Virus record (IMG/VR): IMGVR_UViG_2799113057_000001 | Reading direction: 5' to 3' (one strand) | Source: a virus | Lineage: Duplodnaviria; Heunggongvirae; Uroviricota; Caudoviricetes | DNA: 64,000 nucleotides | Shown here: piece after piece, positions 1 to 64,000 of the stretch | Numbering within the stretch: position 1 is the first letter of the stretch | Layout: the number at the start of each line of letters is the position of its first letter | The notes under the pieces: generated by a model | Told to the model about the DNA's origin: nothing | What the model saw: the letters and a program-made list of their open reading frames with translations, nothing else | Databases searched by the model: none | Position numbers and translations under genes: made by a program

Positions 1-92
1 ATACCGAACGAGACTGCAGGCGATTTGCTTGGAACCATCGACGATGCGATCGGCGAGACTGGGTTGGTGCCGTACTCCGGGGAATCGGACTG

Positions 93-368
93 CTACGGGT
101 TGAGAAGCTCTTTCCATGCTTCGGGGTCCCCGGTCGCTGCGAGCAGGATCGTTTCCGGCGGGCGTGAATAGGCGGCAGCGAGAGCCACGAGCTCGGTCAC
201 ACGGCAGGGTCGCTCGCCGCGCTCGATGCGTGAAAGGACTCGCCAATCAAGGCCGGCGAGCGGGCCCGCGTCCTGCAACTCGAGCTGAGCCTTCCGGCGC
301 GCCGCATTGAGGGCGTCACCGACAGCTGAATCCGGTAGCTCGAACTTCCGCTGCGGAGAGACAGGCAT
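93..368 (-). CDS. XRE-family helix-turn-helix transcriptional regulator (paralog 1)
   Basis: 91-aa ORF with the HTH_3 signature LSRIERGERPCRVTELVALAAAY. Paralogous to the ORF at 3536..3838. Palindromic operator copy directly upstream. Confidence 0.8.
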   Translation of the reverse strand: MPVSPQRKFELPDSAVGDALNAARRKAQLELQDAGPLAGLDWRVLSRIERGERPCRVTELVALAAAYSRPPETILLAATGDPEAWKELLNP

Positions 369-388
369 GGGGTCCTTTCGGGGCGAGA

Positions 389-410
389 AATTCTCTAATG
401 CGGAGAATAT
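389..410. promoter_or_regulatory. Operator-like palindrome copy 1 (TTCTCTAATGCGGAGAAT)
   Basis: Inverted repeat TTCTC-N8-GAGAA matching the 8-copy consensus. Lies 20 bp upstream of the XRE gene start. Confidence 0.6.
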
Positions 411-544
411 CCCCTGGTAGCGCGCTAGCCAAGGGAACCACGCCAGGGACGTGACAACATCGTGATGTCTCTTGCTGTTAATCGCACCTGGAGCAGCGAG
501 GCCGCAGCTAGGTCAATTCGCAGCAGATGCTGTGCCCAGGAGCT

Positions 545-757
545 ATGTCTGACCATGCAGAAGCGACCGGGCCTGGGGTCTACCCCCAGACGCCGGTCGC
601 TGTGTGTGCCTACTTTGACGAGCGCCGCTGTTCGGCGGTGTATGTCGGCATCGACGCGGTCAGATCGGTAGACCGCGCCGATCGATATGACACGACATTC
701 TGCGAGGTGACAGTCATCGCCTGCCCCACGTTGGCCCCGGCGAAATCGAGTGAGTAG
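545..757 (+). CDS. hypothetical small protein (questionable)
   Basis: Divergent from XRE paralog 1 across operator copy 1, but overlaps the vWA C-terminus antisense. Only one of the two can be fully correct. Confidence 0.25.
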   Translation: MSDHAEATGPGVYPQTPVAVCAYFDERRCSAVYVGIDAVRSVDRADRYDTTFCEVTVIACPTLAPAKSSE

Positions 758-1248
758 TCACCAGACACGCCAAGCTTGGCGCCCTCCTCGATCGCGTCCT
801 GGTTGGCTCCCATGTACAAGAACTGCCAGCCGTACTGCTCGGTCTGCTGCTGAACCAGCTTCTTGATCATGGGGTGCGTCCACTCGCGACTTGCGTTCTC
901 CAGCCCGTCGGTCATGATCGCCACGATCACTGTGCCCGGACGCTCTGCTTCGGGCAGCTCTGCGAGCTGAAGCCCAGATTCCACAATCAGGTTGGCCATC
1001 GAGTCGAGCAGAGCCGTGCTGTTGCGCGGTACCAGCGTCAGCGGCGGAACCTCATCGAGTGGCCTTTGGGAATAGACAACCTCGTATTCGGTATCGAACT
1101 GGGCCAGTGTCACCGCGCACTGGCCGGGCGCCTTGCGCTGCTCGGTGATAAAGGCATCGAAACCCTCTTCGGTGGCCTTCTTGATCTGCCTCATCGATCC
1201 GGAACGGTCGAGCAGGAACAGAATCCAGGTGAGGTTAGGGTTTGTCAT
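610..1248 (-). CDS. von Willebrand factor type A (vWA) domain protein
   Basis: MIDAS motif DRSGSM near the N-terminus, followed by a vWA-like alpha/beta region. ATGA overlap with the upstream gene. Confidence 0.75.
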   Translation of the reverse strand: MTNPNLTWILFLLDRSGSMRQIKKATEEGFDAFITEQRKAPGQCAVTLAQFDTEYEVVYSQRPLDEVPPLTLVPRNSTALLDSMANLIVESGLQLAELPEAERPGTVIVAIMTDGLENASREWTHPMIKKLVQQQTEQYGWQFLYMGANQDAIEEGAKLGVSGDYSLDFAGANVGQAMTVTSQNVVSYRSARSTDLTASMPTYTAEQRRSSK

Positions 1249-1637
1249 TTCGTCTCCTTGGGTTGAGTGTTGTTGCGGCGTGGTTTGAATCGCAGTGGTT
1301 CGGGCTGCTCCGCTGGTGTCGGCGCGGGGATTCCGGCCTCGCGGTCGTAGCGGGCCCGGTTGATCTCCGACGCGGTGACCCGCCCGTCACCGCGTGCGTA
1401 GGGATTCAGTTGCGGGGTTCGCGCCAGCCGCGGTCCCACCGAGTTCTCGGTCAGCCCGACCTGGGCGCCGGCAGCGCGAATGCTGAGTTCCCCTTCAATG
1501 ACAGCTTCGGCCATGTGCTCGTCGATCAGTTGGCTCGCCAAATCGACCGCAACGCGAAGATGCGGCAGAGATCCGGCAGCGGTGGCGCTTTCGGCCTGGC
1601 GCAGCTCCTCGCGAATCTGGTCGTATCTGTCATCCAT
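1245..1637 (-). CDS. hypothetical protein, translationally coupled to the vWA gene
   Basis: Internal Met (MDDRYDQIREELRQ...) of the longer Arg-rich ORF 1245..1934. Stop/start ATGA overlap with the vWA gene. Confidence 0.45.
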   Translation of the reverse strand: MDDRYDQIREELRQAESATAAGSLPHLRVAVDLASQLIDEHMAEAVIEGELSIRAAGAQVGLTENSVGPRLARTPQLNPYARGDGRVTASEINRARYDREAGIPAPTPAEQPEPLRFKPRRNNTQPKETK

Positions 1638-1684
1638 AGCGATACAATACCGCAGAAATTGCGGATTCGCAGAAAGTGCGGGGT

Positions 1685-2203
1685 CTAGTTGGCTGCGATT
1701 TGGGCGAAGCTTCGGCGACGAGGCGGTTGGGGCCGGCGCTGATGCGGCGTTCCATCTGGGTTCAGCGGTCGACCCGCGACGTGGCGTTCGCCTTCGGGGA
1801 TCTGGTTGGCGTTCACCCAGCGCACGGCACGTACATCGACGAAGGGCTCCTCGTTGCAGCCGTGATCGCAACTGTGTGCCGGATAGCTCCAGTAGCTGTA
1901 GAACCAACCATCGGCATCGGGTGGATGTGCCCACTGCTGAGTCGATCGCTCGAAGAAGTCCGTCTCACTGTGGCGGCTCACCTCGTCGCGGGCCTCGTGT
2001 AACCAGTTGACAGCTCCACCTTCGTAGGTGGAGCGGCCGTGGCGCAGAATGCGAACCAGGGGAGTGTCCGGTGGCTGGAGGCCGGGGCGCTCCATGTCAA
2101 TGGGCGCAAAGATATCCAGCTGATAACCGCTGAACGGGGGCAGTGTTGGGGGCTCAGACATTGCCAGGCCTATGAGCTGGTGGTAGTTCGTCCGGCCCTT
2201 CAA
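1685..2203 (-). CDS. hypothetical protein (start may be the internal Met at 2161)
   Basis: 172-aa ORF with protein-like composition (W/Y/H-rich), no recognisable motif. Confidence 0.4.
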   Translation of the reverse strand: MKGRTNYHQLIGLAMSEPPTLPPFSGYQLDIFAPIDMERPGLQPPDTPLVRILRHGRSTYEGGAVNWLHEARDEVSRHSETDFFERSTQQWAHPPDADGWFYSYWSYPAHSCDHGCNEEPFVDVRAVRWVNANQIPEGERHVAGRPLNPDGTPHQRRPQPPRRRSFAQIAAN

Positions 2204-2411
2204 TGGTCAAGACGATCACCAACCGATCATCTTCGCAGCGCAGCCGAGACCAACCGTCGGTGCTGGTGTTGATGCCGTGCTCACGTGCGACGTTCTCGGC
2301 CATCGCGCGTGCGACGTCGAAGTCCTGCCAGTTTCCGCCGTGAGGCGATTCGCATGGCACGGTGAACCGGTGCTCAGTGATTGTCCGAACCGTGTGCGTT
2401 GCGTTGGCCAT
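2154..2411 (-). CDS. hypothetical protein
   Basis: 85-aa ORF, protein-like composition. Confidence 0.4.
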   Translation of the reverse strand: MANATHTVRTITEHRFTVPCESPHGGNWQDFDVARAMAENVAREHGINTSTDGWSRLRCEDDRLVIVLTIEGPDELPPAHRPGNV

Positions 2412-2456
2412 GAGCCGAGTTCCTCTCGGGTTGTGGATGTGGCGTCAATGGAGATT

Positions 2457-2819
2457 TCAGAGCGCTTCGGCTGATCCATCGGGGTGTCGCAGGATCACCT
2501 GAAGTTCGTCCTCGTCGACGGTCTCGATTTCGTCGCTGACCAAAAGAAAGTTGTCGCAGATGAACTGGTCGACATCGTCAGTACGTTCCTCCCGGCTTTC
2601 GGGGAGCCTGCCCGTGTAGGTCTGCACCACTCGGACCAGGTAGCTGCGTTCGATAGTGACCACCTCAGGGTCGTGCTGGCTGCAATAACTGGCATCGTCG
2701 GGAGCCGGATTGGTGCACGCAGTGGACCTCGCTCCGTCGTCGAACCCGCATATGAAGTAGGGCTGAGTTGTCGTGTTCTCAGTGCTGCTCTCTTGGCGAG
2801 CTAGTTGCTTCATGACCAC
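2457..2819 (-). CDS. hypothetical acidic protein
   Basis: 120-aa ORF. Operator copy 2 lies 10 bp upstream of its start. Confidence 0.5.
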   Translation of the reverse strand: MVMKQLARQESSTENTTTQPYFICGFDDGARSTACTNPAPDDASYCSQHDPEVVTIERSYLVRVVQTYTGRLPESREERTDDVDQFICDNFLLVSDEIETVDEDELQVILRHPDGSAEAL

Positions 2820-2828
2820 CTCATCGAG

Positions 2829-2847
2829 TTCTCTATTTTAGAGAATA
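2829..2847. promoter_or_regulatory. Operator-like palindrome copy 2 (TTCTCTATTTTAGAGAATA)
   Basis: Near-perfect palindrome matching the consensus. Confidence 0.6.
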
Positions 2848-2916
2848 CTAGGACACTCTGACATCTCTGGCCGATGGGCTCGCCAGCGATTAGGGGCAGC
2901 AGACTCGTTCGTGGGC

Positions 2917-3543
2917 CTAGAACGATGCTTTCGCACCTACGGTTTTGGGTTCATCGGCTGCGGCCAGGACCAATTCGGCGAATTCAGTCAGATTGGATAC
3001 GCGCTCACCTGGCAGGTGTCTGTTGTATGGCTGGTCGTAGACAACGGCGCGGCGACCGTTCTGGCGCAGTTCCTCGATGATGTGTGGTGCGTCATCGATG
3101 TAGATCTGGCACCCGACCACGCTCTTGCGCCGCTCAAATCTCAGGTCGTCGGGCAAGATTTCGTGTTCTGTCAGCCAGTCGATGGTTTCGCGCGCGATGC
3201 GCTGCTCGTCGCGCGACTGTATGTAGCGTCCGCCGGAATGCCGGGCGGTCACGATCGATACGCGATGGCCGGCAATGCGCAAGCGCCTGATAGCCGCAGC
3301 AGCTCCGGCGTCAAGCAGCGCTAGTCTGCGCAGGCCTCCGCTGTCACGCAGCTGGGTCATTGCCTTCGACGCGGATTCATCGTCAGGAAACCAACCGGGC
3401 TCCACCAGGCCGTATTTGGTGGGTCCGCTCGCCGATCCGTCCATCGTCAGCCCCATGCTCTGGCCAACGGCGGCGACTCCAGCCATATAGTCGGCCAGCA
3501 CTCCGTCGATGTCGATCCCGATGTGTAGTGCGCTGTCAGCCAT
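2917..3543 (-). CDS. HAD-superfamily 5'(3')-deoxyribonucleotidase (NT5C-like)
   Basis: N-terminal DxDGV motif (IGIDIDGVLADY), NT5C-family architecture, about 200 aa. Confidence 0.7.
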   Translation of the reverse strand: MADSALHIGIDIDGVLADYMAGVAAVGQSMGLTMDGSASGPTKYGLVEPGWFPDDESASKAMTQLRDSGGLRRLALLDAGAAAAIRRLRIAGHRVSIVTARHSGGRYIQSRDEQRIARETIDWLTEHEILPDDLRFERRKSVVGCQIYIDDAPHIIEELRQNGRRAVVYDQPYNRHLPGERVSNLTEFAELVLAAADEPKTVGAKASF

Positions 3544-3838
3544 TGCTTTTCCTGAGGCTTTTCACTGCCTCTTGCTCGGCGACGTGCTCCCTGATCAGTT
3601 TGAGCATCTCGTCTTCAGGGGTGTTGAGCGCCTTGGCGATGCTCACCATTTCTGATACGCGGCAGGGCCGTTCACCACGCTCGATGCGGGAGTACACGCT
3701 GAGATTGAGCCCTGCGCGTCTAGCCACTTCACCTTGTTGAACCTCGCCTCGGCGGCTGCGGATTGCTGCGCCGATGGCTGAATCCGTCAGCAATAGTGGG
3801 CCGCCTGCCCTCTTGGGTGTGGCGGAGTCGGTGCGCAT
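3536..3838 (-). CDS. XRE-family helix-turn-helix transcriptional regulator (paralog 2)
   Basis: Motif LSVYSRIERGERPCRVSEMVSIAKAL is nearly identical to paralog 1. Operator copy 3 lies upstream. Confidence 0.8.
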   Translation of the reverse strand: MRTDSATPKRAGGPLLLTDSAIGAAIRSRRGEVQQGEVARRAGLNLSVYSRIERGERPCRVSEMVSIAKALNTPEDEMLKLIREHVAEQEAVKSLRKSNG

Positions 3839-3867
3839 AAGGCATGCCTCCTGGTGTACAACGCAAG

Positions 3868-3886
3868 TTCTCTAAAACGGAGAATA
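3868..3886. promoter_or_regulatory. Operator-like palindrome copy 3 (TTCTCTAAAACGGAGAATA)
   Basis: Between divergent XRE paralog 2 and the eccB-like gene. Confidence 0.6.
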
Positions 3887-3971
3887 CACCACGGCTTGTC
3901 TGAACGGCGGTGCCAGACGCGGCTGCCCTTTTGTCACTCCTCGCGCCGCGGGCCGCTGTAGTCGCTGGTTT

Positions 3972-5768
3972 TTGCCACCCTCCCCACGCATCGAGACCGG
4001 CCGCCAGGCCGGCTGTCTTGGCGAAGAAGGAGTTGCGGTGGCCGGGAATTCTGCCGATGGCCGACAGGCCGAGGGGCCCAAGCGTGCACGCAATCGCACC
4101 GACACAGCAGTGCCCTGGTATGTGACGACCGGTCGCCAGATCAAAGGGTACAAGCGTGAACTCAATCGCATCGACGAAGCACTGTCACGTCAGGATGTGC
4201 GCGGTGTCGGCTCGCCCCTGACTCGTCTGCGGGGGTCGCTGTCAGTGAGCCTCGTGGGCGGCGTGCTTGTTCTCGTGGCAGCCTTCATCGTCTCGCTGAT
4301 CAACCCCAAGCCCGATTCGGGCGTCGCCGCGATCATGACAACTCGTTCCGGCGGCATCTTCGTTCAGTTCAACGGCCGGCTGCACCCAGTAACCAACCTG
4401 GCTTCGGCACGCCTGATCGTCGGCAAGCCGGAGGAAGCCAAAGTGGCCACCGACGCAGCGCTGCGTTCGCTGCCCACCGGCCCGCTCATGGGTATCCCCA
4501 GCGCGCCGAATCTGTTGTCGCCCCGGACTGATGAAACAGCGGTGTGGACCGTGTGCGACTGGCGCGACACCGCTGTACCGCTCTCGCTGCTCAAGACCGG
4601 CGACATCACCACAGCTGTGATTGCCGGAGACGACATGCTCGATGGTGGAACTGATCTGGGAAGCACCCGCGCGGTGTTGGTTAAACCCGCTGGTGACCCG
4701 ACGCGTTTGTGGCTGCTGTATCGGGACACTCGGGCAGAAGTCGGTCGCGGCGACTACGCCGCCCAGGCCGCTCTGGGCCTGACACCATCGCTGATCGAAT
4801 CCGCAGTGACCGTCTCTCCCTCGCTACTCGCCACGATCGCTCCCTCGCCGGTGCTCACCGCGCCAAGGCTCATCAACCAGGGCCAGCCCAGCCCGACAGT
4901 GAACGGTTCAGCGATCGGCGATGTGCTGACAGTGACAACCGCCTCAGGGGCGCGGGCCTTTTACCTGGTCGGGTCTGGGGGAGTACAGCAAGTCAGTCCT
5001 GTTCTCGCGCAGATGATGATCAACACGGGAGCCGCGCAGAAGCTCGTCGACGACCCGGCCTCCGTGCAGGCGATGCCGCGGATCGCAATCGTGGACGATT
5101 CACGTTTCCCCGCTCAGGTGCCGACGCTGGTCAGTGAGCCCGCCCTGTGCTGGAGCTGGACCAAGACCGTCGGTGAACTCACAGCTCATACCCGGATTTT
5201 CACCAATTCGCGTATGCCAGTTACCGAGTCGGGCCGGGTGGCGGCAGTACACCTACTGCCGAACAACGGAACCACTGATCAGGCGACCGATTCAATCACC
5301 CGTCCCGGTTACGGCTGGTACGCGCGCATCACCGGCGACAGCACCGATTCAGTTGCAGCGGAGCAACTGCTGTGGATCGACCCCAACGGAACCCGATTCC
5401 CCATCGATGTAGTAATCGCGCGCAACGGCGGAGTCTCGTATGACCCAACCGTCAAAGCGCTGGGATTCGATTCGATTTCGCCGACACCGATTCCGGCGGC
5501 TGTTGCCAAGCTCTATGCCCCTGGCGCGACCTTGTCGATCAAGAACGCCCAAGTCATGCAAGGAACCATCAACCCCTCATCCCAGGTTCCGAATCCGCCT
5601 TCTACGCAGGGGCAACCGCCGCCGCCCCTGCCTTCCGAAGAAGAAGCGCAAGAACCCTCGTCCCCACAACAACCGGGCTCGCCCACCGCTGATCCCGCGG
5701 CCAATGCAAGCGGTGAGACCGCCACGCCTGTGCCCGCCGTCAACGATCCCTCAACTGCCGGTCGCTGA
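3972..5768 (+). CDS. eccB: EccB-like type VII (ESX) secretion membrane protein; true start probably downstream of 3972
   Basis: Single N-terminal TM helix. Blocks GRLHPVTNLASARLIVG and PALCWSW match EccB conserved regions. Pro-rich C-terminal tail. Confidence 0.75.
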   Translation: MPPSPRIETGRQAGCLGEEGVAVAGNSADGRQAEGPKRARNRTDTAVPWYVTTGRQIKGYKRELNRIDEALSRQDVRGVGSPLTRLRGSLSVSLVGGVLVLVAAFIVSLINPKPDSGVAAIMTTRSGGIFVQFNGRLHPVTNLASARLIVGKPEEAKVATDAALRSLPTGPLMGIPSAPNLLSPRTDETAVWTVCDWRDTAVPLSLLKTGDITTAVIAGDDMLDGGTDLGSTRAVLVKPAGDPTRLWLLYRDTRAEVGRGDYAAQAALGLTPSLIESAVTVSPSLLATIAPSPVLTAPRLINQGQPSPTVNGSAIGDVLTVTTASGARAFYLVGSGGVQQVSPVLAQMMINTGAAQKLVDDPASVQAMPRIAIVDDSRFPAQVPTLVSEPALCWSWTKTVGELTAHTRIFTNSRMPVTESGRVAAVHLLPNNGTTDQATDSITRPGYGWYARITGDSTDSVAAEQLLWIDPNGTRFPIDVVIARNGGVSYDPTVKALGFDSISPTPIPAAVAKLYAPGATLSIKNAQVMQGTINPSSQVPNPPSTQGQPPPPLPSEEEAQEPSSPQQPGSPTADPAANASGETATPVPAVNDPSTAGR

Positions 5769-5788
5769 CCGCCAAGGAAGGAACACCC

Positions 5789-8700
5789 ATGTTTACCGTT
5801 TTCCGGGCTCCGCCGCGAGAGTCAGTTCAGCTGTTGCCCACCGGTGTGCTGATCAAGGAACCGCTCGGCTTGCCCGCTCCGGACAAGCGGCCCATTTGGC
5901 TTCGCGCAATGCCTTTGATCATGGTCGCCGCGATGATCGGCATGGTGGTGATGTCACTGGTCACCGGTCAGCGCGCCATCGTCACCATGCTCTCCAGTAT
6001 GCCGCTCATGCTCATGATGCCGCTGATGTACGCCATGCAGATGCGCAACCAGGGCAGCAGCGGGGGCGACATCGACCAAGAGATAGAGGAATACGATCTC
6101 GAGCTGCGCGAGAGGCGTTTCGAGATCTACGACCAGGGCCGCGCTATGCACGACCTACGTACGATGTGCTTCCCGCATCCGGCTGACCTTCTGTCGCTGG
6201 TCGGCACTCACGAGATGTGGCAGGCCGACCGTAATCTCGACATCGGCCGGGTAGTTGCGCCAGCCGATGAATCGGACCCGGATGTCAAGAATCTGACGTC
6301 CAACCCATACCTGCGTGCCCGTGTCGGGATCGGTGTGGCGCCCTTGTATCCCAAGCTGATCCAGGCGGACGACGTCGTCCCCGAGATGCAGGAACCGGCG
6401 ACAATGGTGCGCTACGACCGCGCCATCAACACGTTGTCTGTAGTGGCAAACCTTCCGATCGATGTGCGGCTCAACGAGTTTCCTGCGTATGCGATGCGCG
6501 GTGACGAGGAAGGCAGGCTAGGGCTTGTACGGGCCATGCTTATGTCGCTGGCATTCAACCATCGGCCCAGTGATCTGAACATCGGCGTGGTGACCAACGA
6601 CCCCAAGACGTGGGAATGGGTGAAGTGGCTGCCACATACCGAAGATGTGACGCGGGTTGAAAAGGGGTTGGGCGCACGGCTGCTCACATGGCGCAGCCTC
6701 GACGAATTCGCAGCGATGCACGCGGCGCAGATCGAGCGGATGCGCAACGAGGACAGCGACGATCGCCCACCACATCTGCTACTGATCATCGATCTGCCCG
6801 ACGCGATGGTGTCATGGCCGGCGAACATCTCCGGCGGAGTCAACGGCATGACCTGGTTCGTGGTGCGCTACGGCCAAGACCTGGTCACCGATCCCGTAAA
6901 GATGAAGAGCCGCATTCTGCTCAAGGACGGCCGCGTTTCAACAGTCGACGACTACGACGCGGCCGCCGCGGACTCGGTAACGATCGCGCAAGCCGAGGTA
7001 TTCGCACGGGCCATGTACAAGTGGCGCCCACGCAACTACGGCGTCGACGGAGCCGTCGTCGACGATCGCCCCGACCACATTCCGGACTTCTTCGAAGTAC
7101 TCGAGATCGGCGATATCGAGACCCACGACTTGATCGAAGTGTGGAAGCGCAACGCCTATACCGATGAAATCAAGGTTCCGTTCGGCTACTACCGCAAGGG
7201 CGACGAACTCACCTCAGAGCTGACCTACCTGAACTTCTACGAGGAGAACCGCGACGGCAACGGCCCACACGGCGCGGTGGCCGGACGTACCGGATCGGGT
7301 AAGTCGTACTTCCTGCGCGCGATAGTGCTGGCGCTCATCGCCATGTACGGCCCGGACAAAGTCGCACTGATCCTGGCCGACTTCAAGGGCGGCGCAACGT
7401 TCCTGGGAATGGACGGGCTGCCGCATGTCGTGGCATCTATCTCCAACCTTGAGAACACGATGGAGCTGGTCGACCGGCTCGGTGCGGTGATCAACGGCGA
7501 AGTGAATCGCCGCGAGGAGTTCATCACCACCGAAAAGGGTTGCAAGGACATCTTCGACTACCGGGAGCAGCAGAAGAAGCACCCGAACGATCCAAGCTGG
7601 CCTCCGCTTCCGGACTTGATCGTCATCATCGACGAGTTCGGTGAGTTTCTCAAGGAACGTCCCGGCTACTTGGATCTGTTGATCCGCGTCGGTCGCGTTG
7701 GTCGCTCGCTGGGTATGCACCTGGTGATGTGCAGCCAGTTCATCAACAAGGACGTGATCGGTGACCTCTTTGAGCACTTGAGTTTCCGCTACTCGCTGTC
7801 GGTTAACAGCGCGAGCTATTCCATCGCGATGCTCGGCACCGACGACGCAGCGACGATGGTGGGCAAGAAAGGTGGCCTCAAGGGAAAGATCCTGCGCAAG
7901 TTCACCACTGACGCAGCTCCTGTCGAAGTGGCGGCGTTCCACCACGAGGCCCCCTACATCCGACGAACCGTGACAGAGCGTGCCCGCTCCCGGGCGGACG
8001 GCTCAGGTGTAGTTGCAGAGCCTGTAGTTCCGTTCACGCTGTTCACTACCCGGGGATTCACTCCGGAGGTCGAAGAAGACACGGTGGAGGTCACCGAGGA
8101 ACAATTCGGCGAGAAGATGGCCGACGTGCTCCTGGAGAAGGCCTCGCGACTGTCCGATATGCGCACCTTGGACCTGTGGAAGCCGTCGCTGCGCGAGCCT
8201 TTGTCGCTGCCGACGCTCAATCTGACCCGAGAGGTGAAGGGGTTGAAAATCCGCGTGGGCGACCTTGATGCCCCCGAAAAGCACACGCGACTGCCGTGGT
8301 TCATGGACTTCGGCGGGAACATCCCGCACCAGGTGATCGCCGGTGCAGGCAAGTCGGGGCGTACCACGCTGCTTCAGACACTGGTCGTGTGCGGCTGCAT
8401 TCAACACGGCCCGGAGCGTTTGGCATTCATGCTCGCCGACTACGGCACCGGCAAGCTCGGAGAGGTCAAAGACAGCCCCAATGTCGCGGCGTACGCACGA
8501 CCGGAAGACGACGAGACCACCGCGCGCATTCTCGGTGAGGCTTCACGCTTGATCGAAGTGCGACGCCGCGAGATGGTCGACCGCCAAGCGGCCTCGGTTG
8601 ACGCATATTTGGCGTCCAAGGCCAATACCCCTGTGGCAGATGACCCGTATGGGTACGTGATTGTGGCCATTGACGGCATTGGTGGATTCCTCGGTGAGAA

Positions 8701-10066
8701 GGATGACCGCGCTGTGCGTGCGCAGCTGCTGCGCCCGATCCTCGATAAGGGTGCAGCTGTGGGTGTGCACCTGGTGTACACCGCGGACTCGGGAGGGTCG
8801 GGTAACGCGGGCAACGTGACTCACTACACCGCGGAGGTCAACGGCGGTGTTCAGCTGCCGTCGACGGACTACGCCGGGGCCAAGGTTTCTTCCGAAGTGC
8901 GCTTCACCCTGAGCGAGCGCATTCCGGTGGATCAGCCTGGTCGGTCTTTGGACCCGCTGACACTGCTGCAGTGCCGCACCGCTGTTCCGATCTTCCGGGA
9001 GATCGAAGAGGACGGTTATGTCAAGGGTATGAAGGATTTCAAGATCCACGATCATGGTGAAGAGATTCGGAACCTGTGCCTGCATCTATCAGCTGAACTG
9101 GCCGAGCAGCGCGTGGTCAGGGTGCTGCCTGCAGACCCGGTGATCGACTACGAGCAGGTGTGGTCTGCCTTCGCCCCGCTCAGCGACAAGGACCGCCACC
9201 CTGTGAACACGATCATCCCGCTGGGCGTGCGGATGGACACCTTGTCCTTGGCTCCGGTTCCGAACTTCTCGCAGAACTTGTTGGTCTACAGCGAGAAGGG
9301 CGCCGGCAAGACCAACTTGCTGCGCAGCGTCATGGAGTCGGTGATGCGTCAATTCACTCCGAAGGACGCGATCATCATTGTGATCGATCCGTTGCGGCAG
9401 CACCTTGGAGAACGAGATCGTCTGTACGCGCGAGGATTCGTCAAGCCCGCCAAGTTCGGGGAAGTGGAGCGTGACGGAGCGATGGTTCGCGAGCGGATAC
9501 GTCCACCGGGATATGTCACTAGCGCCGAGGACATCGCTGACACAGCGGAGATGTTGGTCAAGCTGATGGGGTCGCGCCGTCCCACCGATGATGCGACCGC
9601 CGAGCAACTGAGCTCGCGGACGTTCTTCACCGGACCCGAGGTGTACGTGTTTGTCGACAACTTCGCCAACATGTCCAAGGGGCACTCGGCCAAGTCGGTG
9701 TTCGATGAGGTGCGATACGGCGGCGTGAGCATCAGTGAACTGCTCGCTACCGGAACGGACCTCGGCGTGCACTTCATCGTCTCGGACAGCAGCAGCGGGT
9801 TCGTGGGCAGGGTGAAGTCATCTGAGTTCCTGGTGGCGTTGCGCGAGAACATGATGGCGCCAATCCTGCAGCTGGCCAGCCCGCCGTCGTCCGGCGATCC
9901 CATCGGTCAGGCGTATCACCTCAAGCCGATGCGCTGGCGTGCCGGACAGGGGCGGATCATCGTCGACGCCGACGACTACGTGATGGTGCAGACCGCACGA
10001 ATCGACGTCGACGCGGTGGCCCGGCGATCGCAGCAAGAGCAGCAGGTGCTTCGGCAGTCGGCATAG
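5789..10066 (+). CDS. eccC: EccC-like FtsK/SpoIIIE-family type VII secretion ATPase (3 ATPase domains)
   Basis: 1425 aa. Two N-terminal TM helices. Three P-loops (GRTGSGKS, GAGKSGRTT, SEKGAGKTN) with FtsK-like Walker B regions. Confidence 0.9.
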   Translation: MFTVFRAPPRESVQLLPTGVLIKEPLGLPAPDKRPIWLRAMPLIMVAAMIGMVVMSLVTGQRAIVTMLSSMPLMLMMPLMYAMQMRNQGSSGGDIDQEIEEYDLELRERRFEIYDQGRAMHDLRTMCFPHPADLLSLVGTHEMWQADRNLDIGRVVAPADESDPDVKNLTSNPYLRARVGIGVAPLYPKLIQADDVVPEMQEPATMVRYDRAINTLSVVANLPIDVRLNEFPAYAMRGDEEGRLGLVRAMLMSLAFNHRPSDLNIGVVTNDPKTWEWVKWLPHTEDVTRVEKGLGARLLTWRSLDEFAAMHAAQIERMRNEDSDDRPPHLLLIIDLPDAMVSWPANISGGVNGMTWFVVRYGQDLVTDPVKMKSRILLKDGRVSTVDDYDAAAADSVTIAQAEVFARAMYKWRPRNYGVDGAVVDDRPDHIPDFFEVLEIGDIETHDLIEVWKRNAYTDEIKVPFGYYRKGDELTSELTYLNFYEENRDGNGPHGAVAGRTGSGKSYFLRAIVLALIAMYGPDKVALILADFKGGATFLGMDGLPHVVASISNLENTMELVDRLGAVINGEVNRREEFITTEKGCKDIFDYREQQKKHPNDPSWPPLPDLIVIIDEFGEFLKERPGYLDLLIRVGRVGRSLGMHLVMCSQFINKDVIGDLFEHLSFRYSLSVNSASYSIAMLGTDDAATMVGKKGGLKGKILRKFTTDAAPVEVAAFHHEAPYIRRTVTERARSRADGSGVVAEPVVPFTLFTTRGFTPEVEEDTVEVTEEQFGEKMADVLLEKASRLSDMRTLDLWKPSLREPLSLPTLNLTREVKGLKIRVGDLDAPEKHTRLPWFMDFGGNIPHQVIAGAGKSGRTTLLQTLVVCGCIQHGPERLAFMLADYGTGKLGEVKDSPNVAAYARPEDDETTARILGEASRLIEVRRREMVDRQAASVDAYLASKANTPVADDPYGYVIVAIDGIGGFLGEKDDRAVRAQLLRPILDKGAAVGVHLVYTADSGGSGNAGNVTHYTAEVNGGVQLPSTDYAGAKVSSEVRFTLSERIPVDQPGRSLDPLTLLQCRTAVPIFREIEEDGYVKGMKDFKIHDHGEEIRNLCLHLSAELAEQRVVRVLPADPVIDYEQVWSAFAPLSDKDRHPVNTIIPLGVRMDTLSLAPVPNFSQNLLVYSEKGAGKTNLLRSVMESVMRQFTPKDAIIIVIDPLRQHLGERDRLYARGFVKPAKFGEVERDGAMVRERIRPPGYVTSAEDIADTAEMLVKLMGSRRPTDDATAEQLSSRTFFTGPEVYVFVDNFANMSKGHSAKSVFDEVRYGGVSISELLATGTDLGVHFIVSDSSSGFVGRVKSSEFLVALRENMMAPILQLASPPSSGDPIGQAYHLKPMRWRAGQGRIIVDADDYVMVQTARIDVDAVARRSQQEQQVLRQSA

Positions 10067-10077
10067 CGCCTTCGTCA

Positions 10078-10134
10078 AACGACGCAGCGCCCCGGGAAAT
10101 CTCCTCACAAAAGGAGCCGGGGCGCTGCGTCGTT
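10078..10134. terminator. Bidirectional stem-loop between convergent eccC and lipoprotein genes
   Basis: 18-bp perfect inverted repeat AACGACGCAGCGCCCCGG/CCGGGGCGCTGCGTCGTT with a nested mini-hairpin in the loop. Confidence 0.5.
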
Positions 10135-10143
10135 CGGATCCGT

Positions 10144-10887
10144 CTACGGAACCGCAACGGTGAAAGGCTCGGCCCTGTCGGCTCTGAGGGTCAGTGATCC
10201 TTCGCCGACTGTGACGATTACCTGCAGAAGGGGATACGGGTCCACTGGAGCCAACCATACGGCCACCGGAAACTCTGTAGCCGCTCCCAGCGAGGACCGC
10301 GGCACCAGCACGCGGGCTGCTGCTGCGGACAAAGTCCCAGCGACTTTCACAGCCTCGTCCGGACCGGCGTGTGCCTTGGGATCGACAATTACAGGAGATG
10401 CCACGGCGGCGAGCACACTGGCGATTCCGTGTTGTGGGTCCAAGAGGGCTGCGGGGTTCAGAGTGCCCTGCGCCGGCCCGGTATCGACGAATGTGCCGTT
10501 GGCGTCCTGGATCCACAAATCCGCCTCTACAGTCTGGAACTGCGTCTGGCTGTAGTCTCCGTTGATCTTCAGCGTGGCGTTTCCCCGCGCTGCAACGGTC
10601 GGGGTGAGGGTCACGTCAGCGGCGTAGGCCTTCGCCAGCAGATCTGTAACTCCAGTACTGGAGAACATCAGGTGTGCGGACCGCATCGCCCGGGCTGTTG
10701 CTATCGCAGCATTCATCAATTGGTTCACATCAAGGTGGGTTTCGGCTCCTGCCGTCGCGGAAACATAAGCGCTGGCCGCCGTGTTCTCGCTGGGCCCCTG
10801 CTGTTGGCATCCGACGGCCAGGAGCGCGACGGCGGCGCTCAACCCGACAGCGGCTAAACGCGTAAGTGTGATTGTCATGGCGGGCAC
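10144..10887 (-). CDS. secreted lipoprotein (possibly LppX/LprAFG-like fold)
   Basis: Signal peptide plus lipobox LLAVGC, about 230 aa. Confidence 0.55.
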   Translation of the reverse strand: MPAMTITLTRLAAVGLSAAVALLAVGCQQQGPSENTAASAYVSATAGAETHLDVNQLMNAAIATARAMRSAHLMFSSTGVTDLLAKAYAADVTLTPTVAARGNATLKINGDYSQTQFQTVEADLWIQDANGTFVDTGPAQGTLNPAALLDPQHGIASVLAAVASPVIVDPKAHAGPDEAVKVAGTLSAAAARVLVPRSSLGAATEFPVAVWLAPVDPYPLLQVIVTVGEGSLTLRADRAEPFTVAVP

Positions 10888-10934
10888 CGTAGATCCCGGT
10901 CAATGAGGCCGAAGGGTCCGGCACGTCGAGCCGT

Positions 10935-11708
10935 TCAGCAGGCGCCGTAGAACTGCTGCATGGTGGCTTTCTCGGCAGCCGTCACTGTCAGCCGGTACTT
11001 GTTCTTCACCATCACTTGGCGCTTGACGTACGTGCAGTCGAAAGCTGTGTTCTCCGGCAGCCACTGATCGGCCGATTTCTCGCCCTTGCTCTCGTTTGAA
11101 GATCCGTTGACGGCAAGCAGATTCAGTGGATCGTTCGCGATCTTCTTGAGTTCGGACAAGTCCCAGGTCGCTGCGCCGGAGACCCAAACGTTCGCCAAAC
11201 TCACCAGATGATCGATCTGTACCAGTGCGGATGTCTTCTTGCCGTAGACGAATGAAATGACCTGTCCGGTGTACGGGTCGGCAAGTGTTCCGGACATGAC
11301 TTTGCATGAGCCGGAAAGGGTTATGCCGGTGAGGTCGCGCTGCAAAATATCGTCCCGGGTACTGCAGCCGTTGTGCCCACCTTCGATGTCGACGTCATCT
11401 GTCCACGGTTGTCCGAATCGTGCTCGGGCGTATCCATTTTTGGATCCGGGCGCAGCGACGGTCAGTGTCGATGGATCAGGACTGGGAGTTCCGGTACCGC
11501 TTATCGTCGATGCGCTCGGTGGCGCTCCTTCATCGCGTTGTTCCTGGCCGGTGATTTTGCTGAGCTCCGACGATATCCGGTTGTCCTTGCCGAACAAGGT
11601 GCCGTTCACGATCAGCACCACAATGACCGCCACGGCGGCCAGCGCGAATAGCTGTAGGAGCTGACTCAGCAGCTTGTCGTTTTCGGGTGGAGATTTCAGC
11701 GAGCTCAT
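10935..11708 (-). CDS. membrane-anchored DUF1524/GmrSD-C-like HNH nuclease
   Basis: N-terminal TM anchor. Motifs GHNGCSTRDDILQRDL and QIDHLVSLANVW match the DUF1524 HNH-like family. Confidence 0.55.
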   Translation of the reverse strand: MSSLKSPPENDKLLSQLLQLFALAAVAVIVVLIVNGTLFGKDNRISSELSKITGQEQRDEGAPPSASTISGTGTPSPDPSTLTVAAPGSKNGYARARFGQPWTDDVDIEGGHNGCSTRDDILQRDLTGITLSGSCKVMSGTLADPYTGQVISFVYGKKTSALVQIDHLVSLANVWVSGAATWDLSELKKIANDPLNLLAVNGSSNESKGEKSADQWLPENTAFDCTYVKRQVMVKNKYRLTVTAAEKATMQQFYGAC

Positions 11709-12326
11709 GGTGGCGCAGTGTGCGGCGGAACCCGGAAACGGATCGCACGCGACACGACAGTGGCCGCGTCGCTATCCATGTCATGTCCCCGATTCATGGT
11801 CTTCGTGCGCCGGGCCGCAGCCGGGAGGTTTCGTATCGTCGCATTGAGCACGCAGCTGAGCGATGTAAAGACGGGGCGGACATCTGAGCGGCGCCCCTGC
11901 AGAAACGCGAAACTCCTTTCAGCCGTGCCGGTTTAGTGCGTATCGCAACATTGACTGCGTCTTTGATCCAGGTTTTGACAGGGCTTCTGAGCGAAGCGCT
12001 GATCGACTAGCTGAGCGCAGGTGTGAGCGTGACATTGAGCGAATCCGGGGAAGCGCCAGTTTGTGCGTACGCACGCGCGTTGGAGACACATACAACGCCC
12101 GAATCCGTACTGGATCTGACGTGCTGTTGAAACTGTCAGTGCGGGCGATTGATAGAGGCACATTGAGCGATGCGTGATCGCGGATGTGCTCTCGGTCATT
12201 TTCCGAGGACGCGCCGCTGTGTGGCTCGCCGGTCGATCAGTCCTAGATTGCGGCTCGCTTCATCACTGGCCAGTACATCGTGTGGATCTCCAGGCGCTGT
12301 TCGATCAAGGGAAAGGGCGACGGGAC

Positions 12327-13118
12327 ATGACCGTTGTTATCGACAACCAGCTTTTCGTTCAAGGGCTCTCGGCGGCCAAGGTAATGGCGTACGCAGGCAA
12401 CGATGACCCCACGCATGCCGCCGTCGTACTGGGCTCCACGCGAGTCGAGACCGGCGAAGTCGGGACGCAGAACAGTTTGGCGTTCATCTCCTCGGACGGG
12501 AACAGTCCGGGGCAGGCGATCTTCGGCTGTGACGGAACGCTGCCTCTGGTGAAGTTCTCGACCGATCAGGCTTCCCAGTTGCTGTCGGCAGCCAAGAATG
12601 CGGCGTCGGCCGTCAAGAAGGTCGACAAGGAATCCCAGTGTGATGTCGAGTTGTCGGTCGTCGACAACGGCTCCACGCTACTCATGCGCACACTCACCGA
12701 CGGAGCCCCGGGAGAAGCCGACTCGCGGCACTACATCCCGTTGCAAGACGTCGACGACTTCCCGATCGCATCGACGATCTCTCGACTGTCGGCCCGCGGC
12801 GCCAAGGAAATTCTGAGCACGCGCGGTCTTGGTGACGACCAGACGACGGCACCGCTGAAGGTCGGCAAGGTTCAGGCGTTCGGCTCGGACGTGATCAAGA
12901 AGATGAGCGCCATCGCCGCGGTGTTCAAGGAACCTGTCGAGCTTTACACCCGTGAGCATCCCGCATCGATCGTCACGCTCACATGCGCCGGCGTCTTTCG
13001 AGCCGTGCTGTCGGCACACACCTACCACCCGGATCTGGACGTTGATGATCCGGAAGTGCCCGTCGCCGTTTCGCTCGGAGGAGACGAGGATGACGACGAG
13101 GGCCACGATGCCGCATGA
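12327..13118 (+). CDS. hypothetical protein
   Basis: Internal ATG with the upstream purine-rich stretch GGGAAAGGGCGACGGG. Acidic C-terminal tail. Confidence 0.45.
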   Translation: MTVVIDNQLFVQGLSAAKVMAYAGNDDPTHAAVVLGSTRVETGEVGTQNSLAFISSDGNSPGQAIFGCDGTLPLVKFSTDQASQLLSAAKNAASAVKKVDKESQCDVELSVVDNGSTLLMRTLTDGAPGEADSRHYIPLQDVDDFPIASTISRLSARGAKEILSTRGLGDDQTTAPLKVGKVQAFGSDVIKKMSAIAAVFKEPVELYTREHPASIVTLTCAGVFRAVLSAHTYHPDLDVDDPEVPVAVSLGGDEDDDEGHDAA

Positions 13119-13164
13119 TCAGGGTTGAATGTGTCGTCACGCCCCCAGGTCGAAGGAGGATCAG

Positions 13165-13611
13165 GTGAGCTTCACTGTTGAGACCGGCGACCTGTTCGTC
13201 CACCCCGCGGAGGCACTAGCTCATGGAGTGAACTGCCAAGGTGTCGCGGGGGCGGGTGTGGCCGCGATCATGAAACAGCGCTATCCAAACGCGATCTATC
13301 AGTACGAGGTGATCGCGCGGCGCGGCGACCTGCCGGCGGGCGGCGCCATGATCTGCTCCGGTGGCCCGGGCGACCGACCCATCATCCACTGCGCCAGCCA
13401 GTACTACCCAGGCCCCGACGCCCGCGAGGAGTGGGTGCGATCGTCGGTGGCCGTGGGCCTGAGTCTCGCCGTCGAGCACGGGATCGGTTCTGTCGCGCTC
13501 CCACTGATCGGCGGTGGTATCGGCGGACTCGATCCAGCAGTGGCCGAGCAGATTATTCGGGAAGTCGCAGAGGCTTCGCCGGTCGCTGTGACGCTGGTTC
13601 TGTTCGGCTGA
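13165..13611 (+). CDS. Macro domain protein (ADP-ribose binding/processing)
   Basis: Motifs HGVNCQGVAGAGVAAI, IHCASQYYPG and ALPLIGGGIGGL. GTG start after the RBS GAAGGAGGA. Confidence 0.75.
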   Translation: MSFTVETGDLFVHPAEALAHGVNCQGVAGAGVAAIMKQRYPNAIYQYEVIARRGDLPAGGAMICSGGPGDRPIIHCASQYYPGPDAREEWVRSSVAVGLSLAVEHGIGSVALPLIGGGIGGLDPAVAEQIIREVAEASPVAVTLVLFG

Positions 13612-13620
13612 ACACCTGAG

Positions 13621-13663
13621 CCCTACACCACTTACGTACAAAATGTACGAAAGTGGTGTAGGG
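13621..13663. other. Perfect 13-bp stem hairpin with a palindromic loop, 8 nt upstream of the next start codon
   Basis: CCCTACACCACTT-(ACGTACAAAATGTACGA)-AAGTGGTGTAGGG. Confidence 0.45.
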
Positions 13664-13671
13664 TCTCTGGT

Positions 13672-14559
13672 ATGACGAACGACTACGAGTTCTTCGCCTA
13701 TGACGGGGGACAGCTCACAGCAGCTGCGATAGAGATATTCGCCTACCCGATGGGTGATCTGACGGTGCGCTCCGTCGATGGGGCAGATCTCGTCCCGGGT
13801 GTGCAGGTGCTCTGGGTGCACACCGCGGCGCCGGACTGGACCGTCGTGTTCAACTGGGCAGCTCTGACAGCGGCGTACCCGCACCGAATCTTGGTGATGC
13901 CGTTCCTGCCCAGCGCCCGCGGCGACAAAGACACGCCCTGCCCGGCGCACACCAACGCGCGCTTGGCCGCGCTATCAGGAATCACCGGCATCATCACCAT
14001 CGACCCGCACTCGCCGGTGTGGCTGGACACGCTGCGCGCGGTCAACCCCACGGTCGCAGTACATGTCATCGACATGTCCGACGTGGTGGCTGCGGCGGTT
14101 GACGCTGGCGACTACCTCGGGGTGATCGGTCCGGATGCCGGCTCGCTGCGGCGCGCGAGCACAGTCGCCGCGCAGCTAGAGCTGCCGGTGTCGGTGGCCG
14201 ACAAGAAGCGCGATCGCGCCACCGGACAACTTCTGGGCTACAACGCCCCCGCTGAGGTGAAGGATCGACCGGGCCGGTACTTGGTGGTCGATGACATCTG
14301 CGACGGCGGTGGAACGTTCGCGCTGCTGGCTCAGGGGCTGGGTGCCGGCTTCGAGCTTGATCTGTGGATCACCCACGGCGGGTTCACCAAGGGCACCGAC
14401 GTCTTGATTGACAACTACCGGAGCATCCACACCACCGACTCGTTGCGCTCGGCAGTAGCGGCCGCTGTGACATCACCTGAGGGCGCGGCGGTACAGATCC
14501 ACCCACTTGGCCGCTACGTGCTCGACGGCCTGCACAACATCAGCGAGGAACCGAAATGA
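13672..14559 (+). CDS. Ribose-phosphate pyrophosphokinase (Prs)-like enzyme; candidate ADP-ribose pyrophosphokinase (Adps-like)
   Basis: PRPP-binding motif [13 protein letters not shown] and a Prs-like [10 protein letters not shown] region. Confidence 0.75.
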
Positions 14560-14966
14560 CTCAGAATTTTTCTGCCATCGAATGGCCGACCAACGGCACT
14601 CTGCTTGAGCGACAAGCCATCTTCATCTATGAGGCCGCGCGGCTACAGGCCGCCGCAGTGAACGCACCCGTCGTACCGGAGCCATGGTCGGCGCGCGAGG
14701 AGCATTTCCGGGCGCAGTTCCTGGAAATCACCGAGAAGATGATGGGCCCCGACCGGTATACGACGCCTGAACAGGCCCACGACAGCTGGTGGCGCGCGTA
14801 CGAGCAGTTGGGGTGGACATACGGCCCCGTGCGCGATGTAGCCGCGATGACACATCCGGACATGGTCCCGTTCAACGAACTCGGCTGGGAAGAACGTGTG
14901 AAAGACGCCGTGTGGATCGCGCTATGCGAGATCGCCCGTCAATGGATCGCGGAGGACGAGCGATGA
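14556..14966 (+). CDS. RyR (ryanodine-receptor) domain protein
   Basis: Matches the RyR domain core (GWTYGPVRD...[18 protein letters not shown]). ATGA coupling on both sides. Confidence 0.55.
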
Positions 14967-16537
14967 ACACACAGGCCACGACTGCCGACAACACCAACAC
15001 CCCGGGGGAACCGATGAAGGACAATCAGAACCGTGCGCTGGACACTCTGCTAGCCACCGATGCCTACAAGCTCGACCACCGGCGCCAGTACCCGGACGGC
15101 ACCGAGTTCGTGTACTCCAACCTCACCGCGCGCGGCACGCGGGTGCCAGGTATTAATGCGACGGTGTTCTTCGGTCTGCAGGCATATCTGCAGCGGCTGA
15201 TCGAAGACTGGCAGGTGTTCTTCGACCTGTCCGCCGACGAACTCGAACCGGTGCTGGCCGGATATGAGCGGTTTGTTACCGCGCTTTTGGGACCGAACAC
15301 GGTTGGCGTTCAGCACTTCCGCGACCTACACACGTTGGGCTACCTGCCACTGCGTGTGCGGGCGGTGCGGGAAGGATCGCTAGTACCTTTGCGGGTTCCG
15401 TATCTAACCGTGGAGAACACCGATCCCCGGTTCTTCTGGCTGACCAACTACTTCGAGACGCAGTTGTCGGCTGAGCTGTGGCAGCCGATCACCAGTGCCA
15501 CCATCGCCTGGAACAACCGCAAGCTGCTCGACGAGCGCGCTGCTGAGTCTGGCGATGAAGCCGCGGTGCAGTTCCAGGGCCATGACTTCTCCTACCGGGG
15601 CATGGCTGGAGACGCAGCGGCGGCCGCATCAGGTGCGGGCCACCTGATCAGCTTCACGGGCACCGACGGATTGCCCGCGATCCGGTTCATCGAACGGTTC
15701 TATCCCGGCAACGGCGACGCCTTGATCGGCGCATCAGTTCCGGCGACCGAGCACTCGGTGATGTGCGCCGGCGGACAAGACGGCGAGCTGGCGACCTTTG
15801 ATCGGCTGCTGAGCCTGTATCCCGAAGGAATCCTGTCGGTCGTTTCGGACACCTGGGATCTGTGGCGCGTACTCACCGAGTACCTGCCCGCGCGCAAGGA
15901 ACAGATCATAGCCCGCGACGGAAAGCTGGTGATCCGCCCCGACAGTGGCGATCCCGAGTTGATCCTGTGCGGAGATCCAGCTGCGCCCGAAGGCAGTCCG
16001 GCTCGCAAGGGCGTGGTGAATCTGCTGGCCGAGACGTTCGGCACCATCACCAACGCCAAGGGCTACCGCGAACTGAACCCGCATGTCGGTGCGATCTATG
16101 GGGACTCGATCACCTTTGAGCGAGCCGACGCGATCACACGGAACCTGATGGCGCAGGGGTACGCCTCCACCGCTGTGGTTTTCGGGTTCGGTTCCTACAC
16201 CTACCAGTACCAAACACGCGACGTTTTCAAGCTGGCCGTCAAGGCGACATGGGTTCAGATCGACGGTGTCGGCCGGGACATCCTCAAAGACCCGGTCACC
16301 GATGACGGATCTAAGAAGTCGGCTACCGGACGATTGGCGGTGCGACGCGCGATGAGTGGCGAGCCGTACTTGATCGAGCATGCCGATGCCGATCAGGAAG
16401 CCGACAACGAATTGAAGCTGGTGTTCGAGGACGGAAAGCTGTTGCGGCAATACAGCTTCACCGAAGTGCGCGAAACGTTGACCCGTGAGACCGGTGTCTA
16501 TCAGCGTTACAGCCGCGCGAGGAGGCAGCAGTCATGA
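14963..16537 (+). CDS. Nicotinamide phosphoribosyltransferase-like enzyme (NAMPT/NadV/Namat family)
   Basis: N-terminal [16 protein letters not shown] matches the NAMPT signature. About 524 aa. Confidence 0.85.
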
Positions 16538-17187
16538 GATCGATGACCGAATCGAACCTGGCCGTGAGCCCCGACGATCATCCGGTGCACGGTACTTGGC
16601 TCAGCGTGGATGTCGTTGCCCTCACCGATGACCCCGAGCCGAAGATCGTGTTGATCGAACGCGCCGGTGCACCGCACAAAGGCGAAATCACCTTGCCTGG
16701 TGGGCTGCTGGCCGCCTGGGAGGGGGAGACCGTCGAGCAGTGCGCGCAGCGCATCGTGCGGAACAAAGCCGGCACTGAGTTGACCGGCGGCATCGCTGTC
16801 GTCGACGTCGTCAGCGACCCGGGGCGCGACGAACGCGGGCACACCGTATCGATCGTCGTGGTGGCCCGTGTCCCCGCTGAGGTCAGGGGCGCTGTGCCAG
16901 TGACCCAGATACCGGAGGCAATGCCATTCGGCCACACGGGGATCGCAAGGTCGGCCATCTTACGCCTGGGGGAGCGCCTGCTGGTCGACCCGGACACCAC
17001 ACACGCCATGCTCGGCGACGAGACCACACTCGCCCAAGTTCGCGCGTTGCTCGGTGTCTGCGGCCCGACAACCGCGGGCGCAGCCCGCAAGCGCCTGGAC
17101 CGCTCACCGCTATACCGCCGAACCGAGGAGCTGCGTAAGCCAGCGCCAACCGGCCGGCCAGGGCACGTATACCGATTCCTGGTGTAG
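16534..17187 (+). CDS. NUDIX hydrolase
   Basis: Nudix box GX5EX7REUXEEXGU (LPGGLLAAWEGETVEQCAQRIVRNKAGTEL). Confidence 0.8.
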   Translation: MRSMTESNLAVSPDDHPVHGTWLSVDVVALTDDPEPKIVLIERAGAPHKGEITLPGGLLAAWEGETVEQCAQRIVRNKAGTELTGGIAVVDVVSDPGRDERGHTVSIVVVARVPAEVRGAVPVTQIPEAMPFGHTGIARSAILRLGERLLVDPDTTHAMLGDETTLAQVRALLGVCGPTTAGAARKRLDRSPLYRRTEELRKPAPTGRPGHVYRFLV

Positions 17188-17590
17188 GTGCCGCGCCGGG
17201 CAAGGCTACGGTCGCCGATGCGCATAGACGGCGCACGTGTCACCTGCGACCAAACCGCAACGGCTGCAGAAGCTTCACCAGTTGTATGAGCTGACTTTGT
17301 CTGATCCTGAAACGGCGCACAGCCAGGCCGATGACCACCGCGTGCGTTACGTCAACGACCCCTACATCACAGCGGTCTTCGCGCGGTCTAAGGGGCATTA
17401 CTGAAGCCGCGACACGCCGAGAAAACCGGCATTTGCCGTCTCAGTTGCTTGTCGGTCATGGGGTGTAAATAGTTAGGCAGTCGGCACGGATGCATGCATC
17501 TTCGACAGGTAGGGAAGCCCGTCGACGATGCATCCACACCGGCATAGATCAGCAACAGCAACTCAACAGCACCAGAAAAGAGGCACTACC

Positions 17591-18241
17591 ATGACCGCTC
17601 CTATCGCTCCTGCCGCTGTTCCTGTGGCAGCCGCTCCGGCAGCCCCCGCTCCAGTGGCAGCCGCTCCGGTGGCTGCAGCTCCAGCACCGGCCGCTGTTCC
17701 TGCAGCTGCCCCCGTCGCTGCGGCGCCCGTGGCAGCTGCAGCCGTGCCGACCGCCGCTCCTGTCGGTCTGCCGGCGGGTTACGCGGGCGTCAGTTCTGTC
17801 GCGCCCAACATCGGCGTTATCCCGAATAGTGGCGGAGGCGGAATTCCGGAAGAGCACTTCAACAAGCCGATCCTTTTCCGGCTTCTGGGCATCGCCCAGC
17901 GCACCAGCAAGTACGAGAAGGAGCAGGTCCTGGCTCCTACCGTCGACTACATCGTGCTTGATCCGGCCACCGGTCAGTTCACGGAGGCCAAGAACATCAC
18001 GATCATGCAGAAGAACATCCGCAACGAACTGGTGACCTGCTTCCAGCGCGGCGAACAGGCGGTTACCGGTGTCGCGATCAAGGTCCCCACCAACAATGAC
18101 AACGACGCGAAGGTTCTGCGAGCGCTGGACGATCAGAACTCGGGATACGCCGCCGTTGGATACAGCGTCGAGCAGGTGATCGGCTTCCTTCGTGAAGCCG
18201 CCATCAGCCAATTCCAGTGGTGGACGACGTCCGCCGCCTAA
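17591..18241 (+). CDS. Ala/Pro-repeat protein with a globular C-terminal domain
   Basis: N-terminal (AAPV)n low-complexity repeat. RBS AAAGAGG upstream of the ATG at 17591. Confidence 0.55.
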   Translation: MTAPIAPAAVPVAAAPAAPAPVAAAPVAAAPAPAAVPAAAPVAAAPVAAAAVPTAAPVGLPAGYAGVSSVAPNIGVIPNSGGGGIPEEHFNKPILFRLLGIAQRTSKYEKEQVLAPTVDYIVLDPATGQFTEAKNITIMQKNIRNELVTCFQRGEQAVTGVAIKVPTNNDNDAKVLRALDDQNSGYAAVGYSVEQVIGFLREAAISQFQWWTTSAA

Positions 18242-18268
18242 TCGGCGAACCGCTGCGTGACGGCACAT

Positions 18269-18302
18269 GAAGACCCGCACTCGCAACTGGGTGCGGGTCT
18301 TC
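18269..18302 (+). terminator. Stem-loop terminator
   Basis: GAAGACCCGCAC-loop-GTGCGGGTCTTC, 12-bp perfect stem, 30 nt after the stop codon. Confidence 0.5.
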
Positions 18303-18392
18303 TGTCGTCACAGGTGTTGCGCTCCACCCACACCACGCATTAGACCTAGCATCTCGCATGAATATCACTGCCAATGAAAGGCACTTTGAATC

Positions 18393-18959
18393 ATGACTGC
18401 CCTCGATAGCACCACCTACCTCCGGCCGATCAATGCCGATACGGGAGCCCCGACGTTGGCGGTGTACTTCACAGCTGCGCTGTTCGACATCCTGCGCGCT
18501 CACGAGTACGACCTCGCCAAACAAACTGATGAGCTCGCAGCTGACGTGCGCGATGAGCTGGACCGTCTTGGAATCGGTATTCGCCCAACGATCACGCATG
18601 GCCGCATCCGCATCATGCAGGAGATTGAGCCCGACGAGAGCGGCGTGAATCAGACACCGATGGTGTTCTCCACGGTGATCGCCTATCTCACCGACGCTGA
18701 ACCGGACGACCCGCGACTGTCCGCGTTGGCCGAGGGATTTTTCGGAGAACGGGTCGATGCCCACGTCGAGTTCGAAATCCCCACGACCGCCAGCGAAGCC
18801 GCGCTGCAGGAGGAAGAGCGCACCAACGCAGAAGCGGCGCGCCGGTACACCGCGAAGGCAGACTCTGAAAGAGCTGCAGCTGCTGAGAAGTATGCCAAGG
18901 CGGGTGCCAATCCTTTCGACTCCGAAGTGATCGGGGACATGAGAAACCTGTTCGACTGA
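18393..18959 (+). CDS. hypothetical acidic protein
   Basis: 188-aa ORF, protein-like. The antisense ORF is Arg-rich and rejected. Confidence 0.55.
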   Translation: MTALDSTTYLRPINADTGAPTLAVYFTAALFDILRAHEYDLAKQTDELAADVRDELDRLGIGIRPTITHGRIRIMQEIEPDESGVNQTPMVFSTVIAYLTDAEPDDPRLSALAEGFFGERVDAHVEFEIPTTASEAALQEEERTNAEAARRYTAKADSERAAAAEKYAKAGANPFDSEVIGDMRNLFD

Positions 18960-18967
18960 GCTACCGG

Positions 18968-19010
18968 AAGGCCGGAGGCGGGTGCAGGAAGCGCCCCCGT
19001 CTCCGGCCTT
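18968..19010 (+). terminator. Stem-loop terminator
   Basis: AAGGCCGGAG-loop-CTCCGGCCTT directly after the stop codon. Confidence 0.45.
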
Positions 19011-19329
19011 GTTCATGTCATAGGTCTGTGTCCCCATTGCCCGGCCTCAAATCGCGCGGGCAGAAAGGTGTTGCCGCTGTGAAGCGCTCTGTCGACCCTG
19101 CTGCGAGAACCCCCGATCGAATCGCTGCGGATGTCTTCTTGACCCGTGCCAAGAAGTTGGAGGGGATGGGTAAACATGCTGAGGCCCACGAGCTTCGAAC
19201 GCGAGCCAGGCAACTTGTCGGGGACGTGACCGTCCGCTCTCGGGAGTCGACGAGAGGGGAGGGGCAACGTGTCCCGCCGCGTTTGCGCGTGTCGCGCGCC
19301 GAGTGTTGTCCACGGAGCGCAACTGGTCT

Positions 19330-19349
19330 ATTCTCCGTTTTAGAGAAAT
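19330..19349. promoter_or_regulatory. Operator-like palindrome copy 4 (ATTCTCCGTTTTAGAGAAAT)
   Basis: Consensus match immediately upstream of the 19358.. membrane-protein operon. Confidence 0.6.
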
Positions 19350-19357
19350 TGGAATAG

Positions 19358-19675
19358 GTGGTAGTCATGTTCAGAACGGCAGCCTTTCGCCGCATGGCGT
19401 TGGCTGGAGCGTTGACAACAGGTGTCGGCGGTACAGCTACAACCCTTGTGCCTGGCATGAATCACTGGCCGACCGCGTCGGTGGCCGTTGTTGTCGCCGT
19501 GATCACTGCTGTCAGCGGCATCGTGAGAAAGCTCCTGCACGTCGCCCTGATCGCCATCATCGTGACCGGGACCTTGCTCGTCGTCGACACCGTGACGGAC
19601 GGGAACATTCAGCGCGATCTCAACCTCACCACGCTGCTGAGTCTGGGGTCCGAACCACGCAGCGAGAAGGGCTGA
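19358..19675 (+). CDS. small membrane protein (2 TM)
   Basis: Two hydrophobic helices. Confidence 0.5.
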   Translation: MVVMFRTAAFRRMALAGALTTGVGGTATTLVPGMNHWPTASVAVVVAVITAVSGIVRKLLHVALIAIIVTGTLLVVDTVTDGNIQRDLNLTTLLSLGSEPRSEKG

Positions 19676-19680
19676 GGAGC

Positions 19681-19791
19681 ATGGACTTCAACACACCATT
19701 GCAGAGCTTGCATGGCTGGCCTGCGGCAGCGGTGCTCATCGCCATCATCGTGGCGATCGCTGCTGTTGTGATTGCCGGGATACGCCGGTGA
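19681..19791 (+). CDS. 36-aa single-TM micro-protein
   Basis: ATG after the RBS GAGGAGC. Hydrophobic core AAAVLIAIIVAIAAVVIAG. Confidence 0.4.
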   Translation: MDFNTPLQSLHGWPAAAVLIAIIVAIAAVVIAGIRR

Positions 19792-20111
19792 CCCGCCGCC
19801 TGGTTCCCCGCATCGTGGCGGCATCGCTGATCTTCGGTGGCGTGGCTGGATCTACGGACACCCTGCTTCCCGGGTTCGAGAGCCCTACTACACCAACGAC
19901 GAAGCCGATTCCGGCCCCGGCGCCAGAGACGAAAACCCCCAATGTCGATGGCGGGTTCAGCACCTACTGGATGCTTCTTCCTGGTGGCAAGGAGAAGGTG
20001 CTGTGTTACGAGCACGCCTATGACGGCGACCCCCGCTACAACCATGTGAACGGCGTTGCTGCCGACTGTGATTGGAACGATAAGCAGCCGGTCGCTGGTG
20101 GTGACAGGTGA
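19788..20111 (+). CDS. small secreted protein
   Basis: Signal-peptide-like N-terminus. GTGA coupling with the upstream gene. Confidence 0.45.
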   Translation: MTRRLVPRIVAASLIFGGVAGSTDTLLPGFESPTTPTTKPIPAPAPETKTPNVDGGFSTYWMLLPGGKEKVLCYEHAYDGDPRYNHVNGVAADCDWNDKQPVAGGDR

Positions 20112-20458
20112 GCGTCCGCGTCCGGTCACGCCTCGTGCCTTTCATGGACGGCGCGGTGGCGGTTTCTCTATTCCGACTGACACCACGAGAGCGCGCGACG
20201 CTCGCGCTTTCGCAGATAGCCAATGACGCCGGAGCTCAGGACTATCGACGGTGGCGCCGCATCGGTGCGGCCAATCAGGTGGGCATCTTTGTACTCGAAA
20301 TAGGCCTTCTGGCCTTTACCTGCGCGGTATTGCCGCTACCTGCGGCAAGTTTTATCGGCGCCCTCTTCTCTACGTTCGAAGTTGTGATGCAACACCGGAC
20401 CCGCGGTGGCCTTCGTCGCGTGGTCAGAGTGTGCGAATCCACCGCGGATACAGCATGA
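20108..20458 (+). CDS. membrane protein
   Basis: GTG start overlapping the upstream stop. Two hydrophobic segments. Confidence 0.45.
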   Translation: MSVRVRSRLVPFMDGAVAVSLFRLTPRERATLALSQIANDAGAQDYRRWRRIGAANQVGIFVLEIGLLAFTCAVLPLPAASFIGALFSTFEVVMQHRTRGGLRRVVRVCESTADTA

Positions 20459-20757
20459 CCGGTGACGTCGACAGCAGGTCGGTCAAGACTCCACAACTAG
20501 TGGGTGATATGGCGTTGTGGCCGCGCGTCCGGCAGGCCATCTATGCGACCGCGCTCAGTCGCGCGGATGTGCAATGGCGGTTTCCTGAGTGTCACAAGAA
20601 GAAGTGCGGCGCCGACCATGGTGACGTTGATTTCGTGGTTCGAATGGTTCTCGATGGCGTCGCAGACTCGGTGCTCAAAGAGCTGCTGTGTCGCGCAGTG
20701 ACCCAGCCGGACGACGGTGAGCCTATCCAGGCCAAAGCGATTGCAGGAGAGTGCTGA
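20455..20757 (+). CDS. hypothetical protein
   Basis: ATGA overlap. Internal Met of ORF 20251..20757. Confidence 0.45.
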   Translation: MTGDVDSRSVKTPQLVGDMALWPRVRQAIYATALSRADVQWRFPECHKKKCGADHGDVDFVVRMVLDGVADSVLKELLCRAVTQPDDGEPIQAKAIAGEC

Positions 20758-21164
20758 TGCGCATTCTGATTACCGGCAGCCGCCGCTGGACAGATCAGGC
20801 CACAATCGAAACCGCCCTCCGTGAAGCTGCGTCCGACCTCCACCCGAGAACGGTGACGGTGGTGCATGGTGCATGTCCCTACGGCGGGGCGGACATTATC
20901 GCAGCCGCGATTGGCGACAGGCTTGGGTTCGTGGTCGAACCTCATCCAGCGGCGTGGCAAGTACACGGTAAAGCCGCTGGCCCCTTGCGAAACCAAGAGA
21001 TGGTCGAAATCGGCGCCGACCTGTGCCTGGCCTTCCCGGACGAGGAATCTACAGGCACCTGGGACTGCGTCAGGCGGGCGGACGCCGCGGGAATACCTGT
21101 GATCGTCGATTCTGGCGCTGGCCCATACGTCTACACCAAACACGAAAGCAGGCAGACCCAATGA
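20757..21164 (+). CDS. DUF2493 / SLOG-family protein
   Basis: ILITGSRRW...VVHGACPYGGADIIAA...GPLRNQEM pattern typical of DUF2493. Confidence 0.55.
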   Translation: MRILITGSRRWTDQATIETALREAASDLHPRTVTVVHGACPYGGADIIAAAIGDRLGFVVEPHPAAWQVHGKAAGPLRNQEMVEIGADLCLAFPDEESTGTWDCVRRADAAGIPVIVDSGAGPYVYTKHESRQTQ

Positions 21165-21727
21165 TTCCGATTCCCATTGTTGTTCCAAGCGGATCCAGCG
21201 GCGAAGGACGAGATCCCGACGCGTCGAACCTGGCCATCGCGTCGCTGGTGTTCAGCGCGGTGACCGGGCTGTTCATGGCTCTGCGCTGGTTAGTGCGGAC
21301 GCGAACAAGCGAGTTCTTATGCGCACTTGAGTACGACGATCCGCGGCGTGTGGGTTGTGATCGCTTCGGTATGTCGAGCTACGACATGATTCATGATTTC
21401 TCAGCTGTGCTCGGCTGGGCCGCCTTCGTCTTCGCATTCGGTATCGGGCTGCTGGCCGGACCATTCCTCGCGAGTCGGCAATGGCTGCGAACCTCCCGCG
21501 GGTTGGCGTTGGCGCTGTATGCCGCCATCGGCGCGCTAGCACTGATAATCCCGACGCCAGGCCCTGAGTACCTCGACCCAATCCGGTACGCGATGCTGGT
21601 CCTGTGGGGGTTGTCGGTGATCGCCTACTCCGTGATGGGTATACGTGCAGCTGCCCGGATCGCCAAGGATCTAAACCAGGAGGCTGAATCCGGGGAAGGG
21701 CATCCCGGAGCGCAGGAGCTGACGTGA
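21161..21727 (+). CDS. polytopic membrane protein
   Basis: ATGA coupling. 4-5 hydrophobic helices. Confidence 0.55.
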   Translation: MIPIPIVVPSGSSGEGRDPDASNLAIASLVFSAVTGLFMALRWLVRTRTSEFLCALEYDDPRRVGCDRFGMSSYDMIHDFSAVLGWAAFVFAFGIGLLAGPFLASRQWLRTSRGLALALYAAIGALALIIPTPGPEYLDPIRYAMLVLWGLSVIAYSVMGIRAAARIAKDLNQEAESGEGHPGAQELT

Positions 21728-21902
21728 GTGCCAAGGACGCCCATTGGCTGGAGGCGCAAATGCTCGCGTCAGCTCGGCGCCTTGCCGCGCGCGATCCACG
21801 CCTGCTGTCGCCGGTTGGCCGCAGCCTCCGCGACGACGCGATCGCGCTGCTTGCGCGGTGTGAGGGGCGTGACGGCCGGCACCTCCGACTGGTCACCGAC
21901 TA
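21724..21902 (+). CDS. small hypothetical protein (GTG start)
   Basis: 59-aa GTG-start ORF (VSAKDAHWLEAQML...), coupled by GTGA overlap. Better composition than the ATG ORF in the other frame. Confidence 0.3.
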
Positions 21903-22020
21903 GCAGAAGACCGGGGCGCTAAGTGGCCCTGTTCTGCGTCGTGCAGGCGAGGATAGGATCAGCGCGAGCGGTTTGGGGCGGGTATTAGGAGCCATTCCCA
22001 ATGCGTAGAGGGGGGAGTGC

Positions 22021-22938
22021 ATGATCAGGACGGTGTTTGGAGGTGCAGCAGCTGCCCTGCTGGCCGCCGCTCTGGTGGGGAGCGTGCCGCTGTGGCGAAC
22101 GCCCGGACAGCTACCTGATACGCCGTTGGACTGGCGGGCGAACCTGGCCGATTTCCAATTCCGGTGGACAGCCGCGCCGGGGATAGACCTTGTGTCCGGG
22201 CCCGCGGTGCCGTTACGCGCGTATGTGGAGTCCTGGCGCGTTGTGCTGATGGAGTCGAACATGGGCGCGGCGTACCCGGGATTTGAGGCGGCGGTTCCGG
22301 AGAACCAAGAACTCACCTATGAAAATTTCATACGGCCCCGCGAGGTTCCGCCGTACATGCTGACCAGCACACGGCCGACATTGGACGAATCCTACGGCGA
22401 TATCTATCGAAGTGATCGACAGCGATACACCTCAAAACGCTTCTACGGCAATGAGTTACTTCATATCCAGTCGTTGAAGAAAGTTCCCGGAGGATGGCAG
22501 GCCTACGTGTGCGATGGGTTGTACAAGATGTTTCGTGATGACGGCGATAGATACAGCCCGGTAACGACCCTGCCCGGCTGGGAAGGACAACCCAGTGAGC
22601 CTCTCAAAGACATTCGGCTCTGGCATGTCGAGATCAGCGACGCCGAAGGGGCAGTGACGGCCCGCGATCAGGAAGGTGATGCTTCGCAGCCGGCACAAAA
22701 CGTGTTCACGCCATGGCGGATCCGCGGTGCCGATCCAGACAGCGGCTGGGAATCTCACCCGGATCTGGCAGGCAGCGATCACTCGGAGAGTTTTTCGGAG
22801 TTTGGCCGCCGCCGCCAGCAGTGCAGCGACTCGATGCCCGATGGTCCCGATGCTCGAAAAGCTAAAGCGCAGTGGACAGTTACCAAGCCGAAGGCTGAGA
22901 AAGCGATTCCTGGCTGGCCCGGGCCACCCAGCATGTAG
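22021..22938 (+). CDS. secreted hypothetical protein
   Basis: Signal peptide (AAALLAAALVGS), 305 aa, Trp-rich. Confidence 0.55.
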   Translation: MIRTVFGGAAAALLAAALVGSVPLWRTPGQLPDTPLDWRANLADFQFRWTAAPGIDLVSGPAVPLRAYVESWRVVLMESNMGAAYPGFEAAVPENQELTYENFIRPREVPPYMLTSTRPTLDESYGDIYRSDRQRYTSKRFYGNELLHIQSLKKVPGGWQAYVCDGLYKMFRDDGDRYSPVTTLPGWEGQPSEPLKDIRLWHVEISDAEGAVTARDQEGDASQPAQNVFTPWRIRGADPDSGWESHPDLAGSDHSESFSEFGRRRQQCSDSMPDGPDARKAKAQWTVTKPKAEKAIPGWPGPPSM

Positions 22939-22943
22939 GTCCG

Positions 22944-23231
22944 CTACTTGCGGTGTGGCTCGACGACTTCGAAGTCGTCGGCAGTCAGCCACGGCATCGC
23001 GATGGCTGCGCCTTCGTCGTCGGAGAACTCGACCAGGTATCCGGTGGGTTTACCGGGCAGCTCGGTAATCACGAGCACCGTTCCGATGCTCCCCGCAGGC
23101 AGAGTCACATCGCGACAATCGGCGTATGCCAGGGCTTCATCACGTTCATCTTTGGCGCGGAGCTCGCGTCGTAGTTTGACGACATCGAGTTCACTGGGAG
23201 GACCTGCGTCAGCACGATCAACAGCTCCCAC
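22944..23231 (-). CDS. hypothetical protein
   Basis: 95-aa ORF. Confidence 0.4.
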   Translation of the reverse strand: MGAVDRADAGPPSELDVVKLRRELRAKDERDEALAYADCRDVTLPAGSIGTVLVITELPGKPTGYLVEFSDDEGAAIAMPWLTADDFEVVEPHRK

Positions 23232-23410
23232 TTGCCCCTTCTTCCTGATCGTTCCAGCGCACCCATTTAGCGATCGTCTTCATGTCGTGATCGGTCATGA
23301 ACGTTATCCGGCCGCGAATGGATTTCGGAGTGATCACCGTGGTTGATCCTTCGCGCCGGCGTCTGCGGCCCTCCGTGTTGGGAATTCGGGCTCGGCGCTG
23401 TAGCGGCATG

Positions 23411-23722
23411 TCACGCGGCTGCCTCCTTTGGTCTGCCCCAGTAGACCAGGGTGAACGCCGTGTCGGTGTTCGGACGAGCCGCGAACCAGTGACCGTGCCA
23501 TTCGCCTTCGTTGTCACACGGATCGCCGTGGCGACCGCACCATTTGATGCGCGGTTGGTAGTACAGGTGGACTTGCTCGACGATGGTCTCCTCACCGTCG
23601 CGCCGCGCGCTCCCTCCGCACTCTGTCAGGTCCGCCAGTAGTTCATTCACTTCCAGACCGTGACCGCGATGGATACGGCACCAGCCGAGATCGGCGCTCA
23701 CGAAATCTGCGGGATACTTCAC
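23411..23722 (-). CDS. hypothetical Cys/His/Trp-rich protein
   Basis: 103-aa ORF. Confidence 0.4.
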   Translation of the reverse strand: MKYPADFVSADLGWCRIHRGHGLEVNELLADLTECGGSARRDGEETIVEQVHLYYQPRIKWCGRHGDPCDNEGEWHGHWFAARPNTDTAFTLVYWGRPKEAAA

Positions 23723-24249
23723 GACGCCTCCGAATTCTGAGGGGTTGAGTGGACGATGTCGTTGTCGCGGAAGATGATCCGTGCCGCTAGCGCGGCTTCG
23801 GGTGCCATCACCAGCTCCAAGAGGGTGAAGTAGGTATCGACGAACACTGGCCCGTGAATGCAGTGACTTACATCTTTCCGGGACGGGTCGAGATGATGCG
23901 CCAGCTCATGAAGCAGCACGAGCTCACGCAGCGCCCAATGATGTTCATCGGGTATCGCGATCACGGCTCTTCGTGGCTCGTAGTGCGCGAAATGCAGACC
24001 TTTCCGGCGGCGCACCCGAACCGCTCTGGCGGCTCCGAACCGTTCTTGGACCTGCGGCAGGGCCAGGACTCGGTTGGCGTGCGTCTCGGCGCTCTGTAGG
24101 TCGCCGAACAACGCTTCGGGCGGCAATGTGAGGGTGACGCCCCCGAGCGTGACAACGGGGTTCTGCCCTGTGCGGGCATTGTCGAACAGTCGGCGCACGA
24201 TGATTTCGGCGTCGTACACGGCCTGGCGTTGAAAGTCGCGTGTCGACAT
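23719..24249 (-). CDS. HExxH-motif putative metallopeptidase
   Basis: LVLLHELAHHL zinc-binding motif. Confidence 0.5.
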   Translation of the reverse strand: MSTRDFQRQAVYDAEIIVRRLFDNARTGQNPVVTLGGVTLTLPPEALFGDLQSAETHANRVLALPQVQERFGAARAVRVRRRKGLHFAHYEPRRAVIAIPDEHHWALRELVLLHELAHHLDPSRKDVSHCIHGPVFVDTYFTLLELVMAPEAALAARIIFRDNDIVHSTPQNSEAS

Positions 24250-24250
24250 G

Positions 24251-25081
24251 TCAGGCGCTCAACGCGGCCTTGGCGTGGGCGATCTCGGTATCAGCACCCA
24301 GCTTCGCGCGCTGTCCAGCACGGTCGCCGGCGTCGCGACTGGCGAAGCTCACGGTGTTGGGGCGGTATCCACGGTGTGTCCGTCCACCGGTGTTCGAGTA
24401 CTTCTTGTAGTAGTCCGCCACTGCCTTGCGCTTGTCGGCCAGAACCAGCTCTGTGGATGCACCTTGTCCAGGGTCGATGGGATCGGTCGCGCGAGATTCG
24501 GCCTCGGCGTCGCGTCGGGCTTCCCAGAGCCGCCTGCCGATGCGCCGCGCAAAACCCGCCTGGAATTCCAGTCGCGCGGTGATGGTGGCCATGGGCTTGT
24601 AGCGCGTTTCCCAGACCTGGGCGCCGGTGCCACGGTCGCGAACCAGGACCGAATACGGCACTTCCTCGCGCTGGTAGTCCCCGCGCGCCAGGAACGCGCG
24701 GCTGGCCGCGGCCATCTGTGGGAGCAGGCGAACGTACAGGGCCTGCACCACGTCGATGTCATCGCGGTATCCGTGGGCGTAGACCCGGGTGTTGTTGTGT
24801 GCCACGGCTACGCGCACATCGTTGGCCGCGGCGATTTCCAAGAACAGCTCGATGAGTGTGGTCAAGCCTCGCTGGCGGCGCTCTCCTATGACAATCTCAC
24901 GCTGCTCCGGCGTCGTCGATTCCTTGGACCGAGTGTGTGCCCGTGCTTTGGCCAGGTCGATCGATTCGAGCGTGGCGATGCGCTGTGCGGCCTTGAGGAA
25001 CGCGTCGGCCTCGTGTTCGTTGTCGGTGTTGTCCGCTTTGTTCAGCAGCGCGGCGATACGCGCAATGGTCTTGTCACTCAC
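24251..25081 (-). CDS. DUF2786 domain protein
   Basis: N-terminal IAALLNKADNTDNEHEADAFLKAAQRI is the DUF2786 signature. Confidence 0.55.
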   Translation of the reverse strand: MSDKTIARIAALLNKADNTDNEHEADAFLKAAQRIATLESIDLAKARAHTRSKESTTPEQREIVIGERRQRGLTTLIELFLEIAAANDVRVAVAHNNTRVYAHGYRDDIDVVQALYVRLLPQMAAASRAFLARGDYQREEVPYSVLVRDRGTGAQVWETRYKPMATITARLEFQAGFARRIGRRLWEARRDAEAESRATDPIDPGQGASTELVLADKRKAVADYYKKYSNTGGRTHRGYRPNTVSFASRDAGDRAGQRAKLGADTEIAHAKAALSA

Positions 25082-25103
25082 GGTGGTTCATAGTCCTTTC
25101 AGT

Positions 25104-25445
25104 TCACTGCGCCGGTGTCTGTGCTTCCGGATGACCTTCTGGCCAGCCGTAGAGGACCTCTCCACCGTGCTCAGCGGCATACTGGTCCATTCGTTCGCGT
25201 GAGATTTCTGGGCCGCCGGCGATGACCTGGTCGTCTTTCCAGACATGCCAGCTGGTGGCGAAGTCGTTGCGTCGCACGACAATCGACGGTGCCCGTTTGA
25301 CGATTTCTCCGTTCTCGCCACGGATGCGATAGGCCACGTTGCCTAAAAGATTCTCGTCGGGACCACTCTCGATCACGCCGATCCAGAGTGGTTGTCCGTA
25401 GACGACGACCTCAGTACCAGCGGGTAGAACTTCTTTGTCCTTCAA
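25104..25445 (-). CDS. hypothetical protein
   Basis: 113-aa ORF. Confidence 0.45.
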   Translation of the reverse strand: MKDKEVLPAGTEVVVYGQPLWIGVIESGPDENLLGNVAYRIRGENGEIVKRAPSIVVRRNDFATSWHVWKDDQVIAGGPEISRERMDQYAAEHGGEVLYGWPEGHPEAQTPAQ

Positions 25446-25541
25446 GACTGCTCGAGTCCTTTCGGTGTGATTGGCGATAACGAGGGGTCGACGTTGGAGG
25501 GAGTGTCAACAGGTATCGGTTGGTTGCGAGATTCCGGCCTC

Positions 25542-26177
25542 TCACGTCAGGCGTCCGGCGCGTCGCAGAACGTCGCCAGCTGCCTCGACCCTGTCCCACA
25601 TCTCCTGGTCGTTATCGTGTCGGTCAGGATGCATTTCGCGCCGTGAGGCTCGGTACACCTTGTCCAGCGGTGCGTCGTAATTTCCCGTGAGATCGCGCAG
25701 GAACTTCTCGGCGTCATCCGCGTTGGGGGTCGCCACACTCGACTGTCCCGCCGACGGAAGCTGCTTCCACCCGGTGTACTGCTCGCTTCCGGGAGTGATT
25801 CCGTAGCGGTCGAGACGCCGGAGCCCATTGAGCCCCAGGGTGATCGCGCGCAGGTTGTCTTGCCATGTCGTGAACTTCGCTGCGGGATACGACAGAGGGC
25901 CGAAGCGCGACTCGATACGCAGAATCACGCCCGGGTGCTGCACCCGCGCATCAGCGCGAGGCAAGCCGTCGGTACGAAAATCCCTCTCTCTGAGAGCCAG
26001 CTCAAGTACAGATGCGGCATTCGAGTTGCCCGAACCGAGGAACGACAACTCGCGATCGAGCTCCCCAAGAGTTGTCTTCAGCGGCGCAGAGAAGGGAGAG
26101 CGAACGTGTATGTTTGGGAACTCACCGGGCCAATAGTCTAAGGGGCGCAGCGTCATTCCATCGGGGTAGTAGCTCAT
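25542..26177 (-). CDS. J-domain (DnaJ-like) protein
   Basis: C-terminal YRASRREMHPDRHDNDQEMWDRVEAAGDVL contains the HPD motif. ATGA coupling. Confidence 0.6.
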   Translation of the reverse strand: MSYYPDGMTLRPLDYWPGEFPNIHVRSPFSAPLKTTLGELDRELSFLGSGNSNAASVLELALRERDFRTDGLPRADARVQHPGVILRIESRFGPLSYPAAKFTTWQDNLRAITLGLNGLRRLDRYGITPGSEQYTGWKQLPSAGQSSVATPNADDAEKFLRDLTGNYDAPLDKVYRASRREMHPDRHDNDQEMWDRVEAAGDVLRRAGRLT

Positions 26178-27016
26178 GCTATGGCAGCCTCTCGCATGTT
26201 GGTGGCGCATTTATTGGCGGCCTCGGCTCGGCGCTTGATCTCAGCTTCGATGAGTGGCATGAGGTCGCGTGCGACCGAGACGCTGAGTGTTAAGGAGCTC
26301 GAATACTGACGGGTCGAGTACAGGGCGGCAAGTATCTCCGCATCAAGGGTGCTGATGGCGCTGTTGTTTTCGCGGATCTGAGCAGCAACGAACAGCAGCA
26401 ACTGTTGGTCGATCTTGAGTTTCACCGCCTTCCGCGGGTCCCGTTGTGCGGGTGTGTCGACCGTGCGAATGAAGGCACCTGGTGTGGGTCGAAAATCGGC
26501 GAGCGCCCACAATCCTTCGTCGTCAGGTGTAGCCGCGTACTCGGCGCTTTCGCCGGTACCGGTGCAACGCCTGCGAGTGTCTCCGTAGCGCAGCGCCTTG
26601 TCGGTGCCGCAGATGTGCTTCGCGGTATTCGAATGGCGAGTGATCATCACCATGTGGATGACGGTCTCGGTGTCCAACGCCCACAACGCCCCATGATCCG
26701 GCGCTTCGCTCCAGTAGCTCAGTCCAAGTGCGGCGCAGGCAGCGATGTTCTCGCAGATGCGGGTAGGCACGGCTTTCATCGTGGGTGTGGTCCTGGGGCG
26801 AATCCAGAGACCGAATCCCCTGCGGGACTTTCCACGACCTTTGCGCCAGGTCAGATCTGAGCTCTGCGAGATGACCGCCGAGTATGGTTCTTGGGGGTCA
26901 CGCTCGATCGACGGGTAGAACCGGGTCGGGCTTCCCGCGAACCTTGCGGAGACGCTGTCAGCGACAGCCTGAGCCGCCGGTGTCAACGGCCCGAGTCGAG
27001 GGGTGAATGCTGGCAT
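26174..27016 (-). CDS. hypothetical protein
   Basis: 280-aa ORF. First gene downstream of operator copy 5. Confidence 0.5.
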   Translation of the reverse strand: MPAFTPRLGPLTPAAQAVADSVSARFAGSPTRFYPSIERDPQEPYSAVISQSSDLTWRKGRGKSRRGFGLWIRPRTTPTMKAVPTRICENIAACAALGLSYWSEAPDHGALWALDTETVIHMVMITRHSNTAKHICGTDKALRYGDTRRRCTGTGESAEYAATPDDEGLWALADFRPTPGAFIRTVDTPAQRDPRKAVKLKIDQQLLLFVAAQIRENNSAISTLDAEILAALYSTRQYSSSLTLSVSVARDLMPLIEAEIKRRAEAANKCATNMREAAIA

Positions 27017-27030
27017 AACGAGGCCCTTCC

Positions 27031-27053
27031 ATATTCTCTAAAATAGAGAATAT
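27031..27053. promoter_or_regulatory. Operator-like palindrome copy 5 (ATATTCTCTAAAATAGAGAATAT, perfect)
   Basis: 23-bp perfect palindrome between the whiA-like 1 stop and the 27016 start. Confidence 0.65.
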
Positions 27054-27072
27054 CACTAGTGATGGTTCCGGT

Positions 27073-28026
27073 CTATCGAGCGGCGGCATTGTCGGAAACT
27101 GCTGTCGAGTCCCTCGCGCGCTCTTCGGCGCGCTGCAGCAGGCGCCAGATTCGGCCGGCGTAGGCGTCCTTGGTGATCGGTGGATCGGCTTTGGCTGCAA
27201 GCTCGTTCATTCGGGCTTCCGGGTTCTCCAGGCGTAGTCGCGCCGCCTCGGCCAGCTGTGGTGGCACGTCATCGCCGAGGATTCGGAGCGCACGCCCCAC
27301 CGATTCGGCTTGGTCGTGTGCCGCCTGGATGAACCTGGATCTGTTGGCAGCCTCGAGGTTCTCGACGCGCATCGATTCGCGGTGCGTGCTAATGAGGGTG
27401 TGCGCAGCTTCGGGTGCTCCCACGGCTATGAGGAATCTGCCTATCTCCGGGGTCTTGCGAATCTCGAATACGTCGACAGATACTCCGTCGCGGGTGTATT
27501 CGCGCATCTGACTCTGTACTCCGTGGCGGCGGGCGAACCCACCGAGTGCCATCGCCGCAGGGGCAGTCGGGCACACAACCTCGAGGCGCGGTCGTCGGAG
27601 CTCGTGGGTGATGATCTGTCCGCGTGCCAAGAACGCACCGCGAAGTGCGGCTGCCGCGTCAGCGCGTGTGCCTGCCACGACCGCCGGCGACATACCCAGT
27701 ACCGGCCGGCCCGATGGGCTTAGCAGGCCCACCTGCGCCGCTAGGTTGTGGGCGCGATGTATCTGGCGCACCTTGAAGGTTCCCGCCGATAGCTCGAACG
27801 CGCGCGGCGCCGCGTCGAAGAGCTTGGTGATCTCGTCGCGCAAGAACACCGCGGCTTCGCGCGTATCGAGCTCGACGTCGATCCAGCAGCGGCGGCCCTC
27901 GCTGAAAAACCCGCCGCCGAAGCGCAGCATCGCTGAGACCTGCGCACGTCTGGTCGAAGGCGTGTCGTTGACGGACGGAAGTACACGATTCAGTTCGTAT
28001 TTGACCTGTTGTGTCAGTGGATTCAC
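27073..28026 (-). CDS. whiA: WhiA-like DNA-binding protein (divergent paralog 1)
   Basis: C-terminal PPITKDAYAGRIWRLL and overall WhiA-like layout. Confidence 0.7.
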   Translation of the reverse strand: MNPLTQQVKYELNRVLPSVNDTPSTRRAQVSAMLRFGGGFFSEGRRCWIDVELDTREAAVFLRDEITKLFDAAPRAFELSAGTFKVRQIHRAHNLAAQVGLLSPSGRPVLGMSPAVVAGTRADAAAALRGAFLARGQIITHELRRPRLEVVCPTAPAAMALGGFARRHGVQSQMREYTRDGVSVDVFEIRKTPEIGRFLIAVGAPEAAHTLISTHRESMRVENLEAANRSRFIQAAHDQAESVGRALRILGDDVPPQLAEAARLRLENPEARMNELAAKADPPITKDAYAGRIWRLLQRAEERARDSTAVSDNAAAR

Positions 28027-28035
28027 CGGATACTC

Positions 28036-28332
28036 CTATCCCTGATCCGTGGTGTGGCTGGGAACGTCGACGAGAACCGGCACGTATGGGAGGGACACGC
28101 CGGCGAGGTACTGCCGAAACTCCAAGACAGCAGCGCGGTCCTCCGGCGTCAGCGAAGTGCCCGGCGCCGTCAATGTGCAGGACGCCGCATCGGCTGCGTA
28201 GCTCGGATCAGCCTGCGCGGGATCAGACGTCCACCCCCACTGGTCGAAGTCAAACCCTTTGGGGCGCACTGGGCGGTACCAGGTGTTTCCGTTGGCGTCG
28301 GTGCGCGCTGGGTACTGCTGGGCGATGCTCAT
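28036..28332 (-). CDS. hypothetical protein
   Basis: Internal Met. ATGA coupling with the upstream gene. Confidence 0.4.
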   Translation of the reverse strand: MSIAQQYPARTDANGNTWYRPVRPKGFDFDQWGWTSDPAQADPSYAADAASCTLTAPGTSLTPEDRAAVLEFRQYLAGVSLPYVPVLVDVPSHTTDQG

Positions 28333-28778
28333 GTCAGCTGACTCCGCCAACGCCACCCGTTGAACCACCCGCGGCAGTCGTTGCACTCCACCCCGCACCG
28401 CATATTGACCATCCACAGATGCGTGCAGGTTGGGTCGGCGTCGCACAGTTGTTGCTGATTCTCGCCAGGGCCGTAGCGCCTCGAAGCGAATACCTCACCG
28501 CCGCAGTTTCGAAGACTTTCCTTCAGAGGAGGGAAGCCGGGCCCGAGTTTGGGTGGCAACGGAAGCCAGATTGGGGCCAAACCCATACTTTTGGCCCAAT
28601 CGATGATGTTTTCTGTCGCCCAGCGTTCGCGCATCTGATGGAGATTCAAGCTGGCGTTCCACTCCGGGATATGCCCGGCGATCACGTCGAGTTCGAGTTG
28701 CCATTGGTAAGCACGCAGGAACGCGGCCCGTGCGTAGGCCATGCGAGCTGAATCATGCGGTGCCATGGCGATGTTCAT
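28329..28778 (-). CDS. Trp/Cys-rich hypothetical protein
   Basis: 149 aa (…CTHLWMVNMRCGVECNDCRGWFNGWRW). ATGA coupling at both ends. Confidence 0.45.
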   Translation of the reverse strand: MNIAMAPHDSARMAYARAAFLRAYQWQLELDVIAGHIPEWNASLNLHQMRERWATENIIDWAKSMGLAPIWLPLPPKLGPGFPPLKESLRNCGGEVFASRRYGPGENQQQLCDADPTCTHLWMVNMRCGVECNDCRGWFNGWRWRSQLT

Positions 28779-29089
28779 TGGAAGTCGCCTCCTTCGCCTC
28801 CCATGCCGCCGGCGCCCAGGCAAGGCTCGTCGCCGCTGGTGTGGGCCGCCATCACCCAGAACGTCCCGCCGTACCAGGCCTCCGCGCGACGTCGGCACCA
28901 TGAGCAGGTGGCAAAGCCCTGCGGGTAATGCGAAAGGTGCCAGTGCCCCGCGTCGTCGGGGCACTTGTATGGGTGGAGCGTCTGGAAAGTGCGGCCCGCG
29001 GATTCCACTGTCGCGCGGATATCCTGGGCGCCTGCCTGGGCGAGTTCGCGTGTCAGAAACAGGTGCTTCGTCGCGTATCGGCAGCTCAT
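28775..29089 (-). CDS. Cys/His-rich small protein (possible metal-binding)
   Basis: HPYKCPDDAGHWHLSHYPQGFATCSWC. ATGA coupling. Confidence 0.4.
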   Translation of the reverse strand: MSCRYATKHLFLTRELAQAGAQDIRATVESAGRTFQTLHPYKCPDDAGHWHLSHYPQGFATCSWCRRRAEAWYGGTFWVMAAHTSGDEPCLGAGGMGGEGGDFQ

Positions 29090-29424
29090 CGAGTCTCGCC
29101 CTTCGCGCATTCGGGGTAGTGCTCGTCCCGTGAGCAAGCCTCGTATTCCTCGAGGCTAACCTCACGCCAGCCGATCTCTTTCCCGTTGTCCAATCTCAGG
29201 CGCCAAGATTCCGAGTGGGGGATCCACTGTGGCGGCGTGCCGGGATATGTGTTGCAGCGTGGCGGGCTCCCACTACATGTCGTTGATCCCGGGGTGCCCG
29301 GCACGTACTGGGTCCACGCGGGGCTGTACTCGGTGTCTACGACCTTTCCTTCAGCGGGGCCATTGCCGCAGGCGGTGAGCGCACAAACCAACGCGATAGC
29401 AATGGGCCATCTTCGTGGACTCAT
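29086..29424 (-). CDS. small lipoprotein
   Basis: Lipobox ALTAC after a signal peptide. Cys-rich mature part. Confidence 0.5.
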   Translation of the reverse strand: MSPRRWPIAIALVCALTACGNGPAEGKVVDTEYSPAWTQYVPGTPGSTTCSGSPPRCNTYPGTPPQWIPHSESWRLRLDNGKEIGWREVSLEEYEACSRDEHYPECAKGETR

Positions 29425-29690
29425 CGATTCACCACCTCGGCGATAAGGTCGTCGATCCATGGCTCCCGAGGGTCACGATCGCGATCCCATTCCCACTTGT
29501 CGAGCCAGCCGAAATGCGGTGTTCCGTTGAACAGTCGATTTCCGGAAATACTGACGATCACGACTTCTGCGTCCTGATCGCGCTGAACGTTCACCGTGTG
29601 CGGCCGAAACAAGGTCTCTGGCGCATGCCGCGGGCTCATATCAGGCAACTTGAAAGGTGGAATGTTATGGGATTCCCAGTCACTCAACAT
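29421..29690 (-). CDS. hypothetical protein
   Basis: 89-aa ORF. ATGA coupling. Confidence 0.4.
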   Translation of the reverse strand: MLSDWESHNIPPFKLPDMSPRHAPETLFRPHTVNVQRDQDAEVVIVSISGNRLFNGTPHFGWLDKWEWDRDRDPREPWIDDLIAEVVNR

Positions 29691-29922
29691 GCTTAGTCTC
29701 CTGTGCTTTCTCGGTTGGGGGCTGGTCGAACGTCCACAGCTCGATCCGGCCGTGCTGCCAGAACAACTCACCGGCATTGCCCGCCCAGTTGAGGTCCATC
29801 TCCCAGGCGAGCTCAATCCAGATGGGAGTGTCCAGGGCTTGGCGAATGTCGCTACACCGATGTTCTTGGCAGTCCACGTGATTGCGGCCATCAGGGCAGG
29901 TGCACACATCGGTGGTATCCAT
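29680..29922 (-). CDS. Cys-rich small protein
   Basis: CTCPDGRNHVDCQEHRC. Starts 3 nt after the whiA-like 2 stop. Confidence 0.4.
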   Translation of the reverse strand: MDTTDVCTCPDGRNHVDCQEHRCSDIRQALDTPIWIELAWEMDLNWAGNAGELFWQHGRIELWTFDQPPTEKAQETKHVE

Positions 29923-29925
29923 GGA

Positions 29926-30957
29926 TTACGCACCTGCCAGGAGTCGGACGGCCCCACCGTCGGGGCGCTCTGAATCGAACTCGTCCTGCTCTTCTCCGGC
30001 GGCGCGGCGGTCGGCCATGATGAGCAACCGCCGCAACCGGCCTGCGACAGCGTCTTTGGTGATGGGCGGCTGGGCGAGCTGCCCAAGCTCTTCCAGAGAT
30101 GCCTCGCGGTGATCCAGGCGAAGCTGTCCGGTGTGCACCAGGTGCTCGGGTGCTTCTGCCCCCAAAATCGCTAGTGCCTGCTTCACCTTGGCCGCCGTGG
30201 CTGCCGCTGCTCGTGCTGATCTACGCGCGTTGGCGTCATCGAGGTTGACCAGCCGGATTGCGGTCGACTGCATTGCGCGCTGAGCGATTCGCCTCTCCCA
30301 GGAGATGCGCGACTCGTCTGCACCGATTCGGGTCAAGAGCGTTCCGATGCTGTCATGGTCGTGAATCACGACACGGTCGATGCCACGAGCCGTGCGCACC
30401 ATCGACTGAACACCCAGCCGGCGCGCGCAGCTGGTCAGCGCGAATGCCACTTCGGGGTTGGGGCAGCTGATCTCCAGCGCGCTGGATCGGCTCGGTCCGA
30501 TCAATGATCCAGCGACCATGAAGGCGCCGCGCCAGGCTGCGGCGACCTCGCCCGGTGATCCGCCGACCACCATCGCGGGTAGCCCGGTGACGGGCCGGCC
30601 GCGCAGGTCGATGAGACCAGTCTGTAGGGCGAGATCACGCCCACCTTCGCTCACGCGCACCGTGTAACGGGCACCACGGCGCAATCCGGTTTCGCTGTTC
30701 ACGATCACTACTGCTTTGTGGCCATACAGCGCTGCGATTTCCCGGCGCAGGTACCGCGCGACGGCACCGGTGCCGACCTCGATGTGCACCGTCAGCCCGG
30801 TACGGGAGACACGAAGCTCACCAGCGAGTCGGACGATAGCTGCGACCTGAACACGCCTGCACCCCTGGTGTATTGATGTGGCGCGACTCAACTCGTCACG
30901 CACTTCCTGCGTCATCGACATCGGTCCTCCTCCTGCGTTTCGTGGTCGGTCTGTCAA
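29926..30957 (-). CDS. whiA: WhiA-like DNA-binding protein (paralog 2, closer to canonical WhiA)
   Basis: LAGLIDADG-derived N-terminal region plus the C-terminal HTH motif PPITKDAVAGRLRRLL. Confidence 0.8.
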   Translation of the reverse strand: MTDRPRNAGGGPMSMTQEVRDELSRATSIHQGCRRVQVAAIVRLAGELRVSRTGLTVHIEVGTGAVARYLRREIAALYGHKAVVIVNSETGLRRGARYTVRVSEGGRDLALQTGLIDLRGRPVTGLPAMVVGGSPGEVAAAWRGAFMVAGSLIGPSRSSALEISCPNPEVAFALTSCARRLGVQSMVRTARGIDRVVIHDHDSIGTLLTRIGADESRISWERRIAQRAMQSTAIRLVNLDDANARRSARAAAATAAKVKQALAILGAEAPEHLVHTGQLRLDHREASLEELGQLAQPPITKDAVAGRLRRLLIMADRRAAGEEQDEFDSERPDGGAVRLLAGA

Positions 30958-32927
30958 GCTGCGGTTTCAACGGCGCCGGGGCGCTGGAAGGCCGGGAGCC
31001 ACTTCTCGGCTTGGGCAAGTGCGATCAGGTCGCTGAGGTCACGGCGGTCGAGCTGGCCGGCGTCGGGGACTCCCAATTGCGACGCGAAGTCGATCTGCGC
31101 ATCGGAGGACTTAGCGCGGGGGAGATCACGCATGTGATCGGGAAAGATATTCTGCGCCAGCGCGTCTGCCTCTGCCAGGCTCAGCCCTTGCAGGTAGCAC
31201 CTGGGGCCCGGTTCGGTCCACTGCCCATCGAGGCCGACCCAGAACATGCGGTGCACCGTGCTGTCGAAGAATCCGAAGGCCCAATCACGGCCCGCGACGG
31301 TCCCCGTGACACCACGCATATCGGCGAGCATCAGTACGCCTTTGTGGCCGTTGGCGCGGTACACCGAGCGCACGAGGCCGCGGGGGTGGTGTACCCAGCG
31401 GATGGTGGAGGTGCGCTGCGACCAGCTGGAGTCGCCTCGCCGCTGTTTTCCGGCGGCTAGGACGTCGCCGGTAACCGGATCGAAAGTCCGCAGCGGATCT
31501 ACTCGGTGCAGGTCGCATTCACAACCGCAACGGCAGAGTCCGAAGGTCAGCGTGCATGTGCATGTGCAGGGGACACTGGACACGGGGTCGCTGGCTGGGC
31601 CTGACTCAGACGACTCGTTCGCACACGTGCAGTTGCATTCACAACCTATTCCCGTGCAGGAGAAGTCGCACTCGTCACTTGTGCAGGGCTGCTGGCAGAA
31701 GCAACCGAACCCGTCTTCGTCGCTCTCCGGTTTCTCGCGGTGTTCGGGGTCCAGGCGGGTCTTGACGATCAGCCCGAGAGATCCGGCGCCCACGAGGTCC
31801 ACGACGAGAGCGGTGTCTTTGACGGTTCCGTCTTCGAAGGTGTGTGGCCGGAGAGCGCGCCCTACACATTGGACAAGCCTGGACTGGCTGCGCGTCGGTC
31901 TGGCCAGCACGACCGCTTCGCAGCGAGGGAAGTCTGCTCCCTCAGTGAGCACGTCGACCGTCACCAGCACCTGGGTGCTCCCGTGTCGGAATCGGTTGTA
32001 AATGCCGTTACGGACGCGGGTTTTGGTCTCTCCGACGACCACTTCGGCGGACACGCCTTGTTCGACAAGGGACTTGGCTAGTTGCTCGCAGTGCAACAAC
32101 GAAGCGCCAAAGACGATGGACGAGCGGCCCTCGGTGCGTGTCAACACCGCCTCGACAGTGGCGTTTAGCGTGGTCTCTCGCATCATCGCCTCTTCGGCGA
32201 CCTCGTCGGAGATGTCTCCGCCACTACCGGAGGACAGCTTCGAGACATCAAGTTCCGGGAGTTCAACGGTCACGCCTTCTGGCGCGATCAAGAAGCCGTT
32301 TTCGATGGCCCAGTTGATGTCCCGCTCGAAAACCACCTCTTCCCAGATGGTCCTCAAGGCGGGCTCGTCCCTGCTCGGGGCGTGGCGGATCATCGTCGCG
32401 GTGAATCCGGCACGGCGCGCGCCCAGAGCAGTGAAGTGGTCGAGCACCTTGCGGTAGGTTCGGGCGGGCGCGTGGTGGGCCTCGTCGACGATGACGAGGT
32501 CGCGGTGTCCGATTCTGGCTAGGGCCGCCTCAGTCTGTAGTGATTGCACTGTGGCCGAGACAATCTGAGCAGTTGGGTCATCGCGATTGCCTCCTCCGAT
32601 CAGCGAGGGGACGGGGCCGGCCGGGTTCACCGCTGAGACGGCAATGGCCATCTGCTTGATCAATTCGTCGCGGTGGGCCATCAGCAGCACCCGGCCGCTG
32701 TTGGTCACCTCACGGCGCGCCAGCTCTGCGATGACGGTCGATTTTCCCGTCCCGGTCGGCAGCACGACCGCCGGTCCCACGACGCCACGGTTGTAGGCAG
32801 CGCATACCGCGTCGGCGGCTTCGATCTGATACTCGCGCAGTGCACGTGGCTCGTTGGTTGCAGGGGCTGCGACAGGGAAAGCCATCTGCTCTTGATCTGC
32901 GGCGGGAGCCAAGTCGGTGACTGTCAT
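30954..32927 (-). CDS. SF2 DEAD/DEAH-box helicase with a Cys-rich insertion
   Basis: Walker A LPTGTGKS, Walker B DEAHH. A roughly 90-aa block holds more than 20 Cys residues in CxC arrays. Confidence 0.8.
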   Translation of the reverse strand: MTVTDLAPAADQEQMAFPVAAPATNEPRALREYQIEAADAVCAAYNRGVVGPAVVLPTGTGKSTVIAELARREVTNSGRVLLMAHRDELIKQMAIAVSAVNPAGPVPSLIGGGNRDDPTAQIVSATVQSLQTEAALARIGHRDLVIVDEAHHAPARTYRKVLDHFTALGARRAGFTATMIRHAPSRDEPALRTIWEEVVFERDINWAIENGFLIAPEGVTVELPELDVSKLSSGSGGDISDEVAEEAMMRETTLNATVEAVLTRTEGRSSIVFGASLLHCEQLAKSLVEQGVSAEVVVGETKTRVRNGIYNRFRHGSTQVLVTVDVLTEGADFPRCEAVVLARPTRSQSRLVQCVGRALRPHTFEDGTVKDTALVVDLVGAGSLGLIVKTRLDPEHREKPESDEDGFGCFCQQPCTSDECDFSCTGIGCECNCTCANESSESGPASDPVSSVPCTCTCTLTFGLCRCGCECDLHRVDPLRTFDPVTGDVLAAGKQRRGDSSWSQRTSTIRWVHHPRGLVRSVYRANGHKGVLMLADMRGVTGTVAGRDWAFGFFDSTVHRMFWVGLDGQWTEPGPRCYLQGLSLAEADALAQNIFPDHMRDLPRAKSSDAQIDFASQLGVPDAGQLDRRDLSDLIALAQAEKWLPAFQRPGAVETAA

Positions 32928-33694
32928 GCAGCGCCTCGCTGTTCGGCGATCGCGGCGCCGAGCGTGAGAACGAAGTCACCGCCAGTGACGTACAGCCCGT
33001 CAGCTGCGGCCACCGTGATTCCGCGGCAAGCCTGATCGGGAACCTGCTCGAACGAAACGATTTCGCGGCGTAGTTCGTCGTCGCGCCCCCACAACGGCAC
33101 GAGGCTGTATCCGGCTCCGTGCCGAACCCATGTGGGCAGTCCGCCAAGCGAACGGATCAGAGAGCCGGCGGCGGCCAGCGCCATGGAGGGAGCCGACGCC
33201 CCGATGCTGGACCGCGTGCCCAGTACACCGGCGAGCGTTTCGCGCCGCTGTGAGACGTCCGCGGTGAGGTACCGCCAAAGAAGGCCTGCGTCAGTAGCCT
33301 CGCCGCTGCGCAGTTCGGACCCGAAGGTTAGGGGGTCGACCGGGAGAGCAGCGGCCTCCGGGAACGCAACGGCTGCCGCAGTCGGGATCGTCCAACGCGG
33401 TGCACCTCCCGGCAGCACCAGATTGGCGCAGATATCAGCGGTGCGATAGATGCCGATCGCGCCGGTGGCGCCGTCACGAGCCTGCCACAGAGTTTCCGCG
33501 GCTACGTCGGTCTTGGCGCCGTCATCGAAATGCAGACGCGCCATCGAAACGGATCCGATGTCGTTGACGGCAAGAACCGGTATCGGGGTTCCATCGGAAC
33601 CAAACACCGTGTCGCCGGGGACGAGATCGTCCAGCCGACGGAATCCGTCAGGGGTCGGTATCGCCGTGTCGAGCGGCTGTGCGTGAGTGTTCAC
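32924..33694 (-). CDS. stand-alone Hint-domain (intein/BIL-like) protein
   Basis: N-terminal IPTPDGFRRLDDLVPGDTVFGSDGTPIPVL resembles Hint block A/B. ATGA coupling to the helicase. Confidence 0.45.
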   Translation of the reverse strand: MNTHAQPLDTAIPTPDGFRRLDDLVPGDTVFGSDGTPIPVLAVNDIGSVSMARLHFDDGAKTDVAAETLWQARDGATGAIGIYRTADICANLVLPGGAPRWTIPTAAAVAFPEAAALPVDPLTFGSELRSGEATDAGLLWRYLTADVSQRRETLAGVLGTRSSIGASAPSMALAAAGSLIRSLGGLPTWVRHGAGYSLVPLWGRDDELRREIVSFEQVPDQACRGITVAAADGLYVTGGDFVLTLGAAIAEQRGAA

Positions 33695-34488
33695 AGAACC
33701 GGGGCAGGCAGGTGATCAAGCCAGACCGGTGGCTTGCCGACGGCGACCATTGCGGTTGCGGTGGCCAGACGCACGGCTACCGCGCTGCGAAGCATCGGAT
33801 TGGCCGTACCGCGCACAGTGCTCGTGAATGGGCAAGTCACCATGGCGAGGTGGTACGCCGCCAGTGCTTCGCGCGTGTGCACGGTCAGCACCTTGCTGTG
33901 TTGGTATTTCTGCGTGAGATGGTGCAGCAGTGCGAAATCAGCAGCCTCGATACGCAGGCACGTGAGCATCACTGGACCCCAGTAGGGGCCGTAGATGTCC
34001 TTCAGAGATGCAGCGCTGACCACCAATCGCTTCAGCCGCGAGATGATTTTGGTGTCCGTGCACTCCTGGCTGTGGTTCCACTCTTCGTCGGCATTGGTGC
34101 GCGCGAGAATTTCCAGCAGCGTGGTTCCCAGTGTCAGGTTGCGCGAGGAACCAAGAATCGAGCACCGCAGGCACGCGGCACCCTGCTGCGGGTGTTCGTG
34201 TGCTTGCGCGAGCTCAGTGATGTTGTCGGCCTGGATATTGGCGGCTGTTCGCTTGGCCAACGCGTTCGTGTAATCCACGATCAGCTGCATGTCCATGACA
34301 GTCTCGGTGACTTTCTCGGCAGCAGCGCCCGACTCTTCGGAATCGTGCGAGACCAGGGGAGCAACACGTACAGGGATCAGGCCATCGCTGCGGCCAGATA
34401 CCGGGCGAGGCAACAGGATCGGCTGCGCACCGGGTGCTTGCGCACCCAATGCCCGGCTGTCGAGAATGTCTGAAGGTACAGCGGTCAC
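33691..34488 (-). CDS. hypothetical protein
   Basis: 265-aa ORF. Confidence 0.45.
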   Translation of the reverse strand: MTAVPSDILDSRALGAQAPGAQPILLPRPVSGRSDGLIPVRVAPLVSHDSEESGAAAEKVTETVMDMQLIVDYTNALAKRTAANIQADNITELAQAHEHPQQGAACLRCSILGSSRNLTLGTTLLEILARTNADEEWNHSQECTDTKIISRLKRLVVSAASLKDIYGPYWGPVMLTCLRIEAADFALLHHLTQKYQHSKVLTVHTREALAAYHLAMVTCPFTSTVRGTANPMLRSAVAVRLATATAMVAVGKPPVWLDHLPAPVL

Positions 34489-35639
34489 AAGCTGACCGCC
34501 GTCGTCGCGGCCACGGTGACCACAAGTGCAGGACCTTCGACGGTGAGCTCGACGAACGCCGACAGCACGTTCAGAGCGGGCAGGACATCGCGAGCAAGCG
34601 CTACCAAGTCGGTTCCGGCATCGAACGCGAACTTGTTCCCGGCGCTCAGGTCGATCGGCACGCGCAGATTGAGTCCGCCACTGACCACCTGGGACGGGGA
34701 TGAGTCAGCGGGTGCTGCCGGTGTAAGAGCCGAAGGTGTGGGCGTCTCTATGGCGCTCGGGGCGGCGACGATCGGCGCGGAGAAAGCAGGTGCGGGAGCC
34801 GGTTCCACCGGTGTGGTGGTGGGCTCAACGATAACCGGCGCCACCGAGGCGGGGGAGGGCGCAGGAACCACCGGAGGCGCGACAGGCTCGGCTGCCGGCG
34901 CTGCGGCGACTTCGGGCTCTGCGACAGGGGCCTCGGAGCTAAGTGCCGCGGCCGCGGCGACGATCGCTTCGAGATCCTTGCGGGTGATACGCCCGCGACT
35001 GCCGGTTCCTGTCACGGTCGACAGGTCGATGTTGTGCCGGGCTGCGAATGCCCGCACGCTGTCCGACACCGGCACCGAGACAGCTTGCGCAGCTGCCGAT
35101 TCGACACTCGGTGCTGCGACAACCGGTGCAACCACTGGTGCCACATCAACGGCGCCAACGACCGTGCCCTGGGCATAGACCGGTTCAGGCGCCGGGGCGG
35201 GTTCTGCGGTCTGTGCCGGTTGAGCAGCCGCAGCTGGTGCAGAGATCGGGGCCACCGGAGGGGTGACAGGTGGAGCGACCGGGGGCGGTGTGACCGGAGC
35301 GATTCCGGCGATCGGGGAAGTCGAGGGTGCTGGCTCGACGGCAGCCACGGTCACTGGGGTGACGGCGGGAGCGGCTGGCGCAGGTACGGGGACCGGCTCA
35401 GACGAAGTAACCGGGGCATCTGGAACGGCTGTGGGAGCCGGAACAATCGGCGCCGCGGCGTTCAAGGGTACGACCGGCGCAACGGGTGCAACCGGGCTGA
35501 CCGTTGGTGTGGCCGGAGCTGCCGGCGGTGCAACGGGCGCAGCGGGAGCGGCCACCGGAGCGACAACAGGTGGGGCGACAGCGGCGGCGGGCGGGTGCGT
35601 GATGTCACTGAGCGCGGGAACGGCTACCGGTGCAGACAT
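34485..35639 (-). CDS. Ala/Pro/Val-repeat protein with an E3-binding (PSBD-like) domain
   Basis: FAARHNIDLSTVTGTGSRGRITRKDLEAI matches the peripheral-subunit-binding domain of 2-oxoacid dehydrogenase E2. Confidence 0.5.
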   Translation of the reverse strand: MSAPVAVPALSDITHPPAAAVAPPVVAPVAAPAAPVAPPAAPATPTVSPVAPVAPVVPLNAAAPIVPAPTAVPDAPVTSSEPVPVPAPAAPAVTPVTVAAVEPAPSTSPIAGIAPVTPPPVAPPVTPPVAPISAPAAAAQPAQTAEPAPAPEPVYAQGTVVGAVDVAPVVAPVVAAPSVESAAAQAVSVPVSDSVRAFAARHNIDLSTVTGTGSRGRITRKDLEAIVAAAAALSSEAPVAEPEVAAAPAAEPVAPPVVPAPSPASVAPVIVEPTTTPVEPAPAPAFSAPIVAAPSAIETPTPSALTPAAPADSSPSQVVSGGLNLRVPIDLSAGNKFAFDAGTDLVALARDVLPALNVLSAFVELTVEGPALVVTVAATTAVSL

Positions 35640-35689
35640 GGTGGATATCTCCTTGGGTGGTGGGTGAATCAGTTGAGTGGAAACGGGCC

Positions 35690-36139
35690 TCAGGTGTAGC
35701 TGAGGTTCAGCGTTGGCGCGGCGACGGAGACCAGCTCGGCGTACACATCGGGGTAGCGCTCCTCGAACAGGTCGTACTTGACCGAGCGCGCCCCTGCCTT
35801 CTGAGTGACCGTGAATCCGTCGTAGACGCCAGGGGTGTTGGCCACGGCGGTGAGCAGCGCAACACGGACCGCCTTCAAGGCCTTCGCGCATCGGCTGTTG
35901 ACGGAGCTCAGAATCTGGCCCTGTCGCGTCGCCGTGGCTGCCCGCATGGACACCTGCAGGACCAGGTGTGCGAGTTCGGCAGCGGGGTCAGCCGACGCCT
36001 CGATGAACGCCACGATTTCGTCTGTCGACAGAGTCGATGTGGCACCTGTCGGGGCAGGCGCTTGTGGTGCGAGCAGGCCCGCGGGGGCAACCCCGTGTAA
36101 AGGCGGAGCCGTGGGTACTAACGGCGGTGAAGCGGTCAT
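35690..36139 (-). CDS. hypothetical protein
   Basis: Internal Met with RBS GAGGAGA. 149 aa. Confidence 0.4.
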   Translation of the reverse strand: MTASPPLVPTAPPLHGVAPAGLLAPQAPAPTGATSTLSTDEIVAFIEASADPAAELAHLVLQVSMRAATATRQGQILSSVNSRCAKALKAVRVALLTAVANTPGVYDGFTVTQKAGARSVKYDLFEERYPDVYAELVSVAAPTLNLSYT

Positions 36140-36674
36140 GAGTGCGGTCTCCTCGAAGTGGTCGGTCCGAGTGACGAGGATGTCCGGCATCCGGAGGAGA
36201 TGAATCGAATTTGCGAATCATCCACGTTTCCATCACCGGCAATTGCCGTCGTCTCGGTGAGCGTAATGCCGGTTGTGATGCCTACGCAACACCTGTTCTG
36301 TTTCTGCGTGTCGTTGTACGCCTGGGGTCTGACAAGTGGGCACTATCCCGCCCTCAGCCTGGGGAAATGTGCGGGGAAGTCAGTGGGGAGTGAATGGGCG
36401 GGCGCGTGGCTAGTTGCCGGTTGTTGCCTGTCACGTCCCCCCAGGGCATTGCGCGAAAGTAAGTTTCGGCAGGTTGGTCGACGGGTTCCCGTCAAACTCG
36501 CGCCAGGCCTCCAACTATGTCTGGCTACCCGGCATCGACTCACAGCCCGCCCGCCAGCCCCGGCTCTCCGCCGGTTGGCGTGATTCTGTTCGTCGTGGTG
36601 TGTAACTTTCCCTGTTGACCTGCGGTTTCTGCCAACAGGGCGTGCACTTGTTGGCCTACCTGCGTGTTTGTGTT

Positions 36675-36885
36675 GATGCCTTGTAAGTGGGGGGTGCCTC
36701 GGAGACCCCCTCGGCGTGCACATGTACACACACTTTCTGACCGGCTTTGCCTCACGTAACGGGTAAAACAAATAATTAGCTAAACTAATTACATATATCT
36801 ACCTGGGGTTTCTTTATAGGCCTACCGTGTGGGCAATTTTATGAAGTCAGAGCCGCGCCGAGGCACCCCCCATCTACAAGGCATC
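36675..36885. repeat. 28-bp inverted repeat (2 mismatches) flanking a 155-bp spacer with a strongly AT-rich core; candidate origin
   Basis: Left arm 36675..36702 and right arm 36858..36885. AT-rich tract at about 36764..36800. Sits inside a 1-kb non-coding gap immediately upstream of the DNA polymerase gene. Confidence 0.5.
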
Positions 36886-37165
36886 TGCGTAAAACTGCTG
36901 GTAGGCCGAGAAGTGCGCGCCATTTTGACCATTTACGCAGTTCAACGCGGCGAGAAACCGTGCACACCGAACGATTCGCGCCGCGAAAAGGTGTGCACAT
37001 CGCAGAGGCGGAAATGTGCAGCAGTGGCGAGCGGGGGCTGGTGTCGGCGAGATCAGCATTGGCGATATTTCGATGTAGAGATCAGGCGAATGGGCAATAT
37101 GCCTATTTCGATGCCACCTATCGGCGTGTCGGCAACTAGATGGCAATGATGTCGGCATCGAATGC

Positions 37166-39961
37166 TTGACTGGCCGCGTGTCCGATGAGCCCAACGTGCC
37201 AGTGGTCGATCTGCCGCGTGTCAACGCGGTCGAGTTCCAGTTCTATGACCACACGGTCGGGGCGCATCTAGTTACCGCTGACAAACAGATGGCGAGGTGG
37301 ATCGACGAGCTTCGGTCGGCACCGCCAGCCGCAGTGGCCGTCGACATCGAGACCCATGGTCTTGACGTCAACAAGTTCACCATCACGTGTGTCACCGTGG
37401 CCTTCGAACTCGGTCAAGACATGGTGGCGCTGTTGTTCGATCCTCTGCGCCGCGCTGAACACCGCGGGATGCTGGCCCGGGTCTTCGACCACGCGGACCG
37501 CCTGGTCTTCCACGGCGCCAGCTTCGACATCGCCCCGCTGTACGCCCACAGGCTCATGACGAAGGCGCATATTCGCAAGCTCGGCGACACGCTGGTCGCC
37601 GCGCGGATGGTGGGGACCAACGCCAAGGCCGGCCGCACGCTCGAAGACCTCGCGAACGTGTTCCGCGTGATGGACGACGATCGCACGTCGATGACCGAAG
37701 TGTTCTCCGCTCGAGGACTTAAGAAGGACGACGGTTGGCGGGGAACTGATATCGACACTCCGACCTATGTAGTGGGTGCGTTGTCCGACACCGTCGCGAC
37801 AAAGCGCCTTTGGGGTGTCCCGGGCGTTAACGGACACGGCATCATGGCCAAGGCCGCTCGCTACCTGACGGCCCCGTCAGCGGGTTTCGGCGGCCATGGT
37901 GTTCTCACAGCCACTGACGCTGAAGCACTCGTCGAGGACATCCAGCGCGTCAACGCGATAGTGCTGGAACGGACGGCACGCGGATACGCGGTCGACAAAG
38001 AGTTCCCCCAGCGTTTCCTTGAAGAGACTGCTGAGCAGACGCGGGCTGCCGCAACGACTCTCGCTGAGGCGGGAATCCGCCCGGGCAATGCCGCTGACCT
38101 GGTCAACACCCTCGATGCCCGCGGTCTGCTGCACCAGCAATGGCCGCGTACCGACACAGGCCGCCTGAAAGCCGATAAGAAGGCATTGGAGGTCTTCACC
38201 GGCGAGCACATCAGTGACGCGCTGAAGAACCCGCTGGTGATGGCGCACCGTGCTGTTTTCGACAACGAGAAGGACCGCGGCTATGTCGAGAAGGTGGTCG
38301 AAAATGCAGGGCCCACAGGGCGCCTACATCCAGAAATCAAGATTTTGGGCGCCAGCGCCACCGGCCGCATGTGCCTGCCCGAGAATCAGCGGCTGCTGAC
38401 CCGCCGGGGCATCGTGTCTGTGAACGAGATCCGGACCGGCGATCGAACCCTGGATGCAGACGGGCGCTGGACGACGGTGCTGGAGGTGCACCGATACAGC
38501 GATGCGCCGCTTCGCCGTTACACACTCGATGACGGAATCGAACTGATTTGCACACCCGAGCACCGCTGGGTTACCGAGAACACCGCCGGTAAACGCAAGG
38601 TTCAGTCTCTTGACCGTGCCCGGCAATCCGACCATCTGCGTCTCACGCCGCCTATTACTCCCGGGGTCTGCGGAGGCGGGAACTCCATGACCGCTCCGCA
38701 GCACGACGCGTACACCATCGGGCGTGTCACTGTTCAGCTTGCGCGACAACGCACCGGCGAGTTGTCCGATGCTCTATGCGGTCCAGCCGAGACGCGGCGC
38801 GCGACGGTGACTAGCCTGCGTGAGCGCTGGCAGACCGAAGGTGAAACCTGCTGGGTACCCGAGCATGCGCCACGAGACACCGCGCTGCACTCGGTGTGCG
38901 ACAAGTCTCTCGATGAGCTTTGGAACATGCTGGAGGGTGCGAGCCACTACGCGACAAACGCCAGTCACGCTGGTGTCACCGTGCTGCCTACACCCAATAG
39001 GCGCTACGCCGAGGCTTTCGCGCTGGCGGGATATCGCCTCGGTCTGCGATCCCTGATCTTTGACGCACCCGCAGGGGCTGCCGTCGTGCTACATCGAGGG
39101 CGCTCCGGCCTGGCCAACATGGTTGTGAGTGATGCCGGAGAAGGCGATGTGTGGTGTGTGACAACTGATTCGGGCACATTCACCGCATGGGGCGAACATG
39201 GCCCGTACCTGACGGGCAACAGTGCGAGCAAGCCGGAGATTCAACAGTTTCCCAAACGGGCACGAGGAGTCATCGTCGCTGATTCAGACGCCGAGGGCTG
39301 GATTTCGGCGGACTGGAAATCGATCGAACCCGTGGTGCTGGCGACTGCGTCCGGAGACAGGCAGTTCATCGCCGACATGCGCGCCGGCATGGATCCGTAC
39401 GAGCCGGTGGGGCAAGCGGCCGGTATTGATCGCAAGCTTGCCAAGCGAAAGATGCTTGCGGATATGTACGGGCAGGGACTCAAAGCCGCTTCGCTGCAAT
39501 ACGGTTGGTCACTGGATCAAGCTCGGTTCGTTCAGAACACGATCCGCGGATCGCTGCCGATTCTGTACAAGCTGATCGACGCACTCAAGGCGCAGTCGCA
39601 ACGATTCGGGCACGTGACCACGCTTACCGGCAGGGTGGTCGATCAGAAATTCAGCTTCTACGAGGGTGGACGTCTGGTGAGCGATGTGGCACAACGCATT
39701 GCGCCCAACCACTTCTGCCAAGGCTCGGCGCTGGACATCATGCACTACGCGATTCTCGAATTGGATCGCCGCGGGCTATCTGATCACGTCCATCTGTGGA
39801 TGCACGACGAGATCGTGGCGGACAAGGAGATTGCCGAGGAACTGGCCGAAGTCATGGCCACGCCGCCCCCGTTCCTGGAAGCGGTGGCGCAGTACCACGG
39901 TATCGAGGCGTTCTTGGCCGTCGACGTGAACGAGATGGGCAGCCGATGGGAGTACGTGTGA
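37166..39961 (+). CDS. polA: Family-A DNA polymerase (PolA-like, 3'-5' exo + polymerase) interrupted by an intein
   Basis: Exo motifs (VDIETHGL). Pol motifs B ([14 protein letters not shown]) and C (LWMHDEIV). Confidence 0.85.
38372..39220 (+). other. Intein (283 aa) within the polA-like gene
   Basis: The host motif [15 protein letters not shown] (cf. TGRLSSSDPNLQNIP) is split by the insert. Insert begins with Cys ([15 protein letters not shown]) and ends LTGN, with a TxxH block (TPEHRW) and C-terminal blocks. Confidence 0.7.
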
Positions 39962-40236
39962 GTAAAGAGAATTCGTATGCGCGGCAGCACGGGGCACTCG
40001 AACGCGGAGGACACGATGGGGCGTCCGCGACCATGCCGACGCTGGCGGAGTTGGCCACCAACCACGTCGCGCATGGCGTCTTGGTCGGCACGAACTTCTT
40101 TGGGATCAACACCGTCCCCATTGCGCTCAACGAGTCCGACTACGTGCGTATGTGGATGCGGGCCGTGGCCAAGAACCGAGAAACACGCCATCAGCGACAC
40201 GACGCATCACGAGCAGAGGGGGAGGAGACATCATGA
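39958..40236 (+). CDS. hypothetical protein (GTG start)
   Basis: GTGA overlap with the polA stop. Confidence 0.4.
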
Positions 40237-40349
40237 GTGGCAGCTACACACTCGCCATCAGCTGGAGTGACGAAGATACGCCTGGACTTCCGCGCTATAT
40301 CGAACCCGTCCCCTCCAATCAGCAGGGAGACAATGATGCTCGGATCTGA
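40233..40349 (+). CDS. 38-aa micro-ORF
   Basis: Strong RBS (GGGGGAGGAGACATC). Confidence 0.3.
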
Positions 40350-41127
40350 CCCGATCGCAGCGCTACTCGGCGCCGGGCTCGACGCGCGTTCACCGCAGGT
40401 GGTGTGGAAGGGATACCTGCGCAAGCTCGCAGCCGCGGGTTGCGCAGTGACCATGCTCGGTCCGGACGTCGTAGTTCCCGACGGTCTTGATGCCGAAACT
40501 CTCACTGTGCTGGCGGAACTGACTCAGCGCTTCCCTTCGCAGGCCGCGATGCCGGAGGAGTCCACCGGCAAGCTCTCCGGACAAGGCCAGGTGGACAGAA
40601 CTGGCGATCAGATCAACGCACGTGTGACCACCTACTACCGGCACATCACCAAAATCGTTGGAGCTCAGCGCGCGCCAGCCTTGCTTGATGCTGGAGTGAT
40701 TACGCCAAGCGCCGGGATCTACATACCGTTTTCTCATATGGTCGCCGTCGCCGTTCCCGACGCGACCGCGCTGGCGCAATGGCGTAGGTGGGCAGCCGAG
40801 ACAAGCGGTGACCGCTTCGAGCTTCACACCGCGCCAACGCTACTGGTGCCCGGGCTGCCCGGTGGTGGTGTGTACCTGTTCACCACACCGGACACCGGTG
40901 CTGATCACCAGCACCCCGCCGCCATCGGATACACACCGGTTACCGGACTGAACTTCGCGGTCGGGGACAGCATCGTCAGCGCCGGCCAGGTGACGGTGCC
41001 GATCCCTCCTACGCGGATGGGCGGAGCGCCGGTGATGCGCCTGGGCCCATGCCGGAAGCTGCCAGCCTGGCTGGACGCAGCACTTCGGGAACACGGCTCC
41101 CAGAGCGTGCCGCTGTCGGCCGCGTGA
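40333..41127 (+). CDS. hypothetical protein
   Basis: ATG with RBS AGGGAGA. 264 aa. Confidence 0.5.
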   Translation: MMLGSDPIAALLGAGLDARSPQVVWKGYLRKLAAAGCAVTMLGPDVVVPDGLDAETLTVLAELTQRFPSQAAMPEESTGKLSGQGQVDRTGDQINARVTTYYRHITKIVGAQRAPALLDAGVITPSAGIYIPFSHMVAVAVPDATALAQWRRWAAETSGDRFELHTAPTLLVPGLPGGGVYLFTTPDTGADHQHPAAIGYTPVTGLNFAVGDSIVSAGQVTVPIPPTRMGGAPVMRLGPCRKLPAWLDAALREHGSQSVPLSAA

Positions 41128-41207
41128 AGTCATTTTGCTTCGTCAAAGCAGAAGGCCCCGCCACCATTTCGGTGAGCGGGGCCTTCTTGTTGCGCTGGAA
41201 ATTCGGC

Positions 41208-41507
41208 TTACTGCCCGGTCATCTTGCCGCCGGCGATGCTGTGGTCGTAACCGATCGTCTCGTTGATGGCGTCCTGCGTCGAGGTCCGGCAATGTTCGAC
41301 GACACTGTGAACGCTGGTGATCGCCGAGTTCTGCTCACGCGAGAAGTCGGTGGCGGTGTCCATGCCGACGCCCTTAACGGAGCCCGCAAGCTGCTGGTAT
41401 GCCTGAAGCTGCCGGCCCGCGGCTTCGTCGAGGATCTTCAGATCCGTGTCGAGCTTGTGGACGTCGCCCTGGGCTCCGGGGATGTCGAGGTGAAGTTGCT
41501 TGGTCAT
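41208..41507 (-). CDS. WXG100 (EsxB/EsxA-like) family protein
   Basis: 99 aa, helical hairpin composition. Followed by a second small helical protein in the same operon. Confidence 0.65.
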   Translation of the reverse strand: MTKQLHLDIPGAQGDVHKLDTDLKILDEAAGRQLQAYQQLAGSVKGVGMDTATDFSREQNSAITSVHSVVEHCRTSTQDAINETIGYDHSIAGGKMTGQ

Positions 41508-41545
41508 GGTTTAGGTCCTTTCCTGAGTCGGTTGTCCGAGACCGA

Positions 41546-41854
41546 TTACGCTCGCTGTACCGCTTGGGCGCCGCTGGCCTGGCGCTCCAGCTGGACCCGG
41601 ATCACTTCACGCGTGCCGGCTACAGCGGCGTCCGCCCGGTTAAGGACCTTCAGCAGCTGGGGGCTGGACTCACTCTCAAACTTGCCCTGGAACGCGTCCA
41701 TGGTGTCCGAGATGTAGCTGTGGGCCTGTAGATCGCCAATGGTGTTGCCGATCCGTCCCAGTGCCTGGCGCATAGTGTCGGTGTCGTTCTGCAGGTTGTC
41801 GCAGATCTTGAGTGCGTCTTCGGGAGCGATCGCAACGCTGCCGCTTGTACCCAT
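41546..41854 (-). CDS. WXG100-like small helical protein
   Basis: 102 aa from the internal Met with RBS GGAGAAA. Confidence 0.55.
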   Translation of the reverse strand: MGTSGSVAIAPEDALKICDNLQNDTDTMRQALGRIGNTIGDLQAHSYISDTMDAFQGKFESESSPQLLKVLNRADAAVAGTREVIRVQLERQASGAQAVQRA

Positions 41855-41917
41855 GTTTTCTCCGATGGTCGTAGCCGATGGGTGATTCCAAGGCAGATGG
41901 TAGCGCAAAAATCCGCG

Positions 41918-43288
41918 CTAAGCCCCTCTGAAGGCATTGCTGAGCGCATCGATGCCGTTTTTGATGCCGTCTACGTTGCCGGATTTGAACGTGATGCGTT
42001 TGAACATGCCCGAGCCGCTTGGGTATGAGGCGATAATTCCCCGGCCCCGCATGAAGGCCAAGGCCAGAGCGCCGGGTTCGCCTCGTGACACATCGACATC
42101 ACTTGTGCTGACCGTCACTGTCGCCAGCGCGTGGGTTGTGCACCCCGCGATTTCCGCAATTGCTGCCTGAGCTCCTGCGGGCGTCTTGGCTGCTTTCAGT
42201 ACGTTGCGGGCTGCCTTGCGTGCACGCTCACGTACCGCATCAGCTTCGGCACGAGTCTTCTCGTCAGCGTCCGGCTCGAGTTCGCTGTCGAAGAGTTTCG
42301 AGGCATCCGAGTCCGAATGGAGTTGATCGACCACAGCCCCCGGCAGGACGATCGGGGTCTTGAGCGGGTAGGCCGGCCATTGGCCTTCAGGGTCCAAGAG
42401 GTCAAGAACAGCAGCCGCGGCGTCGGCGCTGGCTCCGTCGCGGCGCAATCGGCGGCTGAACACCACGGTGGTGTTGTTGATCAGCGCTGAGACCACTTCG
42501 CGCTTGCCCACGCCGATCACGAAAGTCACACGGGGAACATCACGTACCGCGGCCTGAACGCCGTACGGTTTCAATTCGGCAGGAACCTCTACAGGCGCCC
42601 GTCGCTGTGCGTAGAGAAGCACCGTGCAGTACACAGTCAGTTCGGCGTGACCTGTCACTGCGTCGAACATCTGCTTAGCCTCGTCGGTCAAGTGGCCGTG
42701 TTCGTCGAGGGCCTGCCACGCCGTGAGGTCGTGACTAATCTGCGCCTCTGAGGTGGATAGATGCGGAAAAGTCGGCCCCAGCTCGATCGGGATCTGGCGC
42801 ACCATCGACTTGGCAGCCAGCCAATGCCAATGGGAGACCGTGAAGTACGGTGACGTCTCGGTCACCGGTGTGACGGTGTTGTCAGCAGTGAGCCAGCTGT
42901 TGATGGTGCGATAGTGGCCGTCAGCTGGGGCCTTGTCACGTCCCGGAACCAGCGCACGCATCGCAGCGCGCATGGCGTCGGAGACTTTGATGGTGCCGTC
43001 AGGGTTCATGCGAATATCGGCCCCGGCAGACTCGGCGATCGGCGCCATTTCTGGATAGGCGGTCAAGGCCGCCTGGATGCGCGCTTGAACCGTGTCTTTG
43101 GGCTTATCCGCCTCGGTGGGCCGAGCCTGGCCGTCTTCGTTTGTGTCCTGGGCGGATTCACCACGACTGTCTCCGAACTCCGACAGCGGTGGATCTTGCT
43201 GTGCTAGCGCATCTGACGTGGGTGGCTGTTCGTCGGTTGTCGTGCTCGCTCCGGATTCGAGGATCGCCTGAAGTTGCTCATTGATCAC
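41918..43288 (-). CDS. hypothetical protein (ESX-associated?)
   Basis: 456-aa ORF. Disordered acidic N-terminus and structured C-terminus. Confidence 0.5.
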   Translation of the reverse strand: MINEQLQAILESGASTTTDEQPPTSDALAQQDPPLSEFGDSRGESAQDTNEDGQARPTEADKPKDTVQARIQAALTAYPEMAPIAESAGADIRMNPDGTIKVSDAMRAAMRALVPGRDKAPADGHYRTINSWLTADNTVTPVTETSPYFTVSHWHWLAAKSMVRQIPIELGPTFPHLSTSEAQISHDLTAWQALDEHGHLTDEAKQMFDAVTGHAELTVYCTVLLYAQRRAPVEVPAELKPYGVQAAVRDVPRVTFVIGVGKREVVSALINNTTVVFSRRLRRDGASADAAAAVLDLLDPEGQWPAYPLKTPIVLPGAVVDQLHSDSDASKLFDSELEPDADEKTRAEADAVRERARKAARNVLKAAKTPAGAQAAIAEIAGCTTHALATVTVSTSDVDVSRGEPGALALAFMRGRGIIASYPSGSGMFKRITFKSGNVDGIKNGIDALSNAFRGA

Positions 43289-43335
43289 GGGGCGCAGGGT
43301 GCCCGGACACGGGCCGAATCATGGCCAGAGGCGCG

Positions 43336-45570
43336 TCATCCCAATGCGTGCCCTTGGTAGTTCACCTGTTGGGGCATCGGGCCCGTGGGTGCTACCTCTG
43401 GCGCGGCTGCCGGCGGTGCGGGTGGTGCAGAGGGTTGCACCGGCGGGGGCGGGGGAGGAGTGGGCGCGACTTGTGGTGGTGCTGCCGCGGGCTCGGCCGG
43501 CGTTGCAGCGGGCGCCGGCGCCGCGTTCGGTACGGCCGGAGCAGGATTCGGCGGAAGCGGTGTCACGTCCCTAGCCGCAGAATCAGACGGAGCAGGTGCC
43601 GGATTGGCCGGCGGTGCTTCGCCGTTGGCGGATGGCAGCGGTGCATCATCGGGGAGATCCGGAAGCGGGATCTCGGAGATGAAACCGTTGTCGCCGAGCA
43701 CCTCTGCGAGGTTCTCGATCAATCCGGTCGAAGTCATCACCAGCCCCTCACCTAGGTACATTCCGGACTGATAGGCACCGATCACCGCGTTGCCCACCTG
43801 AACGTCTTCGGGGTCGATGGGATCGCCCAGGGACGTCAGATCCATCCCGGAGGCCTTCGCAGCATCGATCACCGAACACGGCTTGTCTGCCGTGGCGTCG
43901 GCCATGTTCAGCATCATCTCGCCCAGGCGGGGGTCCGGGATGTTCTTCACCTGGACGTTGTGTCCGTTGGCCGGAACGGCGAGATCGAACGGCTTGATCG
44001 ACTTCTTGGACAGGGGGACAGCGTCTTTGTCGACTTTTCCGGTGTGTTCCTTATCCACTGGCTTCCCGGTGGCATCGAGCTGGTGCGGACGCGCGTCACT
44101 GCCCGGCATGCCCACAGACTTCGGCGTGGCAGGCCCGGGCGGGCTGAATGTGGCTGTGGTCGCCGCTGAGCGATCCTTGCCCGCGGCCTTGGCCGCCGCG
44201 GTGTCCAGACCGGTGTGGCGCTGATTGTCCGGAGCTGCGCTTTTCAATGACTTGAGCAGCTCTTCGGGAACCTTCCCTGCCTGTTGTGCGGCTTGTTGGG
44301 CAGCCTGATTGAGGGGTTGAGCGGCTTGTTGAGCGGCTTGTTGAGCGGGCGCGATAGCGCCCGGAAGCTGTTGACCGAGTCCTCCGGTGCCCAGCGCAGA
44401 GAGCAGTTTGGACAGATCGGAAGTGGCGCCCTTGCCCGCTCCGGCTGGAGTCGAAGCCCCGGGCCGACCGCCTGGTGCGGCGACAGAGGATCCGGGGCGA
44501 CCAGCCTGCGTAGTCCCATGCGCGGTGCCATTGTCTGCGCCGGTCACTCCAGCACTAATCAGCTCCGGTGCCACGGTTGCCGGGACGGTGATCTGTTTGG
44601 CGATGGCAGCGATCGCGGCGCCGTGGCGTGTCACTTCGTCGGTCTTGCTCAGCGTGGTCGCTACGGGGGCAATCTTTACGAACTCGCCGCGCGAGTTGTA
44701 GGCGGTGACATCTGCCTTGTCCACTGCTTCGTCGGTGACATGGATGCCTTGAGGAAGGCTCACGTTCATCTTCGCGCGTGCCACTTCTCTGGCGGTGTCG
44801 GCGATGTCTTTTCGTTTCGCCAGCTCCTCGCCGCGCAGCTGCTGGAAACTGTCGTTTGCCGCGATCCCGTAGCGCGCAATCTGATTGTGCAGATCGCTCG
44901 ACGACTCGGCGTCGGTGGCCAGCGTGGTGAGCGAAGCTCGGATCTTCACCAGCTGCTGTTCGATCAGTTGCTCACCCGAACCCTCGAATGCCTTGAGCAG
45001 AGTGTCGATTGCGATGCGCCATTGCGGGATCAGGTTCTTGGCCAGATCGTACGTTGCGCCCAGAGAGGAGATGTTCGTGCCAGAGCCGGGGAAACGCGCG
45101 CCGTCCGGAAACCAGGCTTGAGCCGGGTCGACGACAAACCAGGACTGATTGAGTGCCTCGATACCTGCGTCGAGCGCGTTGAGCGCGGTGTTGTCGCTCG
45201 GATCCAATGCGGGGAGAACTGCGTTGCCCTGGAGCCATTTACGTTCACCGTCCGGTGGTCCCGACAGCAGCGTCGAGATTGCCGGTGTGGTCCCAGCTGG
45301 CGCCGGCGAACCCGAGTCTGGTGATGTGCGGTCAGTGTGGGATCCCGCGTCCTTGAGCCGCGCGACCAGTGTGGCCGGATCCAGGCGCTTGCCAGCGACG
45401 AGCTCGGAACTGAGTTCGGGTGCGAGGTCCCGCTTCCAGGTGCCCGTTCCGTACTTCGCATCGACAGCGTCTTCGATTTGCCTGAGGCACACCGGCGCCC
45501 ACAGTCTGCCGGTTGGTTGGGTCAGGACTGCGTTGTAGCGGTCGATCGCTTGCTCGATGGGGTCGGTCAT
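43336..45570 (-). CDS. Large Ala/Pro/Gln-rich protein with a C-terminal degenerate NlpC/P60-like region
   Basis: 744 aa. C-terminal KPCSVIDAAKASG...VGNAVIGAYQSGMYLGEGLVM fits the NlpC/P60 Cys...GIY.GnG pattern but with Gln in place of the catalytic His. Confidence 0.5.
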   Translation of the reverse strand: MTDPIEQAIDRYNAVLTQPTGRLWAPVCLRQIEDAVDAKYGTGTWKRDLAPELSSELVAGKRLDPATLVARLKDAGSHTDRTSPDSGSPAPAGTTPAISTLLSGPPDGERKWLQGNAVLPALDPSDNTALNALDAGIEALNQSWFVVDPAQAWFPDGARFPGSGTNISSLGATYDLAKNLIPQWRIAIDTLLKAFEGSGEQLIEQQLVKIRASLTTLATDAESSSDLHNQIARYGIAANDSFQQLRGEELAKRKDIADTAREVARAKMNVSLPQGIHVTDEAVDKADVTAYNSRGEFVKIAPVATTLSKTDEVTRHGAAIAAIAKQITVPATVAPELISAGVTGADNGTAHGTTQAGRPGSSVAAPGGRPGASTPAGAGKGATSDLSKLLSALGTGGLGQQLPGAIAPAQQAAQQAAQPLNQAAQQAAQQAGKVPEELLKSLKSAAPDNQRHTGLDTAAAKAAGKDRSAATTATFSPPGPATPKSVGMPGSDARPHQLDATGKPVDKEHTGKVDKDAVPLSKKSIKPFDLAVPANGHNVQVKNIPDPRLGEMMLNMADATADKPCSVIDAAKASGMDLTSLGDPIDPEDVQVGNAVIGAYQSGMYLGEGLVMTSTGLIENLAEVLGDNGFISEIPLPDLPDDAPLPSANGEAPPANPAPAPSDSAARDVTPLPPNPAPAVPNAAPAPAATPAEPAAAPPQVAPTPPPPPPVQPSAPPAPPAAAPEVAPTGPMPQQVNYQGHALG

Positions 45571-45606
45571 ATGCGCTCCACTCGTGGCAGGGACTGGGCC
45601 AGAAAC

Positions 45607-46434
45607 TCAGTAGCCGACGCCGTGGCCGACGCCGCGCGCCATGAAGGTGACCAAACCGGTGCCGGTGTGCAGATCAACGTGGTAGCGCACGGCGATGTAG
45701 CGCCATGCCGCGGCGATATTGGCCACCGGGTCGTAGATGAACGTGGAGGTGCCTGGGGCATGATTGGCTGCGAAAGTCCCTGGGACAGTCTGCATGAGGC
45801 CGCGCGAGCTTCCAGCTGGTGCGCCGTCAGGCTGCCGGGCGCCCCAGGCGTTGGAATCTCCGCGGTTCACGGCGTTGGTTGCGCCGCCGGATTCCCCGCC
45901 CATGATCGTGCGTGTGGCGGTGTCGAATTGCCCAAATAGCCGTGGGTTTACGCCGGCGGCCTGCAACCCGGCCGAGATGTCCGCATCGGTGACATGGGGG
46001 ACAGGGTGTGCGGTGTAGATGATCTTGGACTTATCGATCGCGGCTGCCTCGGTGACAGGCCTGGTCGAAGCAACCGGCACGAGCACCAGGGGACGTGACG
46101 GAGCAGCGCCGGGTATCGGTTCCTCTACCGTGATCGATTCTTCGTCGCGTGCTGCATCCTCGACTGACGGTGCTTCGTCGACAGGTTCGGCGGCGGCCTC
46201 TTCGTCTGTCGCCTCGATGACCGGCTCAGGCGCTGACTCTTCGTCGACGAGATGGTGCTCGACAATCGGTTCGGTTGCCTGTTCGGTGCCGCAATCCGGC
46301 ATATCGCAGGTGATTGTCGCCACATCTGAAGTCGGATCCGATGCGGGGTCAGCATGCGCGACGCCGCCTCCGATCGCAGCGATTGCCGCCGCGGCGACTA
46401 TCGCCGACAGAACTGGACGCTTACCTGTGGACAT
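45607..46434 (-). CDS. secreted lytic transglycosylase (SLT domain)
   Basis: Signal peptide. C-terminal SSRGLMQTVPGTF...YDPVANIAAAWRYI matches the SLT catalytic region. Confidence 0.7.
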   Translation of the reverse strand: MSTGKRPVLSAIVAAAAIAAIGGGVAHADPASDPTSDVATITCDMPDCGTEQATEPIVEHHLVDEESAPEPVIEATDEEAAAEPVDEAPSVEDAARDEESITVEEPIPGAAPSRPLVLVPVASTRPVTEAAAIDKSKIIYTAHPVPHVTDADISAGLQAAGVNPRLFGQFDTATRTIMGGESGGATNAVNRGDSNAWGARQPDGAPAGSSRGLMQTVPGTFAANHAPGTSTFIYDPVANIAAAWRYIAVRYHVDLHTGTGLVTFMARGVGHGVGY

Positions 46435-46631
46435 AAGTCGGTCTCCTGAAAGATCTCGGTCGAGATGACGCGATATTGCGGCGGAGAGTAGGGCCCGCAG
46501 ACCTGGCGCCCGGGCTGCGGCGCGTGCGGTCCGGGGAGTTCTGTTACCGCGTGTGATGCCAACGAATCAAAAGCGGCATCTGTGTATTCTGCGCGCGTTG
46601 GAACGCAGAGATTCGCGAGCGAGGAGAGGCC

Positions 46632-64000: not shown

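What the first reader, a model, noticed from the sequence alone, without database searches (positions are those of the whole stretch)
3972..10066. ESX/type VII secretion core genes (EccB + three-domain EccC) on a mobile element, first operon after an operator
A clear EccB homolog and a 1425-aa EccC with three FtsK-type P-loops sit divergent from XRE paralog 2 across an operator copy. No EccD-like 11-TM channel, EccE or subtilisin-type mycosin is visible anywhere in the 64 kb. The likely substrates (a WXG100 pair) lie 31 kb away. The locus is embedded among phage/plasmid-type functions. This may be a minimal or re-purposed T7SS, for conjugation-like DNA transfer, effector export, or phage-related envelope crossing.
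Basis: partly seen in the sequence, partly recalled or inferred. Interest (0 to 1): 0.8.

Follow-up and report, generated by a model that had tools for sequence, protein, structure and literature searches.

The report
Two-gene EccB–EccC secretion core, mobile island
A roughly 100-kb mobile island in the chromosome of the pathogen Mycobacteroides abscessus carries only two of the five core genes of a type VII secretion system (EccB and EccC), and this stripped-down pair is conserved and under strong selection in three genera, so it probably works in a way that differs from every characterised type VII machine.

Summary
4038-5768 (not 3972) encodes a full-length EccB, which passes the NCBIfam equivalog cut-off. 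5789-10066 encodes a 1425-aa EccC with two N-terminal TM helices and three P-loop domains. No EccD, EccE or mycosin was found in the 64 kb by Pfam, tblastn or a six-frame TM scan.

The host is M. abscessus. The window lies inside a chromosomally integrated element of at least 97 kb, with a ~36-tRNA array just upstream of the window. I explored it from -30 to +67 kb and found no further ecc genes. A colinear integrated element of at least 143 kb in Tsukamurella also has none. The same XRE | eccB-eccC | LppX | nuclease block occurs in three Mycolicibacterium species.

The nearest relatives are the complete ESX-P5 loci of giant tRNA-array plasmids (EccB ~39%, EccC ~31% identity). This is therefore a reduced derivative of a plasmid conjugation-type T7SS. 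eccC is under purifying selection (dN/dS 0.05-0.2).

A conserved distant module holds two divergent WXG100-like proteins, two large unknown proteins, an SLT lytic transglycosylase and an S1 protease. An FtsK-domain/EccA-like AAA+ fusion is also present.

Best reading: a working minimal T7SS that serves the element's own secretion or transfer. It is a new variant of a known kind, and its function is inferred, not shown.

The parts
3536..3838 (-). XRE-family HTH regulator, divergent from eccB. It is conserved in this position in all relatives.
   Evidence: Pfam HTH_31/HTH_3. tblastn orthologs next to eccB in Tsukamurella, M. lutetiense, M. canariasense and M. syngnathidarum.
3868..3884 (.). Palindromic operator-like site TTCTCTAAAACGGAGAA in the XRE/eccB intergenic region. 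Other copies are at 391, 2829, 19331, 27034, 55739, 59703 and 63552.
   Evidence: 8 sites in the window against 0.6 expected from shuffles. All lie just upstream of gene starts. The site is present in all M. abscessus copies and a few Mycolicibacterium loci.
4038..5768 (+). eccB: 576 aa, one TM helix, full-length EccB periplasmic domain.
   Evidence: Pfam 9e-94. TIGR03919 297 bits, above its cut-off. RBS AAGGAG before GTG 4038. 63-73% identical to orthologs, 38-39% to ESX-P5 EccB and 28% to ESX-P1 EccB.
5789..10066 (+). eccC: 1425 aa, unsplit, 2 TM helices plus three FtsK/SpoIIIE-type NTPase domains.
   Evidence: TIGR03924 525 bits, above its cut-off; TIGR03925 312 bits. P-loops aligned to canonical EccCs. 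Walker A/B of D1 invariant in 15 clade members. dN/dS 0.05-0.21.
10144..10887 (-). LppX_LprAFG-family lipoprotein, convergent on eccC. It is a conserved neighbour.
   Evidence: Pfam 2e-24. Same position in Tsukamurella, M. lutetiense and M. syngnathidarum.
10935..11708 (-). Membrane-anchored GmrSD_C/DUF1524 (HNH-type) nuclease-like protein. It is a conserved neighbour.
   Evidence: Pfam GmrSD_C 9e-13. N-terminal TM helix. 57-70% identical orthologs in the same position.
12174..13118 (+). Conserved protein of unknown function, the most conserved neighbour of the block.
   Evidence: No Pfam hit. 62-82% identical orthologs in the same position in four other species.
41208..41507 (-). 99-aa two-helix protein, a candidate WXG100-like substrate (partner A).
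   Evidence: AF2 model shows helix 12-46, a turn, then helix 49-90, mean pLDDT 70. 37% identical ortholog in the same module in Tsukamurella. No Pfam WXG100 hit. Fold searches were uninformative.
41546..41854 (-). ~102-aa protein, a candidate divergent WXG100-like substrate (partner B). The longest ORF runs to 41908.
   Evidence: Small family, only 7 representatives in 1.8 billion proteins. The family profile hits B. anthracis EsxB at E=0.004. 2 of 8 members hit Pfam WXG100 at 7e-5.
41918..43288 (-). 456-aa conserved protein of unknown function in the substrate/hydrolase module.
   Evidence: No Pfam, NCBIfam, PHROG or PDB hit. 47% identical ortholog, syntenic in Tsukamurella.
43336..45570 (-). 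744-aa conserved protein with a helical N-terminus, an Ala/Pro/Gln-rich linker and a Pro-rich C-terminus. Candidate large secreted protein.
   Evidence: No family hit. 42% identical ortholog, syntenic in Tsukamurella. A similarly built 681-aa protein sits in a second module at about -24 kb.
45607..46434 (-). Secreted lytic transglycosylase (SLT domain).
   Evidence: Pfam SLT 9e-5. N-terminal hydrophobic segment. 62% identical to the Tsukamurella ortholog and 42% (over 86 aa) to the SLT next to the ESX-P5 cluster of pCBMA213_1.
46632..47465 (+). Secreted S1 (trypsin-type, Rv1815-like) serine protease. It is not a mycosin.
   Evidence: NCBIfam Rv1815_serprot 1.6e-10, below its cut-off. Annotated 'S1 family peptidase' in the Tsukamurella ortholog, 48% identical. 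A paralog lies at about -20 kb.
53475..55535 (-). Soluble fusion protein: an FtsK/EccC-D1-like domain (Walker A GRTGSGRS) joined to an EccA/CbbX-type AAA+ domain.
   Evidence: Pfam FtsK_SpoIIIE 2e-18, AAA 8e-15 and AAA_lid_6. TIGR03922 EccA C-terminal half 172 bits; TIGR03924 132 bits. Ortholog in Tsukamurella.
61917..63326 (-). 469-aa protein with a weak FtsK/EccCb-like P-loop (GGAGRGKS). Possibly a transfer ATPase.
   Evidence: Pfam FtsK_SpoIIIE 2e-4. TIGR03925 2e-4. 40% identical to part of a 1145-aa Tsukamurella protein that in turn weakly matches the ESX-P5 VirB4-like protein.

Best explanation
The locus is a genuine but strongly diverged eccB-eccC operon. It is the membrane and ATPase core of an actinobacterial type VII secretion system, and it has been kept without EccD, EccE and mycosin.

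It sits on a chromosomally integrated mobile island of Mycobacteroides abscessus, roughly 100 kb (at least 97 kb). The island also carries a ~36-tRNA array, its own replication genes and NAD-salvage genes. The pair descends from the ESX-P5-type T7SS/T4SS transfer clusters of giant mycobacterial tRNA-array plasmids.

Inferred mechanism, not shown:
- EccC hexamers, anchored by their two TM helices and braced by the single-pass EccB with its periplasmic domain, form a reduced translocon.
- The translocon is powered by the intact D1 ATPase.
- It may be assisted by the island's soluble FtsK-domain/EccA-like AAA+ protein.
- It exports the island's own divergent WXG100-like pair and the large proteins encoded with them. 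These act alongside a lytic transglycosylase and an S1 protease on the cell envelope.
- By analogy with ESX-P1 of pRAW, the purpose would be cell-to-cell transfer or establishment of the island.
- Expression is probably tied to the island's XRE repressor through a 17-bp palindrome that marks at least eight promoters.
For: Identity: HMM hits above curated cut-offs; three aligned P-loops and two TM helices.

Functionality: dN/dS for eccC is 0.05-0.06 among M. abscessus variants (dS 0.07-0.12) and 0.17-0.21 against Mycolicibacterium. For eccB it is 0.12. Walker A and B of D1 and the D2 P-loop are invariant across 15 clade members.

Two-gene architecture conserved: XRE | eccB-eccC | LppX | GmrSD_C | g13 (the conserved unknown protein at 12174-13118) recurs in M. 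abscessus variants, M. lutetiense, M. canariasense and M. syngnathidarum, and Tsukamurella. LppX was not detected in M. canariasense.

No EccD, MycP, EccE, VirB4-like or TcpC in the window, in -30 to +67 kb of the M. abscessus island, or in >=143 kb of the colinear Tsukamurella island.

Origin: the closest outgroup is ESX-P5 of pS2b and pCBMA213_1, with EccB 38-39% and EccC ~31% identical. There the genes lie in eccA-eccB-eccC-...-virB4-like-...-eccD-mycP-eccE clusters with an SLT gene nearby.

Substrate module: colinear and conserved in Tsukamurella. There is weak WXG100 affinity and a two-helix model. A second, similarly composed module lies at -20 to -27 kb.

Integration: the locus is inside the complete chromosome CP062133.1, with a junction to chromosomal genes. 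A tyrosine integrase sits at the end of the Tsukamurella element.

Regulation: 8 palindromes against 0.6 expected.

Precedent: T7SS genes are required for transfer of pRAW (Ummels 2014, as cited in PMC12803027 and PMC5966550).
Against: - No secretion, assembly or transfer data exist.
- In all solved ESX complexes EccD is the scaffold (established knowledge), so an EccB-EccC-only complex is unprecedented and may not assemble alone.
- The left end of the M. abscessus island was not reached: nothing beyond about -30 kb was seen. The Tsukamurella contig ends on the same side. Further ecc genes could hide there.
- The WXG100 assignment is weak (E=0.004; no WXG motif), and the substrate module is 31 kb from eccBC.
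- No relaxase, VirB4 or TcpC was found, so conjugative ability is itself unproven.
- eccC is annotated as two overlapping CDSs in the Tsukamurella record. This is either a frameshift or a sequencing error.
Confidence: 0.5

Rival explanations
1. Host-dependent hybrid machine. The island supplies only the substrate-selecting ATPase (EccC) and EccB. These insert into the host's chromosomal ESX-3 or ESX-4 scaffold (EccD, MycP and, in M. abscessus ESX-4, EccE), redirecting a resident secretion system to island-encoded substrates.
For: The missing parts are exactly the scaffold and the protease, while the recognition and energy parts are kept. M. abscessus has chromosomal ESX-3 and ESX-4 (PMC12995706, read). 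The pair is under strong selection even though it is 'incomplete'.
Against: EccB and EccC here are only ~25-29% identical to non-P5 ESX homologs. Paralogous ESX systems are not known to exchange core subunits (established knowledge). The same pair is kept in three genera with different resident ESX sets.
Confidence: 0.15
2. DNA-transfer pore. EccC acts as an FtsK/TraB-like motor that moves the excised island as double-stranded DNA into a recipient. EccB, the membrane-anchored nuclease and the wall hydrolases would be accessory parts, and no protein substrate would be involved.
For: EccC is an FtsK/SpoIIIE-family protein. No relaxase or VirB4 was found. The pS2b authors raise the same idea for relaxase-less giant plasmids (PMC12803027). 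A TM-anchored GmrSD_C nuclease is a conserved neighbour. There are extra FtsK-like proteins at 53475-55535 and 61917-63326.
Against: The sequence matches the EccC models, not FtsK or TraB: TraB NF041214 scores 15 bits and FtsK 28 bits, against 525 bits for EccCa. EccC-type ATPases are protein translocases in every characterised case (established knowledge). WXG100-like candidates are conserved on the island.
Confidence: 0.12
3. An ordinary, complete ESX locus that is merely dispersed. eccD, mycP and eccE would lie in the part of the island that could not be read (beyond about -30 kb).
For: The left end of the island was not reached in M. abscessus. The Tsukamurella contig ends on the same side. 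The substrate module is already 31 kb away, which shows that the system is dispersed.
Against: None was found in ~97 kb of the M. abscessus island or >=143 kb of the Tsukamurella island. In all known ESX and ESX-P loci, including the nearest relatives, eccD, mycP and eccE lie within ~15 kb of eccB and eccC.
Confidence: 0.08
4. Phage-related function. The island would be a large prophage, with EccB and EccC helping virion or DNA passage through the mycobacterial envelope, or exporting prophage toxins.
For: The island has phage-like cargo: a tRNA array, a DNA polymerase A gene, a prim-pol, HNH genes, an NAD-salvage cluster and a PHROG hit.
Against: No capsid, portal, terminase or tail gene was found in ~97 kb here or in 143 kb of the PGAP-annotated relative. 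There was no nucleotide match to 50,697 phage records. The only 'phage' with EccB is an UNVERIFIED_ORG record with an ESX-plasmid-like gene set, not verified gene by gene.
Confidence: 0.05
5. A decaying remnant of an ESX-P5 cluster with no present function.
For: Most of the ancestral cluster is gone. eccC is split in the Tsukamurella record.
Against: dN/dS is 0.05-0.2. The 1425-codon frame is intact in dozens of M. abscessus assemblies and in three Mycolicibacterium species. The catalytic motifs are invariant.
Confidence: 0.03

Closest known systems
ESX-P5 T7SS/T4SS cluster of giant tRNA-array plasmids (pS2b of M. avium, pCBMA213_1; PMC12803027)
   Same: It has the closest EccB (38-39% identity) and EccC (~31%). 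An SLT hydrolase is associated with it. The replicon carries a tRNA array, no relaxase was found, and the cargo includes helicases and similar genes.
   Different: ESX-P5 has eccA, eccD, mycP, eccE, a VirB4-like gene and a TcpC-like gene in one cluster on an extrachromosomal linear plasmid. Here only eccB and eccC remain, the EccA-type AAA+ domain is fused to an FtsK-like domain elsewhere, and the element is integrated in the chromosome.
ESX-P1 of pRAW-type conjugative plasmids (e.g. pFLAC0070_2, 'phage' Adler)
   Same: It is a T7SS carried by a mobile element. In pRAW the T7SS is needed for plasmid transfer (Ummels 2014).
   Different: ESX-P1 has a complete ecc set plus PE/PPE, EspG and a MOBF relaxase. 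EccB is only 28% and EccC 25% identical to the proteins here.
Chromosomal ESX-4, the smallest classical actinobacterial T7SS
   Same: It is a reduced gene set around EccB and EccC with a WXG100 pair. Canonical chromosomal actinobacterial EccCs, some of them annotated EccC4, are ~28% identical.
   Different: ESX-4 always keeps EccD and MycP. Here both are absent.
T7SSb of Firmicutes (EssC with EsaA/EssA/EssB)
   Same: It is a precedent that an EccC/EssC-type ATPase can work without EccD, EccE and MycP. EssC model TIGR03928 matches at 314 bits.
   Different: T7SSb has no EccB and uses other membrane partners. None of those was detected here.
TraB-type (FtsK-like) dsDNA transfer of actinomycete integrative and conjugative elements
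   Same: It is an integrated actinobacterial element with FtsK-family ATPases and no relaxase.
   Different: The TraB model matches only at noise level, 15-23 bits against a cut-off of 800. The ATPase here is a three-domain EccC paired with EccB.

Membership tests
Actinobacterial type VII secretion system (T7SSa/ESX) | EccB membrane protein | tested here: met
   TIGR03919 equivalog 297 bits against a cut-off of 154. The Pfam hit is full length.
Actinobacterial type VII secretion system (T7SSa/ESX) | EccC: 2 TM helices plus three FtsK/SpoIIIE NTPase domains | tested here: met
   TIGR03924 525 bits against a cut-off of 509. TIGR03925 312 bits, slightly below its cut-off of 346. Three aligned P-loops.
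Actinobacterial type VII secretion system (T7SSa/ESX) | EccD polytopic (11-TM) scaffold protein | tested here: not met
   No Pfam hit and no tblastn hit with two EccDs. No polytopic ORF in six frames. None in the flanks or in the Tsukamurella island.
Actinobacterial type VII secretion system (T7SSa/ESX) | Mycosin (subtilisin-type MycP) | tested here: not met
   No Peptidase_S8 or MycP hit. Only S1-type proteases are present.
Actinobacterial type VII secretion system (T7SSa/ESX) | EccE (absent from some ESX-4 loci, so not universal) | tested here: not met
   No hit.
Actinobacterial type VII secretion system (T7SSa/ESX) | WXG100 substrate pair | tested here: inconclusive
   Two adjacent ~100-aa helical proteins with no WXG motif and no direct Pfam hit. 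The family profile hits EsxB at E=0.004, and 2 of 8 members hit PF06013.
Actinobacterial type VII secretion system (T7SSa/ESX) | Protein secretion dependent on the system | not testable with these tools
   Needs a secretome comparison of wild type and an eccC mutant.
ESX-P5-type T7SS/T4SS hybrid transfer cluster | VirB4-like ATPase and TcpC/VirB8-like protein next to the ecc genes | tested here: not met
   tblastn with the pCBMA213_1 and pFLAC0070_2 proteins gave no hit in the window or its flanks. The only hit is a weak 73-aa match in Tsukamurella.
ESX-P5-type T7SS/T4SS hybrid transfer cluster | EccB and EccC closest to ESX-P5 sequences | tested here: met
   38-39% (EccB) and ~31% (EccC) identity, against 25-29% to other ESX types. 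No formal tree was built.
Integrative mobile element (ICE/AICE-like island) | Chromosomal integration with defined ends and a recombinase | tested here: inconclusive
   The locus lies inside the complete chromosome CP062133.1, and the right junction with chromosomal genes was seen. An HTH_17 Xis-like gene sits at that end. A tyrosine integrase is at the corresponding end in Tsukamurella. In M. abscessus only a 152-aa weak integrase fragment was seen, and the left end was not reached.
Integrative mobile element (ICE/AICE-like island) | Relaxase or TraB-type DNA translocase | tested here: not met
   No relaxase domain. TraB NF041214 matches only at 15-23 bits against a cut-off of 800.
Tailed prophage | Capsid, portal, terminase and tail genes | tested here: not met
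   None by Pfam across the window or by PHROGs on ten selected proteins. None annotated in 143 kb of the relative. No megablast match to phages.
Mycobacterial tRNA array unit elements (Choo 2014; Morgado & Vicente 2018) | Dense array of about 30 or more tRNA genes on the same element | tested here: met
   34-36 tRNAs within ~9 kb, starting about 0.9 kb upstream of the window.

The most novel reading that the evidence does not exclude
EccB and EccC alone form a self-sufficient, two-component type VII translocon, a natural 'minimal T7SS'. It would serve as the secretion or mating apparatus of a previously uncharacterised family of ~100-150-kb integrative tRNA-array islands found in Mycobacteroides, Mycolicibacterium and Tsukamurella. 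If so, EccD, EccE and MycP are not intrinsically required for type VII transport.
Probability: 0.35. Interest if true: 0.75.

Novelty: new variant of a known kind. Interest (0 to 1): 0.6.

Why it matters
Structural and genetic work on ESX systems treats EccB, EccC, EccD (usually with EccE) and MycP as the obligatory core, with EccD as the scaffold. A lineage that has kept only EccB and EccC, under strong purifying selection and across three genera, is a natural experiment on which parts are truly needed for type VII transport. It offers a much simpler complex for biochemistry and cryo-EM.

The locus also sits on a common, clinically relevant island of M. abscessus. Its tRNA 'island' has been noted since 2012-2014, but its mobility and biology are undescribed in the literature I could search. 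Surveys that define an ESX locus by eccB with eccD or eccA, or by at least four core genes, would have skipped this locus by design (PMC12803027, PMC7478629). If the pair supports transfer of the island, it bears on how M. abscessus acquires large blocks of accessory DNA.

Tried and rejected
1. Single-protein scans of genome contigs and viral contigs for EccC found no relative. The alignment-based genome scan was swamped by canonical Streptomyces EccCs and added only two clade members.

2. Megablast of the locus and of 26-50 kb against plasmids and phages gave essentially nothing. The element is in neither collection.

3. The Tsukamurella 'plasmid' hit turned out to be a chromosomal contig with an integrated element. 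It was useful, but not as a plasmid.

4. The exact-sequence look-up of the protein at 61917-63326 failed, probably because of a different start codon.

5. Walking left with the last two homology searches reached only about -30 kb. The left end was not found.

7. PDB sequence searches and PHROG scans of the 456-aa and 744-aa proteins found nothing.

8. The promoter and terminator scan of 3.5-12.3 kb was no better than shuffles.

9. A 500-codon ORF with five 'hydrophobic segments' at 34488-35987(-) was checked as a possible EccD and rejected. It is an Ala/Pro/Val-rich E3-binding-domain protein.

10. 'Phage Adler' was examined as a possible phage-borne EccB-EccC pair and rejected. It is an UNVERIFIED_ORG circular record with an ESX-plasmid-like gene set.

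Full report
**1. What is at the coordinates**

The two long + strand ORFs are real genes.
- The first ORF matches Pfam T7SS_ESX1_EccB over essentially the whole profile (E=9e-94). It also matches the NCBIfam equivalog TIGR03919 at 297 bits against a cut-off of 154.
- The longest-ORF start, TTG 3972, is probably wrong. GTG 4038 is preceded by AAGGAG at the right spacing, and every public gene call gives a 576-aa product.
- The second ORF (5789-10066, 1425 aa) passes the EccCa model (525 bits against 509). It falls just short of the EccCb model (312 bits against 346).
- It has two N-terminal hydrophobic helices.
- Aligned with canonical EccCs, it has three P-loops at the expected places: GRTGSGKS, GAGKSGRT and SEKGAGKT.

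**2. The regulator and the 'operator'**

- An XRE-type HTH gene (3536-3838, minus strand) is divergent from eccB.
- Between them lies the palindrome TTCTCTAAAACGGAGAA (3868-3884).
- The same 17-mer family occurs eight times in the window, against 0.6 expected from shuffles.
- Each copy sits a few to about 60 nucleotides upstream of a gene start. One copy precedes the other XRE paralog at 93-368.
- At this locus the site is 30 nt from the XRE start and 154 nt from eccB.
- Autoregulation of the XRE gene is the more direct inference. Control of eccB and eccC is plausible but not shown.

**3. What is missing**

- Pfam scans of the called proteins of the window gave no YukD/EccD, EccE or subtilisin hit. 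A few very small or spurious ORFs were not scanned.
- tblastn used EccD, MycP, EccE, EspG, VirB4-like and TcpC taken from a canonical ESX-P1 plasmid (L015) and an ESX-P5 plasmid (L016). It gave no hit in the window.
- Hydrophobicity scans of the called genes and of all six frames found no polytopic protein. The exceptions are a 234-aa four-TM protein and a false positive that is an Ala/Pro/Val-rich E3-binding-domain protein.
- One T7SS-related part was not noted under this finding. The gene at 53475-55535(-) encodes an FtsK/EccC-D1-like domain fused to an EccA/CbbX-type AAA+ domain.

**4. Where the window comes from**

- EccC is 99-100% identical to proteins of Mycobacteroides abscessus.
- The locus lies inside the complete chromosome CP062133.1 (5.18 Mb).
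- About 3 kb past the window's right end, after an RNase H-like gene and an HTH_17 (Xis-like) gene, ordinary chromosomal genes begin.
- Immediately left of the window lies an array of 34-36 tRNA genes. This is the 'tRNA island' reported for M. abscessus M24 and others (PMC3920477) and surveyed by Morgado and Vicente (PMC5966550).
That stretch holds regulators, unknown ORFs, an acetyltransferase and a second module: S1 peptidase, a 447-aa protein, a 681-aa protein, NlpC/P60 and two ~115-aa proteins. There are no ecc genes.
- The island is therefore at least 97 kb. Its left end was not reached.
- No nucleotide match exists in the plasmid or phage collections.

**5. Relatives**

- EccC homologs fall into a tight clade of 54-99% identity in Mycobacteroides and Mycolicibacterium, with 36 clusters at 90% identity. 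There is then a gap down to about 32% and lower.
- A 60%-identical copy lies in a Tsukamurella tyrosinosolvens record labelled as a plasmid.
- That record is really a chromosomal contig carrying cobN, uvrA, icd and katG. It holds an integrated element that starts at a tyrosine integrase and runs at least 143 kb to the contig end.
- That element is colinear with the window. 37 of the 73 ORFs called in the window have tblastn matches in conserved order. These include EccB (65%), EccC (60%), the LppX-type lipoprotein, the GmrSD_C nuclease, DNA polymerase, helicases, WhiA, the two small proteins, the 456-aa and 744-aa proteins, SLT, the S1 protease, the FtsK-AAA fusion and the SPFH protein.
- Its PGAP annotation contains eccB but no eccD, mycP or eccE, and tblastn agrees.
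- The block XRE | eccB-eccC | LppX | GmrSD_C | conserved unknown | Macro is also present in M. lutetiense, M. canariasense and M. syngnathidarum. LppX was not detected in M. canariasense. No other ecc gene lies within 10 kb.

**6. Origin**

- The nearest proteins outside the clade are the EccB (38-39%) and EccC (~31%) of ESX-P5-type clusters. These sit on giant plasmids that also carry tRNA arrays, such as pS2b of M. avium and pCBMA213_1 (PMC12803027).
- There the genes lie in the order eccA-eccB-eccC-(two small genes)-virB4-like-...-eccD-mycP-eccE. A TcpC-like gene and an SLT gene lie upstream.
- Identity to ESX-P1 and to chromosomal ESX types is 25-29%.
- The simplest history is a reduction of an ESX-P5-like transfer cluster in an element that became integrative. 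I did not build a formal tree.

**7. Is it functional?**

- eccC shows dN/dS of 0.05-0.06 between M. abscessus variants, which differ by dS 0.07-0.12. Against Mycolicibacterium orthologs it is 0.17-0.21. For eccB it is 0.12.
- In an alignment of 15 clade members the D1 Walker A and Walker B residues and the D2 P-loop are invariant.
- This excludes a decaying remnant.

**8. Candidate substrates**

- The 41546-41854 protein belongs to a very small family, with only 7 representatives in 1.8 billion proteins.
- A profile of that family has Bacillus anthracis EsxB structures as its best PDB hits (E=0.004-0.015). Two of its eight members hit Pfam WXG100 (best E=7e-5).
- An AF2 model of the partner protein is a helix-turn-helix of the right size at moderate confidence. 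Fold searches could not discriminate.
- 'Divergent WXG100-like' is a fair label; 'WXG100' is not proven.
- The pair is embedded in a module conserved in order in Tsukamurella. A loosely similar second module lies in the left part of the island.

**9. Mechanism**

Shown:
- the gene identities;
- the conserved two-gene architecture;
- selection on both genes;
- chromosomal integration;
- the repeated palindrome;
- kinship to ESX-P5.

Inferred:
- EccC and EccB form a reduced translocon on their own.
- They export the WXG100-like pair and the associated large proteins.
- This activity, together with SLT and the S1 protease, serves spread or establishment of the island. The analogy is the T7SS requirement for pRAW transfer.

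Rivals:
- use of the host's EccD and MycP scaffold;
- a DNA-pumping role for EccC;
- hidden ecc genes in the unread left end;
- a phage-linked role;
- a decaying remnant with no present function.

The evidence for and against each is given in the rival-explanations section. No phage structural gene was seen anywhere. The only 'phage' record with an EccB homolog is an UNVERIFIED_ORG circular record carrying EccB- and EccC-like genes, an EccA-like ATPase and several unannotated ~500-aa genes where the rest of an ESX set would lie.

**10. Novelty**

- The papers I could search describe the tRNA arrays, the complete ESX-P loci of plasmids and an ICE with two full ESX systems.
- I found none that describes an EccB-EccC-only locus or this island's gene content.
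- Two published ESX surveys require eccB with eccD or eccA, or at least four core genes. They would miss this locus by design.
- I rate it a new variant of a known kind, with moderate to high interest.
- The main caveats are the unread left end of the island and the complete lack of functional data.

Noticed in passing
L006-L009 11200-19800 (about 0.9 to 10 kb upstream of window position 1); variants in L107-L110: There is a dense array of 34-36 tRNA genes covering nearly all amino acids, interspersed with HNH genes. Some strains have an RtcB RNA ligase inside it. This is the known M. abscessus 'tRNA island', and it is here shown to be part of the same integrated element as eccB and eccC.
   Followed up: partly
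window 391, 2829, 3868, 19331, 27034, 55739, 59703, 63552: A 17-bp palindrome, TTCTCTAAAAYRGAGAA, occurs 8 times against 0.6 expected. Each copy is 10-60 nt upstream of a start codon. It is probably the operator of an island-wide XRE regulon, or a promoter element. It is conserved in all M. abscessus copies and present in a few Mycolicibacterium loci.
   Followed up: partly
window 13129-17187: A cluster of Macro domain, PRPP-synthetase-like (Pribosyltran), RyR-domain (seen in public gene calls), NAMPT and NUDIX genes. This is an NAD+/ADP-ribose salvage set of the kind large phages use against NAD-depleting defence. In some strains NAMPT is split, or an extra FtsK-like gene is inserted.
   Followed up: no
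window 37166-39961 (+): This family-A DNA polymerase is 931 aa, against 641 aa for the Tsukamurella ortholog. The extra ~290 aa (about residues 440-690) start with Cys and look like an intein. No Pfam intein hit was obtained.
   Followed up: no
window 27073-28026 (-) and 29926-30957 (-): There are two WhiA paralogs on the island, next to an SF2 helicase. Tsukamurella has one. WhiA is normally a chromosomal sporulation and cell-division regulator.
   Followed up: no
window 53475-55535 (-): A soluble fusion of an EccC-D1-like FtsK domain (Walker A Lys replaced by Arg) with an EccA/CbbX-type AAA+ module. A related, larger fusion (P0037, 1010 aa) exists in M. conceptionense, and the Tsukamurella ortholog is annotated as a 1006-aa FtsK/SpoIIIE domain protein.
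   Followed up: partly
L112 10001-17582 (about -20 to -27 kb from the window): A second module: S1 peptidase, a 447-aa Pro/Ala/Gln-rich protein, a 681-aa protein, NlpC/P60 and two ~115-aa helical proteins. It mirrors the module at window 41208-47465 in composition, but sequence similarity is shared only by the proteases.
   Followed up: partly
L005 13500-20900: In one M. abscessus assembly a mercury-resistance block (MerR, MerA-like reductase, MerB) together with IS21-type genes (IstA/IstB) has inserted into the LppX-type lipoprotein gene next to eccC.
   Followed up: no
NZ_LR134455.1 (L018-L023, L010): The Tsukamurella tyrosinosolvens record 'plasmid 13' in PLSDB carries housekeeping genes (cobN, lnt, rbpA, uvrA, icd, katG). 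It is most likely a chromosomal contig with an integrated island of at least 143 kb. The island has a tmRNA gene near the contig end.
   Followed up: yes
KC960489.1 / KF981876.1 (L114): 'Mycobacterium phage Adler' (UNVERIFIED_ORG, 95.7 kb, circular) encodes an EccB-like protein, a 1405-aa EccC, an EccA-like ATPase and several ~500-aa proteins in ESX order. It looks like a pRAW-type ESX plasmid, not a phage.
   Followed up: partly
window 40051-40173: A short (41 aa) tblastn match to a PPE protein (E~1e-4) in the gap between the DNA polymerase and prim-pol genes. It is possibly a gene fragment or a chance match.
   Followed up: no
window 34488-35642 (-): An Ala/Pro/Val-rich protein with a peripheral-subunit (E3) binding domain. 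It is conserved in Tsukamurella. It lies in a locally GC-rich (66%) stretch where simple ORF calling picks spurious opposite-strand frames.
   Followed up: partly

Follow-up and report, generated by a model that had tools for sequence, protein, structure and literature searches.

The WhiA gene pair and its gene string

On the minus strand of the 64,000-nucleotide stretch of DNA analysed here (IMG/VR record IMGVR_UViG_2799113057_000001; hereafter the window), two full-length WhiA genes, WhiA1 (29926..30921; 331 aa) and WhiA2 (27073..28026; 317 aa), bracket six short ORFs. Both products scored above the Pfam gathering thresholds for PF10298, PF14527 and PF02650, and reached 268 bits (WhiA1) and 140 bits (WhiA2) against the NCBIfam equivalog TIGR00647, whose cut-off is 44 bits. 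WhiA1 is host-like: it shares 58-61% identity with the best named chromosomal WhiAs of the Mycobacteriales, and in a phmmer search it matched chain I of PDB entry 8DY9 without gaps (E = 4e-98). For the divergent paralogue WhiA2, a confident AF2 model (pLDDT 91.2) found 8dy9_I, 8dy7_I and 3hyi as its best Foldseek matches, so that the first-pass annotation, which had made its reading depend on this protein folding as WhiA, is on this point borne out by the match to the solved Streptomyces venezuelae protein. Overall, the Pfam, NCBIfam and PDB sequence matches, together with the predicted fold in the case of WhiA2, establish both proteins as genuine members of the WhiA family. The longest ORF of WhiA1 begins at a TTG (30957) that overlaps the helicase stop; based on the public gene calls on identical contigs and on a strong GGAGGAGGA Shine-Dalgarno sequence, we favour the ATG at 30921 as its start. 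All eight genes lie on the minus strand, as first annotated, while the WhiA1 start had been placed at 30957 and the last of the six small ORFs had been given as 99 aa instead of 98 aa.

Directly upstream of WhiA1 lies a DEAD/ResIII helicase gene (30954..32927, minus strand; 657 aa; Pfam ResIII and Helicase_C; phrog_16 at 7.5e-82), whose synteny is kept in all relatives. It overlaps by 4 nt a free-standing, intein-derived (Hint-like) ORF (32924..33694, minus strand; 256 aa) with a weak Hint_2 match, which is homologous to an insertion within the helicase of three relatives (L011, L018 and L021); the unit continues upstream through a helicase and a Hint-domain protein, as had been proposed. According to the gene calls, a 166-aa ORF (35690..36190, minus strand) opens the leftward string. 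It is followed by genes for an E3-binding-domain protein and a 265-aa product, then by the Hint ORF and the helicase gene, and finally by WhiA1, the small-gene cassette and WhiA2; down to WhiA2 the spacings between genes range from an overlap of 4 nt to a gap of 50 nt. The WhiA pair is the last conserved part of this replication gene string. Divergent to it stands the gene for a family A DNA polymerase, PolA (37178..39961, plus strand; Pfam DNA_pol_A and a 3'-5' exonuclease domain). A 17-bp palindrome, TTCTCTAAAATAGAGAA (27034..27050), lies after the WhiA2 stop codon and ahead of the gene that follows; it is present at seven sites in the window where 0.01 would be expected, and is found also 3' of the WhiA2-type gene in L009, L011, L021 and L018.

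The element, whose host is Mycobacteroides abscessus (complex), exceeds 70 kb and is conjugative-plasmid-like, not a phage. Just left of the window is an array of 32-34 tRNAs, and the element carries EccB and EccC genes; a full ESX locus was not seen, nor did the examined parts of the element yield a WhiB-like ORF. Two relatives, L009 and L011, keep both WhiA genes with different small genes between them; in two others, L021 and L022 from Mycolicibacterium conceptionense, the WhiA genes are directly adjacent with a 4-nt overlap and the cassette is absent; and the Tsukamurella element L018 has the same backbone with a single, WhiA2-like gene. None of the cultured phages and IMG/VR contigs searched matched the pair, which agrees with the original remark that two WhiA copies on one mobile element are unusual.

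The small genes between WhiA1 and WhiA2

From WhiA1 to WhiA2 the junction spacings are +3, -11, -4, -4, -4, -4 and +9 nt, the cassette itself being joined by four ATGA overlaps and one 11-nt overlap. In this order, and all on the minus strand, the six ORFs are (i) s80, Cys-rich, 80 aa (29680..29922), which matches phrog_6428 at 1e-11 and has no Pfam match, is missing in L009 and is represented in L011 by a related, uncalled stretch; (ii) s89, 89 aa (29421..29690), whose L011 orthologue is 80% identical (dN/dS 0.10) and whose place in L009 is taken by an unrelated 89-aa gene; (iii) s112, a small lipoprotein of 112 aa (29086..29424) with the lipobox L-T-A-C, a match to phrog_4392 at 1e-28 and a dN/dS of 0.13 against L009; (iv) s104, Cys/His-rich, 104 aa (28775..29089; phrog_10414 at 2e-41; dN/dS 0.38), which is 76% identical to gene 43 of the M. 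abscessus prophage prophi79-1; (v) s149, Trp/Cys-rich, 149 aa (28329..28778), for which the PHROG and Pfam searches returned no family and whose L009 orthologue is 66% identical (dN/dS 0.25); and (vi) s98, 98 aa (28036..28332; dN/dS 0.15), whose N-terminal ~58 aa match phrog_3868, phrog_30020, phrog_7731 and phrog_466, and which is 82% identical in L009 and fused into a 170-aa protein in L011.

These six ORFs are real genes. The coding signal that the first reading had called for is present, with GC3 exceeding GC2 in all six; public contigs of identical sequence carry gene calls for the same six; diverged elements contain orthologues of five, at dN/dS values of 0.10-0.38, and the phrog_6428 match speaks for s80. 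That they belong to no recognisable family is correct for Pfam, NCBIfam and PADLOC but not for PHROG, where four of the six match mycobacteriophage families of unknown function. In the phage collection search, homologues of s104 and s112 were found in 39 and 74 mycobacteriophage records, respectively, all without WhiA. Because the cassette varies among the relatives and four of its six ORFs are of mycobacteriophage type, it appears, by sequence comparison, to be an insertion of swappable phage-type filler and not a dedicated set of partners; the view of the eight genes as one fixed module fails on this variation and on the adjoining WhiA genes of M. conceptionense.

Divergence of the two WhiAs and candidate WhiA boxes

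WhiA1 and WhiA2 are 36% identical and fall into separate clades (bootstrap 100% and 95%), and so merit their initial description as two divergent paralogs; judged from these sequences, the pair is old and not the product of a recent duplication. Both are under purifying selection (dN/dS 0.05-0.42), and near-invariant WhiA positions are broken in both copies (32/130 and 48/130). Mapped onto S. venezuelae WhiA, WhiA1 has a near-intact helix-turn-helix (HTH), with 27 of 29 conserved positions kept, and retains R174, R177, R181, R221, L222, N229, R266, L274, K287, R293 and R295. In WhiA2 the DNA clamp is remodelled: 22 of the 29 HTH positions and 14 of 33 long-helix positions are kept, the long helix has a 3-residue deletion, two of the four arginines through which the N-terminal domain touches the DNA backbone are gone, and the substitutions are R177V, R181V, L222V, L274M and R295W, with K287 retained.

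In M. tuberculosis, GACACGCC is the binding consensus of WhiA, which has genes for DNA replication under its control (PMC13473873). This 8-mer occurs 12 times in the window, a modest enrichment over the 5.9 expected, and four of the 12 copies lie in the intergenic 8.3% (P = 0.014). All four intergenic copies sit inside an exact 11-mer, CGACACGCCGA, which was recognised post hoc; its only four copies in the window are intergenic, against 0.16 expected, and none of 100 shuffles reached four. The first of these candidate WhiA-type boxes (37121..37131, minus strand) lies 46-47 nt upstream of the PolA start in the window, L009, L018 and L021, which represent three genera, and is the sole fully conserved 10-nt block next to that start in the four-way alignment. 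The others are found upstream of a 216-aa gene (17410..17420, plus strand; conserved in L011), before the HA-domain helicase genes at a distance of 85 nt (48099..48109, minus strand), and between divergently transcribed genes, 68 nt ahead of a small one (63506..63516, minus strand). A variant box, CGACACGCAGA (36303..36313, minus strand), which is without the final CC of the consensus, lies upstream of the WhiA-containing gene string and is conserved in the window, L009 and L011; its GACACGC core is found also in L021. These WhiA-type boxes are a new finding of this analysis. At WhiA/WhiB promoters, box orientation and spacing are variable, and the sepX transcript is leaderless (PMC10243135). 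Ahead of the PolA start in the window, L009, L018 and L021 there is no visible purine run resembling a Shine-Dalgarno sequence, which fits a leaderless transcript. Consensus promoter scans gave nothing above chance.

Possible roles of the element WhiAs and related systems

Since two old, diverged WhiAs coexist with conserved WhiA-type boxes at replication-gene promoters, the element probably runs a WhiA circuit of its own. The full scheme, in which an old element-borne WhiA1 would regulate element promoters, WhiA2 would modulate and the cassette would be accessory, we regard as about evenly balanced between right and wrong. With its GACAC-reading residues kept, WhiA1 would bind the GACACGCC-containing boxes in front of the DNA polymerase gene, the HA-helicase genes and other units, as well as the variant box that precedes the string in which it is itself encoded, and would activate as chromosomal WhiA does, together with sigma-A and a WhiB-like protein supplied by the host. 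WhiA2 may act in the same circuit as a competitor or as a factor of altered specificity, and the cassette genes would be co-expressed with the WhiAs by translational coupling without being required partners. How the work is split between the two WhiAs in this scheme is a guess, since in Tsukamurella the PolA box is retained although the sole WhiA is WhiA2-like. Of the host-manipulation or regulatory module first suggested, the regulatory part finds support, mainly at the element's own promoters with their conserved boxes.

It is unlikely, though worth considering, that the element WhiAs act mainly on the host regulon, with WhiA1 binding host WhiA sites and WhiA2 competing for WhiB2 or RNA polymerase against the host's essential WhiA, so that septation and replication would be delayed or reprogrammed in favour of element replication or transfer. 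By analogy, the WhiB-like protein of mycobacteriophage TM4, reportedly a phage copy of a host division regulator, is said by Rybniker et al. (in 2010) to act on WhiB2; in concept it is alike, being a mobile-element homologue of an essential actinobacterial division transcription factor, but it belongs to the Wbl family and not to WhiA, and the present element is no phage. The nearly host-type HTH of WhiA1, including L274, K287 and R295, should recognise host GACACGCC sites, and WhiA2, with its fold kept and DNA-backbone contacts gone, looks as a dominant-negative factor might. Moreover, whiA is reported to be essential in M. abscessus (PMC10470612) and controls division and replication genes in M. 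tuberculosis (PMC10470612, PMC13473873). Nevertheless, the conserved boxes in the element's own promoters give the pair a sufficient local role, and many public contigs show the element to be stably maintained, so that strong interference with division would be costly.

Alternatively, the boxes might serve as sites for the chromosomal WhiA of the host, or for some other, unrelated protein of the element. That host WhiA/WhiB2 reads them, coupling element promoters to the host cell cycle and leaving the element copies either largely redundant or with some other function, such as binding element DNA in the manner of nucleoid or partition proteins, seems to us distinctly unlikely. Such a reading would accommodate the box core, which equals the M. 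tuberculosis chromosomal WhiA consensus (PMC13473873), and the PolA box of Tsukamurella; against it, purifying selection acts on both copies, all Mycobacteriaceae relatives examined retain the two, and a WhiA gene and the PolA-proximal box always co-occur across the five relatives examined. A dedicated eight-gene module, with the six small proteins, lipoprotein included, as obligate WhiA partners such as metal-binding cofactors, would explain the tight translational coupling throughout and the Cys/His patterns conserved in s104 and s149; it is highly improbable and largely refuted by the comparative data, as the cassette is different in every relative and absent in M. conceptionense, and s104 and s112 are spread over dozens of mycobacteriophages that have no WhiA. 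That the WhiAs are active LAGLIDADG homing endonucleases spreading the locus is hardly credible: the N-terminal domain has the LAGLIDADG fold, with I-DmoI and intein endonucleases among the Foldseek matches, and an intein relic lies nearby, but where the second LAGLIDADG helix should have its acidic residue, the alignments show Ala in WhiA1, Arg in WhiA2 and His135 in S. venezuelae WhiA, the first helix has the GG or GE ending seen in other WhiAs, and the full WhiA architecture including the C-terminal HTH is kept.

Returning to an element-borne circuit, its closest known counterparts include chromosomal WhiA and WhiB (S. venezuelae, PDB 8DY7/8DY9; M. tuberculosis WhiA/WhiB2), which share the three-domain architecture and fold. 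Chromosomal whiA lies in a conserved neighbourhood of housekeeping genes, beside rapZ and yvcK; the element, by contrast, has two diverged copies in a replication gene string, and its examined parts yielded no WhiB gene. As in the chromosomal systems, WhiA1 keeps the DNA-contact residues important by mutagenesis (PMC10243135) and the boxes contain the GACAC(GCC) motif (PMC10243135, PMC13473873). Large plasmids of Mycobacterium avium, M. intracellulare and JS623 also carry whiA, 39-49% identical to WhiA1, and our literature search found nothing on these genes; the plasmids differ in having one annotated whiA with unrelated neighbours and no helicase/PolA synteny (two contexts examined), although one record shows a second tblastn match beside the annotated whiA. 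With its 32-34 tRNAs, the element resembles the tRNA array units of non-tuberculous mycobacteria (Morgado & Vicente 2018), among whose carriers are both M. abscessus and M. conceptionense (PMC5966550), and it was also compared, for the tRNA array and EccB/EccC genes, with the giant linear plasmids of M. avium (2026). Neither the former paper (PMC5966550) nor the latter mentions WhiA. Unlike the tRNA-array plasmids, the element described here lies within a 5.18-Mb chromosome record, with EccB and EccC the only such genes seen.

The WhiA pair and the genes between its members

On the minus strand, the locus runs from a DEAD/ResIII helicase gene (30954-32927) into the first WhiA gene (WhiA1), followed by six short ORFs of 80, 89, 112, 104, 149 and 98 aa and then by the second, divergent WhiA gene (WhiA2; 27073-28026). 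The longest WhiA1 ORF spans 29926-30957; public gene calls start at the ATG at 30921 (331 aa), which is preceded by the Shine-Dalgarno sequence GGAGGAGGA. All eight genes are called identically on public contigs encoding the identical protein. The junction spacings from WhiA1 to WhiA2 (+3, -11, -4, -4, -4, -4 and +9 nt) bear out the first-pass annotation, which had described the genes as chained by ATGA or near-ATGA overlaps.

The presence of two WhiA paralogues around the six ORFs was confirmed by these public calls and by profile matches. Both proteins matched PF10298, PF14527 and PF02650 above the Pfam gathering scores, and thus carry the full-length three-domain WhiA architecture of two LAGLIDADG-like domains and a C-terminal HTH, and both matched the NCBIfam equivalog TIGR00647 end to end (WhiA1, 268 bits; WhiA2, 140 bits; cut-off, 44). 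WhiA1 aligned in sequence without gaps to chain I of 8DY9 (E 4e-98). The divergent copy is likewise predicted to fold as a WhiA: a structure model from an 8-sequence alignment was poor (pLDDT 61), and one from a 43-sequence alignment reached a pLDDT of 91.2, with Streptomyces venezuelae WhiA 8dy9_I (E 2e-22) and 8dy7_I (TM 0.88, rmsd 2.3 Å) and Thermotoga maritima WhiA 3hyi among its best PDB matches and LAGLIDADG endonucleases ranking lower.

The two paralogues share 36% identity. Among the named chromosomal WhiAs of Mycobacteriales, those closest to WhiA1 share 58-61% identity with it, and none of the best 120 matches listed is named as the WhiA of the host itself. WhiA2 reaches at most about 41-45% with any WhiA outside its own family. 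In a neighbour-joining tree, they fall into separate clades: WhiA1 groups with unnamed contig proteins (100% bootstrap) beside chromosomal Mycobacteriales and Streptomyces sequences, and the WhiA2 clade (95%) sits on a long branch and joins the WhiA of a Tsukamurella element weakly (47%). Both genes occur together (i) in a locus from another M. abscessus lineage (L009; WhiA2 identity 75%), where they enclose ORFs of 112, 89 (unrelated), 104, 143 and 98 aa, (ii) in Mycobacterium sp. D16Q14 (L011; 48%), with an uncalled stretch followed by ORFs of 89 and 170 aa between them, and (iii) in two loci of Mycolicibacterium conceptionense type (L021 and L022; 39%), where nothing intervenes and the genes overlap by 4 nt. 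A Tsukamurella tyrosinosolvens record (L018) has only a WhiA2-like gene (about 34-36%) on a shared backbone of an SLT-domain gene, large proteins, a family A DNA polymerase (PolA), an E3-binding-domain protein and the helicase. The WhiA pair is thus old and conserved; the cassette between its members is not. Scanning species representatives with the family alignment returned D16Q14 as the sole match, and with WhiA2 alone as query no match. A tblastn search of the phage collection for WhiA matched no cultured phage, its sole matches being six unannotated "Bacteriophage sp." contigs from gut metagenomes, and a conserved-peptide scan of IMG/VR found none.

The six small ORFs are genuine coding genes: GC3 exceeds GC2 in each of them, five have orthologues in diverged elements with dN/dS values of 0.10-0.38, and the sixth matches phrog_6428. 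PADLOC, NCBIfam and Pfam gave no match for the six proteins. Two of the families were searched against the phage collection; that of the 104-aa protein (s104) was found in 39 mycobacteriophage records, with 76% identity to gene 43 of prophage prophi79-1, and that of the 112-aa protein (s112) in 74 mycobacteriophage records. Because the pair is kept in related elements with a varying cassette, and s104 and s112 occur in phages without WhiA, the bracketing is best read as the result of promiscuous phage-type ORFs having been inserted, variably, between WhiA genes that were ancestrally adjacent, and the cassette and the WhiAs are not an eight-gene machine. The suggestion of an uncharacterised regulatory module therefore holds in part: the pair is unusual and likely regulatory, but a small-gene module does not stand, as the cassette varies among relatives. 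In D16Q14, the 594 bp left uncalled between the WhiA1 and 89-aa genes (L011 8633-9225) apparently encode, by eye, s80-like and HTH-like peptides, and would be a further cassette variant. Whereas WhiA is otherwise a single-copy housekeeping gene in a conserved chromosomal neighbourhood, this mobile element carries two copies, with the helicase, phage-type small ORFs and DUF7457 as neighbours. Two copies on one such element are indeed unusual.

The element carrying the pair

By the source names of its closest homologues, the locus has Mycobacteroides abscessus as host. An identical locus is present in the 5.18-Mb chromosome record CP062133.1, where the window maps, reversed, to about 3.448-3.512 Mb. 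From about 59.7 kb (window region 59620-59730), the ORFs are offset by 7 bp relative to CP062133.1 (L019) and agree with the offset of another related locus, L020, so that the strain behind the window must differ slightly from that of CP062133.1. In L020, the HA-helicase genes of the window are missing.

Immediately outside the window, on its left side and starting about 1.5 kb beyond position 1, lies a tRNA array (12092-20390 in L016, the CP062133.1 locus; 12092-20606 in L017) that comprises 32 genes in L016 and L015 and 34 in L017; no tRNA gene is found inside the window. The array thus exceeds the at least 20 dense tRNA genes that characterise the tRNA-array mobile elements of non-tuberculous mycobacteria. 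Because this array of 32-34 genes lies just left of the window, the element counts among the "tRNA array unit" elements known from the M. abscessus complex. Such elements have been described from hundreds of M. abscessus genomes and from giant M. avium plasmids (PMC5966550, PMC12803027), and WhiA is mentioned in neither paper.

The window encodes EccB and a 1425-aa EccC-like FtsK ATPase (3972-10066), which adjoin an XRE-type HTH gene; no EccD or MycP was recognisable near them, and a relaxase and VirB4 were likewise not recognised. An SLT-like protein (45607-46434) adjoins proteins of 744 and 456 aa without family and, taken together with EccB/EccC, these suggest an atypical type VII/IV-like transfer apparatus. 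The family A DNA polymerase, an HA-domain helicase, further FtsK/AAA ATPases and XRE-type HTH proteins (such as that of 3536-3838) are also encoded. GmrSD_C, Macro, phosphoribosyltransferase, RyR-domain, NAMPT-like and NUDIX genes form a cluster (10935-17187) that resembles the NAD+ salvage and counter-defence gene sets known from phages. Capsid, portal, terminase and tail families were absent from the precomputed Pfam lists, which covered the window plus about 10 kb beyond each of its ends, and megablast gave no match to 50,697 phage records, nor, for the region, to the plasmid collection. Judged by virion genes, the element is not a bacteriophage or prophage, and we read it as a large integrated conjugative-plasmid-like element.

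WhiA-type boxes, DNA-contact residues and possible roles of the pair

As an a priori pattern for scanning the window, we used GACACGCC, the 8-bp consensus of M. tuberculosis WhiA determined by ChIP-seq and IDAP-seq (PMC13473873). It occurs 12 times against 5.9 ± 2.5 expected; four of the 12 copies are intergenic, in a window of which 8.3% is intergenic (binomial P = 0.014). All four lie within the exact 11-mer CGACACGCCGA, which has no other copy in the window, is expected 0.16 times per window, and reached four copies in none of 100 shuffles. Three of these boxes (37121-37131, 48099-48109 and 63506-63516, all on the minus strand) lie ahead of the start codons of PolA (37178-39961, plus strand), the first HA-domain gene and a small gene, at distances of 46, 85 and 68 nt, respectively, and the fourth (17410-17420, plus strand) precedes a 216-aa gene by about 170 nt. 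The strongest evidence comes from the PolA copy. In a four-way alignment of the divergent PolA/replication-gene region from the window, L009, L011 and Tsukamurella L018, GACACGCCG is the sole fully conserved 10-nt block next to the PolA start, and the exact 11-mer recurs in the M. conceptionense-type locus L021. The box ends 46-47 nt before the PolA start in the window, L009, L018 and L021, and no Shine-Dalgarno-like purine run is visible before that start in these four; together, these features would fit a leaderless PolA promoter with the box, by inferred geometry, centred near -50. In S. venezuelae, sepX is reported to be leaderless, and WhiA/WhiB promoters to differ from one another in the orientation and spacing of their boxes (PMC10243135).

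A variant box, CGACACGCAGA (36303-36313, minus strand), lies upstream of the gene string that holds both WhiAs, so that autoregulation would be possible; it is kept in L009 and L011, and a GACACGC core stands at the equivalent place in L021. Plain GACAC is not enriched in the window (166 found vs 188 expected), scans for promoter and terminator consensus sequences gave nothing above chance, and Rfam had no match in the window. A pair of GACACGCC copies around the WhiA2 start (27959 and 28094) was treated as chance, since it is not conserved in L009. Copies of CGACACGCCGA are also seen between tRNA genes, at L016 17103 and 18240.

The residues tested by mutagenesis of S. venezuelae WhiA (PMC10243135) were mapped onto both paralogues; they include a GACAC-contact set (R266, L274, K287, R293 and R295) and the N-terminal-domain arginines R174, R177, R181 and R185. 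WhiA1 keeps R174, R177, R181, R221, L222, N229, R266, L274, K287, R293 and R295 (S. venezuelae numbering), the only changes being R185H and F225L, as well as 27 of 29 HTH positions with almost no variation among chromosomal WhiAs. WhiA2 keeps R174, R185, R266, K287 and R293, with the substitutions R177V, R181V, L222V, L274M and R295W, and its long helix has a 3-residue deletion and many changes (14 of 33 positions kept). R295W is common to all M. abscessus WhiA2 copies, and the WhiA2-type proteins of D16Q14, Tsukamurella and M. conceptionense have Arg at this position. Searching the window and six related loci with a regular expression for the four-Cys motif detected no WhiB-like ORF; if the canonical mechanism applies, in which a WhiB-family protein and sigma-A act as co-activators, the Wbl protein would thus have to come from the host.

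The reading that we favour, at about even confidence, is that WhiA1 would bind GACACGCC-type boxes and activate the replication and maintenance promoters of the element, with WhiA2 acting as a diverged modulator. More tentatively, the pair may form a private two-component circuit on a conjugative tRNA-array element, in which WhiA1 would recruit host sigma-A and WhiB2 to the GACACGCC boxes so that the replication genes fire, and WhiA2, as a re-specified paralogue, would antagonise or gate it; replication and transfer would then be tied to the essential cell-cycle regulator of the host, with feedback on that regulator possible. If true, this would be the first described mobile element with its own WhiA-based transcription programme. 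The residue data are also compatible with a take-over of the host, WhiA1 acting at host sites and WhiA2 as a dominant negative, which we nevertheless consider unlikely, and it seems quite unlikely that the boxes are read by the host's own WhiA while the element copies do something else. An obligate eight-gene module is very improbable, being largely refuted by the comparative data on the cassette. Active homing endonucleases are extremely unlikely, given Ala (WhiA1) and Arg (WhiA2) at the acidic position of the second LAGLIDADG helix, which corresponds to S. venezuelae His135. Homing enzymes of this class have two catalytic acidic residues at the helix ends; in the element WhiAs, the first LAGLIDADG motif ends in GE or GG and, as judged from the alignment, the catalytic acidic residues are lost in both paralogues.

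WhiA itself, plasmid-annotated whiA genes and tRNA-array elements are already known, and a literature search found no paper on an element-encoded WhiA. What appears undescribed is (i) a WhiA pair, conserved and anciently diverged, within the replication gene string of mobile elements whose family extends over Mycobacteroides and Mycolicibacterium and has a single-copy relative in Tsukamurella, and (ii) conserved WhiA-consensus boxes in the promoters of the pair-bearing element. In mycobacteria, WhiA is essential as a transcription factor of the cell cycle, and its study outside Streptomyces is recent. The naturally diverged pair offers ready-made specificity variants (R295W, the loss of R177/R181, and the remodelled long helix) usable to dissect DNA reading, WhiB docking and RNA polymerase docking. 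It also suggests a means by which a large and clinically widespread element of M. abscessus governs its replication genes and, if the element WhiAs touch the host regulon as well, carriage could alter growth, division or drug tolerance of M. abscessus.

Palindrome, inverted repeat and intein relic

Seven sites in the window (2829-2845, 3868-3884, 19331-19347, 27034-27050, 55739-55755, 59703-59719 and 63552-63568) carry the 17-bp AT-rich palindrome TTCTCTAAAATAGAGAA, compared with 0.01 expected; on the gene map, most copies are followed by a start codon at a distance of 13-19 nt. One perfect copy, at 27034-27050, takes up the space from the WhiA2 stop to the gene that comes next, DUF7457, and the palindrome also directly follows the WhiA2-type gene in L009, L011, L021 and Tsukamurella L018, which makes WhiA2 the conserved last gene before a new start-associated signal. 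The palindrome may serve as the operator of a dimeric repressor or form an RNA hairpin associated with gene starts; at 63506-63568, it shares one promoter region with a WhiA-type box. WhiA-type boxes and this palindrome provide a first candidate regulatory logic for tRNA-array elements, so far described mainly by their tRNA content. Direct search located a 14-bp inverted repeat, GGGGGGTGCCTCGG (36689-36702) and CCGAGGCACCCCCC (36858-36871), with its arms 155 bp apart on either side of an AT-rich block (about 36765-36805) in the divergent PolA/replication-gene region. It is kept in L009 and L011 and partly in L018, and is a candidate replication origin or regulatory structure.

The 256-aa "Hint" ORF (32924-33694, minus strand) stands free just upstream of the helicase gene, which it overlaps by 4 nt. 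Comparison with L011 4890-7583, L018 17679-21403 and L021 6338-9298 identified homologous segments inside the helicase at about residue 60 (70%, 29% and 33% identity, respectively); the window helicase has no such insertion. The Hint ORF is an intein relic and, because, as its sequence reads, Pro replaces Cys/Ser at the first block and the terminal His-Asn is gone, it is probably splicing-dead. The Tsukamurella locus L018 has both a free-standing Hint copy and the helicase insertion.

Follow-up and report, generated by a model that had tools for sequence, protein, structure and literature searches.

The locus and its genes

In the 64-kb stretch of DNA that we analyzed (64,000 nucleotides, hereafter the window), two divergent operons of replication genes are separated by a non-coding gap (Table 1). 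An earlier note on this DNA had described about 1 kb of non-coding sequence next to replication genes, and both halves of that description hold. The gap measures 1026 bp, and the ORFs within it are not conserved as proteins among relatives, where the homologous gap is between 244 and 1026 bp long. Its limits are the start codons of the two neighboring genes, an ATG on the left (36139) and a TTG on the right (37166). In other assemblies the polymerase start is placed at a GTG at 37178.

The first gene of the leftward operon encodes a 149-aa protein, whose homologues (124–151 aa) occupy the same position in all relatives. The rest of this operon encodes an E3_binding-domain protein, two unknown proteins, an SF2 helicase and WhiA-like proteins; a P-loop ATPase with a weak match to DnaC-like loaders is also found to the left of the gap. 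To the right follow an exonuclease-positive family-A polymerase, interrupted by an intein at 38372–39220 (the insert matches the gp41-1 intein weakly), and a primase-polymerase-like protein. The earlier note further saw a switch between divergent gene blocks here. This is accurate for the immediate surroundings but not for the window as a whole, because leftward genes resume at 41.2 kb. The GC content of 66% that it gave is too high; the sequence measures about 62%.

Both ends of the gap carry short boxes that are conserved among relatives. The left block occurs in relatives both with and without the palindrome described below and probably serves the leftward operon as its promoter/operator region. 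The right block, present in all relatives, probably does the same for the polymerase gene. One of the boxes, GCGTGTCG, includes GTGTC; read on the other strand this is GACAC, a WhiA target motif. This box sits in the flanking conserved blocks, outside the palindrome. We rejected it as a set of WhiA sites, since it shows no enrichment in the window (10 against 8 expected).

Table 1. Features in and around the non-coding gap (positions in the window)
Feature	Positions	Strand	Remarks
Leftward 149-aa gene, boundary of the gap	35690..36139	-	Ribosome-binding site GAGGAG ahead of the ATG (36139)
Non-coding gap between divergent replication-gene operons	36140..37165	.	1026 bp; no ORF conserved as protein
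Left conserved boxes GCGAATCATCCAC (36213), TAATGCCGG (36264), GCGTGTCG (36306)	36213..36313	+	Alignment, box table
Landmark box A, TGTCACGTCC	36429..36438	+	Box table
Whole imperfect palindrome, capable of forming a hairpin or cruciform	36596..36968	.	Folds, palindromic signal, contig ends
Left outer box TTGACCTGCGGTTTCTGCCAACA	36615..36637	+	Conserved in half-arms; HMM match 36615-36702, E = 1e-14
Left copy of the 28-bp repeat	36675..36702	+	Includes inner box GGGGGGTGCCTC at 36689-36700
Asymmetric 155-bp core	36703..36857	+	AT-rich stretch 36762-36801 inside
Core mini-hairpin TAATTAG-CTAAA-CTAATTA	36773-36791		Exactly at the symmetry center of the palindrome
One-sided central box ATTAGC-N5-TAATTACATA-N3-CTACCTG	36775-36805		In the core; conserved among elements
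Right copy of the 28-bp repeat	36858..36885	-	
Right outer box (reverse complement TTGAACTGCGTAAATGGTCAA)	36925..36945	-	HMM match 36945-36858, E = 1e-17
24-nt unit with GTGCACA, two direct copies	36946..37002	+	36946-36969 and 36979-37002
Right conserved boxes GCGTGTCG (37124), ATGTCGGCA (37149)	37124..37157	+	Present in all relatives
Family-A DNA polymerase with 3'-5' exonuclease domain	37166..39961	+	Pfam matches; aligned to a 641-aa Tsukamurella homologue

An imperfect palindrome with an AT-rich center

The 28-bp inverted repeat reported earlier is present exactly as described: GATGCCTTGTAAGTGGGGGGTGCCTCGG at 36675–36702 matches the reverse complement of 36858–36885 with 2 mismatches and a spacer of 155 bp. 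The repeat has just these 2 copies in 64 kb, and 0 of 100 shuffles gave two matches. The actual structure is larger. The repeat lengthens into arms of 89 nt with a complementarity of 74%, and it forms the inner segment of an imperfect palindrome that extends from 36596 to 36968. The palindromic signal of this region exceeds the background. Folding of the + strand (z = -9.7) and of the - strand (z = -9.1) yields a hairpin some 370 nt long. The short-read contigs of seven independent runs invariably stop at 36604–36627, which is the left edge of the palindrome.

That the center of the spacer is AT-rich was also correctly noticed before. A 40-nt stretch at 36763 (36763–36802) has a GC content of 20%, compared to 62.1% on average over the window (sd 7.1%), and the palindrome center is the minimum-GC stretch of all 64 kb at lengths of 40, 60 and 100 nt. 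Judged by its composition, this center is the most easily melted DNA of the window. Short repeats accumulate as well: the gap has 4 copies of GTGCACA (0.15 expected), and GGCCTACC is present three times.

A family of palindromes in mobile elements of Mycobacteriales

The palindrome of the window belongs to a family of exchangeable DNA elements that had not been described before and that resides in mobile elements of mycobacteria and their relatives. We found six diverged copies (the window, L017, L004, L001, L023 and L052) with lengths of 370–470 nt, every one of them lying between divergent operons in a non-coding stretch about 1 kb long. They share a common plan: an outer box (TTGACCTGCG-N5-nGnCAAC), an inner box (GGGGGGnnCCTC) some 70 nt closer to the center, and an asymmetric central box. 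The conserved boxes are symmetric about the AT-rich center, and the apex of the central mini-hairpin carries the motif TTAGC in every copy. Among five elements, all 10 half-arms keep the sequence of the outer box GACCTGCG...G.CA and, although they otherwise differ greatly, also that of the inner box and the spacing of about 70 nt between outer and inner boxes.

The family is specific to type VII / type IV secretion-type mobile elements of Mycobacteriales, and the carrier element of the window is a member of this class. A half-arm HMM matches the copies listed above, invariably as inverted pairs, and nothing else in about 0.6 Mb of sequence. Searches of phage and plasmid collections with the gap or the element (megablast and blastn) returned only the Tsukamurella copies. 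The central-box pattern ATTAGC-N5-TAAWTACATA-N3-CTACC had 0 matches in viral or metagenome contigs, and a genome scan with a two-sequence profile gave no confirmed copy.

The records of Tsukamurella NCTC13231 hold three copies, which are about 70% alike and stand in unrelated gene contexts. Their cores are closer to one another than to those of mycobacterial copies. One Tsukamurella element carries two of the copies, mutually inverted and 69 kb apart. The third lies in a Prim-Pol-type element between the gene of a multi-HTH protein and a gene for a secreted protease-like protein, and thus away from replication genes.

Patchy presence, variable position and orientation

Roughly 12 of 17 related polymerase loci (about two thirds) lack the palindrome although their genes stand in the same order. 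Therefore, it is not required by this replication module. None of the genes within 8 kb on either side tracks its presence, and neither does the polymerase intein. Where the palindrome does occur, its position varies. In palindrome-free loci box A lies 125–227 nt upstream of the polymerase start, and the same is true for L004, where the palindrome is found beyond box A. In the window and in L017, box A lies 737 nt and 656 nt upstream of the polymerase and the palindrome is on the polymerase side. Between elements, the orientation of the central box relative to the polymerase gene varies too; relative to flanking genes and to the G-rich strand, 4 of 6 copies share one orientation.

Patchiness among close relatives, together with variable position and orientation, is what one would expect of a selfish or decaying palindromic insertion (of the MITE or ERIC type) that spreads among co-resident mobile elements and has no role for its carrier. 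Like ERIC sequences and MITEs, the element is palindromic, is variably present at orthologous intergenic sites and occurs in either orientation, and three copies in unrelated contexts of a single Tsukamurella genome, where the cores are most alike, would fit spreading within that genome. Nevertheless, it is rather unlikely that this explanation is correct. First, the insertions lack the expected ends. There is no candidate for a target-site duplication at five copies and a 3-bp match at chance level at the sixth, and none of the six copies has sharp terminal repeats; the palindromes fade gradually. Second, conservation is best in the internal boxes and not at the termini, and box spacing and pairing are kept across very diverged copies. 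Third, the copy number is very low (at most 3), copies from the same genome are only about 70% alike, and all copies belong to one mobile-element class, with none found elsewhere by the HMM in about 0.6 Mb of sequence. Fourth, there is no evident partner transposase.

The 28-bp repeats, which enclose a 155-bp AT-rich segment, could also belong to an invertible switch in which a recombinase flips a promoter between inverted repeats, and both core orientations are indeed seen among distant relatives. We consider such a switch highly improbable. The window and L042–L044 (95.6–97.3% identical) are collinear and share one core orientation, so that no inversion polymorphism was found among these four genomes. 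Moreover, there is no recombinase gene nearby, the symmetry reaches well past simple recombination sites, and the whole palindrome changes position between lineages, which simple flips would not bring about. A dif-like center for XerCD has a low prior probability.

Pairing of the arms and the bias toward one strand

In our alignment of the arms (alignment A5), 83.9% of the cells pair, compared to 73.6% in shuffles, and 0 of 500 shuffles reach the observed value. When the partners are slid against each other, pairing falls to 41–47%. Both partners are altered in 29 of 70 pairs, whereas 16 would be expected, and the complementarity runs past the conserved boxes. Arm pairing is under selection, and complementarity is kept through compensatory changes.

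There are also differences between the strands. With the strand set by the central box, the mismatches comprise 36 G.T and 18 A.C (p = 0.02); with strand-blind pair sets, the ratio is 31:16 for the union (p = 0.04) and 6:6 for the intersection. In 4 of 5 elements the better fold is that of the central-box strand, and two of the elements fold nearly equally well on both strands. This bias toward one strand, in the wobble pairs and in the folds, is weak; it may point to a single-stranded hairpin stage.

A hairpin of this kind might serve as a single-strand site after DNA transfer or in lagging-strand synthesis (such as sso, a primosome assembly site or Frpo/ssi), where the long hairpin of one strand would be recognized by host RNA polymerase or primase. 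We consider this explanation, to which the strand bias in wobble pairs and fold energy lends some weight, unlikely. The length of 370–470 nt is near that of Frpo of the F plasmid, which is reportedly 328 nt long, and the apical TTAGC resembles the CS-6 loop motif of ssoA, TAGCGT. As with Frpo/ssi and sso, we are dealing with imperfect, non-coding hairpins of a few hundred nucleotides that hint at strand-specific folding and occur in more than one copy per transmissible element, each upstream of operons; conjugative elements carry about two Frpo-like sequences each (PMC11541004). In contrast to those sites, however, the stem has no −35/−10 elements (TANNNT follows 17–18 nt past the TTGACC of the outer box in 0 of 10 arms), and there is no sequence similarity. 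Furthermore, the orientation is consistent in just 4 of 6 copies, and the two copies of one element are mutually inverted. This speaks against a strand-specific site, because such a site should hold one orientation. Finally, carriers may lack a relaxase: none was recognized in the 64-kb window, and related giant linear plasmids are reported to lack one (PMC12803027), so that a single-stranded transfer stage is putative.

Compensatory changes and a wobble bias toward one strand would also be found in the gene of a structured RNA, in this case a hairpin transcript of about 370 nt that might act, for example, as an RNase III substrate or as a decoy. The orientation is free of the neighboring genes, as that of a self-contained gene would be. 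This explanation is improbable, since neither the window copy nor four others have a match in Rfam 15 (E up to 1), no conserved promoter or terminator flanks the palindrome, and both strands fold nearly equally in two elements. The best-conserved parts are short boxes, which is typical of DNA-binding sites.

If the boxes are indeed bound by a protein, they could be operators. A repressor or nucleoid-type protein could loop or wrap an AT-rich promoter region, and such a regulatory platform might even insulate the operons. The palindrome lies invariably between divergent operons, its boxes are conserved in sequence and symmetrically placed, the elements have several genes for WhiA-like and HTH proteins, and there is a sigma-70-like TTGCCT-18-AATAAT in the core (36747–36776). 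We regard a regulatory platform as quite unlikely all the same. The single promoter-like match is at chance level (0.6 expected), as is the outcome of a promoter and terminator scan. Palindrome-free relatives retain the flanking promoter-proximal boxes, hence basic control is independent of the palindrome. A regulatory platform would also leave unexplained why complementarity continues along 100-nt arms beyond the boxes and why there is a bias toward one strand.

An accessory, origin-like module

The earlier note read the locus as a replication origin. Part of this reading stands: the AT-rich center, the symmetric boxes and the replication-gene context fit an origin-type site. What does not stand is the idea of a fixed origin, given the patchy presence of the palindrome and the lack of a skew switch. 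In the window, the GC skew has a positive sign to the left and to the right of the gap (the side effect is 0.011 ± 0.006, compared to a mean of +0.037), and its sign does not change across the gap in any of the four polymerase loci with a palindrome. Along a 93-kb Tsukamurella stretch the skew tracks gene orientation, with no minimum at either copy. This is the outcome that the earlier note had named as refuting an origin, although skew is a weak witness in elements that are often integrated. The whole-replicon skew of the Tsukamurella "plasmid" was discarded: with housekeeping genes in it (cobalamin synthesis, lnt, uvrA), this record is actually a piece of the chromosome.

Pfam and PHROGs reveal no Rep or initiator family among the neighbors, although replisome genes adjoin. 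No initiator or relaxase was recognized in the 64-kb window, and the element continues outside it. For related giant mycobacterial plasmids, no rep gene, relaxase or identified oriV has been reported (PMC12803027, PMC7478629). Hence, an unconventional origin is to be expected somewhere in such elements.

The palindrome is origin-like, yet it is accessory and exchangeable, like one of several alternative origins, rather than a fixed core origin for the element family. The explanation that we favor, although it may well prove wrong, is that this palindromic cis-acting module of about 370 bp is an origin-type initiation site that extrudes a hairpin and serves replication, transfer or both. Initiation might proceed as follows. 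A sequence-specific protein would bind the symmetric outer (GACCTGCG-N5-nGnCA) and inner (GGGGGGnnCCTC) boxes, and the AT-rich center would melt. Each arm could then pair with its partner on the same strand, giving a hairpin or cruciform. This would expose the central mini-hairpin together with the adjoining one-sided box (...TACATATATCTACCTG), where priming or nicking could start.

With regard to transfer, it is possible that the palindrome functions as an oriT. Behind the mini-hairpin comes the conserved one-sided box (...TACATATATCTACCTG), an arrangement that would suit an oriT, and the site is AT-rich and lies between divergent operons. In addition, ATATCTACCTG may resemble ATATCCTG, the MOBP / T-DNA border nick region. 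Differences from known oriTs are the far longer arms, the lack of a relaxase among the genes found and the presence of two copies in one element. A packaging site, which the earlier note offered as another alternative, has no support.

Likeness to herpesvirus and iteron origins

The origins oriL and oriS of HSV are palindromes with an A+T-rich center and inverted protein-binding boxes. They are present in several individually dispensable copies and measure 45–144 bp in total. OriL lies between divergent genes, one of which encodes the DNA polymerase. Activation of these origins proceeds via a strand-specific hairpin, and the viral genome also codes for an SF2 helicase. The palindromes described here would be comparable to oriL and oriS in their AT-rich center, their inverted boxes, their place between divergent genes that include a polymerase gene, their several copies and the SF2 helicase of their carriers. 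They differ in having arms of about 100–190 nt, a large asymmetric part of the core and a bacterial host. Homology to UL9 or to UL9 boxes is not part of this likeness, and an origin function of the palindromes is putative.

One could go further and argue that the palindromes are the missing origins of these elements: present in multiple copies, AT-centered, hairpin-extruding, used together with the elements' own polymerase, primase-polymerase and SF2 helicase, a bacterial counterpart of herpesvirus oriL/oriS and possibly also a start of transfer. We put this forward as a doubtful proposition. If it were true, then actinobacterial mobile elements without recognizable Rep or relaxase would possess multi-copy, hairpin-extruding origins.

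Iteron origins of plasmids or phages offer another comparison. Those origins, too, are non-coding, lie beside replication genes and have an AT-rich center and repeats, here GTGCACA and GGCCTACC. In contrast to iteron origins, no Rep, DnaA box or initiator gene was recognized here, the boxes form inverted pairs within one large palindrome instead of direct iterons, there is no skew switch, and the palindrome is not conserved in relatives.

A telomere junction was considered as well, as the arms start with C-runs that recall the poly-C ends of plasmids. We rejected this candidate. The ends of pCLP, with their poly-C followed by short GC-rich hairpins as in the telomeres of actinomycete linear replicons, look different and have only a C-run in common with the arms.

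Occurrence of the carrier element

A candidate site of 370 bp that has conserved boxes and comes in natural variants with and without the palindrome makes the question of the missing origin directly testable. The carrier element of the window is widespread: the exact sequence of its 149-aa protein is recorded in 59 assembly blocks, one of which is a 5.3-Mb contig. Because the palindrome breaks short-read assemblies, reconstructions of plasmids and islands in these species will be fragmented at this site.

A large palindrome in the polymerase gap

The 28-bp inverted repeat proposed in the earlier note is just the best-preserved portion of a larger structure. Its left copy (36675-36702, GATGCCTTGTAAGTGGGGGGTGCCTCGG) does match 36858-36885 read as the reverse complement, save for two mismatches, and the 64 kb contain no further occurrence at up to three mismatches; none of 100 shuffles gave two matches. 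The arms of the repeat can be extended to 89 nt with 74% complementarity, and 36590-36970 folds on either strand into a single long hairpin of about 36596-36968 (z = -9.7 and -9.1). The spacer is indeed sharply AT-rich at its centre: the 40 nt from 36763 have 20% GC, compared to a window average of 62.1% (about 62%, instead of the 66% first stated), and no other 40-, 60- or 100-nt stretch of the window is lower. A mini-hairpin, TAATTAG-CTAAA-CTAATTA (36773-36791), lies exactly on the symmetry centre.

The gap that holds the palindrome is non-coding, as had been thought. Its 1026 bp (36140-37165) contain no ORF conserved as a protein in relatives, a tRNA search found none and an Rfam search gave no match. 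One could also argue that the hairpin is that of a structured RNA; both strands of the palindrome fold well, and we consider this reading quite improbable. Seven independent short-read assemblies with the same 149-aa gene (L045-L051) all terminate at the palindrome's left edge (36604-36627). Hence, the repeat occurs in many isolates and breaks assemblies.

A new family of cis-elements

We found six diverged copies of the palindrome (see table), two of them in inverted orientation to each other on one Tsukamurella element (L001 and L052). The copy on the second Tsukamurella element (L023) has a gene for a protein with three HTH_17 domains on one side and a secreted S1-protease-like gene on the other. 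The cores of the three Tsukamurella copies are closer to each other than to the mycobacterial copies, despite unrelated flanking genes.

Palindrome copies and other features (window coordinates unless a locus is named)
Feature	Position	Context
Window palindrome	36596-36968	polymerase gap
L017 palindrome (Mycobacterium sp. D16Q14)	about 4455-4835	polymerase gap
L004 palindrome (metagenome)	7340-7722	polymerase gap
L001 palindrome (Tsukamurella)	11436-11810	polymerase gap
L052 palindrome	about 9030-9445	Tsukamurella element of L001, 69 kb off; adjoins operon with FtsK/SpoIIIE protein
L023 palindrome	6955-7432	second Tsukamurella element, with Prim-Pol, type IV coupling protein, EccD, MycP
L052 tmRNA gene	15724-16150	NZ_LR134455.1, about 260.2-260.7 kb
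Macro domain protein	13129-13611	NAD/ADP-ribose-related cluster
Phosphoribosyltransferase	13672-14559	NAD/ADP-ribose-related cluster
NAMPT/NAPRTase-family protein	14789-16537	NAD/ADP-ribose-related cluster
NUDIX protein	16534-17187	NAD/ADP-ribose-related cluster
WhiA-like proteins	27073-28026; 29926-30957	leftward genes
256-aa P-loop ATPase	32924-33694	leftward genes
Polymerase insertion	38372-39220	residues 403-685
296-aa protein	40237-41127	just 3' of polymerase
SNF2/ResIII helicase	49034-52294	

The common plan is visible in the ten half-arms of five copies (all except L052). Each has an outer box, ttGACCTGCG-N5-nGnCAac, and about 70 nt further inward an inner box, GGGGGG(t/a/c)(g/c)CCTC. 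Within the central segment (104-215 nt) are the AT-rich mini-hairpin, whose apex shows TTAGC, and a conserved one-sided box, ATTAGC-N5-TAATTACATA-N3-CTACCTG. A half-arm HMM also matches both L052 arms; across all sequence collected in the analysis its matches are confined to the six copies, always as inverted pairs. Rfam, annotation, phage and plasmid collections hold nothing similar beyond the Tsukamurella copies. The palindromes are a new family of cis-element.

The tmRNA gene in L052 is full length (94.6 bits). Some 6 kb separate it from the palindrome, and its neighbours are adenylosuccinate synthetase and NUDIX genes. Either the element has integrated at this gene or the tmRNA is carried by the element.

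Pairing is maintained

In an alignment of six elements, 83.9% of pair cells hold standard pairs, compared to 73.6% in shuffles (none of 500 is as high) and 41-47% when partners are slid. In 29 of 70 pairs, where 16 are expected, the two partners have both changed and still pair, and arm complementarity runs on past the conserved boxes into sequence that is unconserved between elements. Hence, the pairing itself is maintained, beyond the binding motifs. An operator platform, that is, a landing site for regulators, would be built on such motifs, and we regard it as unlikely.

If strands are set by the direction of the central box, an arm alignment scored without preference for either strand has 36 G.T against 18 A.C mismatches, with an excess of G.T in five of five elements (p = 0.02). 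Fold energy is lower on the forward-central-box strand in four of five. Among the window and three genomes 95.6-97.3% identical to it, seven arm differences leave a wobble or an A.C pair. Six of them are switches between Watson-Crick and G.T on that strand, a count biased by the use of a structure from the window's own + strand. Strand-neutral consensus-structure pair sets give 31 versus 16 for their union (p = 0.04) and 6 versus 6 for their intersection. Taken together, these results hint, weakly to moderately, at a stage in which one strand acts as a hairpin. Such behaviour would be expected of an sso/Frpo-type single-strand hairpin site, a minor, if real, possibility.

An optional, movable module

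The palindrome is absent from most loci of the same gene order, whose gaps measure 244-690 bp and contain small hairpins only. Conserved blocks stand beside each of the two genes that border the gap, on the left (GCGAATCATCCAC, TAATGCCGG and GCGTGTCG, 36213-36313) and on the right (GCGTGTCG and ATGTCGGCA, 37124-37157), GCGTGTCG having the same orientation on both sides. Most closer relatives keep these blocks with or without the palindrome, and equivalents occur in L002, L004, L006, L017, L020 and L022. They are probably promoters or operators, regulator sites shared by both replication operons.

In palindrome-free loci, and likewise in L004, a landmark box, TGTCACGTCC, precedes the polymerase by 125-227 nt. 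L004 has its palindrome on the far side of the box from the polymerase, the window and L017 between the two. In the window and in L017 the central box is directed at the polymerase; in L004 and L001 it faces the other way. The palindrome is thus an optional, movable module. We looked for target-site duplications and sharp ends at the copies and found none. That the module is a selfish palindromic element, spreading for its own sake, seems rather unlikely to us. An inverton, which would flip in place, is very improbable; orientation is identical in the window and the three close genomes.

An origin-type module?

The anatomy of the palindrome is that of an initiation site: conserved boxes are placed symmetrically, the most meltable DNA is central, the ability to form a hairpin or cruciform is maintained and an asymmetric box stands beside the mini-hairpin. 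The closest functional analogy, though not a case of membership, is herpes simplex oriL/oriS. These are A+T-centred palindromes with inverted binding boxes, located between divergently transcribed genes, at oriL including that of the polymerase; they exist in several copies, each dispensable singly, and are activated via a strand-specific hairpin. In arrangement, the mini-hairpin and its one-sided box are also similar to the nick region of an oriT.

The earlier note favoured a replication origin. Comparative data across relatives exclude the palindrome as the replicon's fixed origin. What stands, as the best single reading and a tentative one, is a putative accessory or alternative origin-type module.

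The skew switch expected at an origin did not appear at the gap. The window's + strand is G-rich everywhere, with a mean gene skew of +0.037 independent of gene strand and a side-of-gap term of +0.011 +/- 0.006, and skew is positive on both sides of the palindrome in all four polymerase loci that carry it. Along 93 kb of the Tsukamurella element, skew tracks gene orientation and shows a minimum at neither copy. The earlier note had named such an outcome as refuting an origin; as evidence against one it weighs only moderately, because the elements are integrated in a chromosome part of the time and because unidirectional or strand-displacement replication would give no switch. The uniformly G-rich strand suggests that the whole 64 kb shares a single strand history, for example unidirectional replication or one replichore.

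The carrier element

The window is a piece of a large Mycobacteriales mobile element and no classical phage. It encodes type VII secretion genes (EccB and an EccC-like ATPase), several FtsK/SpoIIIE-type ATPases, one lytic transglycosylase and two WhiA-like proteins. On the left side of the gap, all encoded leftward, are the 149-aa protein, an E3_binding-domain protein, a 265-aa protein, the 256-aa ATPase, an SF2 helicase and the WhiA-like proteins; on the right side, encoded rightward, are a family-A polymerase that has a 3'-5' exonuclease domain and a protein with a primase-polymerase match. Hence, the gap is inside a replication-gene cluster and between divergent blocks, in agreement with the earlier reading. 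The 296-aa protein matches the phage family phrog_906, 'DNA polymerase/primase' (E = 1.4e-6), and the 256-aa protein gives weak matches to DnaC-like loader and terminase ATPases. Hence, the replication module is fuller than Pfam alone suggests. This gene order is common to Tsukamurella, Mycolicibacterium, Mycobacterium and many metagenome contigs. The two WhiA-like proteins are paralogous (LAGLIDADG-like and HTH domains), and relatives have one to three.

The element can integrate. The window's exact 149-aa protein is on a 5.3-Mb contig (and on 124- and 251-kb contigs), and 'plasmid 13' of Tsukamurella tyrosinosolvens NCTC13231 (L039, NZ_LR134455.1) bears housekeeping genes (cobalamin synthesis, lnt, rbpA, uvrA). 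An identical 149-aa protein is on record in 59 assembly blocks. 'Plasmid 13' appears to be a chromosome piece with an integrated mobile element, and its label looks wrong. 'Plasmid 8' (L040, NZ_LR134450.1), inspected over one mobile-element stretch, also looks mislabelled, its probable chromosomal status being suggested by the record naming. Probable relatives of this element are the published giant linear plasmids of mycobacteria that bear type VII secretion genes. No rep gene, relaxase or oriV is reported for them, and one (pCBMA213_1) also has a DNA polymerase (PMC7478629, PMC12803027).

Other features

The polymerase carries a 283-aa insertion that begins with Cys and ends with Gly-Asn before Ser, exactly between residues contiguous in a 641-aa Tsukamurella homologue. 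Given a weak match to the gp41-1 intein (PDB 6riz, E = 4.6e-5), the insertion is itself a probable intein. The homologues of L017-L022 have similar extra length; those in L001, L002, L004 and L006 are without the insertion.

The NAD/ADP-ribose-related cluster (12174-17187) looks like a NAD-salvage island on a mobile element, possibly with an anti-defence role. Further along, the 1086-aa SNF2/ResIII helicase contains eight helicase-associated (HA) domain repeats, and shorter HA-domain proteins occupy the equivalent place in the Tsukamurella element.
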